Part shown: piece after piece, positions 1 to 64,000 of the stretch | How positions within the stretch are numbered: position 1 is the first letter of the stretch | Layout: every line of letters begins with the position of its first letter | From: Thalia democratica | Taxonomy: Eukaryota | Length of the DNA stretch: 64,000 bases | Direction: 5' to 3' | Assembly (NCBI GenBank): GCA_965202585.1 | Contig: OZ241826.1 | Span: forward strand, 43,710,001-43,774,000 | Translations under genes and position numbers: made by a program | The notes under the pieces: generated by a model | The model's input: only the letters and a program-made list of their open reading frames with translations | Told to the model about the DNA's origin: nothing | Database searches by the model: none

Positions 1-409
1 GGTTCATGAACTAATTAATCTTAAAAATAAAAAGTTATAATCGTTTGCTTTCGAATACTTATTAACAAAAGCTTAATAGATTTTATACAAATCAAATATA
101 CAAAACTACTGAGTACTTGATTATATGTGTACAATGAAAAAACACTACTTTTATCGTGACAAAATAAATAAAAAGTACAGTAATTATATTTTTCATAACT
201 AATTAAAACCTGAGTAATGTTTTTATCTTTATCTATAAGTGTTGCAAATGCTACATAAGTATAAAAATTTTCCTCCAGTAACACATATGAAGATTTTTAG
301 CTTTCTTTTAATAACTAAGACTATAAAGTTGATATGCTTTAAAAATACACAACAGTTTATAAATTTTATATTACTTTGCAGCAGTGTTTTCTAAAATGTA
401 ACTATAGAG

Positions 410-600
410 CAGGGTTTCCAAAAGTAGGCCATTATAGAAAGTAAGGGGGCCACAAGGTAAAGGGGCCCTAAAACCATAGTTTTAGGTTTACACTAGATAT
501 TATGGAGTTGATGATGAAGAGCAAAAAAAAGTTCTTAAGCGTATTCAAGGGTAGTTTTGCAGGTATACTTACAATTCCCACCCAAGATAAGTTCTAACCC
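410..600 (+). mobile_element. hAT-like MITE fragment (CAGGGTTTCCAAA terminus), related to 49536-49747
   Basis: Starts cagggtttccaaaagtaggccattatagaaa...gggggcc, similar to caggatttcccaaagtgagccatatagaaa...gggggcc at 49536. The right end is not resolved and the end coordinate is approximate. Confidence 0.45.
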
Positions 601-625
601 AGTTTTTTCATTTTTTAAACTTAAT

Positions 626-665
626 TATTATTATCACTGTTACCCCTAATCCTTGGTCGGTAAGC
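626..665 (-). repeat. Fragment of the interspersed repeat also found at 43251-43611
   Basis: Reverse complement ttaccgaccaaggattaggggtaacagtgataata resembles the internal repeats at about 43377-43420 and 43510-43550. Confidence 0.55.
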
Positions 666-1350
666 GGTTCTTGGATTAGGTCGATTAGGAATTGATCGTG
701 GGTTGGAATTTAACGGTTCCCAGTTTTGAAACACCAGATTTTACTAGGAATTTTTTTAATTTTTAAAAATATACTAAGCCGGATACTAGTTTTATGGATC
801 AAGAGTGCACATATTATGTTTCTAAGAGAAATCTTATTGCAGGGAGGCTATTGTTTATTTAATTTCTTTAAAGGGCGCGATGTGAAAAGTTTTTTTTAAA
901 AAAACAAATAAACTTTACAAATCATTTTTAAATTATAAAGTACTTAACAACTTTTAAGTTTATCACAGTATTAAAAATCTATCACAGTATTGATAGAACT
1001 TTGCAACTTTATTGAAATCGACATTTTATTTCTGGGTCAGCTTGTTTTTCATTCAACATTTTTTTAAGTTTGTAAGTTACAGTCATCTTAAGATTAAGCT
1101 ATGGTCACAGCTTTTTTAATATTTAGCAGTAATTACATTTAATTTTTATACAACATTAATTGATCAAAGTTTTTTTGTCAAAGATCCCTTAAAGAAGATC
1201 CCTTAAAGGGTGAAACTGAGTTTTACAAATAAAGTTTTGATTAATTAATGTTGTATATCTGTCTCCTTATTTTCAAATAAGTTAAGAACTATTTTTGTTC
1301 AATTTAGAACCTCAGATATAAATTTAATTTTTATCATTTATTATAATACT

Positions 1351-1490
1351 AAAAAATTGGTTAAAAAACCACTGAAAATAACTGTCTCAGTTATTTAAAA
1401 TAAAAACACTGAATATTGAAACGAAAGATCTCTGTTTTTATTTTAAAAATTTAAGACAGTTATTTTGAATAGTTTTTTAACCATTTTTTT
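1351..1490. repeat. Inverted repeat with ~60-bp arms (MITE-like)
   Basis: aaaaaattggttaaaaaac..gaaaataactgtct..ttaaaataaaaac (about 1351-1408) is mirrored by gtttttattttaaa..agacagttattttgaa..gttttttaaccatttttt (about 1433-1490). Confidence 0.7.
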
Positions 1491-2739
1491 TAATCAAATT
1501 AAAATATGTCCGATTTTTGTCTAAAATAGGCAGAGTTCCTATTTTTCATTTATCGTCCTTATCATGTTACTGTGACAATTTTCAAAAAATAATTTCTAAA
1601 CACGAAAAGTTCAATAAAACAAATATATACGGTTTTACAACCTACTTAACTTACTCTTTAATCCATTTCAAACTTAAATAACAAGCACTTAAACGTTTAT
1701 CATTAGTACATCATTACATATTCATCAGATTATTAAAGTACAAGTTTTGTTAAAGCAACTTCTCATTTTATTACAAATTTAAACTACTGATAGTAAAAAA
1801 ATAAAGTTTCAAAAATAACTGTGAATGTAATTTTATATAGAGTTAATAGCTTTGTCAGCACTTTATAATTATATGAATGTAAAAAAGTAGGTTTTTGATT
1901 TTGTTAATAACCACTTTTTTGTATGCTGTACTTGGTCTAAAACTTTACATTATTGATATCTTTTTTAATAAAACTTACTTCTTTGTTTTAAACTTAATTT
2001 TTTTGTTAATGTTTGCTTATGCAGGACAAATTAAAAAACATTCATCAAGAATTTACAAAGGACGAATGTTTATGAAATAAACTACATAATTTTTGATTTT
2101 AAGCAGTATTAATATATTTGTGCTCTGTATACAAAGTTGAGAACTTTTAAGTTTAAGAAAAAATATTAAATACAATCTTTTTTCTTAAGCATTTCATAAA
2201 TAAAAAACGGTTTACATTAAGTGATCAGTGATTTACCTACTTAGCAATAATCTTTGTTTAAAAAAATCTACAAACAAAAACTGTTACTCCTGGCTAGGTG
2301 TCAGAAATAGACAAACCGGCACTTTTGTTTAATCAAAAAAGTCAACTCTTTAAATTTAGCAAAATATTTATTTATTAGAAAACAACGTTTTAAAAAAATA
2401 AAATAAGTTTAAAAAGTTTTTAATTAATACAGTTAAAGCTCGTTTAAAAGTTACCCGTTCTCATTAAAAACACTAATATCTTTAAAGTTTATATCTTTAT
2501 ATAATTTGTAAAATGTAGCATAAAAGCTTAAATTTTAAAATTAAAGAGCTTAATTTTAAAGTTAAACAAAAAAAACTAACGAAAATTTAGTAAATAGTTT
2601 GCACTTGCTTTTTATTGTCAGTACTTGCTTAATATTTTATACTACAAGTTATCCGTTAAACTAACCAAAAGTATTTTCAAACATTTAACTTTTACAAAAA
2701 AAAAGAGTTCAAGAATGAAAGTTTTATTAATGTATTAAG

Positions 2740-3318
2740 TTATGTTAATTTACGCCAAACCATGTTTTTTTTCAGTTTTTCTCTCATTTCGTTTATTTCA
2801 CGGAAATAGCGAATTTTGTAAAACAATGTCTGCCAGGCTTTGCGACGTCTAAAGTTTTTATCTTCGACATCAAAGTCTTTAGTTGCACACTTTATTATAT
2901 TCCTTTCAAATAGTTCTTCTTTTATGCCCTTTTTGATATCATTAAGGTAGCAATGTTCAGCATCCATCGGAGTCCACATTTCTTCTGGTAATAAATCTTT
3001 ACGAGCTTGTAAAAAGTTAGCTCGAAGACACCGATAAATTCGAGATTGGTGTTGTTCTTCTGTCATGCGCTTGCGACACTCTACATACAAAAGTTCTCTT
3101 TCTAATCCTAAATCATCTTTCAATAATCCCACACGAGGATAATGTTGCTTAAGGTAATCCCACTTTCGAAATCTACGTTCCAAATCAGTAGCGTCCTCTT
3201 TAATACAAGGAAGCTGATTTTTGAACTTTCCAACTTCCCAGTCAGTGTTTACTGGCGAACTACGAACACCTGGTACAATACGATTTACTTTTTGAAAGCC
3301 TTGTCTTACTACAGACAT
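2740..3318 (-). CDS. UQCRB: Cytochrome b-c1 complex subunit 7-like protein, 192 aa, intronless CDS, extended at both ends
   Basis: Core RFRKWDY..YPRVGLLKDD..E..KRM..E..QSRIYR..RA......K.LLP.E.WT..D....YL matches the UQCRB/QCR7 family pattern (RKWY...GLMRDD...EAIRRLP...RMFRIKRA...K..ILPKEQWT). AATAAA lies at 2728-2723 just after the stop, and a splice acceptor (ttttttaag) sits about 13 nt upstream of the ATG. Confidence 0.85.
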   Translation of the reverse strand: MSVVRQGFQKVNRIVPGVRSSPVNTDWEVGKFKNQLPCIKEDATDLERRFRKWDYLKQHYPRVGLLKDDLGLERELLYVECRKRMTEEQHQSRIYRCLRANFLQARKDLLPEEMWTPMDAEHCYLNDIKKGIKEELFERNIIKCATKDFDVEDKNFRRRKAWQTLFYKIRYFREINEMREKLKKNMVWRKLT

Positions 3319-6300
3319 TTTGCTATTTCAGCTTAAAAAAACAAAAATACTTTAAAAAAGAAACATTGTTCACAGTTTTTATGAAAGTATTTAAAATAAA
3401 CTTCATACAAATTTATTGTTAGTTACGTCATAATAGTAGAAAAACATCTAGTACATCTGTTTAAAAAGCTGAAACACTTTTAACTTAGTATACGATTTTG
3501 TAACTCACCAAGGTTTTATGTTACTTACTCTAATAGTTCTTAAACATGTTTTAAAAGAATATTTTATACAGTCTTGAACAAGACATTTTTGTTAATTTCA
3601 TACTTTTTTTGAAAAGTACAAACACAGTATAACAATAGTATTTACTACTTCCTTTTCAACATCAATTTAAAAAAAAGTTGTTAGCTTATTAGGTTTGCAA
3701 ACGATTTTGTTTTGTTTTCTCATAAATTGAAAACTATTATACTTCCAAACGTATTATGCCTGTCCTTTTTTTCAATAAAAAAAGTATTAAACTAGTAACT
3801 TCAAAATACATTAAAAGTTAATTATACTTAAAATTATTATTTCAAAGTACAGTTATCTGCTGCATAACTCCGAAGATTAAACAAAAGTTGCAAAAAATAT
3901 GTAGTTTATACGGAAGGTGATTGTACTAAGAGAGTCTATTAGTTTTGTAGATTTAGATTTTGGTACACTTAATGTCATATAGTTAATAAAAGTTTATTTT
4001 GAATCAGAAATACTTAATTAATTAACCTAACTGGAACCATCGAACATATAATGAAAGAGTTGATAAAAAAAAAATATTTTTGTACGTTGCCACTAAACAA
4101 ACGATACAAATTATTATTTTGGTGCGTGTTTAATGGTGAATACCAAAAATATAAAGGATACTGTGCAAAACATCGTATAGCTTTATAGAATAATGCAGTT
4201 TGAATAGAAAGTCTTTTTTATGCGTTAGCAAATATTTTCAAGCTATAAAAAAGCAAAATAGACTTTTTTTAAGTATTCAAATCTCATCATAAAGCTTATT
4301 TATACTGATTTAAGATATTTATTAAGTTTCAATTTACATAATCTTTTTTTGGTTAAAGCATTTTTTGGTTTTATAGGGAAAGAATTTTTTTTTATGAAAT
4401 ACTACTTTAAGAAAATAAAATTATATTTTTAAAAATGTTATAATTATTTATATCTTGATTTGGTATTTAAAACTTTTGTAAAGGTAAAATCAAAATCATT
4501 AATTTTTTGAGCCTTGTTATTCGGTTGCTTACCATAGTGACTTAATCAAATGAAAGAAGTCATGAAAACAAAACTACTACAAATATATGTTGATAAAACT
4601 AAGTAGCTAACTAATGTAGCAATATTTAACAGCTTATAAATTAAATTATATAGATTTTGATGCTTACAACTTATACTAAAAATTTGCTAATAAGCTTTTT
4701 GGTAGGTTGTTTTTTTGCAAACTGTTTACCTATTCTTAAAAACATTTTTGTAAAAAACAAACAATAGATTAGATATGTTTTACAAAAATTTAATTTGTTG
4801 TACTTTGTATACAAAGTATTGAGCAGTTTAAATTACGTTTAAATAAAACAACAAAAAATATATTCTCAAAAGTTATTTGATATGCATGCAATAGCTCGTA
4901 TATAAAACAAAATAAGAAAGTACCATCTGTTTTTTCAACTTAGTTTAAAGCTATTTTAAGATTTAGAATCTCTCCATCTTTTTTATATGTATATCTCAAA
5001 GTTTCGGCAAATATTTGTTATCATTTAAACTATTTTTAAACAGCAAAGTATGTTTTACAATCTGTGAAGTGTGTTAAAACGTTAGTAACAAAATGTAGCT
5101 CAATTATTTGCATAATTAAGTCAAAGTACGATCGATTTTAACTTCAATAGATTAACAACATAGATAAGGTCTTTCAACTTTATCACTAATAGTCTTGACT
5201 ATTAATTAAGGTAAAAAAAACAAAACTGGTGTTCTTACAAAAATGAAGCCAGCATAGTTCCTGTAGTAAGTAAATAGGTATTCATCATATTATAAGAATT
5301 AACTATAATAACTATAATAATAACTAACTAACTATTAATTATGACTAACTCACTATTGATAAAGTTATTAGTATACTTTAGATTTAACTAAGTATAGTTA
5401 ATTGTTTTCTTTCAAAAAAAAAAAAAAACGTCTTTTAAGCTGAAAATTAATATAATTTAGAAATTTACAGATTATAAAAACATTTGTGGATGACATAACT
5501 AAGTTTTTTTGTTGTGAGTATGTTATTCACTTTTAAATATGTTATGTTTTACAAATAAGTCTAATGATTATTCACTTAAAATTCTAATAAGTACGAATTC
5601 CACATAATAAAAAGGCATGTAAATAAAAATATTATATATCTTCATTAAAGGTCTATTAAAATGACCTAAAAAGTGGAGTCACTTACAAAAATGATATATT
5701 TTCAAAATTTTAATAGACTTATTTTTTCACCAAAAATGTTCCTAAAAATTAAAAGTTTTAGGTGAATGCATACTTGTGGAGATCTTAATTTTTATGAATA
5801 TATATTCATTTTTCTAAAGATATCTGTTGTATAAAAACTTTTTCCTTATAAATGAATAGCTATGTTTCAATTATTAAGAATGGTGTTAATTGCAAAAACG
5901 GTATTTTGTTTTTTAGTCTAAAAGATATTTTTGTTCAGTAACTCTGAGCTAAAAAGGATTAAACAAGTTAGTGTTTTATGAAGATATTATAATTCATATT
6001 AAAGCTTCGTATTAACTTGTGAAAAAAAATAAATTGTAAAACATGAAACTATTGACTATTGTATGCTAAATTTGATATAGCAATAAATCTTTCTCTTTTG
6101 ATTTTGGTTTTCAGCCTAAAATCAGTGCATTCATGTAGTATCTATATGTATTCAATTAGGATTTTATAACAAACTAGTTGAAACAGAACACTTTTATTGT
6201 AGTTTCAGTCATAAAAAATACTAAAAAACAGGACTTTACTATTTATTTTCATAGCAAAAATGTGGTAAACGTATTTATAACTATGATTTCATTGCTTAAA

Positions 6301-6551
6301 AAAAAAAAAAAAAAAAACGTTAAAGCTTTGAAAAAAGAGCGCAAGCTTGCAAAATTTACTTATCCAGTTCTAATAACAATGAAAGAGATAAGGGCAACTC
6401 ATTTTAAACAACAACCAAAAAAACAACGATTTTTTTTCGTGCAACAAAAACATTCCTGCGGCGCGGCAAAAAACAATCTAGTTTCGCTCCGATTCGCGCC
6501 AAATTATCCAACTCGAGTCGCTGCAGCTTTCAGCCAATCGCAGTCGTGTTT

Positions 6552-9500
6552 TCAACCACTTCGTCGCAGCTCGGCGGCGCTACCTACCGGTGATTCCGCT
6601 TTGCTCGACACGCGGTCAGTTTCAACGCTTCCTCGCGTGTCGTCTATTTCTTTGTCGATGTTGAATATGCTCGAATGCTGGCTGGCTGAGGTCTTGCTGC
6701 CGTCGTCTCTCGCGGCTTTGCGCCGTCGGACTTTGGAGTCGTCCGGGCTTGCAGAGTCTTTACTGAGGTCTGTCGTTTCGCTTATTTTTATGCTGGGAAT
6801 TTCTTGCGGAGCGACGCGGTTTGCCGACCTTTTGTTCGGTTTGTTCGCACCTTGAAGAACTTTTATGCTTTTTTTGCGAGGTTTACTTTTGCATCTACGC
6901 TTCGAGCTGTTTTCTGTGTTTGTGCCGAGAAAGGCCGGATTCGTAAGAGGAAGCTCGGCATCTGAAAAAAAAAAAGTCAAAAACAGGATATTTCAAAAAA
7001 AAAAACGAAAAAAAATTTACTTGAGGAAAAAAGAGACTCGTCAAAAGCCGTGTCGGTCTCCAGGCTGAGGAAGGAGTCGACGGATCCCGACTGCTTGCAC
7101 TGCTGCTGGTCGTCACTCACCTCCTTCGCAACCTCCCCGCCGCGCCCCTTCTCCATCTCGTCGTAGTTGCCGTGGGGTGGCGCGCTCGCGATGCTGATCA
7201 GCTCGTACCCGCTGTCGTACTTCCCCCTCGAAGACGACGGCGAAGCCCCTCGTTGCTGGACCGGGGAGAGAAAGAAGCTGCGACGCTGGACGCTGGGCGA
7301 GGCGTAGTCGTGCGTGACGGTGAAAAGCTGGTTGCTGGTTGGCTGCTGGCTCCGCGACGAAGTGACAAGCGAGGTGGAGCAGTAGGTCGTGGCCGGCTCG
7401 CCGCAGATGGAAGCCAGCGACGGCTTCCGCTGCAGCTTGATGAGCATGACGTCGTCGCGGCTGTTGGCTATCAGGTGTGACGTCACCGAGTTCTTGAACA
7501 GGACTTCTTCACCTGAGAAAGGTTGGTAACTTTTTTCAAAGCGGTGAGCTTGTATTACAATGAGTAAAGATTTGCATTCATTGGAATAAATTTTTAAATG
7601 GTCGTCTACTATTCTTTTGCGAAGTCTGAACACTTAAACATTATCATTAGTAAAAAGTAATTTTCAAAAGCTTAGGTCAACAGTGTTGGGTAAAACTTGT
7701 TGTAAGCTAACAGTTATGACTACAGTAACATAAAAATAGCTTAGGAGTCTTATACAATATTAACTTGAGTTGTTTGAGTTTTTGTTCGCCTCGGCAATGG
7801 CAGTCATCGATGACGGAGGCGGAGGCAGTTCCGAGTAAAATCCGTTTGATGACGTAGTTTTGGTTGTGACGTCACTTTGCTCGCTCTTTCCGGACCTAGG
7901 CGACTTGACTGAACTTTCGTCACTGTTGGTAGAAACACATTTTAAATCAAAAACAGCAAGCTTGTTAAACAAGAACAAATACACTTGTTCAGATATTTTA
8001 TTTTCTGGTATGTTGGCAAAAACAAACGCGGTATAACGAAATAGTTGATTGAAAACACAATAGCTGTTTAAAATACAACTTAGGAACGGTTATGTTTTTG
8101 TCTCGAACAATCAAGAGTATGTTAATTTAATTTTATAAAAAAATTGTAGTACTTTTTTTACTAATAAACACAGATTATCAAAATAATAAACAAGTATTGA
8201 TTCAATGAAACAAAATAAAACTGACTTAAGTAATAACGTATTACAACAGAATTGACAATGAAAAATTTTAAGCCATAAAGTTTTCATAACTAAACAAAAT
8301 AAGTTTATACAAAATTGAATGAAAATAATTATTTTTTTTGGGTTTTTACATTTGTATCAATTTAAACTGATGCTTACAAAATATAAACTTTTATTAAACA
8401 TTCGAAATAAAGTATATTGGTTTAGAGCTAAGAAAATCTTTTAATAACTTAGAAATATTTGTTTAAATTAGAATCTTATGGTAAGCAAGGTCTAGTTCTA
8501 AAAATATTCTTGTACTTAAAATAGCTAATTTTAAAACCTTTCTTTAATTGAATAATTGCTTGTAACATCAATTTTTAAACACTTAATTGGAAAGAGCTAG
8601 TAAACAATGAGCGATGTGTTAAAGTTTGAAGTTGCTTTCACACACTTAACAAAAACAATTTACAATCAACTCACCCGTTTGTTATTTGAGGGGGCGGCAC
8701 AGGAAACGGGGTTATCTTTGGAAGGTCGGAGTGTAAAGCCTGTTAGGTCGCTCAAGTTTACAAATACTATATGCAAAGAATACTCATATTCCTCAAAAAA
8801 ATAACATGACATAAGTAAAATAAAAACCAAACTCTAAAACTGTGTTACTTTTTTAGCGTAGGACAATTGTCATGCGTTTATATAAAGTTTAGTTTGTTTT
8901 AATACTACCTTTTGTGCTTATACATACGATAAGTATTTAGTTAGCTTAGCCTCCGTTTTATTATTGGAAATTTTTTCTAAAGTGTTTTACTTGGTACAAG
9001 TAAACCTCCAAACATATACTCAAAAGTACCTCACCTTGGCATACTCGTCCCTAATGTTCATCATCACGATGCTGCCGTTTCGCTTCGCCGACTCCAACGC
9101 CTCTTTTCTTTTCATGGATTTCTCCTGCCTGCGCTGCTCCTTGTAAAACTCGCTGAAGTTGTTCACGATGATCGGGATGGGCAGCGCGATCATCAGCACC
9201 CCGCTGATGCAGCAAATTGCGCCGACAAGTTTGCCTGTGACGTCATAATGTTTCAACCGTCAGGTTTTAGTTTCGGCATTAAGTTAGACTGGAATTGTGC
9301 TTCTATTAATGTTTTTTGTGTTTTACTGTGCGGTATATAAGTTCACTGCTGTATTTTGTTATGTTTTACTGAGAATTATTTTTTTTTTGTTTTGTTTATA
9401 AAACTCCAAACTACTTAAAAGAATAGGTTTATTGTTTTGTGTAGTGAATCTGGTCATTTTACTAAAATCTGTTTGTTATAACAGTTTTAGTTGTACTGTA

Positions 9501-12500
9501 TTTATATGTGACTATAGGTGTTGTAACAAATGAATAATTAAATATTTTTTTAAAGAACTAGCTTTGTTGTAATTTACATGTATAAGATATTTAAAACCTT
9601 AAATAAAAAATCTTGTTAAACACATCCGATTTTAAAAATCAACCTAGTTAGTTTACCTCATATCATTTATATTCAGTATTTTCTAAAATAAAACTTTTCT
9701 TTGAAAATTTTATTAGCAAAATACTTATTAGTGTTTTCTACAGATGTAATACACAAAACCCACCTACTAATGTAGTGGGTACTACGTCTCCGTATCCAAC
9801 AGTTGTCATAGTAATAGTCGCCCACCAAAAAGAAGCTGGTATGGAAGTGAACTTGGTCTTATCTTCATTCTTTTCAGCAAAAAAAGCTAAACTGTTAGTT
9901 TAAATAATATAAAAATTAAACATTTTATTAAAATACACTAACAAGTTTTAAGACAAACAAATACTTGCATGTAAAACGCATTTATAACCAGATGAACTTG
10001 CAAAACAACGTCCTGTGAATTACATACTATTATATCAGATTAATATCTATGTGTCATACTGAAACATTTATTAGTGTAATTGATCTTCCTAAATTAATTT
10101 ACGCTTTCCTTGGTGGATTATGTTAGACATAAAGCTGGTTTTCATGCTTGTCTTATAAGCATAACATGAGTTTCCTGTTTAAATGACGTTCATTTCAAGC
10201 TGAAACATGATCAGGAAGCTTCATTGAATGAACAACTACTTAGTATAATAATTATAAACAGATTTGTTTTTGATTGATATCACTAGTTTGTATACTTGCA
10301 TGCATACTTTAAAAAAAAAGGAATAAAAAAGAACCTTTACTTAATGTAACAAAGCGACAAATAACAAATTAAAACATTAAATTTTTTAGAATAGTTTTCC
10401 TTAAAGTGTGAGCAGTAACTTATTTACTGATTGTTTTCTTTGTTTAGAAAAGCAAACTAGAATGAAAATATTTTCACAGTACTTATACATTATATCCTTC
10501 CTTATTTTATTCTATGTTTTTAATTTTTTAACAAGTTTGAATGTATTTTTCGTTGATAAAAAATAGTAAAACATTTGAAAAAAATAGTTTCCTTTAAAAT
10601 AACTAGTTTTTACTTTGTGTACAAAAGTTTACTTTGGTGTTTAAATGTTTACAAATTTCTAAAATCAACGGAACAAAGATGAGATGAAAAATAAATGTGG
10701 TTGAGTCTTTTTTATTTTGTGAACAAAAAAATTTTTAGAGAATTGAAAGGTTTTGAAAACTTTAATTTCATTTCATGTAATTATTTTCAATAAAGTTAAA
10801 TACATTTACTTTATAGTAAACAAAATATTAATATCACTTTAGTATTTGTTTGATACATTGAAAATGTGTGTTTATTGTTCTAGTTTTTCTTCAACGTTTA
10901 AAAAATTAAATTTAATTCTAAAATTGCTGGTGCATTAGGTTTCTATACAAGAATGAATTAAAGGTTTATGCAAAAACTCTAAGTGTGTAGATTAATAAAT
11001 TTTACGTCTAGTTAAATCAAAAAAACCTGCGATAATCTGTTTTACTTAATTTACTTCTAAATTAAAAGCCTTCTTCTTAAACAAACACAATTTTTTCTAG
11101 TAAAACCGCTCAAAGGATTAGTTAAAGTTTTTAAAACCCGAAAAAGTTGTTTTTTAACTTCAACAAAGCTTTTATGAAAGGCTCATCAATTTTTAATTGC
11201 AAAGGCTAAAGCAGCGTCTTGTACAGAAAATACTTGTATTTTAAGCTTATTTCAAAAAGCTTTGAATGAATGTAAATTTATGAAAAATGTTTTTAATAGC
11301 TAGTTTATATAGGGCATGGATTTTTGAAATTCTACGCAAAATAACTTTGATACTTGAAAGTATTAAAAAAAGTTTATATCTAGCTCATTACTGGTGTATA
11401 AAATTTTGTTATTTTACAACTAGTTGTTGGTTAAATTACAACTAGTTTAACTACTTAAAATAGTTTATATACTTCAAAACCATTATTACTATTAATGTAC
11501 GAAAAAAATTAAACGATTACTTGAAAACGTAAATTTGCAACATTAAAACTATGTTATAAAGAGCAAAAACTTATAATTAGTTATAATTAATTTACATAGA
11601 AAAAAAAAACATACAGACAAATTAAATTGTTATAAAGGTTAAAAAACGTTCCTTAAACATTAAAAAAACGAGTTAATGATTTTGTTGACCTCAAAAATAA
11701 TCTACATAGCATGCATTCTTCAAAGAAAATTGTAAAAGACGGTCATTAGGTCGCGCTGTTTTCCTACTCCAAACGAAACATTGCTTAATTAGATGTCATA
11801 ACTGTAATTAAATTCGTGTTGTGCGACATCTTTAATTCTCAGTTGTTAGTCTATTACACTTTCGGGTGAAAAATAGTAACCTAGTTTTCAAGAGAAATAG
11901 CAGCATGTTGTAATTTAAAATAAATGGTTTGATAAATGATTTTTTGGTAAATATTACACACTTTTGCACAAAGTAACTGTAATTTGTAAAAACTGTTGTT
12001 GTTTTAGATAATTATTTATTTTGCAAATGGGTAGTACTTTGGCGATGAATTTAGAACAAAAACTTTTTTATTCGCTTTCAAATGAATTCTTTTCACTAAA
12101 ATTTAAACTGTAATAAGAACTTTTTAGTATGAAATCAAATTGTCAATAATAAACCAATTTAACTACCAATAAAACTAGGCTGACGTATCAACATGCTCTG
12201 CTATTTCTTACCTTGAAAACATGATGATGCCGATTGCGAGGAAGAGCATGAGAAGCCCCAATTCGTTGTAGCTCCTCTGCAGGGTGAACCCGAGCGACTG
12301 GAGCCCGGTGGAGTGCCTGGCAAGCTTCAGGATGCGCATGATGCGCATAATCCTGAAAATTTGCACCACCCTCCTGACATTCTCGAACTGCAGGATCTCC
12401 TTGTAGGCCTTGTTGAGAAACATGGTGATGTAGTACGGCAGAATCGCTGCAATCAAACGATGTTTTATTTTTGACTCAGGTTTGGTTTTTATTAAAGATT

Positions 12501-15500
12501 TTATTCGTGAACAAACTGTTAATTGACTAATTATAAAGTCATATGCGCTAAACTTTTTAATTTTGACGGCTGTAAGTATAAAATTATTAATTTTAAACAC
12601 TAAAATTATAAAAAGGTTTTGTTTATAATCTTAATTTTTCTATTGAAAAAGCAGTAAACATTTAGAAAACTTAGCTAAAAATATTTTGATTGTTTAGCCC
12701 AAACTTTATGTAAAGGTGCTAAAAAAAATAAAAAAAATTCTAAAGCTTAAACTGTTAACACAACTTACTTTAAGAAGAATCAAAACAACATTTAAACCTA
12801 GCAGATCGATTATATTAAGTGGTCCCTTGAAAAATTTCCATCTGTTGGGTGAGGAGGCGAGCCGGAGGACGTACTCCATGGTGAACCAGGCGATGCACAC
12901 CCCCTCCACGTGCACCAAATGAGGATTGTCCTTGTCAGGTTCTGACGTAATAAAAGCATTTTGCATATTTTCTTAATTTGTAAAAACTTTAGCTTAAACT
13001 CACTACTTGCTTAAGTTTAATGAAATAAAAAAGTTTTGCCGGTTAGCCTTGTCCGGTTCTTGAAAAACATCCCATACTTTATTAATTTATTTTAGTTTAC
13101 TATAACCAAAGTTTAAATACCTTACTAGCACTTATTTTGAATTGAAATCGTAAACTATCATCGCAGTCATTGATAGTTTAGTCCTAACAATTTTTTTGAA
13201 AAAATCAATGAAAGTTACAAGGTTAATTTTATTAGCTGCGTTGCTGATTAAAAAGTGTTCATAGTGCCAATTTACGCTACAAATCATGGAGTTGTAAGTA
13301 ATACGCAGTAATTTCGAACGGATGATCTTACAAAAATAAGCAAAAGTTAATTCTACCAGAAATCCGTTACTCAAGCAAATGGCAAGACAGAAAAAATCGA
13401 TAAACTTATTAAGAAAAATGTCTGACTCTGTAAACATCACAACGCGAATTTATCATAAGAATTACTTTGCACCTTTTTTTTTGAATGTTACTAGAGTATT
13501 TTGTGTCGTGGTGATAGAGATTTCGCCAGTAGATTAGCAGATTTTTTTTTTGTTACAAACCTTACTAAAATTTTATTTGAAAGTGAGAAAAACCGTTGTG
13601 TAAATTATATTATTCTTTTTAACTGCTTTCTTCAACTGTTTAAGCTAACTAATTAAGCATGATGTCATACAACTGCTATTTTGACTAGAAAAATTAATAA
13701 CGTTCTTCAAATAAAACAATAAAACAAGTAAGCAATGTTAAAAGATAAAGTAAAAATATATAATTGCAAAAATATATCAGCTTAACTAATTGTATATGTA
13801 AAACTAGTTGGACAAAAATTTTTATTTTCAAAACTGATCAAGTTGGAACTACAAAACTATAAAAACAACAATAATAAGCTTTTTAATAATAAATAACAAG
13901 TTTATTTCACCTGCAAACTCTTTCATTGTATTAAGAGTCAGTGCAACAGTTGACAGAACGATGAAAAGGATCGATATAATGGCTATTATCTGCAAATTGT
14001 TATGTTTTACTTTCTATCCTTAATATAATACTTAATTCGAAACGTTATTTTAAGTTTTTTATTATATAAACTTTAACATGAAAGTGTAAAAAGCAAGCAC
14101 TTGGTAAAAATTATCTTTTATGTGCAGTAACGTTTTGTTAAAAAAACAAACTTTAGCAGCTTTCGACGACGAAGGCTTCTCCATCAAGTCCCAGATCATT
14201 TTCCTCGTTTTGGCGAAGTACATCCCTCTGAAGTCGTCTCCCTGCTGCTCTCTCAACGCGTCCGTTTCTCTTCTGCGACAAAGTGGAAATGCTTTTCACA
14301 AAAAAAAAAAATTAAGTAAAACAGAGTCAAGTAGTAGACTGGACAAAAGTTTTTTTTTTTTCCAGTGGCTTTGTTGAAAAACTTGCTGTAACAAAATGAG
14401 GCGAGTTTTGTAAAAACCAAGTGAAACTAACTTTTGCTCGTCGAGCAGTTGGTCCTTGCGTTGGTGGTACCTTCCTGTTTAACATACAAGAAAGTTTTAA
14501 TATAACTCAGGAGCAAAATGTTTAACAAAAGAATATTTCATATACGTTCGTGCGAGCGTGCAGACAACAAAAAGGGCAGAGATGAAAAGAACTCAAGTTG
14601 AAAGCAATTTCGTCCTTTTAATTATTCATATACGCGTTATTCTTCTCCCGTCAATTCTTTGCAACTTTACCTTTTTTGCTGTTTGCGGTTAACCAGCATA
14701 ATGCACTTTTGTAATAAGCCCGAGATTTAGCTGTTTTTTTCAGCCTAAAGCCCCCTTTTTCGACTCGTTTGTTTTTCTGAGCTGGGCGTTTACCTTTGTT
14801 TACTGGAAACGCAAATTTTGAATATTCTGACGCGCAGATAATGATTTAATTGCAACAAAATCTTTTAAACGTTTTTTTTGCAGTAAAATCTTAAACGAAC
14901 AACGTGTTTTATTAAAATGAGAACTTCTCAACTGTAGATACTTTACTATCTACTTATCATAATAGTCTAAAAAACTTAACACTTAGATTAAAACAAAAAA
15001 ACAAGCTCACCTTGACAGCAGGTTTCTATATATATGTCTTCGATCCCCCAATAATTAAGCTCAGTGCTGAAAGCGATGGCGCACAATTCCTCTGGCATGT
15101 GCAGCTTTCCCGTCCTACGAGGTTACTTTTAAAATAAATGTATGCGTGAAAAATTTAAAGCTTTGTAAAGAGCAGACGAAAAGACGAAAAATGATATTAT
15201 CTAGAAAAGTTTGTTTTCAGTGCACAAACGGTTGCTTTGCTTGACAAACTCGAAATTCGTTGCAGCCTGTTTGCTATACAAACTAAGACGCTCGCTAAAC
15301 AGAGTGTTATGCAGAGTGAGCTTAATTAATTAACTTCGGCTTGCCAAAAAACGGGTGTAAATTTTCTCTTCTTATGTTGCGTATTAAACTAATATGCAGC
15401 TTGAGAAGAAAAAGCAGCTTCAAATGACACTTTTGCATTGCTCTTTTACTATACATAGGACCTTGCTCGCAAGGGACCTTCACGTCGGTACAAAACAAAC

Positions 15501-18500
15501 AGTTACGAGTTGCGTCGCTTAACAAGTTGAAAATACATCCGACGTAACCCTACGCAAAAGACTGTCGAGCGTGTAGGTGTAGGTCATTAAGCCGGCTTAG
15601 TATTAATACCACGGATGACGTTTTGCCTTATTGTTACGTCATATAGGCAGTACAATTTAATCTCTGTAAACATTTGGTATTTCGGTATAAGCGCTTGTTG
15701 ATATGTAAGAGTTCTAAAAATATTAATTTAATTATAAGTTTACAATAATTAATTAACTATTAATTTCTTAATTTCTGTATTTTATATTCATATACTTTTA
15801 CTTCTATTTTTTAAATGTAAGTTTTAAACTAAAAAAAAATAGTTCACACAACTACTAAAACTTTTAAATATAATTGAAAAAATAATATACTATTGCTGTT
15901 AATAGAATATTATTATGAAATAATATTCAAATGTTTAGCTTTTTGTAGTAATTTTAATTACTTGTTCTTTAATGTTCTTTTTTTGTTTCACTTAGAAAAC
16001 ACCACCAACAAACTTTTAGAAGTTATTAGTGTTTTTTTATTTATGAATAGTTACTAAAATCTAGTTTCACAGATTAAATATAAAAATATGTTTAATGTGA
16101 AAACACTTTTTAAATTAAGACTTATCAAATTAGTTCACAAATTCAGTACACTTTGTGATAGTTGTATCAAATAAGTTCACATTAAAAATAGTTTGTTAAT
16201 AAAACTTCTTACATTTTACAAGCTTTTTGTAAAAGTTTATCAAATTATTAATAAAGTTAAAGAAGTTTTTGGAAAACCCTGTTGCCTAGTTTATCAAACA
16301 AAGCAGTCAAAAGTAAAATAATATCTGTAAAATTTGTTTACTCGATTAAAATTTTAGTAAGACTATGTTTTACTTATCAAAAGAATTGACAAAAATACTG
16401 AAGTTCTTTAGGAAAGTCTGTCGTCAAGTTTGAAAAAAGTAAACAGGTTGAAAAATCACCTGTAAAAGTTGAGTATTGGGGCGAATGCGTGGGGGTGCCG
16501 GTCGAAGAAGAACTCGTTGGTTTCCAGGTTGAAGTCGTCGCATAGTTGCAGCAACTCCTTCCTGGTCTTGCACCTCTGCAACTGTCCCAACCTCGTCATG
16601 GGCATCCTGTCAAGTGTCATCCATCGCACCTGGTAATATTTGAAATTGAAAAATAGTAGTATATATACACTTTTAAAGGCTCTAGGAGTTAATTTGGTTT
16701 TTATTTTAGTATAAGCTAGTCATCCATCGTACTTTTTTGTTTAATTATATTTATGCATTTATCTTCATTTATATTTGTATATAAATGTAGTTTTTAACAG
16801 TAAATGTAGTTAAGTGTTCTTATCTTGCTTGAAAAGTCAACATTTAAAGTTTAAAGTATATTGAGTTAAGCAAATTGATGACAGAGGTTTTTATGAAATC
16901 AGGGATTAAATATACAGACCAATAAAAACTGTTTGCTTGTAAATTTTGTTTTGTTTAAACGTAAAACAATAAGGCAATAGAGTCTAAATAAAAAAATATT
17001 AGCTGTTATTCTATTTTAAAATATTCTTAAATCAAATCGACTCTCTAGCCTGTACTGAGCTTGTTATAAATCTTTATGAGAGGTTTTATGTTTATTTGTA
17101 AACTTATTTTCGTAATCACTTTTGTAACGATTGTAAAAAAAATCAAACAGTCGCTAAATCCAACGTTCATCTCATTAAAAAATAATTAAAGCGATTAAGC
17201 CGACGCGCGGACTTTAATTGGGCAAAACAATTTCGAACATAATCTCTAAACAGTCAGAATTAGCCTTAATAAGCTTCTTAAAAAGCAATTAAAAAAGCCA
17301 GAGCAGAACTTCGCGTGACTCCCGTGCAGAGATGATTTCAAACTTCTACCTTTGCGACTTTATGCAGAAGAAATGCTTTTACAAAACGCACACACACACA
17401 CACAGAGGATCAATAACTCATTTCGGTTAGCAAACTTCTGCGGCCTCTCCATTCATTAGAGTGTTTTGACATTTACATCGCTCAGTGGGCGGAATTTCAC
17501 GGCAGCAAGTCGACTTTAAAGTTTGAACTTGTAAAAAAACAACCTTAAACTGCGAGCGAACGCGCTTGATTCGGTTGCGCGAGCGGCCCAATTAAGCCCT
17601 TTAATTAGCGCGCCCTTTGCAAGCTAATTGGCACACACAGAGCGGAAAGTTAGAAGATTGCATAAGAAGGAAAGGGAACAGTTTGTTTGCAGCGGGGAAA
17701 CTGAGGCATATGGCGCGGGTTCTCGTACGAAGCATGAAGTTTGTAAGAATCGATGTCGCTACATGATCTTGAGCTCGGCCGGCCAACTATGAAGTCAATG
17801 CAATGCGATGAGGCTACTCTGCTGTTTGTGTGTTGTTTTGATGGTCGGTCGCGTAAATGAAAAGTGGTGATAAAAGAACTGTTTTTAAACTTCAGGGTTA
17901 ACTAGATTAAAAAACAGGCTTATAAATTTCAAGCTTATAATATTTAAGCTTAGATTTTTTTTGTTTTTTTATAACCGGCAAACAGTTGTAGCTTTATTTA
18001 AATAAAAATACGATCAAAATTAAACTTTGCAATGTTTTGTTATCAAGTCATTATTTTTCTGATGTTTATTTAAAATGAATAACAATTTATCTGTATGCTT
18101 AAAACACGTGTTGTAAGAATTTTACTTGAATTTGTATGCATACAATACAAACGATGAATCGATAACACAAGTAGAGACTACTTATATAATTTTAGCAGGC
18201 ATTTTTGATCTATATTGATCAACTTGTCAAGTCGGATGAAAAACATTTACTGTCAACAAAGTAGTAAAACATTAAAATGCATTATTTGTTTATTACTTAA
18301 AACAATATATGAGTTTATGTAAGTGGTTTTTAAAGCATTTATTAAACTTTTATATGCACTTACGCTTAAAAGCTTTTGTTGTCATTATCTAGCAAGAATT
18401 AGAAAAAAAACACTTTAACTCATAATAAAAATATTTATTCTTTGCTGATAAGTTATGTAAACTTGACGTATAAATTTATTTTTTAATAATTAAGCAACTT

Positions 18501-21500
18501 AATAGTACGATGGTCTACAACCAAGTTTGCTCAAAAATTCTTTAGTTTAAAAGTTATCTTAAGTAGAGTATATATATAGAGAAAAATTCCTTTCAAAAAG
18601 AAGCACTGTGCAGACCAAAACTTCCAAAGAGTATTATTCAACAGTTCTCAGCAACAAAAATACCCTAAAGCGTAACTGTACCAGCAGTGTTGGAATGGTC
18701 TCGATCGTTGGTCGGCTTCCAACGCAGCACGATCGATGCTGATTAGTCACGTGACCTGCATTCAACTCAAAACGCGTCTCAGTTTCGCTGCATCGTTGAC
18801 GGTTTGCCATCAGAGTTAGCGAAAAGTGGAAAATCAGCAGGCAGGTTTCGTGCCAGACAGCGCAGAAGGCTCGGCAAAGTTTTTTGACTTTCCACTAAAT
18901 CCTGGTGTAACGAAGCAGCAGGAAAAAGCATGCTCGGCTGATAACATGCGCTATCTAGTCTAATAAAAAGTTTTCTTGCAGTTGTTTCAAAGTAATTAGG
19001 TAATGAAAATCAGCCAGTGATTTAATCACCGAAAGCAAGCTCTCAGTCTAAAGCTGATAAGTAATATTTTCTAATTAAAAGAACAAAAAAAACTCACCTC
19101 GTGCACGACTCCGCCAACGTTGAGCTTTACACGCTTCAGCGGTTCCACCAGCTGATTGGCCGGTTTGTCGTTGGATGAGGGGAAACTCCCCGTGGCGGAA
19201 GCGGTGTTGAGGCGGATGTCGTCGCCGAAATTCCCCGCGAACGCAACGGGCTTGCTCATTCTTTTGTCCCTGTGTTTTTTGTTTGTTTTATTGCAAGGTT
19301 TTTATTACATTAATTTTTATTATACAACATTTAGTTTTTGATAATAAAAAAATGGGTTGGTTTACCTTCTAATTGATTTCCTTTTCATTTGTTAAGATAA
19401 AATGCAAATTTCTTTTCAAATTTAAGGGCTAAAGTTGTTTTTTAAAACTTAATGTTTTTTTGAGTGTTTGTAGAATTTTTACGCCTAAATATTTTTTTTC
19501 GGATCAAACAAGTTATAAGTTTATATAAATGCATCTTTAAAAGGATGTTTTCAAGATTAGGTATTAATATTTAAAAAAATATTCGTAAAAAACATATTTT
19601 ACTCATCTACTTGTAAAATGAAATAAAAGTTAAGTTTTTTTATTAGAAAATAAAAATTTTAATATCAAGTTTAATGTATATATATAAAGTTAAAAAACTA
19701 AACTTAAAAATTTAAATATAATTTTTTTTTCATAGGATATTGACTTTTATAAAAATTAAAACATTAGTAAACACAAGTCTATAATATTATTCAAGAGGCC
19801 ATTAACAATTTTGATAAACACTTATATTTATTTTATAATTACAAAACATTTGAGTTTTATTTTGTAGGCAGTCCTAAATTATACAAGTCAGAGGTGCTAC
19901 TTAACCACTGTATACTATTATAAAACAAAAAAATCATATTTCTAGTTTACAGTATCAAAGCTTAACAACTCACTTAATATAAATGACGTAGTAATTACTA
20001 CTAATTACAAAACTGATTTTGAGAACTAATGAATAATAATTATAATTGTTTATGTGTAAAATTTCGAAGATGATTAAAAACGGTTTTAAACGCCATCGTG
20101 ACTGCAAAGTGACCTGGATTTAATTTTTATTCATATTGATTCGCAGCAAAAACTAAAATCAATCAACTATTACTACTACTTATTTGAAAAGACAAAAGCC
20201 AAGTTGCTACACTGAACAGTTTTGCTAACATATTTGTTTTGTTGTTTATTTATTTTATAGTTTAGTAATAATTGATCAACATGTTTGTTTAAAAAGTATC
20301 AATAAGTACATCATATTAAATTGGAATTTGTGCTGAAATAAACAAGTTTAATTTTTTTTTTCATGTACAAAAAAGTTGAGTCGAACAGTTGTCTTCATAT
20401 CAAAAGTAGTTGATAGCTCTTTTAGTTTAAAAAATCTAAACAGTAAAAATTATAAAAAAAGAACTGTACTCTACATGTACTAAACTAAAAATAACTTAAC
20501 TTATATAAATGCAAACGTATTCAGCAGGTTTATGATATAATATATCTCTGAAAAATAAATAAAAAATTTTTAAACGGAAAACGTTTATATGGTCTATTTT
20601 ATTTGATTGCTTATGAGAGAATATGTAGGCTAAAAGCTGTAAATAAAGTAACCGCAAATTTAAAACAAAGTAATTAAAAAATGTCGATGAATGAAAAATA
20701 TGCTGATATTTAAATTAAAAAGTTCTGTTTTGAGAAAATAAAGAAAATGACAACAAAAACTAATTACATGCGTCGTTATTGTAAAGCTTTATACTATAGA
20801 TTTGCTTATATATCTCATTAAAGTTTTTCTTTTCGTTTTCTATAATATTAAATTATAGTCTTTTTCAAATTAAAAATCAAATAATCATCAGTATAAAATC
20901 CTTAAAAACTAATGAAAAAAAAAGTTAATACTATTTCAATAAAAAAAAAACAAAAATCAAAAAAAAAATTGTCTATAAAATAAAAACAAAACGCCTACAC
21001 TAGCTTTTTTTCTTTTCTATTATTATCGCAACGAAGATTTATCTTTATTGTGTCAAAAATTAAACAAGAAAAAATATATTCAAGTGTAAAAAGACTTGTT
21101 GATCTGAAGGTTTAAAAAGATTCTGTTAGGTTTGTGTATACATTGTGTATAAGCATATGTTTTTATTAAAAAAAGTATAAATATGATTCAAAATATTTTT
21201 AAATCAAAAAGCTATAAACTAATATTTTTTTGTCACAGTAAAACAGACTTCGGATAAATAAGTAAAATAAGAAAAATTCATAAGTTTTATTTAAAGTGGC
21301 AAATTAAAATTTTATTAATAAAGCTTAGCTCTCTATGGCTTTTGTAGTAACATTTAAAAAAGAACTAGTTAAAAACATACTTAATTTAAGTTCATAAGAA
21401 AAAAATAATGTTTTAAGTAGATGTGAAAAACGAAAAGTATTGTTAATACATACTGAAATATCTAATTAGCTTTGATGTTTTAACATGGCATACTTTGAAA

Positions 21501-23140
21501 GTTTTGCAGTTTGCAGACAAGACTATTGTTTTCAAATATACTTTGTCCTAGAAAAAAAAGTTTAAAAAATACATTTATTACTTCTTGGATTTTAATTGTA
21601 TGACATACAAACCGGAAAAACAAATTTTTATTTTTATTTTTAGAATGAGGCAACGTAGATGCTTAAAAATAAATAATGTATGTTGGACTTGATAGTTAAG
21701 TTTTTTAAAATGTTTTCGTAACAGGTAAGGTATAGGCTTTTCAATCACAATATTGAATACTTAAATTTTTGTCATGCTTTAAACGTACAGTTGCCAAAAC
21801 TTTGAACTTTGAGTGCTGAGAAGAAAAAATTAATTAACAAAGTGTGTTTTTAGACTTAAGAAAATTAAAGGATTAACAGTGGTTAAGCCAACCTTTAACT
21901 TTTTTAACATTTAGCTATTTGAAAACTTTAAAAAATGTGACTTATATTGACTAGAATAGTTTTTCTAAGATGAAATACTTTGTTTATTTTTAATAACGCT
22001 AAAATTAAAATATTTTATTCCTAAGTTTAGTAATTATTTTGAAACATCTGACAATAAACATGTGTTTAAAATATTATTCCGGTAGTTAATTTACTAACGG
22101 TAGTTAGCTTTAAAACAAACATAAAACCAAGTAGTGGTATGCACAAGTCTGTAGTTTTACAAAAAATAAATTAACACAAAACAAAATTACTAATGTAATT
22201 TTAATGTAATCTCAACAAACAGCCTGCTGCCAGATTGGGTCAGCTCGGTAATTCATATCACTGCTTTATTGCCAGCAAGAGGTCACGCTGGCCATTAGCG
22301 GCCAGCGAGCAAATTAATATTAATAACTTCCTTCCTCAAACAAAAACAAACAAAACGCTGACAACGAACCTGAAGTAGTCGCGGACCCGGTCGTCCCCGT
22401 ACCTTTCGCACGCGCCCACGTCGAACGACACGCTGCTTCCGATCATTTTGTGACGTCACCAACACCTCACAAGCTCGTAACACTGCGCGCTGCGATGAGC
22501 TAATCAAGGATTCGGCGACGTCGGTCCGCTGATATAGCGCGCTGCAAGGCTGGTTGCTGCTAGCTACCGTTGCTAGTGGCAACATGCAGAGCGCGAGAGC
22601 AGCTTGTGGTGAGAATGCGGGGAGAAGCTGGTGACGTCATCGTAATTTATACATTTGCTCATTATTGTCGCTTGCCGCGTGCCAGCAATGCCAATAATCA
22701 GTTATTTTTGTGATAGCAGTTCCGAAAAGTAATCAAAAAAAAAGTTATCGTCATTTTTTACGACTTTGCACGTTTTTTTATTTTCAAAACGATTTTATCA
22801 AACTTACGATTGAAAAATAAAAAATTGAACATTTTCAGATTCAAGTGCATTTAATTTACTGCTGTTAATTCTTTTAAACTCACCCTAGCAGGCTCCGAGT
22901 CAGGGCCCCGCCTAATTTTTTAACCGAAAAACTTTTAATCCTTTTTCTTCTTTTTTCCTCGCATTTTTCATGTGACACCTGAATTTTGGGCACTTTCAAG
23001 TTGGAATGGGTCCCTTCGTTATTGTTAGGGGCGCTCAAGTTGTTATTGCGCCAAGCTTGCTCCTCCACCACAAAATCAGGAGTTTTAGAAGGTTTTCTGG
23101 ATCTCAGTGGTTCTGAAGTCGACGGGCCAAATTTAAACAT
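6552..23140 (-). CDS. KCNB (Shab): Voltage-gated K+ channel, Kv2/Shab family, ~925 aa. Exons: 23140-22884, 19269-19098, 16629-16460, 15114-15011, 14474-14432, 14272-14152, 13989-13911, 12941-12798, 12446-12212, 9891-9764, 9234-9035, 8739-8675, 7922-7765, 7512-7021, 6961-6552
   Basis: T1 domain ([20 protein letters not shown]-x5-C-x20-CC), S1-S6 with S4 [14 protein letters not shown], filter TVGYGD, PIP gate, Kv2-type [16 protein letters not shown] and C-terminal [11 protein letters not shown]. All introns are GT-AG with matching phases (2778 nt total). The first coding exon and the low-complexity C-terminal exons are less certain than the core. Confidence 0.93.
14500..15650. promoter_or_regulatory. 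CpG-rich intronic segments flanking Kv2 exon 4 (candidate enhancers)
   Basis: Non-coding patches at about 14500-14900 and 15150-15650 are CpG-rich against a very AT-rich intron background, with no coherent ORF. Confidence 0.35.
17190..17870. promoter_or_regulatory. CpG-rich intronic island with clustered homeodomain-type TAAT/ATTA sites
   Basis: taattg, caatta, taatta and ctaattg lie within GC-rich sequence at about 17215 and 17589-17630 in Kv2 intron 2. Confidence 0.4.
17389..17404. repeat. (CA)8 microsatellite
   Basis: Direct read of the sequence. Confidence 0.9.
18670..19050. promoter_or_regulatory. CpG-rich island containing the palindromic E-box GTCACGTGAC (18746-18755)
   Basis: The motif is read directly, and the region is CpG-rich and non-coding at the start of Kv2 intron 2. 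Confidence 0.35.
22220..22720 (-). promoter_or_regulatory. CpG island with an RFX X-box and two full CRE sites; candidate internal Kv2 promoter
   Basis: GTTGCTAGTGGCAAC (22569-22583) and TGACGTCA (22451-22458 and 22632-22639). Candidate donors on the minus strand at 22470 (GTGAGG) and 22402 (GTACGG). Confidence 0.45.
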
Positions 23141-24499
23141 TGCTCACATAATATCTGGTCGTTTGATATTTTTAAAAAAAATTCTTTACGACAAAATTTT
23201 CAGCTTTTAAGGAAACTTATAAACGTTTTACTGAACTGTATCCAAGCTACACACTTTTTAGTTTATAAATAACACAAACAAAAATAATCCTCTGAAAATT
23301 AATAAATTTTTTAACTAAAAGTAAAGAACACAAAGTTTATTATTTTGTTTAACTTGGAAGTTGCACACTAGTACCATTTTCTAGTAAAATATTCTATAAG
23401 ATAGACAAAGAACGTCTAAATATTTAATGATATAACGAAAGAAAGCTAGTTCTTAAAACTGTCTATAACTAAAACAACATTACTAATAAGCATTTTGTCA
23501 GAATTTACAAAAAAATACTACCGGAAAAAATTCCATATATGGTCTAACTCTGTTTAAAAATTTATAAAGACTTAAAGTGTAACATTAGAATTAAAAATTT
23601 TTGCCAAATTAACATCATTAGAATGTAGAGTAGAATTTCTTAATACTTAAATGTAACAGTTTATAAAAAAAAAGATAATAGAGTAAATAAATTTTTCGAC
23701 CTTATTGAATTTTATTTGAGGTTTTATAGTTAAATACATTTAAAAAAAAAATTTTTTACTTCTAAATTCTATGGCTTTGTTTACATTTTCAATGAGAAAT
23801 TTTTGAATATGTGTAAAAATTATTTTTTTGTAGAAAAAATCTTAAAAACTTCTTTTAATTATAAAAACAAAGAACATTACAATTCAAGTGACTTATTTAT
23901 CACTTAAAAAGTCTGTGAAGGAGAGCAAAGTTTTAAAAATTTAATAAGTAAATGAAAATGCTAAATAATTATGATTAGTTTTTATATAAAAGAAAAAAGA
24001 AAATAGGTACTAAACCTTAAAAAAGCATGCAGAATGTTCGATAATAAAATTTAAAACTTTATACATTTAATTTTAATAAACAAATCTAAAATACCATATA
24101 GCTTAAAAAAAAAAAGAAAACGTACACAGGAAAAAAAAAAGTTTTATATCAAATACTGTTTCTTGATGCGATAAAATTCAACCAAATTAAAAAACATCAG
24201 AGAAAAAAGTGAAACCCTGGGGGACCTTCATGCAAACAGCATCCAACTAGGATCAACTCGCCTTTTTAATTTTGTGCCAATGAACATTTGAAACTGCTAT
24301 TTACAACTTGAACGGTCTGGAACTAATTAGCTAGTTTCAAACTTCTAACATTGAAAGTTCTAACATTTATTTAATTGATTTTTTCTCGAAATCAAACAAC
24401 AAATTTTAATTGCATGAGAAAATTAACAATCAAAACTATGCACAAAGTTTTATCACAAAAAAATAGCTGAATAAACAAAAGCACGTAATAATAACAACG

Positions 24500-25060
24500 C
24501 AAACAGCCGTTCTTTTTCCTTTGATATCACACACGCACTATAGTATGGATTACCAACTCCGAATTTTTTATTCCGTTTTTTCTTTTCAACCTGTCTTTCT
24601 GCTTCTCCGCCGACGTCGCACGGCTGCTTCCCTTCTAGTTATACTTAGAAGCACTACGCAGACGACGCAATTCAAATGCTTTTTATTTCGCGTTTAATTT
24701 CTTGCTGCCGCCTTTTCCCTTCTTCTTCAGCTTGAAAGGTGCTTCCAGCTGCGCGCAGCCACCTTCAATAATTCATGGCATCGCGAGCTCGATTTCGCAG
24801 TTGGCTTTTTGCGGCGCCGTTGTGCAAAAAAAAAAAAAGTTAATTTGAGGTCGAAACGCGGGGGCCTTTCAATTAGGCAGGGGGCCTCGTCGACGTTACG
24901 AACCGATTCGAACGCGATTCGGGTGTATGACGCAATAATGCCATCCGATGACACGCGGGTCAAGTGTTTGGGATTGATGGAAAGCCGAAAAGCTCTCTTA
25001 AAAGTTTGTTCTTGTGACCTTTGCTCGGTTAATTGTTTGTAAGTGGGGTTGAGATACTCG
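24500..25060. promoter_or_regulatory. CpG-rich non-coding island in the Kv2 5' region
   Basis: Local CpG/GC enrichment; the ORFs here have no recognisable product. Confidence 0.35.
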
Positions 25061-28000
25061 GTCGCTTAATTAAGGTAAAACAGGTATTCAGTGAAAAGTT
25101 TATTCTTGTGTTTTATTAAGAAGGTATGCTCTAAAATCAATAAAAAAACAAAAACAAATAATATCTAATGTAGAACGCTGGTATACAAATCTTTATTTAA
25201 TAAAGTATTTAATTTGATAATGGCATAAATTTGGTTTTCTAAAATAATTTTTAATCTAAAAACGTTTGTTGAGCGTTTTTCAAGTAACTTAATAACTTTT
25301 ATGTTTAACTGTTCTATATTTAATACTTATAATAAGATAGTCTTAAGGTTTTTGAAAATTATTTAAACGAATGTTTTCTTACAAGAATAATAACTTATTT
25401 ATTTTTTAAATAGGCATAAAAACTTAAGAAGTAATTTTTTTTGGATTTTTTTTAAAGAAAATGTTTTTATGTAAAACTAGACATTTGTGTGCTGCTGTTT
25501 TTAGAACCAGTTGATCTAATTAGTTAAAATATTTCACTAGGTTTTAAGCTTTATATAATATTTATTTATATTTTACATCGATATATTAGAAACTACGTCA
25601 ATTGTATTAAATAGTACAATTTACTTTTAAACTTAAATTGCGCATGTTTTAAACACATAATATGTAAATTCGTAAATTTCAAAGTTTGAAACATTTTCTA
25701 TGTCTTGCTGCGACATTTGTGTAATAAACTTTATTTAAAGTTCTTTTCCAAGTGAACCTACCTTTAAAATGTTTAATTACTTAAAAAAATTGAGAATAGT
25801 TGTTTCATTGTATGTATACAACAACAAAGTAAAAACATAAATTATACTGATACTGACATGTTTTCTTTTTAAATTAAGATTGCTAACAAAAATAATTTGA
25901 TTAAATCAAATATATGTTTTTATCAATTAAAAATATTACAAAACTATTATTATGTGTAAACTTATTTCATATCCATTTTAAAATGTCAATCGCTCCCTGA
26001 ATCTAGCAATACATATAAAATACAACTTCAAATTTCAACCATTGTAAGCTTCACAGCAATTTGCGACACGTGCACACTTGAACAGTCGTGCAAACGGCAA
26101 GTTCAAAGACATAAGTGCTAATTTATTACACTTTTCCATAGCTCAATCGATACTTTTGTGAATAATTTAGTGAAGATAAGATTTTTCAAATCAATATGCG
26201 TTGTAAACGCTTTTGAAATGTTTAAATAGAACTTTTTGCTGTCGCAAAAAAAGCTAGAAAGTTATGCAACTTTAAACCGAGCGATGAAAAATTATTTTAA
26301 TTTAGTTAAAGTCAAATTTGTAAAACAGGATGCTTAATTTTTTTAAGTTAACGATTTTTATTAAGTTAAAAAACGTATATATTTTATAAATTAAAACTTT
26401 AGTTTAATAAAATATCTAAATATAAAAAAAAACTCTATAGTCATTTTAAATTCTAGTGAACAATTTAAAAGTTGATAGTTTTTTTATTTTTTCAATTATG
26501 AGCAAATATCGACTATAAAATAAAATTTTTGCTATACACTAATCAATCACCATATAAGATAGTGTTAATTTGACACTGAATAACATTCAGTATTATAAAA
26601 AAAACATTGTGTTGTTTAATTAAACTTTTTATTACAACTTAATGCTATCAGATACATTAAACAAAAATAATAAATCATTTTTTATAAACAGATTTTAGCA
26701 AAAAACTTATCAAATTAGAAAGCTTTATGTTCACAGAAAGAAAAACTTTTATTATTTGATTAAATAAAAAAGAATTTTTTTATATGCGCTAAAATTAAAA
26801 TATGTTTTTTTCAAAATATGAGTTAGTTAATTTTATTGTAAAAGCAAGTTATACTATCTGTTAATGTCAAAATTTATGACAATGGTTTTTAAAATCGTAT
26901 AAAGGTCGACTAGGTTTACCATAGCAAAATATTTATTTGAAGAAAAAACAACGAAAGATAAAAAAGGAACTTCGAGTTTATAACCTAATTAAACTAAAAG
27001 ACGATGTACGTTTACTTGCTTCTTCTTTTAACTCAATTAACTTTTTCTAGAAAATTTTGGATAGCTCACTTGCGTTTAACTGAGTAGTTTTTTGATAAAA
27101 AGAACATTTTTTGCTATTTAAAACAGTATTGATAAATATAAATAAATTTATTGGTCGATTGCAATATGTAACCTATAGTTTTAAAAAGTTTGTGCCCAAG
27201 AAAAAAAATGTTTGGAAAATAAATACTTTTTGCACTTAAGCCAAAACTAAATATCAAAATTTGTTTACGGTTTTTTCAGCAACAAACAACTTGTAGAAAT
27301 TTAAAGAATTAAAGTGCTAAACGGGTTTACTTGTTTCGAAATAAGGTTTCCAAACACCTTCATTTATTAGTAAAAATAGTAATGGGCGAGGAAAATTTTT
27401 ACGAAAAATAAATAAGAAGCTTAACTATTATTGAGTTTATTTTTAGATCGTAATTTTGCACGACTAAAACCTTAAAAATTGTTTTGTAGGCATTTTTAAC
27501 ATTACAAAGTCAAAAACGTTATTACTTTAACTAAAAATATTATTGTAAGTTATTAAGTATACAAAAAAAATTAAATAAAATCGTATTAAAAAAATAATCC
27601 TTAAAAATCATTTTAAAACAGGTAAAAAATTTTGTAAAAGGTATGGTTTTAGTTAAATCTATTTATTTACTAAAGTTCAAAAAAATACTATTGTTTATAC
27701 TTACTTTAATTAAAAATAAATCTAAAAATTATTTTATTTTAAAATTTATCTATATACCACCTTTTTTGCAAGACAAAGCTCTCAAACATTTCTGTAAACA
27801 AAATTACTTTACCCAGTCAATGCTGCTTAGAATTTTACAAAAATAGTTTTATGGGACAGTTAAAAAATTTTAGAAATCATAAAGTTTCGAGCTTACAAAA
27901 TACCTTTTTTTATGAATTATTGAACGATGGGTATGCGCTAAACTAGTCTTTGTTGTAAAAAAAGTAGTTTGAAAAGCTGTTTTGTAAGATTTAGTTTAGA

Positions 28001-28463
28001 AGACTATAAAAAACATAAAACTAGTTTATTGTTGTTTTTACCTACAGTTAATAACGTTAAAATTGTTTATTTAATGCCAAACAACCGTTTCTTTTAGAAA
28101 AACAATCTCTTAAAAGTTTGAGCAAGAAATAATTAATTTTAAATGTTTTTCTGGCCTAATTTAATTATTGATATCGAAGCCGTTTTACTCGCAATAAAAT
28201 CTCACAATTTTCTTGTTTACAAGTCATAACTTCACCTGCTAACATGATAAAACAATTGACGTTGATCCAGTCATAGCGTTGCAGCTGATATTTTGAAAGC
28301 GCAATCGATGATCTGACGAACTGATGACACGGCTTCTTGTTCAATCACCGTGTCAAGATTAAATTTTCGAAATTCGAAGGAAACGCACAAATCAATCTTT
28401 CATTGATTCGAGCGGGGATTTGAGGGCGGAATTCGCCGAAATAAAAAAAACAAAACGACTCAC

Positions 28464-29050
28464 CTATTTTATATATTTTCTGAAGTTGAGCTTTCTGAAA
28501 ACTTGTTCTTGTTGCTGACGAATGACGCTTCTTCCTTCTCCGCGTTTCAACTCGAAATCAACTGAGGCCGAGTGCGGCGTCACTTATGTGTAAGTGTAAG
28601 CAACACTTTTTCTTCTTCTTTCGCCTTCAATACGCCACAACTTCTTGCCGACCTGTTGCTGTTTTTCCTCAAAAAATGATATTTTTTCTGCACTTTCTCT
28701 ATCTTTTCTTAAAAGTAACGAGCAACCTAAATCCGTGGCCCTTGCGCCGTGACTCAACTACCCCTAAGATCATTTACTGTTGGTCACAACTGCTGTCACA
28801 ACTGCTTGACGCTACTACGTTGATGAAAAAAAAACAATATGATTCTCACCTCTTCCGATAACAGAATAACAAGCTGAACCACAGATGCCTTCGTCGCCGC
28901 GTTGGCTGGCTTAATTATTAATGGAGCGCAGTGTTACTATGTGCGAAAAGCAACACAGAAAGTAACACGAGACGCGAGGAAGTGCGGGAAGTATCTGCTC
29001 GAAAAAAAAGGTGCGAAAAGTGAAAAGTTGGGCGGTTTTTCGCCTACTGC
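28464..29050 (-). other. Probable Kv2 promoter and non-coding 5'UTR exons (about 29050-28850 and 28582-28464)
   Basis: CpG island with consensus donors GTGAGA at 28849 and GTGAGT at 28463, and an acceptor (cttacacataag) at 28583. The 119-nt exon has no ATG. A matching acceptor (gaccag) lies 14 nt upstream of the Kv2 ATG. The upstream boundary is approximate. Confidence 0.55.
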
Positions 29051-32005
29051 TTGATTACGATTTAATGAGCAGTTTCGTTAAAAGCTTCGGCTTGTTGCTG
29101 TAAATTGCTATGAGATTTGAAGGAAAATTGCTAAACTTCCGTGTAAAAAGCGATTTGTTCTTCGTAAAATTGTTTCGTTTGCTCATCGCTTTTTAAATGC
29201 TTACAGTCAAATGGTGTAAGTTTGAGAATTGATAAAAGTTTCAAGTTAGTACCATGATCCTTTTTTTGAAATAAAATACCTCTTAGAAGATTGTTATAAC
29301 CCTTTGTTATTGGTATAAACTGTTTAAACAAAAAAACTAAGGTTTATTTAGAATTTTTATATCTTTTTCGTCTTAAAAAACATTGTTTAGAAGTAAATCA
29401 TTGAGCTTGAAGTCTTATTAAAAAAAAACAACAATTAAACACATTGCATTTATCAATATCTTAAATATTCAACATTAAAAAAAAAAAAAAATAGAAAATT
29501 TATAACTTTTAAATAACTTCATATGATTGAAAAAACAAAGCTAACATAAAGTATGCTAAGTTTTTACTACTTAAACTTAACATAAGCTCATAAAGTAATA
29601 AAGATTTCCAAAAACTACAATTAGGTTTTAAAGAGTTTCATACCTAAATTTATCATTTTGTCAGTTTTAATTGTATACTACCTAGTAAAGGTTAATTGTT
29701 TTAAATTAAACTCCAAAATTAATTATTATTTGCGTCAAAATAATTGTATTTTTAGCTTAAATAAAAGCTTAATATAAACAATACCTCTTGAACCTTTACT
29801 GATTATAAAAGAGACAAAAATATTTATATTAATTGATTTTTTTACAATCAAGTAAGTTTATATCTACAAAATACTTTTTTTTTAGTTTGAAAAATATTTT
29901 AGTTTAACAAGATTAAAAACTGAATGCTACCTACTTCCGATGATTCGTAAAAATATTTCGAAATAAAATCCAATTTCAGAAATGCTGATAGAGATAGCTA
30001 GTTTTGTTTCGATTGAAATAACTTTAAGTTTAATATTTTCGACAAAAATACTTTGTTCATATTTGTTTAAAATATTAGTTGTTCATTTTAAGTTTTCATA
30101 TGCTTATTTTATTTAAAAATTACGAAACAAGCTAACAAACTAAAATATAGATAAGACTAACATTCTAAATTATTTTAGTGTTTGTAGTATGTTTGGAAAA
30201 GTATAAACAAAACTGTTTTTAAGTATATTTAAAAGAGCTCAAGTCAAAACAAAATTACAAGAAAGTATTTACGGCTAAACAAACAATTAAAGCTTACTAA
30301 TATTCAAAAACTATTTATTTTTAATACTTTGTTTGAATTTTTTTTTAATAAAATATTCTATTTACAACAGAAAAAAAATTGCTTAAAGTAGTTTAGTTGA
30401 CTTAATTTTATACAAATAAAAAGCAAGGTAAAACTTTACAGGTTCAAATTAAAGTTTTAGTTAATATAATGTATTATTGATAAATGTTCGTATATTCAAA
30501 CTAGGTAAGTTAAAATAGCTATGTATTTAATTTTATCGCTTTAGCACATAGTTTACAAAAAAAAACTTTAATTTGTATGTTAAAAACTTTAAATTGTTTT
30601 ATTATAGTTAACTTCTTTTATTTTTAAAAATCAGGAAATAAAAAATGATTTAAGTACTTATGTTAGAGTTAGGTTGAATTGCTTTTTTAAACAACGTTTG
30701 TTAAATCCAGTAAAGTAAAAAAAATTATAAAATTTCTAAAAATTTAAATAATTAATATAGATAGTTAATTTTACAAATTACCTCAAAATTCAATTTAACA
30801 AATAAAATTTATTTTGAATAAAGCTTTTTTAATACTTAATAATTAACACAACTTACATCTAAAAAACAATCACAAAAATAACTTTAGAAAATTTGAAAAA
30901 AAAATCCTATGTACATTTTCTTCATAGGGTAGTAATAGAAGTAATTGAAAAATAATTTCGTTTGTTTAAGTGCTAATTTAAAGCCTTTTTACACCTTATG
31001 TAACATAAATAAACTAAATAGCGTTTAAAAAACCAATACTAAGTTACCTAACTTTTTGATGAGTCTAGATTTATGTTACTAAACTTAAAGTTACAACAAA
31101 AAATTAAAAAAAAGTATCTTATGCTTTTTATACTATGCTAAAATGTGTGCAGGAATTTATATTTATATCAAAAGCTTTTTTTTTTATATAAATTTAAAAA
31201 ATTTATGAAAAACTCAACTAGATAAATGTATGGTTGTTTATTGTTGTTCAGCTAATTAAAAAAAAGCCATAAGGAGATTTATTCATACTTACTGTGTGCT
31301 CATCTTCGTACTTTCATTTAAATTAAAAAAAAACCTTTTTGTATAAAAAAACATCAAACATACTTAAGTTGTGTTTTGAACAGATAAAAACTTAATTATT
31401 TTATTGTTAACTTAAAGTTCGATTTTTAACTAAATTTAAACAATTTCTTAATGCTTAATTTTAAAGTTTTACTACTTTCAAACCTAATTGTTAAAGGTTT
31501 TTGTTTTATTTTATGTTACGGAAAATTTTAAAATTATCTTCTTCACAAAAGTTTTAAAACAGTTCAACTTTACTATAAACTTTTGTTATTAAATTTGGTT
31601 AAAGATCAAAAGGTTTCTTCGCTTATAATATCTAAAAATTAATTATTTAAGCCAATATTATTTTTTACAAACACTGTTTAAGTTTTGGTATAATTTATGT
31701 TCATCTGTATAATAGTAAACCATTTAAAATAAAAGTAAGAAAACTGCTTTAATTCTTTTTTTAAACTAAACAAATTTGAGTACTATAAAATATGTAGTAT
31801 TTATAACAAAATAGTTTATGACAATCCTTTTATATTATGTTCTATAATTAAGACAACTTGGTAAATTTTTTATATAGAGGTCAATCAAAAGTCCAAATGA
31901 ACAGTACCTTAGCTTTACTTTATGATACAACATAACATATGATTTAGTAACTTCTTTTATTTTTAAAGATTGAGATAAAGCAATGAAAAATTAGTGTAAG
32001 CTGAT

Positions 32006-35000
32006 TCATATCTGGCAGGGGTTTGCCACACTTCCAGGCCATTCACAAACATTATAGTCCGGGTTCCAAATAGTTCCATCAACGCAAACAAACTCGTACT
32101 CAATACCTTAAAAATTTTTATCAGAACTAGTTTTATAAAAACATAACAACAATATTTTCATATTAAATATTAAATTTACCCCATACGCATCGGTAAACTT
32201 TGCAAGTTGCTGGATCTTGTACGATATCTTCGTGCAATCCTTCGCAAAGGCTTGATGATCTCACTATAAAAATTTTAATTTTAAAAGTAAAAACGAGTTT
32301 CGTTCTTCTAAGATATTTAACATAAGTGACCAGTAATTATACAATAGGTTATACAGGACACACAATTTCAAAAACACTAAATATATTTTCAGCAATTCTC
32401 ATCAGTAGAGTACAAAGTTAACCAGTAATAAGATTTTACTAACTTATATAGTAACCAAGGAATCAAGTAATCATAAAGTAATCAAGAGATTAATAAAATA
32501 AAAAATTAATTAGTAACAGTTAAAGTCAAGTAATTTCATTTACGTTTTAATTGAACTACAGTAAAACTAAACATAAACAAAATGAAAACAATCTTTATAA
32601 GATATTAAGAAAATAAAGAAACAGTGTAGTCAAAATCTTTTAGGTTACATAAAACAGGTTTCCTTAACAAAATACAAATGGCTTCTAATTTAATCAAATC
32701 GAAAACATTACTACAAGTTTTAATAGTTTTAAATCTACATATATTATAACTGTTTGCACAAGTTGGATTATTAACTAAATGTTCTGCAATAGATAATCGT
32801 TTAGATGCGTTTAAAACTTTGACTGGTATATCATCTTTTTTGTCTGCAAAGCAAAAATTCTCAACACTTTTTGGTACATGCAAACCCTGCTGTCTTGATT
32901 ACTTTATGATTACTTGATTACTTGGTTACTATATAAGTTTGTAAAATCTTATTACTGGTTAGCTTTGTACTCTACTGATGAGAATTGCTCGAAATATATT
33001 CAGTGTTTTTGAAATTATGTGTCTTTTTAGATATGTTTATTATAATTTGTTATAAATTGATTTGTATAAGAACTTTAAAACGTTTAGTTTTATTACAATG
33101 TCGTTTTAAACTAATAAAATCTACCTTATTTGTTTAAGTTTAACTTTAGTATATAACACCAAGAATAAGCTTACTTAAACGTGAAACTGTGTAGACATTC
33201 AAAACTCTAAATTTAAATAATAAATTAAACAAGTTTTACTTGAAAATGTTTCACATCCAGGAACATTTTCAGGGTAGTCACACATGTCCGTGGACGGATT
33301 AAAAACAAGGTTCGCAGAACAGTTGAATAGAACAGCATTTCCTAAAAATAAATTTCACCGAAGTTTAATTGTCAGTGTTAAACTACAAAAAATAACTACT
33401 TTAATAATATCAGTATTTGTACTATTCAACAGAAACAAGGTAATATACCTAAAACGTCGCATTCATAGAATTTGGAGCAGTCTTCGGGAACTGGTAGCAA
33501 ATTTCCAACTTGAATTTGACCATTTTCTCCGACACAAACTTCTACAAGAGCAGAAAAGAAGTTAAAAGGGCTTAGATGTTTTATGTTTATGTCTTTTTGC
33601 TTTTAACAATAATAAATACGTGGTGGACTGTTTTGTCTTTCAAGTTTTTTTACAGAATATTAAATTTCATGTATTATATGTTTAGAATTTTTTATAATAC
33701 CTAAACTTTATGCAACAATTTTTCTTTAGAAAGATGCTTGTTTTTCTGCACGCCAACTTAAACACTGTTCTAAATATTTAAAAAGTAATTACTATTGTTT
33801 TGTTTTTGTTTAATGCTTATTAGTTGCTTTTTAAAAGACCGCTAAAAGTAAAAAAAAAAGTCAGGAACAATTTATACTTTGTTTGTTATAGATGTATCAT
33901 ATAGCTGGTTCTACCTGGCGGGGTGATGAAGAGATCAAGGAGGGCGGCGTTTGAAGCTTCAGCGGCGTTTCCGCTCTCGTCGACTGCCCTCATCGCAAAC
34001 CCGATCCTTGAATATTAGAAAACTTTTTTGAGAATGGATTCACAGATTAGGTAATAAACTGTTACGATATATTGCAATACGAAATAGTTATTAACACTTG
34101 TTTCGAAAATGTTCACTATTCAGGTTGAAAAAAAAAATTTAGACGTGATTAGTTTTTAAAATACATAAAAAAAAAAACATGTTTAAACACCATTTACTAT
34201 TAGTATGAAACTTAATTCTTACTTTAAAACCCCGCTGTCTTTCGGAAGATCGTCCAAAACAACATTGAAAGATTCTTCATTGCCGCTTGATGCAGGGGAC
34301 TTGAGATCACCAGAGATCAGGTTGCTTGGCAAGACTTCGTTTTGTTTATCAAAATCCAATCGGAGACTTCTTGCGTCGCCGTATGTATAACGAAGCTCGT
34401 AACTAGAAGCTGTCAGATTAGTATAGTTCTAAAATTTTGTCATACATCTAAAAAGTAATTATTATTAATTAACTTTTTTTAAAGATACTTTAGTAAAAAT
34501 TTAAAAGGTCGTTGAAGTTAAACTTTTTCTAAAGCACCTTTCCCAACATCGTAGTCATCACCGGGAGCCGTGAACATCAGCTTGAAGCCTTTTGTGACGT
34601 CAAACACGTCGAGTTGCTCGGCTGTGAGATCAATCACGCTTGCAGGTGGAAGAATGTCTTTTGAACCGTCAATTTTAGGTCTGAAAAAAACTTTTTGCAT
34701 GTAAAAGTTCAAACTTAAGTTGAATAACTTATAAAGAAATTTATTTTGAAATATGTTTGTCCACTTCTTTCAAAAGTTTGTTTAGTTTTTTAACAGTTTA
34801 AACAATACCCAGTATATTCAAATCCTCCAAGTGATTGAGTTCTTTCAAATGATTCTAAAAATGCAGAATCCAGTCCATCTATGTCTTGTACGGTAGGTTT
34901 CGCGTTTTGGTTAAGCTTTAGCGTACCTGAAATAAATTAGTTTCAATCAGACTTTAATAAATTTATAAGTTTGTTAAAAAACACAAACCATCTTCTGAAA

Positions 35001-38000
35001 CGACTCCAAAGTTGTACGCTGCAGTTGAGTCCAAAGTTTTACTGATTGTTGAGTTGCCTATGCCAGTAACTTGAACCTATTTATTCAAGTATTTTTTTAT
35101 TAATATTAAACTTGTTTATTTTCTGTCTGTAAAAAACTCTACGAACAATTATAAACGTTTAAAATTTTTATACAATATTTAATACAAACGTTTTACAACA
35201 CCCTTTATTAAAAAGATAAGAAACCTTCATTGAATATCTTCCGGTGGCTTTGTATCCGAAGAAGTATGCTGAGTACACGCCATCTGATTTACGGGTATCA
35301 GGCGCTGTGAATATAATAAAATATAAAAGTTCCTTTATTTAGATTATATTAATATTTTATCTTACCTGCTCCTCGGTCAAGAAGCTGCACACATTCAGTA
35401 CTTCCATCTGGGAACGAAACAGTTGCTACTACATCGACGTTCAAGATAGGTTGGAACCCTTGCGTAACCTGTAAGCGTTTTTTAATAAAAAAGTGGTAAG
35501 AAAAACGCAGAAGTACTTTATTATTTCGTAGCTAACCTGAGCATACAAAGTGATAGGCGTAGTTGTGTCCATAGTCGAACTAGACATTCCTGCCTTCACA
35601 GAAATAGGCTCCACATTTGGATCGGACACTTGCGAAGACACGCTCGCAGTTACTGTGTTTTTGGAGGAAGAAGAAGCTGTGTAAGTCCATGTTCCTGCCT
35701 GCATCAAAAATCCTTGAAATTATTTGACTAAATATAGAAATTAAAAAATTGCTTTTGAACTTCGAGTCTTATACCTTTTTTTTTTATAGTCGGAATATAA
35801 AACTAAATAAGCTTAAACTTTAAAATAAAACCTTAATGTATCTTGTTTGAATAATTTAACGTACTTTAAAATTAAAAAAAAAAAAAGGTTTACCTTGGCT
35901 ATTCCGGGAATTTTAAATTTGATAGATCTGTAGGTAGGATCAACTTCAGCCATGAGAGTAGTATCACACTCTGGTGAATGAGGCACAAAGGAGCAGAACA
36001 TGTTGTCGTCAGGATCGTAGAGATCCACGTAGGGAGCATCTGAGTTTGTGTAGGAGAAACTAAACACCGTGTTGCTGCCGACGGTTGAGTCGACAGAAAC
36101 TGAACCGGTGTAGTCTTGGTCCTTTTTGACTACAAAATCTTCGCTCTTTAGCTGAAAAGTATTTGTTAAGCAGCTGTTAGTAGGGACAAAACTACTAAGA
36201 TAGTAAGACTGAATGATAGCAAACTATTTTGCTGTTTGTTTGTTTAAGAGAAGCAATTAAAAATTTTTACTTCAAAACTTTTTCCTGTATAATTTCCAGA
36301 GTTATCTTCAGATACTTTATCAAAAAATTCGGTAAGTTCTATCAAGGAGTTTGCGTATGTCCAAATTCCTTGGGTATCGTCCGTTAGTTTTATCATAAAA
36401 TCGTTTCCTTCTTCTACTCCAAAAAATACAGAGTGAAACACGATACCCTTGATGTAGAAAATATTTAACAAAGTGTACAAGTTGTGTTAAAAGTACTAAG
36501 TTGTAAGAAGATAGTTATTTAGCTCAAAATCATATGGTTTGGGTTTCTAATAAATTTTATTAAACATATAAAAAATAAACTCCTAACAATAATACTATTA
36601 TTTTAGATGTTTTTAGTGTTTTTTTAATTTATGTATTTTTATTTAAGCAACTACAAAAAAAAGCATATTAAATTAGTTTAGAATCTTACCGCTTCAATGA
36701 CATCTAAACTAGATTGTGGTGGCCAACTCCTTGTTTGCTTTCCATCTGTAAGACAGATGATTTGGGATCCTTCAGTATTTCCAGAAGCTTTAAGCATCTG
36801 TTAAAATAAAAAAATGGAAATTAAATGGCTTAATATATCAATACTGTTACAAAAAACTTTATTAGATAAAAAAGCAATCAAATTGTTTACTTCCACAGCT
36901 TTATCTACACCCAAGTCTATGTAAGTTTCGCAGCAGACAACATTTTTCGGAGCAGGTAAACTCGACGAGAGCTTGTCGCGGTCGTCTTGGGAGTTGATTT
37001 TCGTGAGTTCGCTGTCGACTTTCACCTTTTTGTTGAACTCAATGAGCCCGACTTCGGATCCGTTCGGAGCGTAGTTCTTGAAGAAGGCGTCGGCGGCCTG
37101 GAGCGCGTTGAACATCTTTGACGCATCTCCCTTGAGGTTCTACAGAAATGATAGACTGTGATTTAAAGTACAGCGTAAGTCAGTTCCCGGGCTAGTTCAA
37201 AAATGGTTTGTTACCAAAAATACAATTTGTAAACGAAAGTTTTTTGTAAATTTAGTTAAGAAAACCAAGAACAAGCAGTCCTATTTGAGATAAACACTGA
37301 TAAAAAAATAACTGATAAGTTACAAAAACAACTAAATTAAAAAAAAAAACATCATATTTCATGCTGTCCGAAGTGTCAACGACGAGCACAATTTTGTCGT
37401 ACGAGTAAGGCTGGACCACGTTGAAGTTCGGCTCGAGATCGGTTACGCTCGGGTGCGGCTTCAGCCCGTCAAAGTCCTCGCTGGAAGTAATCACGTCCCA
37501 CGCGCTTCTCTGGCTGCACAGCCTGTTGTGCTCGTTGGGCGCCTCGTAGTTGTGCAGGTTGGCCGGGTCGCTCTGGTCGTCGTGACAGAAGTGGACCACC
37601 TGGTTGAAATTTGTTTTTGTAGGACTTTTGTAAGTTTTTAAATTGTTAGTGGGTATCTAAATTGAGATAGCGTGTCAAAAAAACAAAACTGTAATTGTTT
37701 TAGGCTAATTAGGAACTAAAATGCTTTGTACCTTTAAAACATTTAATTACTTGATGCATATAATCATAACTTAAAATAAAAAAGCAACAGTTTAATTATT
37801 TTTAAATATAACTTGATACATGTAATAATCATTATAAAAATAGTTTAATTATTTTAAAGTATTATTGTATAAATAAAAACGGAAAAATTTATATATTTTT
37901 TACAACTTTTTTGTTAATAAACTAACGTTTTCAAGAAAATGATACGCCATCATAGACACTGTGACGCCATACTGGTCTTCGTTCGGAACAAACTGGCATT

Positions 38001-39246
38001 CTCCTTCGTAAGGAAAACCTGTTTGAGGGTTCAGTTCGCATGGGCTTGTTTGCAAGTTTCCATTCGCGTCAGTTTCGATGTGCACGAAATCCCCTTTCAG
38101 TGCAGCTGGGCATCTAAAAATCAAATATTATTATTATCAAATATTTTAGCCCTGTAAAAAGTTTTGATTTTCTTACTTTATTTTCTATTTTTTATTGTTA
38201 AACCTAAGAGCTTTAAGTGTATTTGTAAACATAATACGATCTTGTAAAGGAACCAACTTGTTGGCTTCAATTTTTTCAGTGACGGAATCGAAGTAGAACT
38301 CAGGATACCCATCTCCACCTGTTTCGTCGAAAACCCCCCATCTCAGATGGGCCCATTCATGAACCATCACTTTACCTTGGGTGGATGATTTGTAAGAGTT
38401 TTAAGTACATGGAAAAAAGTTTTAATTTTCAATTAAAAACTTCTTAAAACTTAATTTTACACAAACAAAGATATCTAAACAATGTGTTTAATATACTCGA
38501 TACTTAATTTAATTTAGATTACGACAAATTAAAAACTACCTTTAGGTCCCCAACTTGCAACGTGGTCGTCATTGACAACGTAATCTGGGGTGAGGTGGAT
38601 GTATTCCCCGTGAACCTGGCAACCTCCGAACTGAAGGGTGTAGGGCTCGTCACCATGACCTGGGTGCTCATCGGCAACCAATACGTCCGCCTTTTAATTA
38701 ATGTAAAATTTATAAACACAAGTATCTACGTTTTAATCAGCATATTTAGAAAACCAATATGAAATCATGAAAGAATTTTTATAAAATATATATGAACTTA
38801 CTTTGTCGTAGGAATACAGTCCTGATTTATCGTACGATCCCGAAGTCCAAGAGGTCGGAACTAGGATGGTTATGTCTTTGAAGTACGCGTGTTCTTTCGT
38901 GGCTACGTACAGAGACTTTGATGCGTCACTCCAAATTTGCTGCGGGAAAAATTTAAGTGACGCTAAAATTTCATGTGTATGTTAACAATTATATTCAAGT
39001 AATCATAGTAAATTGTTAAAACGTTTAAAGGATATACAACATATTTTAGTTTTTTGCTAAGTTTAACTTTTTTTTTAAACCAACTTTAAGTGAATCAACT
39101 ATTTTTGTGTCCTCCGGAACGTTTGGGTTTATCGCAATGACGATCCCCTCGTAACCATTGTCAACTATTTGAACGTTGTCATAGTTACAAAATGCTTTGT
39201 TAAAGCAAAGCGATGCTAAAACAAGAAGGATGAAAATTTTCTTCAT
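32006..39246 (-). CDS. CLCA: CLCA-family secreted protein (signal peptide, HExxH metalloprotease, VWA, beta-sheet/FnIII region) with two C-terminal CBM14 chitin-binding domains, ~1050 aa. Exons: 39246-39085, 38939-38802, 38690-38540, 38375-38258, 38113-37927, 37599-37351, 37139-36891, 36797-36690, 36447-36271, 36151-35894, 35698-35537, 35468-35366, 35304-35225, 35076-34989, 34926-34809, 34680-34538, 34409-34223, 34006-33915, 33541-33449, 33341-33240, (33186-33175), 32263-32180, 32106-32006
   Basis: NGYEGIVIAINPNVPED, DEPYT, VHEWAHLRWGVFDE, MIDAS VLVVDTSDS..T..LTDG, DGVYSAYF, PPASVIDL, FTAPGDDYD, FAMRAVDE and six-Cys peritrophin-A patterns. Every intron is GT-AG and phase-consistent. Confidence 0.92.
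32374..32411 (-). ncRNA. Degenerate minimal type I hammerhead ribozyme motif
   Basis: Minus strand reads actcta CTGATGA gaattgct GAAA atatat t tagtgt. The C normally pairing with G10.1 is absent. Confidence 0.5.
32969..33006 (+). ncRNA. Minimal type I hammerhead ribozyme motif
   Basis: actcta CTGATGA gaattgctc GAAA tata TT cagtgt: catalytic cores, a 2-bp stem II, a palindromic ATATAT stem III and an imperfect stem I. Such minimal HHRs are typical of Penelope-like element repeats. Confidence 0.65.
33175..33186 (-). other. Candidate 12-nt micro-exon of the CLCA gene (phase 1-1)
   Basis: ctacacag|TTTCACGTTTAA|gtaagc is frame-preserving and stop-free, with a 53-nt upstream intron. Confidence 0.45.
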
Positions 39247-39289
39247 GATTTCAGTGTTTGTGTATGAAAAAGGCAGTTGGCTGTTAAAC

Positions 39290-39341
39290 AACTGAAATTA
39301 TGCTTACAAATGTTGACACCACTTTTTATATGAAGTTATCA
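39290..39341 (-). promoter_or_regulatory. CLCA core promoter: TATAAAA, Inr-like TCAGTT and an adjacent GATA site
   Basis: On the minus strand TATAAAA starts at 39330, TCAGTT is at 39295-39290 and TGATAA at 39341-39336. The same elements with the same spacing occur at 45254-45305. Confidence 0.5.
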
Positions 39342-40029
39342 TTATTTTATAAATGAAATAAACATAGTAGTTTTGCTAATCATAATTTAAATTTACACAG
39401 AGAGCCAGGTATCACAATTCTCACGGCTAAACCTATTTAATTTTATTGAGATCAAGTTTATTTCTATTTACAAAATGTACTCGAGTGTTTAATTGTTTGC
39501 TCAATAGCTATAAAGTTGACTTTAGTTTTGTCGTTAGTTAATCCAATTGCAAATACAAGTGGCTGAAAAAGTTTATTTAAAGAAGCTTGACATTTAGAGA
39601 TAAAACACTAGAGTGATAATGCTTATTTTCTTGAAAAATAAAACTGCAATAGTCTTGTGGCTTTTTGTGCAAAGTTTATTAGGCGAACTAGAATGTTTTT
39701 TATTCATTTAATTCACCAAAATTACGTCCAATTCATTTTGAAAAAAAAAAAATTCCATGTGACCTATTTTTTACTATGTCGAGGGTAAGTTTAAAATTTT
39801 TCGTAGATTCAATTAAAAAACTTTAATTTTTCCTCTTTATTTCAATTCTGAGAATATCCAGTCTAAGTTTCAAAATTTGGTTTAGAAGGCCGGGTTAACA
39901 TGATCACTTCCATTTAAATTTTGTAAACATTGGCAGGCCGTATGTTACTAACCTAGAGACTAAACATTGCATTTGTGAGATTTAGCTTTTTATTGCCTTA
40001 ACATTTTATTGCTTGATAACTAGTATCTA

Positions 40030-40450
40030 CTGCATCCAAAAACTAAGGTCTGGATGTTTTTTTTAAATTGTCACAGGTTTTTTAAAACTCTTCTAGGTTT
40101 TTAAAAGTATTATTTTTATTATTTTTAGTATAAACTTAAATTTAAGGTTAAAAACTGTCTAAAATAGTATAAAAATGTTGAAAAAATACTGAACTGCTAC
40201 TTCAAATGTGTTTTTCAATAAATAAAATTCTAAGTGATATAAAAAAAATTGTATATGATAGATTAGTAGTATCTAATTAAAATTAGTATAATTATTGCTC
40301 TATAGTAATTTTTTTTAAAGTTAAAGGTTATTTAAAAATTTCTGTTCAAAACTTCATATTTTTTCGAAATTATTTAAATTATAGGTTGTTTTTTGCTTAA
40401 TTATTAAGTTCCTTGCTTACTTAAGTTTAATGTCTTTTAGCAACCCTTTA
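40030..40450 (+). mobile_element. Decayed copy of the CAGGGTTGCCA-type MITE family
   Basis: Internal sequence is similar to 42528-42878 and it ends in gcaaccct. A homologous copy lies at about 48290-48660 and a partial copy at about 40755-40870. Confidence 0.4.
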
Positions 40451-42527
40451 AAAGTATAAAATTCAGCTGAAACCGGATCTTTCGTTAAAACTTTGACTGT
40501 GCCTAATCCGGATCTTTATTTTCAACTAAAGATACGACTGGATTAGGATTAAAATAAATCAAAATGTTAAGATAATCATACATATAATTTTTTGTTTATT
40601 TATTACCTATAATAGGGATTGGTAGCTTTTTTAGTCAACGGGTCAGATTTGCCAGAAATACTTTCAAGGACAGAGTAATTTTTTAAATCGAATAACATAT
40701 GAATTGATACGCTTGTAGAGTTTTACATAATACTTTTCAGTACTTAAGAAATTTTTAAAATACACGTTTTTGGGTCTATTTTTAGTTTAAAGTTAAGTTT
40801 AGGTTAAAAACTGTGTTAAACAGTAGAAAAAAAGCTACTTTGAATCTGAAGATACTGTAAAGCTACTTTAAAAAATTTTTCAGCGCAAAATTGTATAAAA
40901 CTAAACAATCATGTAGTAAAGCACTACTGTGTACGTTACACGAAAATTCTAATTCTTGAAAACATATTTTAATAGGCCACATCTCAAAAACTTATACAAA
41001 TTTGAATAAAAACACGTATATAGGTCTAAATAATACCTACAAACACATTTTGTTTTAGAAGAAACACATTTATTTAAAAACAACTTGAAAAATTACGATA
41101 CTTTAAAACTTATTTTAGCCACATATCTAAATATTTACAAAGAAAAAAAAAGTTTTTGTAGGTATTAATTAGACCTACATACACATTTTTTATAAAAATA
41201 ACTTTTTGAGTTGTGGCCTTTTTTTTAAGAGTGTAAATAGTCGTGCATCCGTACAGATAACTAAACTTGTAGTACATTTGTTGTAAAAAAAGGTCAGTTT
41301 TAGTGTTCTTGAACAAATGTTCTCAAAGAAAAGTGTCGCGCAGAAAAGGTTTATGTCTCCCTCGGTTCAAACTTTACCTATTTCTAACCTATAATTGTAT
41401 TCTAGCTAATAATTAAACGAAATAAGATGAGCTATATCTTCTTTACTGATATTTATTTAACAACTCTTGTCACAGAACAACATACGGCCTACAGGAAGAA
41501 TTTTAACAGTACAATTTGTACTATCCAGAGATATAAAAAAAGTGTTTGAATATAAATTTAGAATTTGATTTAAATTAAATTAAGATTTTGATTTTAAATG
41601 GTTGTAATACTGATAATTTTTAGTTAGAAAAAAATAAAAAATACTTTTTAATATAAGTTTACAAAAGTAAATCGGCTTTCGAAAGCCTATGTTTGACGAA
41701 ACCGGCCCGTTATGACAAAAGGCTGTCACATCGAATAAAGTTACTCAACACAAACATTAAAAAAGACTAGTTGGTTTAGATACTTAAAAAATGTTTACAA
41801 TTGTTACAATTTTGTTACAATTTGAAACAGAAAAGAATTAAAACAATATACTTTTTTATCATAAAAGAAAAAAAATCTATAAATCGAACAAAAAGCTTTA
41901 GTTTATCAAATTATGGAAAACACAAATTAATAAAGCGTAAAAAATTAGAAAATGAAAAATAAAGAGATTACAAATTTTTCTTTCGATTTCTCATAAAACG
42001 ATTTTGTAATTTTACAGCAAAAAGAAAATATCTATAAATGTTTGTTTGTATACAACAATTTGACAAAATAGCTAATGTTGTGGATTTTTTAATAATCTGG
42101 AAATTAATTGTGTATTTTCTGAGAAAGTTTTGTAAAAAATTTAGTGTGATTAATTTGTTAAATAGACGTTTAGTTTTCATTAAATTGTTGAGGCTTTTTT
42201 GAATAATTAGATCCGGATAGGTTTTAGTTAAAATCAGAGTTTGGACAGCAATTAAGCTAGATTTAGTAGATCTCAAATAATACATTTCTATATTAAACTT
42301 GAAAAAATGTAATTATCAGTATAAAAGAAATTATTTGTAATATTGGTTGCGACTTTTATTTAAAAAAAATAATGAAATTCTAGAAATATACAATGACTTT
42401 TTATTGATACGCTTTATAGCTTTACATTACATTTTTCAGTACTTAACAATTTAATCTTTGTAGATATACTTATAACAACGACAGATTAACAAGTAAAGAG
42501 TGTATTAGAACTTTTTTTTAGAAATAA

Positions 42528-42878
42528 CAGGATTGCCAAATGTTTTTGGCAAATTTTCTCCAGGTTTTTAAAAATACACGTTTTCGGGTCTATTTTTGGT
42601 TTAAAGTTAAGTTTGAGGTTAAAAACTAAGTTAAACAGTATTAAAACATTGAAAACATACTATAAAGCTATTAAATGTGTTTTTCAGTAATTTTTTTTTG
42701 ATGATGACAAAGTTTTTTTTATCTATATTATAGATTTTTTGTGACAAACCAAAATTTTTCTACTTTACATGTAAAAATTGTTTAAAGTTCCTTTTTTGTT
42801 AATTCTCAAATTCCGAGTTTTTTAGCCTAAATTGTCAAATTCCAGGTTTTTCAAGGATTACAGGTTTTTTGGCAATTC
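42528..42878 (+). mobile_element. hAT-like MITE with target-site duplication
   Basis: Imperfect TIR caggattgccaaa / tttggcaattc, flanked by the direct repeat AGAAATAA (42520-42527 and 42879-42886). Absent at the paralogous site near 50225. Confidence 0.7.
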
Positions 42879-43250
42879 AGAAATAACCATTCAGCTTAAA
42901 AATATAAAAAACATTAAAACTTGCTTAAATTATAACCATCCATGATTCTGACCAAATTAAATTTGTACAATAAATCATTTTAGTAGTTTTAAGGTTTTGT
43001 TTTTGTGGTAATCTTTGTATACATTGAAGTATTGTCCTTATACAAACGACTAAAATTTCGAAAACTAGAAGCTGAAATTAACTTTTTACTTAAAATAATT
43101 GAAAATAAAACAATGCAAAACCACGTAACATTAAATATCAAATATTAATTTTAAGTTTATGCTTAGCTCGCTTAGCATTTGATCAAAACAGAAATGTATA
43201 GTTAATTTTCACCTCAACACTAGTTAAGTTCATTAGTAAATAATATTAAA

Positions 43251-43611
43251 CGGAACGGGTCAAGTATGCACGAGGGTCACTTTTGCACGGAGGGTCACTT
43301 TTACAAGAAGGGTTATTTTTGCACGAGAGTTTACAAAAAATACAATAAAAAACATTATAAAAAATAATAAAAAAAGTTACTGGCCTAGGGTAAAGGTTAG
43401 GGGTAACAGTGGTAGTACAAATAATGATAAAGAAACTAACTAATAAAAATTATTATCAAAAAAAAGCAGTATAAATAAAAATAAACTATAAAAAAGAAAA
43501 GAAAATCAAAGTTATCGACCGGGGTAAGGGTTAGGGGAAACAGTAATAGAAAAATATAATACAAATGATAACTAAAAAAGATTACAATAATAATAAAATT
43601 AATCAAAAAAA
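43251..43611. mobile_element. Unclassified interspersed repeat at the duplication junction
   Basis: Tandem gcacg(g)agggtcactttt units at 43269-43330 and two internal ggtaa(a/g)ggttagggg(t/a)aacagt repeats. A related fragment lies at 626-665. Confidence 0.6.
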
Positions 43612-44729
43612 AAATCATATGTATAGTTTTCTCAATAGGATAGTAACAGAATTAATTGAAGAACAACTTAGTTTGTTTAAATTCTAATTTAAAGCTGTTT
43701 ATATCTTAAGAATTATAAATAAACTAAATAGTGTTTTAAAAACCAAAATTAGATTATATAATTTTTTGACGGGGTTACATTTATTTTAGCAAACTTAGAG
43801 TTACAAAAATAAAATCTCATGCTTTTTATATTGTGCTAGAATGTGTGCAGGAATTCATATTTACATCAAAAGCTTTTTTTACTTATATAAATTTTAAAAC
43901 TTTATTTTGTTAACTAAGTGTGTTTTATACTAAATGCAGCAACTAAAGTTATGAAAAACCCAATTAAATAAATGTATGGTTTTTGTTGTTGTTTGTTTGA
44001 TTAAAAATTATACTTTTAGACTACAAGGAGATTTTTTATACTTACTGTTTGCTCATTTTCTTAAAATAATTAAAAAAACTTTTTGTCTAAAAAAAAATCA
44101 TTGTTACTTTAGTTGTGTTTTGAACATATAAAAAGTAAATTACTTAGTGTTATTTAAGGTTCGATATTTAACTAAATTTTAACAACTTTTTAATGCTGAG
44201 TTTGAAAGTGTTACTACTTTTAAGCCTAAATATTTTTTCTTTTATCTTATTACGAAAAGTTTTAAAATTGTTTTCTTTACAGAAGTTATAAAACATTTAA
44301 ACTATTTTTCTTTAAACTTTTGTTAATAAATTTGTTAAACAAAAAAAGATTTGTTCGTTTATAATATTTGAAAATAAAATACTTAAGCCCACAATTACAA
44401 ACATGATTAAAGTTTTGATATATTTTATGTTTGTCTGTTAAATAGTGAAGTATTTAAAGTCAAGGTAAGAAAATTACTTTAATTATTTTTCAAACTAAAT
44501 AAACAAGTACTACAAAATATGTAGTATATATGAAAAAATAGTTTATGACAAACTTTTTATTCTATTTTGTAAATAAGACAACTTTCTAAGTTTTTGATGT
44601 AAAGGTCAATTTAACATCAAATGAACAGCATCTTACTTTTACTTTAAAATACAACATAACATATGATTTAGTAATTTTTTTTATTTTTAAAGATTGCGAT
44701 AAGGTAATGAAAAATTAGTTGAAGCTGAC

Positions 44730-45230
44730 TCATATTTGACAGGGGTTAGCCACATTTTCAGGGTAGTCACAAACACAATAGTCCGGGTTCCAAATAAATC
44801 CGTCAGCGCAAACAAACTCGTGGTGCTCAGTATCTTAAAAATTTAATCAAAATTAGTTGTTTAAATAAAACAAAAAACTTTTATATCAAATATTAAATTT
44901 ACCCCCTATGCATCGGTAAACTTTGCAAGTTGCTGGGTCTTGTACCATTTGTAAGTTCTTTCCTTCGCAAAGGCTTGATGATCTCACTGTAAAAATTTTA
45001 CTTTTAAAAGGAAAAACGAATTTTGTTCTTTTAAGGTATGCTTAACACAACTTTTTAAAATTGATTTGTATAAAAGCTTTAAAACGTTTAGTTTTATCAC
45101 AATGTTGTTTTAAACTAAAACAAATCTACTGTATTTGTTAGGTTTAACTTTAGTATTTAATACCAAGAGTAAGCTAACCAAGACTAAAGCAAAGCGATGC
45201 TAAAACAAAAAGGATGCAAATATTCTTCAT
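44730..45230 (-). CDS. Secreted single-CBM14 chitin-binding mini-protein, 79 aa: MKNICILFVLASLCFSLVRSSSLCEGKNLQMVQDPATCKVYRCIGDTEHHEFVCADGFIWNPDYCVCDYPENVANPCQI. Exons: 45230-45179, 44986-44903, 44833-44730
   Basis: 240-nt spliced ORF with donors GTTAGC and GTAAAT, acceptors ttttacag and ttttaag, and phases 1-1. It has a hydrophobic signal peptide homologous to CLCA exon 1, six domain Cys, and a retained TATA/Inr and AATAAA (44685-44680). Confidence 0.75.
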
Positions 45231-45253
45231 GCTTCCACTGTTTGTGTAAAAAC

Positions 45254-45305
45254 AACTGAAACTATCCTTACGAATATTAACACCAATTTTTATATGAAGT
45301 TATCA
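45254..45305 (-). promoter_or_regulatory. Duplicated CLCA-type core promoter driving the mini-gene
   Basis: TATAAAA starts at 45294, TCAGTT is at 45259-45254 and TGATAA at 45305-45300. Confidence 0.5.
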
Positions 45306-48300
45306 TTGTATGACTATCTTTATTTTGTAACAGGTATCACAATTCTCACGGGTAATACTTATTTTTTTGAGATTAAGTTCATTTCTATTTACAAAATGAA
45401 CTTCAAGTGTTTAATTGTTTGCTCATTAGCTATAAAGTTTACTTTAGTTTTGTAGTTAATCCAATAGCAAATACAACTCGCGAAATTTGCTGAAAAAGTT
45501 TGTTTAAAGAAACTTGACATTTAGATATAAAACACTAATGTGATAATGCTTGTTTACTAAAAAAATAAAACTGCAACAATTTTTGTGACTTTTCGTGCAA
45601 AGTGTAAACAATGTAAGGTAGGATATTACCATATAAAAGTTTGTATTTTATTTTATTTCAAAGTTTTTTTCAAAATATTTAAAAGTGTTCAAAAAAAACA
45701 GAAAATTTTAGTATTACTTGCTAAGCTACTTTGTTTGTGTTATTTCTAAAAATCATATAAATTTTTATACTTTTAAAGTTTAATTCACACAAATTTTGAT
45801 AATTATTTAAAACAATTCTATTTTGAAGCTTTAAGAACTTTAAAGTTGCATTTAATAACTTAGCTTTCAAGTTAGTTTCATGTTGTGTTAAGAATCTCGT
45901 ACTTAATAAAACAAATAATTTAGAAATAATAAAAATAAGACTAAACACGTAAAAAAAGTTCTTTAAAGGGTATACAAAGGCTTAAATGTATATTTTCAAA
46001 TTTAAACTAATATATTTAAGAAAAAAGTTACCTAAACTATAAAAAAAATGTAAACAGTTATTGTTATTTTTAATATCTGATAACCGGAGATAATGCTAAA
46101 AATTAAAAAAAACAAAACGGCTTATTATAGTTTCAAATTATATCATATGCATCAACTAGAAACTAAAAGGGTTATTATAAATTATTTTAATAAAAACTTT
46201 TAAAATAATTTTCATATGAAGTTATAAAAAAGGTTTTTCTTTAAAAAATTTTAGTTACAAAGTACAGGTTTCGTTAATTTAAAACGTATGCAGCACTTAA
46301 CTAGTACACATTTTGTATGTCTTCTTATAGTTCAAGTTGTTTTATTTTTTTAAAACTAATTTTAATAACGCAAACATTGCATGCCTTCATAAGTTATTTT
46401 TAAATAAGTCTTCATCTTATAGTAATAGAATACCAAAATAACATAACCTATGACACTTTCTGTACACCAGGTGCCTGATTTACAAGTAGAGTAAAACGAA
46501 AGTTAGTTTTTATTATTAAGTTCAAGATATATTAAAATAAAAAAAACTTTTAAAAGGTTCACGAAAATAAGCTATAAGTTAAAGTTTTGTTTTTTATAAA
46601 CTCTAAAAAACTTGATAAAGGTTGTTTAATTAGGTGTCCTTTTACAAAACGCTTTAGAAAAAAAGCTTTAACAAGCAAATTCAAAATAAAAAAACATAAA
46701 GATAAATACAAAATTTTAAACTATACTTAATTTTTTTTTTTCTAATTTGTTAGTTTTGAATTAATGAAAAGCTGTAATTAACAAATTTCGCATTTTTTAA
46801 AACCTAAAAAGTATAATAAATCGTTTCAAACTATCTTACAACAGAACTTAATACATGTGATCACAAAAATAAACAATGATTAAAAAAAAACTATTTAATC
46901 ATCAAATTCTTACCAAAATATATATCAAAAAATATTTTTTTTGTCAACTAACAAGAAAATATTAATCAGTACTAAAAATTTTGTGCTATTTAATTTTTTG
47001 AAATACAATTGTTAATCTTCAACTACTTATGTAACCTTAATCTAGTTTAAATATGTTATGGTACGATTAAAATCATAATTTTTTTTGCTTTATAATGTAA
47101 ACTAAATCTTTTTATTTGTAGTTATTTGCCAGTCAAAGTAGTACTATATCAAATAAATTGAAAAACTGCTTTAGAAACATTTTTGTACAGTCTCTTTCTT
47201 TTTTCAGCAAACAAAAAATCTCCATTAAGATTTTTTGGTGTAAGTAAACCATTAGTAAAAAAAAATTTTAAATGCTTATAAAATACTTACTTTTCAAAGG
47301 CCAGTAATACACAAAAGATTTAGTAGACTTCCACAAAGTTAAAAGTTTTATCATTTAGGCTGTGGAACTTCTTGATAACATAAATAAACTCTTTTAAACC
47401 CTTATAAAATAAAAGTTTAATTAGTAAATCTGTAGTTAGATTTTACTACCATATCAATGTAGGTTCAAGTTGTAGAGATTTTTATTTTAAAACAAAACAT
47501 GAACACTTTAACTTTGAACAGAAGCATTGAAACATGAACACTGGAAACTTTTATCAGAAGTTTTTAACACAAAAAAGAAATTAATTCTCAAATATAAGTC
47601 AAAGGACCTGGTGTAGAGAAAGGTTTTGTATTAAAAGCTTTCAAAGGACCTTCAAAAGTGTTTGCAGAGATACGATTTAAAAAACGTTGTTTAAACTTAG
47701 GTTTAGTATATTTTTGTTAGTAGAATTGGATCGCTAGACCAGGGAATCTGCTTAGAAGAGGGAAAATTCTATCTCAGTTATCTGTTTCCTCGAAAGGTTC
47801 AAAATAAGTTTAGAAAAAACATTATTTTAAACTAGAGATGGAAAACGTTTTTAGACCGACTGGCTAGACGTGGAGGAATTTAATCCTTGGAGATTTTACT
47901 TAATTCACGAAAATTACTCAATTGTCCACTACATTTTGACGATTACTAATTTTATGCGACCTTTTTTTTTATTATATCTAGTATAAGATTTTAATCTTCC
48001 GTAAATTTTATTTGAGAATTTTTATTTGTTTACTTCATTTCAACTTCCAAAATTTCTAGTATAAGCTTCAAAATTTAGCCTAGAAGATCGGATTACAATA
48101 CTTGCGGACTGCAGTTTTACTTTTCGCGACCCGTACGTTGCCCACCGCTATTATAAACATTGTTATAGTAGCGCATTTAGTCAATTTTAGCTTTTTATAC
48201 TATAAATACTTTAGTGCATGATAAATAGTAGTATCATAACCAGTAGTATAACTAGTAACTAAGTAGTACCTATCGCATACAAAAACTAAGATTTGAAAAT

Positions 48301-48771
48301 TTTCCTGGCTTGCCAAAACTTTTTGCATTGTTTTTTCAAGATTTTTCGAGTCTCTTCAAGGTTTTGGAAACTACAAGCTTTTAATCCAATTTTAGTATTT
48401 AAATAAATTAAAAAAATATGTCCTAAATAGTATTAAAGTTGTGAAATGATACTTAAATGTGTTTCTTGATAATTAAAGATCTAAAGAAAAAATATATATA
48501 CTAATAGACTTTTCGTATCTTATCAAAATTTATTAATTTTCAGTAAAAAGTGTTTAATGTTCCAGATTTTTTAGTGATTTTGTTCAAAATTTATTGTTGT
48601 TTTCAAAACTTCAGTACTTTTTTTTAAACTATTAATTTCCAGGTTTTTTGGAAACGCGGTTATTATAAACCAGATTCAGCTGGAACTAGATCTTTCGTTC
48701 AAATTTTGGATCTGCCGATTCCGGATATTTCGTCAACTCAAGATCCAAATTAAAAAAATTTAAATTTTTAG

Positions 48772-48848
48772 TTAATATAAACATTTTTATTATCTTTAAT
48801 AGAAATAGAAACTTTAATATAAACATTTTTATTATCTTTAATAGAAAT
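48772..48848 (+). repeat. Short tandem duplication, 42-bp period
   Basis: ttaatataaacatttttattatctttaatagaaatag occurs at 48772 and again at 48814. Confidence 0.9.
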
Positions 48849-49535
48849 AGGCATCTTTTTAGTTGACGGGTCAGAAAAACTTTACTGGGCCGAATAATTT
48901 TGGAAAATCAAACAATATATATGTAATCAAAACTTTCAATGCAAAAATGTATTTAAATAATCATTCACTAAGCAATACTGTGTACAGAGAACTGATATGA
49001 TAACATATTTGTTTAAATCTTAATAATAAAAAATCTCAGTTTTATTGGCATTAAACAAATTGTTCTGAAAGAAAAAATGTCGCGCGTTGAGCTTTTTTGC
49101 ATCAACTCAGTTCATGCTTTTCCTAACATATGATCATGTTCTAGCTAAAAATGAAACAAAATTAGATAAAAAAGATCTAATTTTCAGAATTTTTATTCAA
49201 TAAATTTTGTCAAAGGTGGACAACATGGAAGAACCTGGCTCGTAAATAAACTTATAATAATATAAATTTGTACTACTCAAAAATATTTTTAAAACTGTTT
49301 GAATAAAAATTTAAATTATGAGTTGATTTTAGTGTTTTTTAATGGTAGTGTTGCTAATAACTTCGAGCAAAGAAAAGATCTTTTTTAGTATAAGATTAAA
49401 ACAGTAAAGCGGTTAACGAAAGTCTATTTTTGACGAAACCGGCCCGTTATGAACAAAAGACTGTCACATCAACTAAAGTTACCAAACTTTAATATCACAC
49501 ATCTCAAATGTGTCTTAAGACCAGCTGATGTAGGT

Positions 49536-49747
49536 CAGGATTTCCCAAAGTGAGCCATATAGAAATTATCCAGGGGGCCTAAAAGGCCACAATTTGAAAC
49601 TTAGACTAAATATTCCAGAGTTAATCGTGATCAAAAAGGTCCTAGGTGTATTTAAGGGAAGTTTTTTTGAGAAATCTTGTAGGAGGTGGCCATAGATTTT
49701 TTATTTATTTAAAGGTGGACTTATGAAAAAAGTTTAGGAAAACCTAG
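49536..49747 (+). mobile_element. hAT-like MITE
   Basis: Imperfect TIR caggatttcccaaagt / agtttaggaaaacctag. Related to the element at 410 and absent from the paralogous site near 41770. No clear TSD. Confidence 0.55.
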
Positions 49748-51733
49748 TGTATATATATATAAAGTTACTACAATTTAAAACCGAAAAAAATAACTGTTTG
49801 TTTATCATTAAAAGAAGGATGCAAAGTAACTATGTATCGATTAACAAACTTTCATTGGTTAAATTATGCAAAAAATATAGCAATAAAGAGTAAAAAAAAT
49901 GAAAAATATCTATTTAAGAAATTTACCGTTAGGTTTTTCACATAACAGTTTTGTAACTTTACAACAAAAAGATCTACAAATGTTTGTTTACCTACAAAAA
50001 TTGAAAAAGTACCTAATATTAATTACAATTAATTGTGTATTTCCAGGGAAATTTTATAAAAAACTTAGCTAATTTTGTATTCCTATAAATACACTATTTC
50101 TTTATGTTCATACGCTTGTAGAGCTTTACATTAGATTTATAAGCACTCAACAATTTTAGCTTAAAAAATTTCCACTTAATCGACAGGTTAACAGTAAAGA
50201 GTTTGTCAGGACTTTTTTTTTATAGAAACACCGATTCAGTTTAAGATTATCAAAAACTTTAAAAACAGTTAAACCTGCTTAAATTGTAAAAATCTATAAT
50301 TTTGACCAAATAAAAATTTTGATAATAAATCATTTTAGTAGTTTTATAGTTTTTTTTTTTGTGAGAATTTTTATACATCATGAAGTTTTTTTTTTACAAA
50401 CAAAAGTCTAAAATTTTAGAAAGTAAAAATTTAAATAAACTTATTACTTGAAATAATTACAATTAAAAAAATGCAAAAATATGTAATACTAACTACTATT
50501 AAAACTATTTTCATTCAGCTTATTAATTAAATGAAAAACGTTAAATTTTTTAACTCATTACCTAGTTAAGTTTATGAGTAAATATTATTTAGAGTGCAAA
50601 AACTGACAATAATAATTAAAAAATTTATAGAGGTATAAGATCAAACAAAAAACATTACTACAAGAAGGCTAATATTAAACTATATGAGATTAACTCACTA
50701 AGAGTGAGTTTTTAAAATTCAACATTAACTTCAATCATGAAAAACTACTACACTACAAGTGAAATACTATTCATTTATAGGATCAAGATAAATTCACTAG
50801 CAACAGATCATTTGTTTTACTGCAGCTTTAAAGTTTTAATAACACATGATATAATATCCCTAAGAATAAAGGAAAGTATAGTTAAACCATGAAAACTTAA
50901 GCTTTTTTAATTGAAAAAAATGTTAAGAAATCTTAAATATTTTTTGCATTACTAGTTCTATAAATACAATAGACATACATGTTATATATAAATAGGAAAA
51001 TTATAAGCTTAAAAAAAAATTAACAATCAAACTCTAAAAAAAATCTGTTTTACAAAAATAAATCATATACTAACATCTAAGATTGTCCTTAATAAATAAA
51101 TAAAAAGTGTACATTTCAATAAATGTTTTCCCTACAACGAAAAATCGATAAAAAGTTTTATTAGTGCAATAACTTTCGACCTGATAAAATCACACAGACT
51201 CAAATATTAAACAAAGATACAACGGTTATTTAAATAAACACAACATAATATAAACAAACAAGAATCCTATACAACTAGTTTAAATCTAATTTGAACCAAA
51301 ATGTTTTTTTTCTATACTAAGTTATACACTTAGAGCAGAACATTTACGAAAAACACTTATATAAATATTTTTTTTAATCAATTATGATGGTAAATACTGA
51401 AAAATAAAATTCCTACATATAATTATAAACTATTCTGATGATAATTAAAAACAAACTTGAGTTTTTATTTTACCCTATCAAAACTATCATACATTAAAAC
51501 TTATTATAAATATACTAAATAAATTAACGGTTATAAAAAAAATTTTAATCAAATTTGACAACAGCTAAGGAAAGTAAAGTTTTACACTTCATCTTTTTTT
51601 TTAAACAGTAGATTATACTTAGATGAAAAAGTATAAGCTACTTTACAATAAATAAGCTTAGAACCATATTCAAAGTAAAAACAAATGTGTATATATACCA
51701 ATACATCAGGTCAAATAATAAAAAATAAAAATT

Positions 51734-54700
51734 TCACAACTCAGAACTCTTTTCGCTACAAGTTCTCCGTCTAGCAATCTGTTTCAGCTTGTCTATTGAT
51801 TTAGAATGGCAGTAAGATGGCTTGATGGAAGTTTCCTGCATCAACCTCGCTTTGTTTCTCTTCACGAGGTCGTGGTAGCTGGGTTAAATATGATGTTGAA
51901 AATTTATAAAACATACTTCAACTTGTAATTAGTTTTTATTTTAAATTAAATAGTTTTATTGCATGTAGTTTTTTTTAAAGCTCAGCAACGTCATACTAAA
52001 AACTAAAGTCAGGCTAGCAAATTTTACTAACACAATTTTTGACATGGTACCTGAAATGATTGTAAAAGGATAATAGCTGGATAAAGTATTTTGTTGAGAA
52101 TTCAACATGTATATATAAACATAGTTAGTGTTTATGTTGTTTATTCAAACACTTTAAACACGTATAACTTTTTTAAACTTAGCAGCATCAGACTTAATGT
52201 CAGTCTATCTATCTTCATATAGTAATAAAAGCTTTGACATGATGCATACATCAAATTAAAAAGTTTATTTTTGGTAAAAGAGGTTTTTAATTTATTTATC
52301 ATCATTAAAAAACTTTAAAAAAAATCGTAAATTATCTTTTTAAAGTATACAACTTTCAATTTAATTCAAATTTTAATCTGTATTTAACATTGGTATACAT
52401 GTTTTTAAATTCAACATAGAGCAGAAAGTTATTTCTTAATAAAAAAAAACTAAATTAGTTTCCAAAGTACACTATTAATTCTTTTTCAAACAAATGTTAC
52501 CGTCTTATAACGTGCACACAGATGGAAGACTTTATGACTTGAAAATCGACAAAGCTCGAGACAAACAATTGAAAATTGACTGGTATTTTCAACAGGAATA
52601 TTTCGTTGTAATGTTCTTCCACGAACTTTATCAGCAATAATGGCATTTGTGCATCGGCCGTGCAGCTGTAAATTAAAAAGTTTCATCAACAGTTTGTAAA
52701 ACATGCTGCTTTCAAGTGTTACAATGAAGTTGACAACTATATTATACTAAATATACATAAGTTGAGGTTTTGTTTTTACTACAAAACCACAAAACCAAAG
52801 TTTATAAAGAAGTTAAGTTAATATAATGCTATTCGTAAATATAATCAAAAGTTTTTAATTCTTGCTTTGATCATTAGGTATATTTTTTTTACCATAAAAC
52901 TAAAATTTTCTATAAGTATTTTGGAAATAAACATGCTACTTACAAGTGTTTCAATTAAGTTAGAAACTATGTTGAATAACAACCACTCGTTTGTAAAATA
53001 ATGGAAACTTACTTGATTTGAAATAATTAAAAGCCGAAGTTATCAAGCAAAAAGTTTTAAACTCAGAAACATTATACACAATGATACATTCAATTTCAAT
53101 ATTGTTCACTAACCTTAAGTAGAATATAGTTTGTTGTGTAAATATTGTTTTAATTTTTGAATTAACTACAAAGTTTTTAATGACTTTTAAACAGAATTAG
53201 AGCAAGTTTTACGAAAAAGTTGCTACTAATACTTATACCGCTATAGAAATAATAGAAAAAAACATACCGGAAAAAGCTATCAAAAACCTTTGGATAATTT
53301 TAGTGTTTATAACTTAAGAAACTACTAAACTTTTAAGAAAATTATAAGAAAAATTTTAGTAGTCATATTAAAATTTCTACTCTTTGAAACAAAAAACAAA
53401 GCCCTGTTTTATACAAACAAGCCCAAGATTATGGATAAAAATTTAAGTCTTTTTTCTACTTAGGTGGTATTTAAAAACATTTCATTATCTAATCACCGCA
53501 CTCATTAGCAAGTAACTACTTACATAATACAGGTAATTGCCTTTTTTAGTTTTCAAAATATCTAAGTGCAATAAACTAAACATAGTCTAATCTTACAAAT
53601 GTTTCGTAATTTTCTGGTAGCGTTAACACTTGATCACCCAAATATCAAGCTACTACTTTTCAATAATTATTTAAAACAAGTCTACTATGTATATAATATT
53701 GACATTTTCAAAAGCTATAACATTAAAAATTGTTTGATTTCACTTAAACATTTATTCTCAATTTCTAAACTTAACAGATTTTAGTGATTAATAGCAAAAA
53801 ATAAGTCTAAATTAAGCTTTAAGAATATTAAATAAACAGAAGAGTCACATAATTACAACAAAAAACCAGATTTTTTTCTGAAATAAAACTATTCCCTGAG
53901 AAAGAAGAAACTTTAATAAAACTCATATAAAGTTTGAAAATCTATTTAACATTTATGTGTACACTGTTATAATTCAAATAGTTATTCAATTGAATAAGCT
54001 TTAAATATGAGTTTTAATAATGTTGATACTTTTCTCAAAAAACATACATAATTTTACTGTTTTTATGAAACATATGTACTGTTGTTTTTACATTCAAACT
54101 TTCGCAATAAATTATTTAAAAGCCCTTCAAGTGGGCTCTGTGGGAGGTGATTTAGTTTATCAAATCATATAATTTCTTATTGAAATTATCAAATACATAT
54201 CATACATACGAGTATTCAACATGAAATAGCCCCACAACTTTATAATCAAATTTTTACATTTGCTAAAAAACTGTAATCACTCCAAAATAGTTAATTATAT
54301 TTTATAGCAAAAAAACATGCAGCACAAATGGATTATTCAACATAATATATCAATAATTGTAAAAAAAGAAATTTACAAATAATATATGATTATCAAATAC
54401 TGACGGATTACTCAGAATGAAACAGTTCCACAGCTTCATCAGATTATTAATTATTTCATCTTTAGATTTAATACATCAAACATCAAAACTGAAGGAAAAA
54501 GGGACTCATGAAAAAGAACAGGGTTGCCACTCTTTGAGTCAAAAAATCTTCCCTGAGTTTTTTTCAAATCCTTAAAAATTGTATACCTTTTTAAAAAATT
54601 ACAATGTTAATTCTAAGAATATTGAAAAACTAGCCGCAAAGTTAAAAAATTTCGAAATAAGCACTTAATTATAAATAAATTTAACTTTTTTGAACAAAAT

Positions 54701-57700
54701 ATTGAAACTGGATTAACTAAATCTCGTTCTAGATCAAAAAAAAAATTCCCTTGAGATTTTTTAAAAAATAATAAAACTTAATAATAATAGAATAAACCAA
54801 ATTTCCCTGAAATTTTTAGAATAAACCAAAATTGCCCTGAGTTTCCCTGAGATTTTCTATAACTTGAAAACTCCCTGAGTTTCCCTGAATTACCTGAGTG
54901 TGTGGCAACCCTGAAGGAGCGACATTAACAAACCTTTTATAAAGATTTTCCTATCTGAAAATTTATTCTAATTTAATATATAAACACCGACGGGTTGTTG
55001 AGCATGAAGCAGTTCCACAGCTTCATCATCACCTTCTCGCCCTCGTTAACGTCAGTAAACTCGTCCATCAGCTTGCCCATGTGCTCGTTCAACCACTGGG
55101 TGGCGCCCTCGCACTCCTCCTCGCTGTCGTCGCTCAGGTTGGCCGGCCTCACCGGCAGCTGCGACGTCGAGTGGAAGTAGAGCCGGTTGTGCCCTGCGCG
55201 ACGTCACAAATATAAAATGAAGCTTTTAATTGATAACTGTTTAAAAAGTTTTAATGAATTTTAAATTTAAGTGATTTTTAACTATTTAAACAAATTTTGA
55301 TTTATTGTTCTTTTCTAAATGTGTGATGTGATATTTTAAGTTAACTACAGTTTAGTTAGTCTTCATAAACTCATCATACTTTAAAAACAATACCTAGATG
55401 TTTTTCGTTAATGTAATCTCTATAAATTATCAAATAAATCAACTGACTGTCGTCGTAAATGTTGTTGTTTCCGGTGTTTCCCCTCCTACTTCCGTGGCTT
55501 CTGCCGTCGCAAAATTCGGCGATGGTGTCCGAAAGTTCAAGCGCGTCCATGGTGTCCATCATCTGCTGCCCCGCGACCCGCTTCTTCCTGGTTGCCATGG
55601 TGACGGTGGCCGAGGTGACGCGCTTGATGGGCCCCATGCGTCCTGAGCACAGGTCGGGAAGCGCGTACATAAACTGTTTTTGTTTTTTTTTCTACAAAAT
55701 ATTCAACATTAATAACTACATATAAAAACGTAAAAAACACTAACAAAAACTTAAAATGGCAAGAGTAACTATTAAGAAATGGATTCTATAAAATATGATT
55801 AAATCATATTTTGATAATGATTTGAATTGTAGACACAAAAACTGAGAAGAATACAAAGCTAAGTCTACTAGTATTAGTAAGTGTTTTTAATTTTGTCAAA
55901 GTATGCATTAAAATGCGTTTTGCAAAAAAAACAACAGACTTAACTCAATTTACATTCACTACATTTACTCCACAAAAATGTGTTATCATTAACTACAAAA
56001 AGTTTAATCTAGTTTATCATAACTTACAAAACTATTTAACAATCATTAACATGCTTATTATAAATTTAAGTGACTTTTGGAGACTTTTTTGAGACTCCGT
56101 AGATCTGTTCTTAAATTTATTTGAGAGCAGTGAAACGCCGTTAGTCGGAATAAAGTTTAAACACAAAAACATCTGTGGTATACATTCCGATAAGCTTAGC
56201 TTATCAGGATCTCTAGGATTTAACGCTTTTTAGTGTTACATCTTTATATATACTAATGGGGTAACGAACCGCGGGGTTGCCGTGAAAGGAGTGGTCGTAG
56301 CACTCGTTCAAGTTGACTTCCATGATGTACTTCAGGGGCTGGTTGGTGGGCGGGTAGAGAGAATCGTCGTCGCTTATGGCGTTGTTTGTGACGCAATCGG
56401 GGTGCAGGTGAAGCTTGAACTTCAGGCGGGGGTGGCACAAGTGCTGGTGCTGTTATTTGTATAAAAAAATTTATTATGTGCTTGTGCTGTTAGAAAGCTT
56501 TATTAAAATCTTTAAGTTTCTAGTCCTAAATTTAAGAAAAATATAAATTCAATGCCTTTAGATTTCAGGAAGCTCAATTCACAACAGTACTTCTTTAGAA
56601 TCAAATTTAACTTGGCCACATTAAGTCTGGATAAAAATGCAAAAATAATTAGCGACAATAATGTGGCTACAATTAAACAATCTACTAATAAATATAATAA
56701 ACACACTCGTAACTTCAACAACTCACCATGACAAACGACTTGATGTCGTGGCACCTGATCTTGCACCAGGGGCACTGCAGGTCTTCCAGCAGCTGCGTCT
56801 GCTGCTGGGTCATCTGGTTGTACACGAACTGCATGTACACCTTCACGCAGGGCTTCTTGTCGCCGTTCGGCCTGAGCGCGGGCTTCTTGTAGCCGATCAG
56901 GTCGAAGATACTCGGCTTCTCCTCGATCGTGTCTGGTAAAAAATCTTGACTTTCAGTTGTTTTTTTTTTTAAACATGGAAAATAAGAAAAAGTGTTTAAA
57001 CATATTTTTTTTTTCAATTAACGCAAAAGTATATATTGTAATACATTTTATTTGAATAATGTATTAAACATTTAATGTACTAAATGCAAGAACTTTGTCT
57101 GACAAAAATATCTTAATTTAGTTCTTTTTAGTTTTTTATTAAACAGGCAACGTGTAAAAACTGCACATAATTTTTTTAAATTTATACACAAGTACATTTT
57201 GTAAATAAAATTTATTTCTCACTATAATCAACTCAATTAAATCCTAACCGTTTTCTGCGAATCCATTGTGATTTTGTTCGTATTTAGCAACACTCTGCTT
57301 CTCTTCTTGCTGGTTGATCAAAGTGATGTTTGTTCGTTGTTGCTGGTCCATCAGTCCGTTGAAATGTGTCGGACTTTTTGAAGGAGACGAATGTCCATTC
57401 GATTTTTCTTCCCAGCTAAAGTAGTTTAAAAGAATTATTGGTTTATTAAAATTTTAAGTATTTAGTAGATAGTTTTGCCAATTTCAGATTTCATAAGGAC
57501 TAATCAAACCAAATTTTTTTTTTTTTTTTCGTATCTTAGTAATACTTTTCGTAATTACTTTTGTGATCATTTTTACTACTTACCTTAGAAATACCATAAT
57601 ACTTTTAATTCAAAATCGTCTTTATCAATCACAAATAAAAAACAAGAACAATTTTAAACCACTAAAACAACCTTAAAGATTTTAAGGGCATAGGGGGGTA

Positions 57701-58649
57701 AACACCCTTTTTTGATTTTTGATCTTATTTAGTATTTTTACTAAGCTACAAGATGCTTTTTACAGACTTGAAAAATTCAAAATATTTTTGAGATATAGCC
57801 GGTCAAAGTCGGAGGCAACAATAGGTTCCTTATGGGAGGCGCTAAAACGGCTAAAATAGACTATTTCACTAAAAATCTATCTCCTCCTACGTTTTTTGAG
57901 ATAACTACCTCAAATTTTCCGGACTTGTTCCTTGATATATTTAGAAAATTCTGTCGGAAGGAATTTTTTAAAAATTAAAATTTTATACAAAAAGTAAACG
58001 AAAAAAAACATTTTTTTTTTAGTTTTTTTATTATAAAATTTTTATTTTTTAATTTTTCAAATTCTGTTCTGACAGAATTTTTTAAATATTGCAAGGAACA
58101 TTTCCTAAAAATTTGAGGTAGTTATCTCAAAAAACGTAGGAGAAGATAGATTTTTAGTGATTTCTAGTTATTTGCTGTTTTAGTTTGCGCCTCCCATAAG
58201 GATCCTATTGTTACCTCTTACTTTGACCGGCTATGTCTAAAAAATTAATTAGAATTTTTAAAATCTGTAAAAAGCATCTTGTAGCTTAGTAAAAACTATA
58301 TAAAATAAGATCAAAAACCAAAAAAGGGTGTTTACCCCCCCCCCCCCCCTATGCCCTTAATTAGCTATAAAATAAACAAATTAGTTGCAAACAAATATAA
58401 CTCTAAACTACAAACTTGATGTTGAACGATATTTTAGGAGAATGGCACATCTGGCTGAGCATTTCAATTTCTTTTCCTCCGCCGATCCTCTCCCATATCG
58501 GTTGGCTGTGCAGTCCGTTTGAAAGCAGGATGCTGTATGAACGAAAATAAATGTACAGTTACTATCAATTAGAAAAATAATTGTAAACTAGTTGAAATTT
58601 GAAAATATCAACATGTACGTTTTTGACCCTTGAGCAATATCAAGGTAGG

Positions 58650-58680
<31 letters not shown>

Positions 58681-61600
58681 CATTAGATAAGTTAAATGCA
58701 TAGAATATAAAGAATAGTGAAAAAAAATCAAGAACAAATCTGTATCACTTTAATAAGGAAATATATAATCTTTTCACTAATTTTCAATTTCAAAATTATG
58801 CAACTGGACTATTATAAGAAAAAAAGTAAAGACAAAAACTTTTGCAATTAAAATATTATCAATAATTAATTACACTGACATTGTAATCTTAAAATTTGAA
58901 TATAAAAAAAATTCAACTTATAGTATTATCATCTAAATTAAAAACCATGAAAATTTATAGACTAGTGATTTTTTTTTATCCATTAAAATATTAAGTTGTA
59001 AAAAAAGTAACACGTTGTTATAAAAGTTAAAAGAAAATTCATAAGTTGTACTCAATACTGTCGCAATATGTATAAAACAGCTTCTATTTCTCTGCTTTAG
59101 CTAACAACTAAATTGAAAATGTAAATTTCATTGTATTTTCGTGAAACACCAAAACAAAACTGACTCGTCATTGGACTTTTTCAGACTTTTTCTGTTAACT
59201 TCCTGCTCAATATCTGTTTTGTTGGTCTTCACGATGGCCTCCTCGTTGCTTCTGTATATAAAAAAATATCAAGGCGTATAAATATAAACATAAACAGCAA
59301 AAAATTTTTTTTTCAATCTAACCAAAACAAATAGTTGTGTGATGTAAAAGAAGCCAGCAGCTTTAAAGTTATTTTTTAATGCTATCTTAAAATGTTGTAA
59401 ATATAAAAATGATTTATTTGCTAATGTAAGCCTTACTTTGGCAGGGAAATATCGTAATATCCAGCTTGCAACTTCGGTTTTCCGTTCTTGTCAAATATTT
59501 GCATCTCCGTTTCGAATATCGGTCTGTCCATTCTTCAATTATTTCATAATAGGTTACAACAACAAAAACAAAACTTTTTTTTTAGGACGAAATTTATTTT
59601 GTTTGAAAACCTTCCAAATGCAATTTTAAAAGAAAAAGATGCAAAGTATTGTTGAGATTTTAAAAGAATTAAGTTTTCTTTTAAATTGAAATACTATTTT
59701 CATATCCGATAAAAATGAACTGTATGTATGCTTATTTATAAAGGTGTACATTTTTCTTATATAAAAAAATTAAAAATATCAGAACTACAGTCTAGTAAAT
59801 AAATAAAAAAATTAAGGTTTTATTAAATTGGTATACAACTAATATTTAAAAAAAAGGCATCAAAAAAATAGACTTTTATTGCAATAATTTTTGTTCTACT
59901 TTTTGACATAGTTCATATACAATTTTCAAGCTTCAAAGAACAAACAATTTCGCCTAGTAACAAATTATATAAACAAAAGACAAATACATTTCATTAACCT
60001 TGAAGATGTTTCAAGGATTAAAAATCAAAACACAACTCACTTATTGATTGAGATGCTTGTAGGGTTTATTTTTCTGTACTTGCTGGCTTGCGACCTGCTT
60101 TCTGACTTTATGCTTGAAACGCTTGAAAACTGTTTGTCTGAAATTTAATACTTCTGTAAGTTTATATTACCAAACTTCCTATAAATGTAATTTATCTAGT
60201 TATTTTAAACTTTTTATTAACACAATTAAAACTAACATTTTCCAGGCGCTTTTTTGCGCTTCCTGACGCCCTGCTGCATGTTCACGGGGTTTATGTCGGT
60301 GTGGTCTCGTTTGCCGGAACCCGTTTCCTATCGTTGTGATATTTAGTTGTAACAAAATTTATAATTATCTAATTACTATAAATTATCATACAGGTAAACT
60401 GTTTAAACATCTTGGCTATTAAAAGGATACCTAAAAAATATTTTCGTAAAAGTAAATTTTTAGTTAAAATTTACAGTAAAAAACCAATTCGTGTTTTTTA
60501 TAACTCAGTCAATTTAAATAAATAAACTATTATTATGGTTTTTAATAGTTTAAAAATATGAGTAAATTCTTTAGTTATTCTTTACTATGTAAAAATTACA
60601 AAAAAAACAATGTCTACAAACATAGAAATTAATTGTAAAAAAACAGTTTTCGTATATTTCAAACTTTGTGATTAACAGTGAACTTCAATTATTTATTACT
60701 AAGTCAGTTTTTTATTTTTTCTCGAATATCATTTTTTTCTTTAAATTTTTACCGTGTTATTAGGAGGGGTGACGAAAGTTCCGCTGCTGCCCACGCTGAT
60801 GTCACAATCGCTGACGTCATCGTCTTCATCTTCGTCCTCGTCTGTTTCGTCATCATCGGGCTTGTATATGGAGAAACGGAGCGCGTAGTTGCGGAAGTTG
60901 TGGCCTTCAGCGGGAGACGTGAAGGTCAGGTTCTCCCCTTCTTTAAATTTTAAAAAATATTGGTATAAAAAAACAAACAGTAAAAAAAATTAGATATTTT
61001 AATTATCACAAATTGACATACAAAATATCAAACTACCAAAAATTTATACACAAGCAGTTCTATGTATATATATATATATATATATGTAAGTATACTACTA
61101 ATAACATAAAAAGTTGTAAACTCATCGCAGAAAAAAAAACAAGTTGCTACAAACATTAAAACATCCAAGTTTTTAAAACACAGAATAAAATAATTATATC
61201 AGAACTGATTTACTGCCAATTCACATTTCAAACAAAAAGTAATCTCACCACAGTTGCTTTCGCTTTGAAGTCCTTTCAAGTGCAGCTCGTGCAAGTTCAC
61301 GGTGAACTCCTCCTGCGCGTAGTTTTCCGCGTTGCGGGGATTCACCCAGACCGAAGCCACTCCGACGTTGTGCTTGAGCGTGCACACTTTCGCCCCCTTC
61401 CTTCTTTTGGTCGTCGTCCTGACCACCTCCAGTTTTATGCGCACGTTTTTGTACTGTTTTATCAAGTTAAAAATTATATATAGATATATATATATATCAT
61501 AAATATAGTTTCGTCAGTGTAGATTATTATGCATAGCTTAAAAAAAGTTTATTCAATTTAAGATAAAAAAATATTCTTTAAACAATTTAGATAAGTTATA

Positions 61601-63443
61601 AACTTGTTATAAAACCAATATTTAAAATTAACTTAGTTATTATCTAAAAAACTACGTTAGAAAATTCATATACTTTTATCTTGTCAAAAATACTGTACCA
61701 AAAAATTACAAAATTAAACTCCAACAGAGTTCTAAGACTTTTTATTACATTCTAAAGAGAATACAAGAACTGGAAACCTCTGTGGAAAAAAGATTGTAGC
61801 CTTCATTGCCAGGGTCCACAAAGAACCCAACAATACTGATTTTCATTTCAGCTGCAATTGCTGAGTTGACCTTGCTCACTGTATGAGAGTTGATGGTGTG
61901 GAGAAAAGAGTTTGAAATGGACTTGCACCCTTTATTGTCGCCCAATATCGAGTCCACTTTGCAAAACTAAAAATAATATGTTATAAATGAATAGGGTACA
62001 TTGAAACTGACGTTAGTTTAAATCAGAATTAAAGGAAATTAGAAGCATTGGAAAAATGAAAACTAAAATTTTAACACTTGTTTTTAAAATTGAAGCCAAA
62101 TTACCTTTTGAAGAACAGTTAAAATGCTGTACAATATCATTTTTAGTGTTATATGTTCTACAATTAAAAAATATGACTTAAATTTATTAAAATTTTTACA
62201 TAAATAAGACCAATATTCATTATTATGTTGTACTGCTTAAATTTAAAGTGCTTGATTATGAAGAACTATGTAAAACAAGAGTTTGTTTACAAATTATAAA
62301 AATAATGTTTAGTTTTTATTTAAGTATAAATCTTTTACTATAAATTCATTAGTTTTAATTTTTAAGCTCCACACTGAAAAAGAAAAAAATATTTTAAATA
62401 AGTTTTGATAAAAAGATAGTTGTTTTTACATAACTAGTGTTTAAATCAATTGTTCTTGAGTTTTCCTACAACAAATATACATAAAATCTGACTTGGCGTC
62501 TATTATTGAGTCTGGACATTCTGGTGGCTTGGTGATAAGTGAGAGTTCTTGGCAGGAAGGCTGGGCTCACTTTTGACCTTTCACTGAGAAAGCGGTAAAT
62601 CTGTGTCACCTGCTCATATGCAATCAAAAATTTGTTTCGATCCTGTAAAAAAAATATGTTTAAATTTCAACTTTGATGCAACTTTTGATTTTTAAATTAG
62701 CTATTTGAAAAAAACTGTTAAGACCATTTAAATCTGATAGAAGTCAGTAAAATAACTTTCGTAAAACAAGCAAATATTTAATAAACATTAACACTTACGG
62801 CATTTGAAGATTTTTATTGTTGATCAGCAAGAAGTAAAAGTTGCAGAACAACACAAATGACAACCACGGTGAAAGGAACAATGAGGTACAAGTTATTAAT
62901 TAAGTATATATTAAAACATATTTATACAAAAATTAAAAACTTTTAGACTTATTACTAAAGAAGTTCGAAAAATTTTTTATAATAACAGTATCAGTTTTAT
63001 CTTTTTAAAATATTTTTAATGACTTAATTTTAAAATACTAGATTGTACTTTTTATTAGGTCAACTAATTTATTAATATACCTAAAAAACTAATCTAAAAT
63101 ATTTATAAATTTGTTCACTTAGAAAAAAATGTTAATATTTTCTCTAACTACAATCTTATTATCTTTTTACATAGGTTTTTACTAATTAAATAACTTTTTA
63201 AGAAGATTTTTGTAAAATTAGTTAATTATACTTAATACACAAAACAAACTTAATATAATTTATAGCCATTAACTTTCAGCAGCTACCAAAATAAGTTTAG
63301 TTCTTTTTAGTTTTTTTATTATACGTTTTCACTATTTTAAACAGTTTTACAAAAAAAAGCAAACAAACTTCTTTATCCAGCTCTGCATTGTAGTCTTGTT
63401 TGACCCTAACAGGTTTTTTGATTTTCTTTGAAGGCATTCTCAT
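51734..63443 (-). CDS. SUZ12: Polycomb protein SUZ12, ~861 aa. Exons: 63443-63369, 62642-62493, 61966-61778, 61453-61249, 60940-60753, 60327-60237, 60137-60041, 59532-59437, 59251-59165, 58532-58416, 57415-57249, 56932-56727, 56449-56270, 55673-55448, 55193-54992, 52665-52501, 51878-51734
   Basis: FLIAYEQVTQIYRFL...FLPRTLTY, EMQIFDKN, zinc finger LQCPWC...HQHLCHPR, NECYD.SFHGNP, GPIKR and VEFS box HNRLYFHS...DEFTDVNEGEKVMMKLWN...FVEEHY. GT-AG phases are consistent (2586 nt), and an in-frame TAA directly precedes the ATG. Confidence 0.92.
54405..54488 (-). other. Diverged duplicate of the 3' end of the SUZ12 VEFS exon, with its own donor and candidate acceptors
   Basis: ctg atg aag ctg tgg aac tgt ttc att ctg agt aat cc|gtcagt versus the true exon atg atg aag ctg tgg aac tgc ttc atg ctc aac aac cc|gtcggt. 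Confidence 0.7.
54519..54913. mobile_element. MITE with perfect 12-bp TIR CAGGGTTGCCAC
   Basis: TIRs at 54519-54530 and 54902-54913, with repeated subterminal (t)ccctga motifs. No 8-bp TSD seen. Confidence 0.8.
57686..58356. mobile_element. Foldback MITE with ~300-bp inverted arms and TTAA TSD (Kolobok/T2-like)
   Basis: TTAA|GGGCATAGGGGGGTAAACACCCTTTT ... AAAAGGGTGTTTACCCCC..CTATGCCC|TTAA, with arm similarity running to a short central spacer. A TTAA TSD with RR termini is characteristic of Kolobok-type elements. Confidence 0.85.
58650..58676. repeat. (TA)13 microsatellite
   Basis: Direct read of the sequence. Confidence 0.9.
61065..61085. repeat. (TA)10 microsatellite
   Basis: Direct read of the sequence. 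Confidence 0.85.
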
Positions 63444-64000
63444 TTAACTACAATTATTTATCTAAGACAGTTACTGAACAAAATTACTTAACTTAAAACT
63501 AACTATTGAAGTTTTATTTAACACTTTTTGATATTTCACTTTGAAAATTCCTAGTGATTAGTATTTATACTTATTTTATAAAATGTTTTATTAATTTAAG
63601 GCTCTCTAAAATAACTTAGTTTCATAATTCAAACTGATTAATTTATTAATACTAAAAATTTATTTAATGCGTGTTAGTCTCCATTTTGTTGTGATTGATA
63701 GTTAAAATAGTTTTTATTTATTTTACATTAATTTAAAAACAGTCTTGATCTTTTTTTAAGCAAACTTCTAACAAAATTATTTACTTCTGTATAATTGTTA
63801 AGGAAAAACTAGTTTTGGTACTTATATAAATTGAAGCAATTTTGAAAAATAGCAAACTTTTAAAATTATATAAAACTATTTTTTAGTAAATAACTAGTAT
63901 GTATAGGAAAATATTTCAAATTAAAATTTTTAGCTTTTATAGACTAAACTAAAAAGTCTAATAATGAATATATATAAAAACCAAGAATTTATATTACACA

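Follow-up and report, generated by a model that had tools for sequence, protein, structure and literature searches.

The window, a stretch of 64,000 nucleotides from Thalia democratica contig OZ241826.1, carries a gene which most probably specifies a secreted zinc metalloprotease of the CLCA family with two CBM14 domains that would tether it to chitin, the gut barrier membrane being the likeliest location (rough probability 0.75). The exons for the chitin-binding domains are spliced to those for the CLCA body, and the protein belongs to a tunicate clade in which other members display the same C-terminal extension. The gene is a pelagic-tunicate member of an already catalogued CLCA-CBM14 design and not a new kind of protein; the novelty implied in a preliminary description of this DNA was thus not sustained.

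Gene structure and splicing

The gene is read from the minus strand: its ATG starts at 39246 and its stop codon is complete at 32006. Enumeration of splice sites yielded a model of 22 exons with GT..AG at all junctions and one open frame of 1049 aa plus stop (Table 1). The acceptor of exon 7 was set to 37139, replacing 37130, which gave the 1049-aa product; with it, the alignment to a 1045-aa homologue was gap-free at every exon junction. Exons 18 and 19 are joined in phase 1, the donor following 33915 (CCAG/gtagaa) and the acceptor preceding 33541 (ttgtag/AAGTT). Both this joint and the gene limits agreed with the preliminary description. RNA contig depth was observed in bin 31898-32096 and none in bin 31699-31897, and an AATAAA polyadenylation signal was found in the first of these bins. 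A deletion derivative adjoins the gene.

Table 1. Features of the CLCA-CBM14 gene (positions in the window)
Feature	Position	Strand	Basis
Whole coding region	32006..39246	(-)	splice sites, open frame, RNA for ten joints
Exons 1-5	39246-39085, 38939-38802, 38690-38540, 38375-38258, 38113-37927	(-)	
Exons 6-10	37599-37351, 37139-36891, 36797-36690, 36447-36271, 36151-35894	(-)	
Exons 11-15	35698-35537, 35468-35366, 35304-35225, 35076-34989, 34926-34809	(-)	
Exons 16-20	34680-34538, 34409-34223, 34006-33915, 33541-33449, 33341-33240	(-)	
Exons 21-22	32263-32180, 32106-32006	(-)	
Signal peptide, aa 1-20	39187..39246	(-)	hydropathy; alignment with homologue N-termini
CLCA N-terminal metallohydrolase and cysteine-rich domain, exons 1-6	37351..39246	(-)	Pfam PF08434
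Active-site HEWAH then FD (H156, E157, H160, D167)	38326..38361	(-)	alignment with vertebrate CLCA1
Candidate Met-turn M244/M245	37948..37953	(-)	S-I/L-M column of vertebrate and tunicate CLCAs
VWA domain, end of exon 6 to exon 9	36271..37377	(-)	weak exon-level matches, homologues, alignment
MIDAS D327/S329/S331; T407; D436	37363-37377; 36924-36926; 36744-36746	(-)	
Beta-sheet-rich and inhibitory domains, exons 10-15	34809..36151	(-)	full-length CLCA alignment
Predicted autocleavage motif DST/AAYNFG, putative cut T732/A733	35005..35031	(-)	alignment
FnIII-like domain, exons 16-18	33915..34680	(-)	alignment; ends ..FITPP directly before first CBM14
CBM14 domain 1, C926-C984, exons 19 and 20	33240..33541	(-)	Pfam CBM_14 51.8 bits
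CBM14 domain 2, C995-C1047, and stop, exons 21 and 22	32006..32263	(-)	Pfam CBM_14 34.8 bits
AATAAA polyadenylation signal	31956..31961	(-)	sequence; ~45 nt past stop

RNA evidence was drawn from assembled contigs of marine whole-plankton metatranscriptomes (three runs of one study, representing two samples). Ten exon joints of the gene were seen directly in spliced contigs, and every boundary tested was found joined. The joint connecting the CLCA body to the first CBM14 domain (33915/33541) was recovered from three runs, that between the two CBM14 domains (33240/32263) from two and that within the second domain (32180/32106) from one; none of these three was seen in the DNA run searched alongside. 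The joints of the FnIII region (34680/34809, 34409/34538 and 34006/34223) were likewise seen in RNA, contig X1 record 2 covered exons 19 and 20 in spliced form, and a single contig of 918 nt extended over exons 15 to 20. The spliced joints and this last contig make the chitin-binding exons part of the CLCA mRNA. The fusion announced in the preliminary description was therefore real at the mRNA level, and the case named there as contradicting it, cDNAs ending before 33541, was countered by contigs crossing 33915/33541. Comparison of the window with the RNA alleles listed 31 exonic differences, 20 of them synonymous and 11 not.

It appears extremely improbable that the CBM14 exons form a separate gene, or that the main mRNA reads through the 33915 donor to stop at 33889, with the fusion a minor product or an artefact. 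An in-frame stop does lie eight codons beyond that donor and assembled contigs are unable to exclude a rare isoform; yet the CLCA-to-CBM14 joint recurred in all three runs, intron 18 displayed no RNA depth (bin 33689-33887) and one single contig spanned exons 20 to 15. Likewise, one sample of a related species carried a 1-nt frameshift in an A-run which closed the frame immediately ahead of the CBM14 domains, whereas the fused design was kept in ascidians and in the second copy of the present genome. Such a reading can be regarded as already largely refuted.

Protein domains and conserved residues

Exons 1-6 matched the Pfam model CLCA (PF08434) in collinear order from position 1 to position 263 of its 266, and five of the six exons individually exceeded its cut-off of 25.6 bits. 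CLCAs are regarded as metzincin-like proteases that cleave themselves. The signal peptide was the sole strongly hydrophobic 19-residue window (Kyte-Doolittle 1.7). Hydropathy revealed no transmembrane segment over the protein, in agreement with what had been claimed beforehand. The HExxH motif, the third zinc ligand (an Asp seven residues on) and the Met-turn were all present and aligned with vertebrate CLCA1; active-site residue roles and domain names follow a cryo-EM preprint in which the Met-turn of CLCA1 is Met238 (10.1101/2025.10.18.683246). Zinc ligands and catalytic Glu occupied the very same numbers as in human CLCA1 (H156/E157/H160/D167), and the position of human Tyr169 was taken by Thr. 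Exon-level matches to VWA and VWA_2 were weak and below threshold (exon 7), and full VWA matches were displayed by the full-length aligned homologues. All five MIDAS residues were intact in the alignment with vertebrate CLCA1, as was HEWAH, which upheld the preliminary description on both counts; the GGGT stretch preceding the MIDAS threonine reads CCET here.

No Pfam model covers the exons past VWA, from the beta-rich to the FnIII-like body. Alignment of this body, including the inhibitory domain, to vertebrate and tunicate CLCAs reached approximately residue 920. Within it, AAYNFG aligned with the vertebrate CLCA1 segment ..K/ALY.PG.; the predicted P1 residue of the cleavage is Thr here, as opposed to Gly in human CLCA1 (Gly694; 10.1101/2025.10.18.683246) or a basic residue in most other CLCAs.

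Once spliced, both C-terminal CBM14 domains scored above the cut-off of 22.1 bits of Pfam CBM_14 (PF01607), with E-values of 8.8e-14 and 1.8e-8 for the first and second, respectively, and the two six-Cys domains recognised in the preliminary description were thereby confirmed. The CBM14 consensus comprises six Cys and aromatic residues located after C2, in xFNP and in C(D/E)(Y/W)P. Cysteine spacings were 18-5-10-12-8 in domain 1 and 13-4-9-12-9 in domain 2, and the aromatic motifs were FY, VFNP and DYP in the former and VY, IWNP and EWP in the latter. At the level of single exons, domain 1 matched profile positions 7-22 and 26-53. Each domain was split by a phase-1 intron (33342-33448 and 32107-32179, respectively) and the linker between them was 10 residues long. 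The tail of a homologue matched the CBM14 domains of solved chitinases, chitotriosidase and tachycitin. Judged from its sequence, the present tail probably binds chitin.

Relatives of the gene in tunicates and vertebrates

The same architecture was already annotated in RefSeq and UniProt for Ciona intestinalis (XP_002127942.1 and XP_078489083.1) and Clavelina lepadiformis (XP_076809993.1), and was also encountered in metatranscriptome proteins. Like the Ciona CLCAs, the present protein displays a signal peptide, CLCA_N, VWA, a beta-rich and FnIII-like body and two C-terminal CBM14s starting right after ..F(L/I)xPP, is devoid of a transmembrane segment and falls in the same tunicate subclade. 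Full-length identity was however only 38 %, the CBM14 linker is ~27-35 residues long in Ciona, Tyr169 is kept there, and C2 and C3 of the second CBM14, spaced by four residues in the present gene, are spaced by five in Ciona as in the ascidian copies. The Clavelina protein (also CAK8695927.1, 'calcium-activated chloride channel regulator 3A-1-like') resembled it in architecture and clade, with 40 % identity over 1058 aligned columns, but its inter-CBM14 linker is longer and Pro/Ser-rich. CAK8695927.1 is automatically named 'chitinase' in UniProt.

The closest full-length match was the marine metatranscriptome protein P0157 (JGI 3300018744, contig Ga0193247_1002248, 1045 aa), with 58 % identity over 1042 residues and identical cysteine spacing in both CBM14s, including the C2-C3 distance of four in domain 2. 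This protein is encoded in full on an intron-less transcript contig of 3276 nt. It is the orthologue (~87 % identity) not of the present gene but of a second CBM14-bearing CLCA gene found on another contig of this genome (G000:C5:62.06 Mb). The genome also carries many CBM14 genes and a chitin-synthase-like gene, for which exon-level Pfam matches were weak.

The body from metallohydrolase to FnIII-like domain was 34-35 % identical to vertebrate CLCA1, with which it shares the Met-turn, MIDAS and A-x-Y-x-x-G at the cleavage site. Vertebrate CLCA1 is a metalloprotease that is secreted into the mucus of intestine and airways and cleaves itself (PMC6085540, PMC6851300 and 10.1101/2025.10.18.683246). 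It ends after the FnIII-like domain, other vertebrate paralogues bearing a membrane-spanning helix (10.1101/2025.10.18.683246). No CBM14 was displayed by vertebrate CLCAs among the 120 homologues listed.

A tree was built without the CBM14 columns (quick search with SH-aLRT support, no bootstrap). All CBM14-bearing CLCAs grouped in one subclade (10 rows, SH-aLRT 99) inside a tunicate clade (99), and all displayed the FnIII-to-CBM14 junction at the same place. Their sister paralogues ended in hydrophobic or transmembrane tails instead of CBM14. The emerging picture is that of one gain of a CBM14 tail within a CLCA subclade of tunicates, replacing the hydrophobic anchor of the sister paralogues, with one later tail loss and two copies in this genome.

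Proposed function and its meaning

Supplementary Table 1 of Nakashima et al. 2018 (PMC6109156) lists two Ciona CLCAs with two chitin-binding domains each, Ci-CLCA1 (KH.C9.782) and Ci-CLCA2 (KH.C9.291). In the LC-MS/MS proteome of the chitinous membrane that forms the gut barrier, they were represented by 686 and 183 peptides, respectively, and a gel-forming mucin was present as well (PMC6109156). In RefSeq they probably correspond to XP_078489083.1 and XP_002127942.1, the agreement being limited to species, family and the count of chitin-binding domains. The preliminary description had proposed anchoring to a chitin matrix and a link to a mucus barrier, and both draw their support from homology to these two proteins. 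The present tail would also be comparable to those of VCBP-C, of Ci-GFM1, which is a gel-forming mucin, and of a GH18 chitinase, secreted proteins in which one or more C-terminal CBM14s anchor a functional module to gut chitin and which were all found in the same tunicate gut membrane proteome (PMC6109156; PMC4757023), although their modules (Ig-V domains, mucin D-assemblies and GH18 domain) are unrelated to CLCA.

By analogy with vertebrate CLCAs, the protein would be secreted and would cut itself near T732/A733, in a loop belonging to the inhibitory domain. The C-terminal fragment with its CBM14 pair would then tether the complex to endogenous chitin fibrils, most probably those of a gut barrier membrane made of chitin and gel-forming mucin, and the tethered protease may act on matrix or mucin components. 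Anchoring to the mucous feeding net, to tunic or cuticle or to the oesophageal lining is an unlikely alternative: tissue of expression is not given by whole-plankton metatranscriptomes, which are the only RNA source, but the only direct localisation for this subfamily is the chitinous gut membrane of Ciona, and diffraction identified tunic fibres as cellulose and gut membrane fibres as chitin (PMC6109156). The CBM14 pair might instead recognise foreign chitin (diatoms, fungi or crustacean debris), the protein being a digestive or immune effector docking on prey or microbes. The nearest solved CBM14 matches lie in chitinases, and VCBP-C reportedly recognises chitin of self as well as of non-self origin through its CBM14 domains (PMC6109156); a host scaffold would account no less well for the presence of the Ciona relatives in a washed host membrane proteome, however, and such a role was considered clearly unlikely.

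Conservation of all zinc ligands, catalytic Glu and Met-turn, together with mostly synonymous differences from the RNA alleles, speaks against a mainly non-proteolytic role, in which the protein would regulate a TMEM16-type chloride channel or another surface partner through its VWA domain and the tail would only limit diffusion. Vertebrate CLCA1 and CLCA4 do potentiate TMEM16A and TMEM16B (PMC11231702), and the MIDAS residues are intact, but a matrix-bound protein would be poorly placed for a channel of the apical membrane; little credence can be given to this view.

A broader proposal, which should be taken as tentative, is that CBM14-tailed CLCAs are resident processing proteases of the tunicate chitin-mucin gut barrier, acting on its gel-forming mucin, which bears chitin-binding domains (CBD). 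The CLCA-mucin partnership of the type found in mammalian colon might then have existed in the chordate stem lineage and been re-anchored from membrane to chitin scaffold by exchange of the transmembrane segment for CBM14. In the literature searched, no paper discussed CBM14-tailed CLCAs as gut-barrier proteases, and the Ciona proteins appeared in a supplementary table only.

Among the components of mammalian intestinal mucus other than mucins, CLCA1 is a major one, and it processes MUC2. In the gut barrier of Ciona, gel-forming mucin surrounds a mesh of chitin. A CLCA protease with a chitin anchor built in falls between the two. What is new here is a member from a pelagic tunicate whose splicing is well supported, and the gene is a concrete candidate for an enzyme remodelling the tunicate gut barrier.

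Gene structure and transcription

The window consisted of AT-rich animal DNA with short introns. Twenty-two stop-free segments of the minus strand could be joined into a single open frame, with GT..AG ends throughout, encoding a protein of 1049 amino acids after revision of the exon 7 acceptor. For the latter, position 37130 was rejected in favor of 37139, which brought back a tripeptide, NLK, in agreement with NL(N/K)G of the closest homologues. A piece of RNA contig reaching 37141 fits this acceptor, and alignment of the 1049-aa product with its nearest full-length homologue displayed no gaps at exon junctions. Exon 18 ended with CCAG|gtagaa and exon 19 started with ttgtag|AAGTT, in phase 1, as were all of the last four introns. 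Both CBM14 domains were interrupted at one equivalent site, after the Gly following the third cysteine, which fits duplication of a two-exon module.

RNA was taken from three marine metatranscriptome runs of one study (two samples), each including parts of the gene, and contigs were compared over positions 31500-37450 of the window. Besides the three joints listed in the table, six more upstream joints were obtained from the joint table or from contig pieces. Every RNA joint displayed CT..AC ends on the plus strand, corresponding to GT..AG on the gene strand, and no joint of this gene was found in the DNA run. RNA depth ended no more than about 100 nt from the stop codon, where an AATAAA occurs. 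Within exons, 31 differences of the RNA alleles from the window were listed, 20 of them synonymous, as expected under purifying selection.

The preliminary description had read the CBM14 exons as continuing the CLCA frame through phase-1 exons, and this was confirmed by the exon 18/19 joint in the three RNA runs. The competing arrangement, with CBM14 exons on a separate transcript or a main transcript devoid of the tail, is unlikely: the same joint occurred in all three RNA runs, RNA depth inside intron 18 was zero in the metatranscriptome contigs, and one contig of 918 nt spanned exons 20, 19, 18, 17, 16 and 15, which runs counter to a separate transcript. Since the RNA data were assembled contigs, a rare read-through isoform is still compatible with them.

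Intron 20 harbored a very high-copy repeat, with a summed contig depth of 4.5e4-1.2e5 in the DNA run against ~100 in the flanks. Diverged copies were encountered in the RNA runs too, and its 97-aa ORF displayed no Pfam match. About 12.7 kb upstream, the window contained a second, gutted copy of the locus, in which the 3' flank was repeated along with the region of exons 22/21 and a part of intron 20 (76-88 % identity), followed by the promoter and exon 1 region. A tblastn search with residues 982-1046 of the first, 1046-aa model also matched there. The gutted copy and the gene are a derivative-and-parent pair.

Positions of the features described (C2, C5 and C7 are other contigs of the same assembly, L005 a stretch of that assembly; L007 and L008 are transcript contigs of a related species, compared with L001)
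Feature	Sequence	Positions	Strand	Remark
CLCA-CBM14 gene	window	39246 (ATG) to 32006 (stop end)	minus	22 exons
Exon 18/19 joint	window	33541|33915	minus	3 of 3 RNA runs
Joint	window	32263|33240	minus	two RNA runs
Joint	window	32106|32180	minus	one RNA run
AATAAA	window	31956-31961		
Repeat in intron 20	window	32296-33091		
ORF of the repeat	window	32608-32898	minus	97 aa
Gutted copy	window	43627-45583		
3' flank to intron 20	window	30916-33174		repeated at 43627-45178
Promoter and exon 1 region	window	39201-39271, 39557-39656		repeated at 45185-45255, 45484-45583
tblastn match	window	44733-44999		
Second CLCA-CBM14 gene	C5	62057500-62067499		62.06 Mb
Tail-less CLCA locus	C7	16946200-16956199		16.95 Mb
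Chitin-synthase-like gene	C5	49104000-49113999		
Exons of the latter	L005	6604-6780, 6946-7122, 7998-8300	minus	
CBM14 cluster	C2	59325712-59336416		
A-run	L007, L008	2793-2830 (each)		7 A
A-run	L001	2720-2760		6 A
Retained insert	L007	3122-3421		~300 nt

Domains and conserved residues

Exons 1 to 6 matched the Pfam CLCA family (PF08434) successively, covering profile positions 1-263 of 266. Exon-level Pfam scans displayed no family match for exons 9-18 and no CBM14 match for exon 21 by itself, detection requiring the spliced domain. Once spliced, CBM14 domain 1 scored 51.8 bits (E 8.8e-14) and CBM14 domain 2 scored 34.8 bits (E 1.8e-8), against a CBM_14 cut-off of 22.1. Their cysteines were spaced 18-5-10-12-8 and 13-4-9-12-9, and the usual aromatic positions were retained (FY, VFNP and DYP in domain 1; VY, IWNP and EWP in domain 2). 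As the sole hydropathy peak was the N-terminal signal peptide, the protein has no membrane anchor. Pfam scores, cysteine spacings and hydropathy therefore all agree with the two six-cysteine domains and the lack of a transmembrane segment reported earlier from the sequence.

The HEWAH motif and the MIDAS (the metal site of the VWA domain) had likewise been described as intact, in agreement with an alignment with vertebrate and tunicate CLCAs. H156, E157, H160 and D167 were conserved, with the same numbers as in human CLCA1, and so were the Met-turn methionines and MIDAS residues D327, S329, S331, T407 and D436. Residue roles in CLCA1 were taken from a cryo-EM preprint (10.1101/2025.10.18.683246). 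Small departures were Thr in place of Tyr169 and, preceding the MIDAS threonine, CCET in place of GGGT. Just past the autocleavage site, vertebrate CLCA1 displays ALYxPG and the Thalia protein AAYNFG at the equivalent place; the predicted P1 residue is Thr, which was counted as a small departure.

Relatives in tunicates and in the Thalia genome

A phmmer search with exon 6 against 1.84 billion representatives gave no match above 61 % identity, and the gene's own product is therefore absent from that library. The search retrieved CLCA proteins, and CBM14-like tails were present in three of the best 150 matches, all three with a CLCA + VWA + CBM_14 architecture verified by Pfam. A word-index search with a Ciona protein as query listed 120 relatives. 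Among these, CLCAs with CBM14 were found in Ciona intestinalis (XP_078489083.1, its isoform XP_078489082.1, XP_002127942.1 and XP_026691563.1), in Clavelina lepadiformis (XP_076809993.1 / CAK8695927.1) and in two environmental proteins. PF01607 was absent from every CLCA of vertebrates, hemichordates, echinoderms or molluscs among the 120 listed. Environmental protein P0157 (1045 aa) was 58 % identical to the Thalia protein over 1042 residues, including both CBM14 domains, and ascidian members were 38-41 % identical. The contig encoding P0157 (3276 nt) is intron-less and therefore represents mature mRNA.

In a maximum-likelihood tree of 31 CLCAs (quick search, no bootstraps, rooted on one long mollusc branch; columns less than half filled were dropped, so that CBM14 tails were excluded), tunicate CLCAs formed a single clade (SH-aLRT 99) and all CBM14-bearing ones fell within one subclade of ten members (SH-aLRT 99). 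Three tail-less environmental proteins, P0160, P0162 and P0163, were nested therein, a distribution that fits one gain and one later loss of the tail. The tree also indicated a tunicate as the most likely source of the gene, and its presence in plankton metatranscriptomes a pelagic one. P0160 displayed a short Cys-containing tail directly after the FnIII-like domain, and P0162 and P0163 an unrelated tail of ~65 residues. In every subclade member, the first CBM14 began no more than a few residues from the ..F(L/I)xPP sequence that closes the FnIII-like domain, while tunicate paralogues outside the subclade displayed hydrophobic or transmembrane C-terminal tails. Because of this shared junction and these tails, the CBM14 pair occupies the position of the membrane anchor in sister proteins.

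The 802-Mb assembly included at least four CLCA loci. That at C5:62.06 Mb was a second full gene with two CBM14 domains, the same exon layout and four CBM14 half-exons; it was ~46-80 % identical per exon to the protein studied here and is the orthologue of P0157 (~87 % identity). The locus at C7:16.95 Mb lacked a tail and matched the tail-less environmental proteins, and the fourth was divergent. A relative of 931 aa without CBM14 (P0269) was rejected as a tail-less isoform, one extra A in an A-run being responsible rather than alternative splicing. In a related species, the CCCCCCAAAAAA run just before the first CBM14 counted 7 A in L007 and L008, two transcript contigs of one sample, against 6 A in L001; the frame is thereby shifted and terminates at 931 aa, without the chitin-binding tail. 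The extra A could be a true frameshift allele or a homopolymer error. L007 also retained an insert at the position equivalent to intron 21, within the second CBM14, and this intron position is therefore common to the C5 copy's orthologue in that related species.

Chitinous barriers and proposed role

A chitin-synthase-like gene was found on C5, with one PF03142 match above cut-off in the genome search and exon-level Pfam scores below threshold. Its exons contained CSPGCFSMFR and EYSAASD..FNEFYNQRRR, which we take to be metazoan chitin synthase signatures. At least 31 CBM14-coding stretches were detected in the genome, more than 20 of them clustered on C2 (12 in one 803-aa open frame) in what looks like a multi-domain peritrophin-like gene. 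This gene content makes an endogenous chitin matrix plausible. Exon-by-exon searches for the tunicate hallmarks PF03552 (cellulose synthase) and PF01341 (GH6) gave no genome match; given the exon-wise design and a GH6 control that itself matched nowhere, this negative is uninformative.

The gut of Ciona has a lining membrane whose chitin nanofibres are set in a matrix containing a gel-forming mucin that bears a chitin-binding domain, and VCBP-C, the CBM14 of which binds to chitin beads (Nakashima et al. 2018, PMC6109156). Supplementary Table 1 of that study, which has a column 'Number of chitin-binding domain', lists Ci-CLCA1 (KH.C9.782, 686 peptides) and Ci-CLCA2 (KH.C9.291, 183 peptides) among membrane proteins, with two such domains each. 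Judging by species, family and number of chitin-binding domains, these gene models probably correspond to the two RefSeq paralogues of Ciona, which are 75 % identical and have a pair of CBM14 domains each. The main text mentions neither protein, and 'chloride' occurs zero times in it. Full-text literature searches, including Ciona, ascidian and tunicate, found no main-text discussion of CLCAs with chitin-binding domains, and a 2013 survey of CLCA family architecture (PMC3650047) mentions neither chitin nor Ciona. The preliminary description had left novelty open; the Ciona and Clavelina entries and the PMC6109156 table establish that the architecture was already catalogued. Both this architecture and its occurrence in a chitinous mucosal barrier had thus been recorded, the functional link not being spelled out.

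Rival readings would have the CBM14 pair target another matrix, such as the feeding net, or recognise foreign chitin, or would assign the protein a non-proteolytic, channel-regulating role. The reading put forward initially, a protease anchored on a chitin matrix and linked to the mucus barrier, is supported by homology. The protein would be secreted and would cleave itself near the predicted T732|A733, as its vertebrate relatives do, and the two CBM14 domains of the C-terminal fragment would tether it to chitin fibrils of the host. Its most probable site would be the gut barrier membrane, where it may trim components of the matrix or mucin. The gene is a further member of an already catalogued tunicate CLCA subfamily.

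Follow-up and report, generated by a model that had tools for sequence, protein, structure and literature searches.

A probable young gene for a predicted secreted single-CBM14 mini-protein, apparently born from a neighbouring CLCA gene in Thalia democratica

The window analysed in this study, a stretch of 64,000 nucleotides from Thalia democratica, contains on its minus strand a three-exon mini-gene with an uninterrupted ORF of 79 aa (240 coding nt with TGA), the product of which has a hydrophobic, signal-like N-terminus followed by one CBM14 domain (Table 1). The best explanation, to which we assign a probability of about 0.72, is that this is a real young protein-coding gene, with the origin, expression and constraint described below, and that it encodes a protein with a putative secreted, chitin-binding function. 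Both introns are of the GT..AG type, with the donors CTTG/GTTAGC and GGGG/GTAAAT (the slash marks the exon end) and the acceptors TTTTTACAG and TTTTTAAG. An earlier note on this DNA had proposed the three-exon ORF with its junctions 45179/44986 and 44903/44833, and both were reproduced exactly from the sequence; the ATG, four splice sites, six cysteines, stop, AATAAA and TATA/Inr motifs that it described as intact were all read in their places. No ORF of at least 45 aa overlaps the exons, so that the ORF track overlooks the mini-gene, as had been anticipated.

Table 1. Positions in the window of the mini-gene, of its putative signals and of the corresponding parts of the parent CLCA gene.
Feature	Position	Strand	Remarks
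TATA-like motif TATAAAAA, putative promoter inherited from CLCA type	45287..45294	(-)	common to parent promoter and L001 (three-way alignment)
Inr-like motif TCAGTT, putative transcription start region	45254..45259	(-)	inside TTTCAGTTGTTT, conserved in mini-gene, parent and L001
Exon 1, coding part: ATG and signal-peptide h-region	45179..45230	(-)	17 codons + 1 nt, phase 1
Breakpoint of ~6-kb internal deletion, with new donor GT at 45178-45177	45178..45185	(-)	5' homology stops at 45185 (parent 39201), 3' homology begins at 45178 (parent 33174)
Intron 1 (192 nt), remnant of the parent intron preceding the terminal CBM14 exons	44987..45178	(-)	GT..AG; absent from RNA contig X1
Exon 2: first CBM14 half, with Cys24, Cys38, Cys43	44903..44986	(-)	spanned by RNA contigs X1 and X2
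Intron 2 (69 nt)	44834..44902	(-)	GT..AG; absent from both RNA contigs
Exon 3, coding part: second CBM14 half, with Cys54, extra Cys65, Cys67, Tyr69, Cys77	44730..44833	(-)	X1 (to 44708) and X2
20-nt patch, codons Cys67 to Val73 (CDYPENV)	44752..44771	(-)	20/20 nt identical to parent first CBM14 (33282-33263); 5 differences from terminal CBM14
TGA stop in exon 3	44732-44730	(-)	
AATAAA, putative polyadenylation signal, 45 nt past the stop	44680..44685	(-)	also kept in parent 3' UTR
Parent CLCA gene: start codon and signal-peptide part of exon 1, source of mini-gene exon 1	39195..39246	(-)	parent start MKKIFILLVLASLCF at 39246
Parent CLCA gene: two terminal CBM14 exons (32263-32180, 32106-32006), source of mini-gene exons 2 and 3	32006..32263	(-)	Pfam CBM_14 34.6 bits

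The mini-gene locus is the upstream copy of a tandem duplication of about 12.7 kb of a CLCA-VWA-2xCBM14 gene, and about 6 kb of interior is absent from this copy. Homology to the CLCA gene is collinear and includes non-coding DNA (45606-45185 corresponds to 39678-39201, and 45178-43557 to 33174-30844), which is the pattern of a partial duplication with internal deletion, matched to an identifiable parent on either side of a single breakpoint. The alignment shows that a unit of about 12.7 kb carrying the gene for a CLCA metalloprotease with VWA and two CBM14 domains was duplicated in tandem, that the upstream copy then lost about 6 kb, between a point just past the signal-peptide hydrophobic core and the intron before the last two exons, and that the exon-1 donor is now a cryptic GT at the breakpoint. 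The donor GTTAGC aligns to GTAAGC within a parent intron, and by this alignment it is a cryptic intronic GT at the breakpoint rather than an inherited splice site; the signal-peptide c-region (SLVRSSS) is therefore a new sequence context. Moreover, this donor leaves phase 1, which is also the phase of the CBM14 acceptor, so that the frame passes from the signal peptide directly into CBM14. Since the parent adjoins the mini-gene, each step of its birth can be followed nucleotide by nucleotide.

Exon 1 of the mini-gene is identical to parent exon 1 at 44 of 52 nt; parent exon 1 also bears the Pfam CLCA N-terminal domain, and the HEWAH metalloprotease motif lies in the ORF at 38185-38370. Alignment to the parent terminal CBM14 exons showed a single coding indel of 3 nt (His49), with about 2 gap events per 100 nt in the flanks, which bears out the claim that the only coding indel sits amid indel-rich DNA. 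The 20-nt patch identical to the first CBM14 of the parent was probably made by micro gene conversion from that domain. The earlier idea of a CLCA promoter and signal peptide fused to the terminal CBM14 module is supported by the collinear homology, which points to a CLCA 5' region and signal-peptide exon joined to terminal CBM14 exons, but it needs amendment in that the donor is cryptic, the c-region is new and the CDYPENV patch appears to come from the first CBM14.

Transcription and splicing were indicated by two short marine metatranscriptome contigs of low depth (word depth 3.5-3.9). The first (X1 record 3, 260 nt, 1 mismatch) covers 45228-45179, 44986-44903 and 44833-44708; the second (X2 record 8, 176 nt, 9 mismatches without gaps, 5% diverged) covers 44985-44903 and 44833-44741 and thus the junction of exons 2 and 3. 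The spliced transcript for which the earlier note had asked was thereby found, with both junctions, among RNA-library contigs, although a DNA retrocopy may be the source of such contigs. The only X2 RNA variant among those listed, at 44778, is synonymous (Tyr64). The X1 contig ends at 44708, short of the AATAAA, and begins only at 45228. The promoters of mini-gene and parent are about 78% identical with several indels, and the TATA/Inr core is common to both; co-regulation of the two genes beyond this shared core is unsupported, and the RNA runs listed (X1 and X2 for the mini-gene, X6-X8 for the parent) come from different samples and are uninformative on co-expression.

Conservation was examined in two relatives of the window copy. 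The contig L001 (623 bp, marine metagenome) has the same mini-gene architecture at about 21% non-coding divergence. It runs from exon 1 into the start of exon 3, with introns of 172 nt and 86 nt before and after exon 2, and its ATG, splice sites and frame are intact. L001 and the window copy share the breakpoint sequence AGTCTTG/GTTAG, the 3-nt insertion and the derived residues K27, L29, Q30, M31, I44, G45, D46 and H50; L001 could be a paralogue rather than an orthologue. In the mature part the two copies differ by 8 synonymous and 4 replacement changes, giving a dN/dS of 0.09-0.10 (binomial p = 6e-4) over 39 codons; L001 stops 32 nt into exon 3, ahead of the codons for Cys65, Cys67 and Cys77 and of the stop. 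Identity between the two copies is 93% in exon 2 and 77-79% in the introns (intron 1, 77% with 4 indel events), and the exons hold 0 indels against 7 indel events in the introns. In a simulation of neutral drift at the non-coding divergence of L001, the ATG, the four splice dinucleotides and an open frame without a stop were kept in 1.7e-4 of trials. Furthermore, the close relative represented by run X5 (organism B) differs at 18 sites in 44560-45300 (14 substitutions and 4 indels), of which only 44967 lies within the CDS, as a synonymous change (Cys24, TGC>TGT; binomial p about 0.008). Frameshifts and stops among relatives had been named as the sign of a pseudogene; there were none in L001, as far as the contig reaches, or in organism B. 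More generally, the window copy, L001, organism B and the two RNA contigs were free of frameshifts, stops, lost splice sites and a dN/dS near 1 between relic copies. The constraint between the window copy and L001, the splicing and the pattern in organism B together indicate a functional, unannotated and apparently young gene.

Two alternatives question whether there is such a gene. If the locus were a partial duplicate in decay, with a promoter and splice sites from the parent that still yield spliced RNA but no functional protein, this would agree with the comparison to the parent, in which the coding exons (85% identical) are no more conserved than introns, UTR and flanks (81-87%) and dN/dS is about 1.2 (1.17). 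Such a relic would also agree with the low RNA depth and with the absence of the exact 79-aa protein from a collection of 15 billion proteins. The low dN/dS between the two mini-gene lineages, the exons free of indels beside introns that are not, the start and splice signals kept far beyond the neutral expectation, and the avoidance of the CDS by the variants between organisms A and B all speak against such a relic, which is already disfavoured and which we consider improbable. It is more improbable still that the exons belong to a longer transcript, for example as alternative 5' exons or as an upstream cistron of CLCA. The mini-gene and CLCA, 5.5 kb downstream, lie on the same strand, tunicates have operons, and neither a mapped 5' end nor a poly(A) site is included in the short RNA contigs. 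However, the mini-gene ORF has a stop followed by an AATAAA conserved with the parent 3' end, and a TATA/Inr core of its own that is conserved; repeats of very high copy number occur in the 5.5-kb spacer (42394-42984 and 43182-43575, DNA word depth 1e5), and no RNA contig runs from the mini-gene into this spacer.

With the locus taken as a young protein-coding gene, its product can be placed in the CBM14 family. Pfam CBM_14 (PF01607) matched residues 24-74 (profile positions 1-51 of 53) with a marginal score of 22.8 bits against a cut-off of 22.1, 12 bits below the 34.6 bits of the parent terminal domain. A phmmer search gave 142 matches with E-values up to 1e-3, and those checked, namely the top and the single-domain ones, were CBM14 proteins. 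In an alignment of 60 sequences, the six family cysteines (C24, C38, C43, C54, C67 and C77) occupy Cys columns that are invariant or nearly so, and their CBM14 spacing predicts three disulfides; the seventh cysteine that had been noticed outside the family set is present as C65. Other family residues are also kept, including Gly57, Trp60-Asn61-Pro62 and Asp68-Tyr69-Pro70-x-Asn72-Val73, and the G-x-x-[FW]-[ND] strand is present as Gly57/Trp60/Asn61. Tyr69 is an exposed aromatic residue two positions past Cys5, in a column with Y in 26, W in 19 and F in 6 of 59 sequences; the aromatic residue two positions after Cys5 (Trp465 in CHIT1) is held to be key for chitin binding (PMC4844120). The calculated pI of the mini-protein is acidic, about 4.6.

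The fold was taken from an AlphaFold2 model built with the 60-sequence alignment (pLDDT 78.9), since the single-sequence model was poor (pLDDT 56). The model has five strands and forms the distorted beta-sandwich of the family. The top Foldseek matches in the PDB were all CBM14 domains (Avr4, the CHIT1 chitin-binding domain, tachycitin and Der p 23), with probabilities of 0.66-0.99, query-normalised TM scores of 0.43-0.64 and weak E-values (0.02-0.3), as expected for a domain of 62 residues. By inspection, the signal region consists of Lys2 and a hydrophobic stretch of 12-13 residues from the parent signal peptide, which the single-sequence model (pLDDT 56) renders as a helix at residues 5-15, with candidate cleavage after Ser16, Ser20 or Ser22. 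In libraries of 5.8 and 1.8 billion sequences there was no protein above about 45% identity except the fragment P0001, which was also the only hit of a word-index search and is an ORF that, on a genomic metagenome contig, continues across intron 1 to exon 2. As to the age of the gene, its non-coding DNA has diverged from that of the parent by only 13-22%.

On these features, the 79-aa precursor is probably secreted and cut to an acidic domain of about 6-7 kDa with three disulfides, which probably binds chitin fibres by the usual CBM14 face with Trp60-Asn61 and Tyr69. The likely site of action would be the extracellular chitin/mucus matrix that anchors the parent protease, in tunicates the chitin-framed gut barrier. 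With no enzyme part, the mini-protein would work by occupying chitin: it would coat it and compete with other CBM14-anchored proteins, the parent among them, and the unpaired Cys65 may permit a covalent dimer or attachment to matrix proteins. The roles that the earlier note had suggested, as a competitor or decoy, matrix cross-linker or antimicrobial in a pair co-regulated with CLCA, are likewise putative.

The lower Pfam score, the dN/dS of about 1.2 against the parent and the grouping of the replacements in two loops suggest that the ligand of the domain may have changed. A neofunctionalised secreted protein, in which the reshaped CBM14 binds another glycan, a polyphenol or a microbial surface, or is antimicrobial or opsonin-like, is nevertheless unlikely in our judgement. 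The branch between the parent and the mini-gene ancestor carries 11 replacement changes, no synonymous ones and the in-frame codon insertion, against 8 synonymous and 4 replacement changes after the split (Fisher p = 0.0013), and the changes gather in two loops, Cys1-Cys2 (residues 27-31) and Cys3-Cys4 (44-50). The CBM14 fold is also known from proteins that bind other ligands: the Aplysia polyphenol-binding protein 8IN3 is among the PDB matches, and an Avr4-family member is described as binding pectin (PMC8104879). However, the most conserved, chitin-linked residues are kept (Trp60-Asn61, Asp68-Tyr69-Pro70, Asn72-Val73), K27, D68 and N72 shift towards the family consensus, and the clustering may reflect one or two events of micro-conversion instead of many substitutions under selection. 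The 11 to 0 ratio is suggestive of positive selection on the stem, but such a claim needs an outgroup that separates the changes of the parent lineage from those of the mini-gene; moreover, the neutral probability of 0 synonymous among 11 changes is about 0.08, and the cluster may represent one or two complex events.

A further, tentative possibility is that the mini-protein is a paralogue-derived regulator of its parent, that is, a free CLCA chitin anchor that would compete for, or pre-coat, chitin-mucus sites and be fixed in the matrix by Cys65. If so, it would set the place and strength of protease action on the chitin-mucus barrier of pelagic tunicates, and the burst of replacements in the loops, with tight constraint thereafter, would record the tuning of affinity relative to the parent.

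The origin proposed here recalls the antifreeze glycoprotein gene of Antarctic notothenioids, for which the source was a trypsinogen-like protease gene (summary in PMC6410882 of Chen, DeVries and Cheng 1997). In both cases a gene for a secreted protease gives a secretory signal and a 3' end, nothing remains of the protease body and the new gene adjoins its parent. The coding body of the antifreeze gene arose de novo by amplification of a 9-nt element, whereas the mini-gene keeps a folded CBM14 that pre-existed in the parent, with the frame restored by a cryptic intronic donor, and its function is probably still related to the anchoring module of the parent. In its architecture of a signal peptide and a single CBM14 with no enzyme part, the mini-protein resembles tachycitin (1DQC), Avr4 (4Z4A, 6BN0), Der p 23 (4ZCE) and the insect CPAP1 proteins and small peritrophins. 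In these free proteins the domain comprises about 50-60 residues and three conserved disulfides; they give the best structural and profile matches of the model, and small single-domain relatives of 83-107 aa were also among the sequence-search matches. They are only 20-40% identical to the mini-protein, whose origin is independent of theirs; unlike them, the mini-gene has an adjacent multidomain parent and its product has an odd seventh cysteine, the acidic pI and a binding activity predicted from sequence.

Mammalian CLCA1 is a mucus-processing metalloprotease (PMC6085540), and tunicate guts have a chitin-framed barrier with CBM14 proteins (PMC6109156). The parent combines a CLCA N-terminal domain with HEWAH, as in CLCA1-type proteases, with C-terminal CBM14 domains, and VCBP-C likewise sits on endogenous gut chitin via a C-terminal CBM14 (PMC6109156); unlike both, the mini-protein retains the anchoring module alone. 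A literature search on CLCA in combination with chitin binding or peritrophins yielded no account of this kind of fusion. The CBM14 of CHIT1 (5HBF, 6SO0) has the same fold as the model (TM about 0.6, normalised to the query), with Trp465 as the exposed aromatic after Cys5 where the mini-protein has Tyr69. CHIT1 also has a Cys-x-Cys arrangement near that strand, but its extra cysteines pair with each other (Cys460-Cys462; PMC4844120), whereas Cys65 of the mini-protein has no spare partner because Cys67 is the family Cys5. Moreover, the CHIT1 domain is basic and that of the mini-protein acidic.

Partial duplication with internal deletion is a known kind of gene birth and is not unprecedented. 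As both the mechanism of origin and the class of protein are known, the locus is valuable as a well-resolved example, not as a new principle: the birth is legible throughout, from tandem duplication, one internal deletion and a frame-restoring cryptic donor to a patch that was probably micro-converted and to purifying selection, seen in at least two lineages. For pelagic tunicates, whose extracellular matrix biology is little known, the locus also contributes an unannotated protein that is predicted to be secreted and to bind chitin, and its parent, a CLCA protease with CBM14 anchors, hints at a link between the chitin gut barrier of invertebrate chordates and mucus processing of the mammalian CLCA1 type.

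Further copies were sought in JGI metagenomes with two conserved exon-2 patterns. The first gave no match there, and the second gave one 21-nt match in a groundwater contig that has no flanking similarity and was set aside as a chance match. In the 3' half, silent sites look closer between the mini-gene and the neighbouring parent than between the two mini-gene copies. Concerted evolution of mini-gene and parent was considered and rejected, as 240 non-coding sites gave three branches of about equal length (20, 29 and 21 unique changes; relative-rate p = 0.2); this near-trichotomy suffices to account for the silent-site pattern.

There is good support for the mini-gene, a candidate of 79 codons on the minus strand, being a real gene. 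Joining its three exons gave a stop-free frame of 79 codons, which reproduced the three-exon ORF, the four splice sites and the AATAAA described in the earlier note. Its absence from the ORF track was also explained, as the ORF search returned no ORF of at least 45 codons over the exons. The N-terminus of the product contains Lys and hydrophobic residues and matches the opening 15-16 residues encoded by the adjacent CLCA gene (the parent; ATG at 39246), and Pfam CBM_14 was detected at residues 24-74 (22.8 bits; cut-off 22.1).

Coordinates of the mini-gene features and of the first CBM14 of the parent
Feature	Position	Strand	Basis
Mini-gene start codon ATG	45230	minus	sequence reading
Exon 1, coding part, 52 nt, ends before GT at 45178	45230-45179	minus	sequence reading
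Exon 2, 84 nt, bounded 5' by AG	44986-44903	minus	sequence reading
Intron 2, 69 nt, GT..AG	between 44903 and 44833	minus	sequence reading
Last exon, ends in TGA at 44732-44730	44833-44730	minus	sequence reading
Downstream AATAAA	44685-44680	minus	sequence reading
Parent first CBM14	~33560-33262	minus	sequence and profile comparison

The duplication was mapped by direct repeats and self-BLAST of the window. One homology block pairs 45606-45185 with 39678-39201 (CLCA promoter, 5' UTR and start of exon 1), and another pairs 45178-43557 with 33174-30844 (last-but-one intron, two terminal CBM14 exons, 3' UTR and downstream DNA); these blocks around the breakpoint confirmed the proposed fusion of the CLCA promoter and signal-peptide start to the terminal CBM14. 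An additional upstream match (41632-42025 vs 49369-49972) indicated tandem duplication of the entire ~12.7-kb unit. The upstream copy then lost ~6 kb equivalent to parent 33175-39200, a segment containing all CLCA, VWA and first-CBM14 exons. The breakpoint (45178/45185) coincides exactly with the new exon-1 donor. The parent exon that precedes the terminal CBM14 most probably ends ~60 nt further upstream, at CAA/GTAAAA in phase 1, and the parent sequence homologous to the mini-gene donor GTTAGC is GTAAGC, inside the intron; the exon-1 donor is thus a recruited cryptic site, and it leaves phase 1, the phase of the CBM14 acceptor. In the parent, this cryptic GTAAGC (33174-33169), ~60 nt into the intron, is closer to the donor consensus than the apparently used CAA/GTAAAA, and the two CBM14 domains are joined via a phase-1 intron (33240-33262 / 32263). 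The notothenioid antifreeze glycoprotein gene likewise retained the signal and 3' end of a protease gene, one that is trypsinogen-like (PMC6410882); however, that gene carries a de novo repeat, whereas the mini-gene retains a pre-existing domain. The origin of the mini-gene is unusually clear, being resolved to the nucleotide level, and is of moderate interest as an example, the protein class being already known.

Transcripts were found in two marine metatranscriptomes of one 2016 study. A 260-nt contig from one run aligned as 45228-45179, 44986-44903 and 44833-44708 with one mismatch, exactly as the predicted junctions 45179/44986 and 44903/44833 require. A 176-nt contig from the second run aligned without gaps, at nine mismatches, to 44985-44903 and 44833-44741, which indicated that a 5%-diverged relative joins exon 2 to exon 3 identically; both contigs are of low depth and stop short of the transcript ends. 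The parent cannot account for these contigs, since its paralogous exons share only ~85% identity with the mini-gene and the alignment threshold was 90%. A DNA retrocopy as the source of the spliced sequences is a formal possibility, as the joints of the DNA runs were listed only in part. The open-ocean runs of this study, including three listed for the parent (X6-X8), contain transcripts of this animal and of 5%-diverged relatives, and could serve to find further unannotated genes in this genome.

The alternative that the mini-gene is a pseudogene was weighed against its divergence. The comparison with the parent (exons 85% identical; introns, UTR and flanks 81-87%; dN/dS 1.17) is uninformative on selection. 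The sole close match in the protein search was P0001, an ORF running through intron 1 and exon 2 of a 623-bp marine metagenome contig (L001), and alignment to the window revealed the same mini-gene, including the TATA and Inr-like motifs. The contig holds a 52-nt exon 1 with the same AGTCTTG/GTTAG junction, a 172-nt intron, the 84-nt exon 2, an 86-nt intron and, at its end, the opening 32 nt of exon 3. Eight derived residues are common to both copies, as is the 3-nt insertion (His49); L001 is an orthologue of another species or a second paralogue, and in either case represents this gene type in an independent lineage. Non-coding identity between the copies is 77-80% with 11 indel events, against 93% in exon 2 and no indels in the covered exons. 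The mature part (39 codons) carries eight synonymous and four replacement changes (dN/dS 0.09-0.10; binomial p 6e-4); seven replacement changes are seen in the signal peptide, whose length and hydrophobic character are constant. In 200,000 trials of neutral drift, with substitution and indel rates set to those observed in non-coding DNA, the ATG, four splice dinucleotides, frame and stop-free reading all survived in only 1.7e-4 of trials. Moreover, the organism of a DNA run (X5), ~1-2% diverged, is independent support for maintenance by selection: among the variants listed over 44560-45300 (14 substitutions and 4 indels), only one fell within the 243-nt CDS (44967, Cys24) and was synonymous, an avoidance with a binomial value of ~0.008 among listed variants, which omit eight of the 5.9-kb stretch. 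The single listed variant of the second RNA contig (44778) is also synonymous. Taken together, the constraint against L001, the simulation and the X5 variants disfavour the pseudogene reading, and the ORF conservation suggested earlier as a check was found as far as L001 extends into exon 3. The window copy lacks a ~20-nt segment (AACAGCCAACTG.CTT.TTCA) immediately 3' of the Inr-like motif (45231-45254), which is kept in the parent (39247-39290) and L001 (150-197), so its 5' UTR has been shortened.

Changes were assigned to three branches from three sequences (parent, window copy, L001) with no outgroup. The branch from parent to mini-gene ancestor has 11 replacement and 0 synonymous changes and one in-frame codon insertion, and some of these replacements may have arisen on the parent's lineage, whereas the two mini-gene branches combined have 4 and 8 and nothing else (Fisher p = 0.0013). 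Unique changes at 240 non-coding sites were about equal across the three branches (20, 29 and 21), which indicates that the mini-gene copies split soon after the duplication. The replacements concentrate in the Cys1-Cys2 (residues 27-31) and Cys3-Cys4 (44-50) loops, a clustering that suggests complex events. Furthermore, a 20-nt patch (44771-44752; Cys67 to Val73) agrees at every position with the parent first CBM14 (33282-33263) and differs at five from the terminal one; it fits a micro gene conversion from a parent-type first CBM14, possibly preceding the internal deletion that removed the copy's own.

An exhaustive phmmer search gave 142 matches, the best being multi-CBM14 proteins of amphioxus, lamprey and insects (30-40% identity), with a few small single-domain proteins (83-107 aa); free single-CBM14 proteins are a known class, to which the product belongs. 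In a 60-sequence alignment it keeps the six family cysteines, Gly26, Asp34-Pro35, Tyr41, Gly57, Trp60-Asn61-Pro62 and Asp68-Tyr69-Pro70-x-Asn72-Val73. The AlphaFold2 model from this alignment (pLDDT 78.9, five strands) had only CBM14 structures as best PDB matches (Avr4, CHIT1 chitin-binding domain, tachycitin, Der p 23), and a profile search concurred. The mature domain is acidic (pI ~4.6). The extra cysteine noticed earlier proved to be Cys65, with no counterpart in the 59 other aligned sequences, and it makes the cysteine count after Cys14 odd.

The tunicate gut lining is a chitin-framed barrier carrying CBM14 proteins such as VCBP-C (PMC6109156), and mammalian CLCA1 is a metalloprotease processing intestinal mucus (PMC6085540). 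A pelagic tunicate as the source fits both the marine metatranscriptomes with matching transcripts and the chordate proteins among the top matches. The parent would be a matrix protease tethered to chitin through its CBM14 domains. The mini-protein would be the anchor on its own, secreted into a matrix of that type, where it could act by occupancy only: coating, competing, or cross-linking via Cys65. Secretion, chitin binding and the shared site are predictions, and co-regulation with the parent, as proposed in the earlier note, is a hypothesis. Tyr69 aligns with Trp465 of human chitotriosidase, regarded as central for chitin binding (PMC4844120); an altered ligand for the mini-protein is a serious rival reading.

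The parent plausibly encodes an active enzyme; the Pfam CLCA N-terminal domain was found across three of its exons and a HEWAH motif in ORF 38185-38370. A segment of ~690 bp in a parent intron (32326-33013, minus), missing from the mini-gene copy, lies between copies of a ~20-nt direct duplication (TTATxxTAAxATATCTxAxAAGA), and Pfam gave no match for its 92-aa ORF (32605-32883). A transposon that inserted after the duplication is the probable origin, although its target duplication would be unusually long. In the interval separating the mini-gene from CLCA, 42394-42984 and 43182-43575 are very high-copy repeats, with summed word depth of at least 1e5 in DNA runs (~100-600 elsewhere) and many internal joints. 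Two islands (6001-8000 and 54900-56900) have a G+C of 0.32-0.44 against ~0.25 and long overlapping ORFs on both strands.
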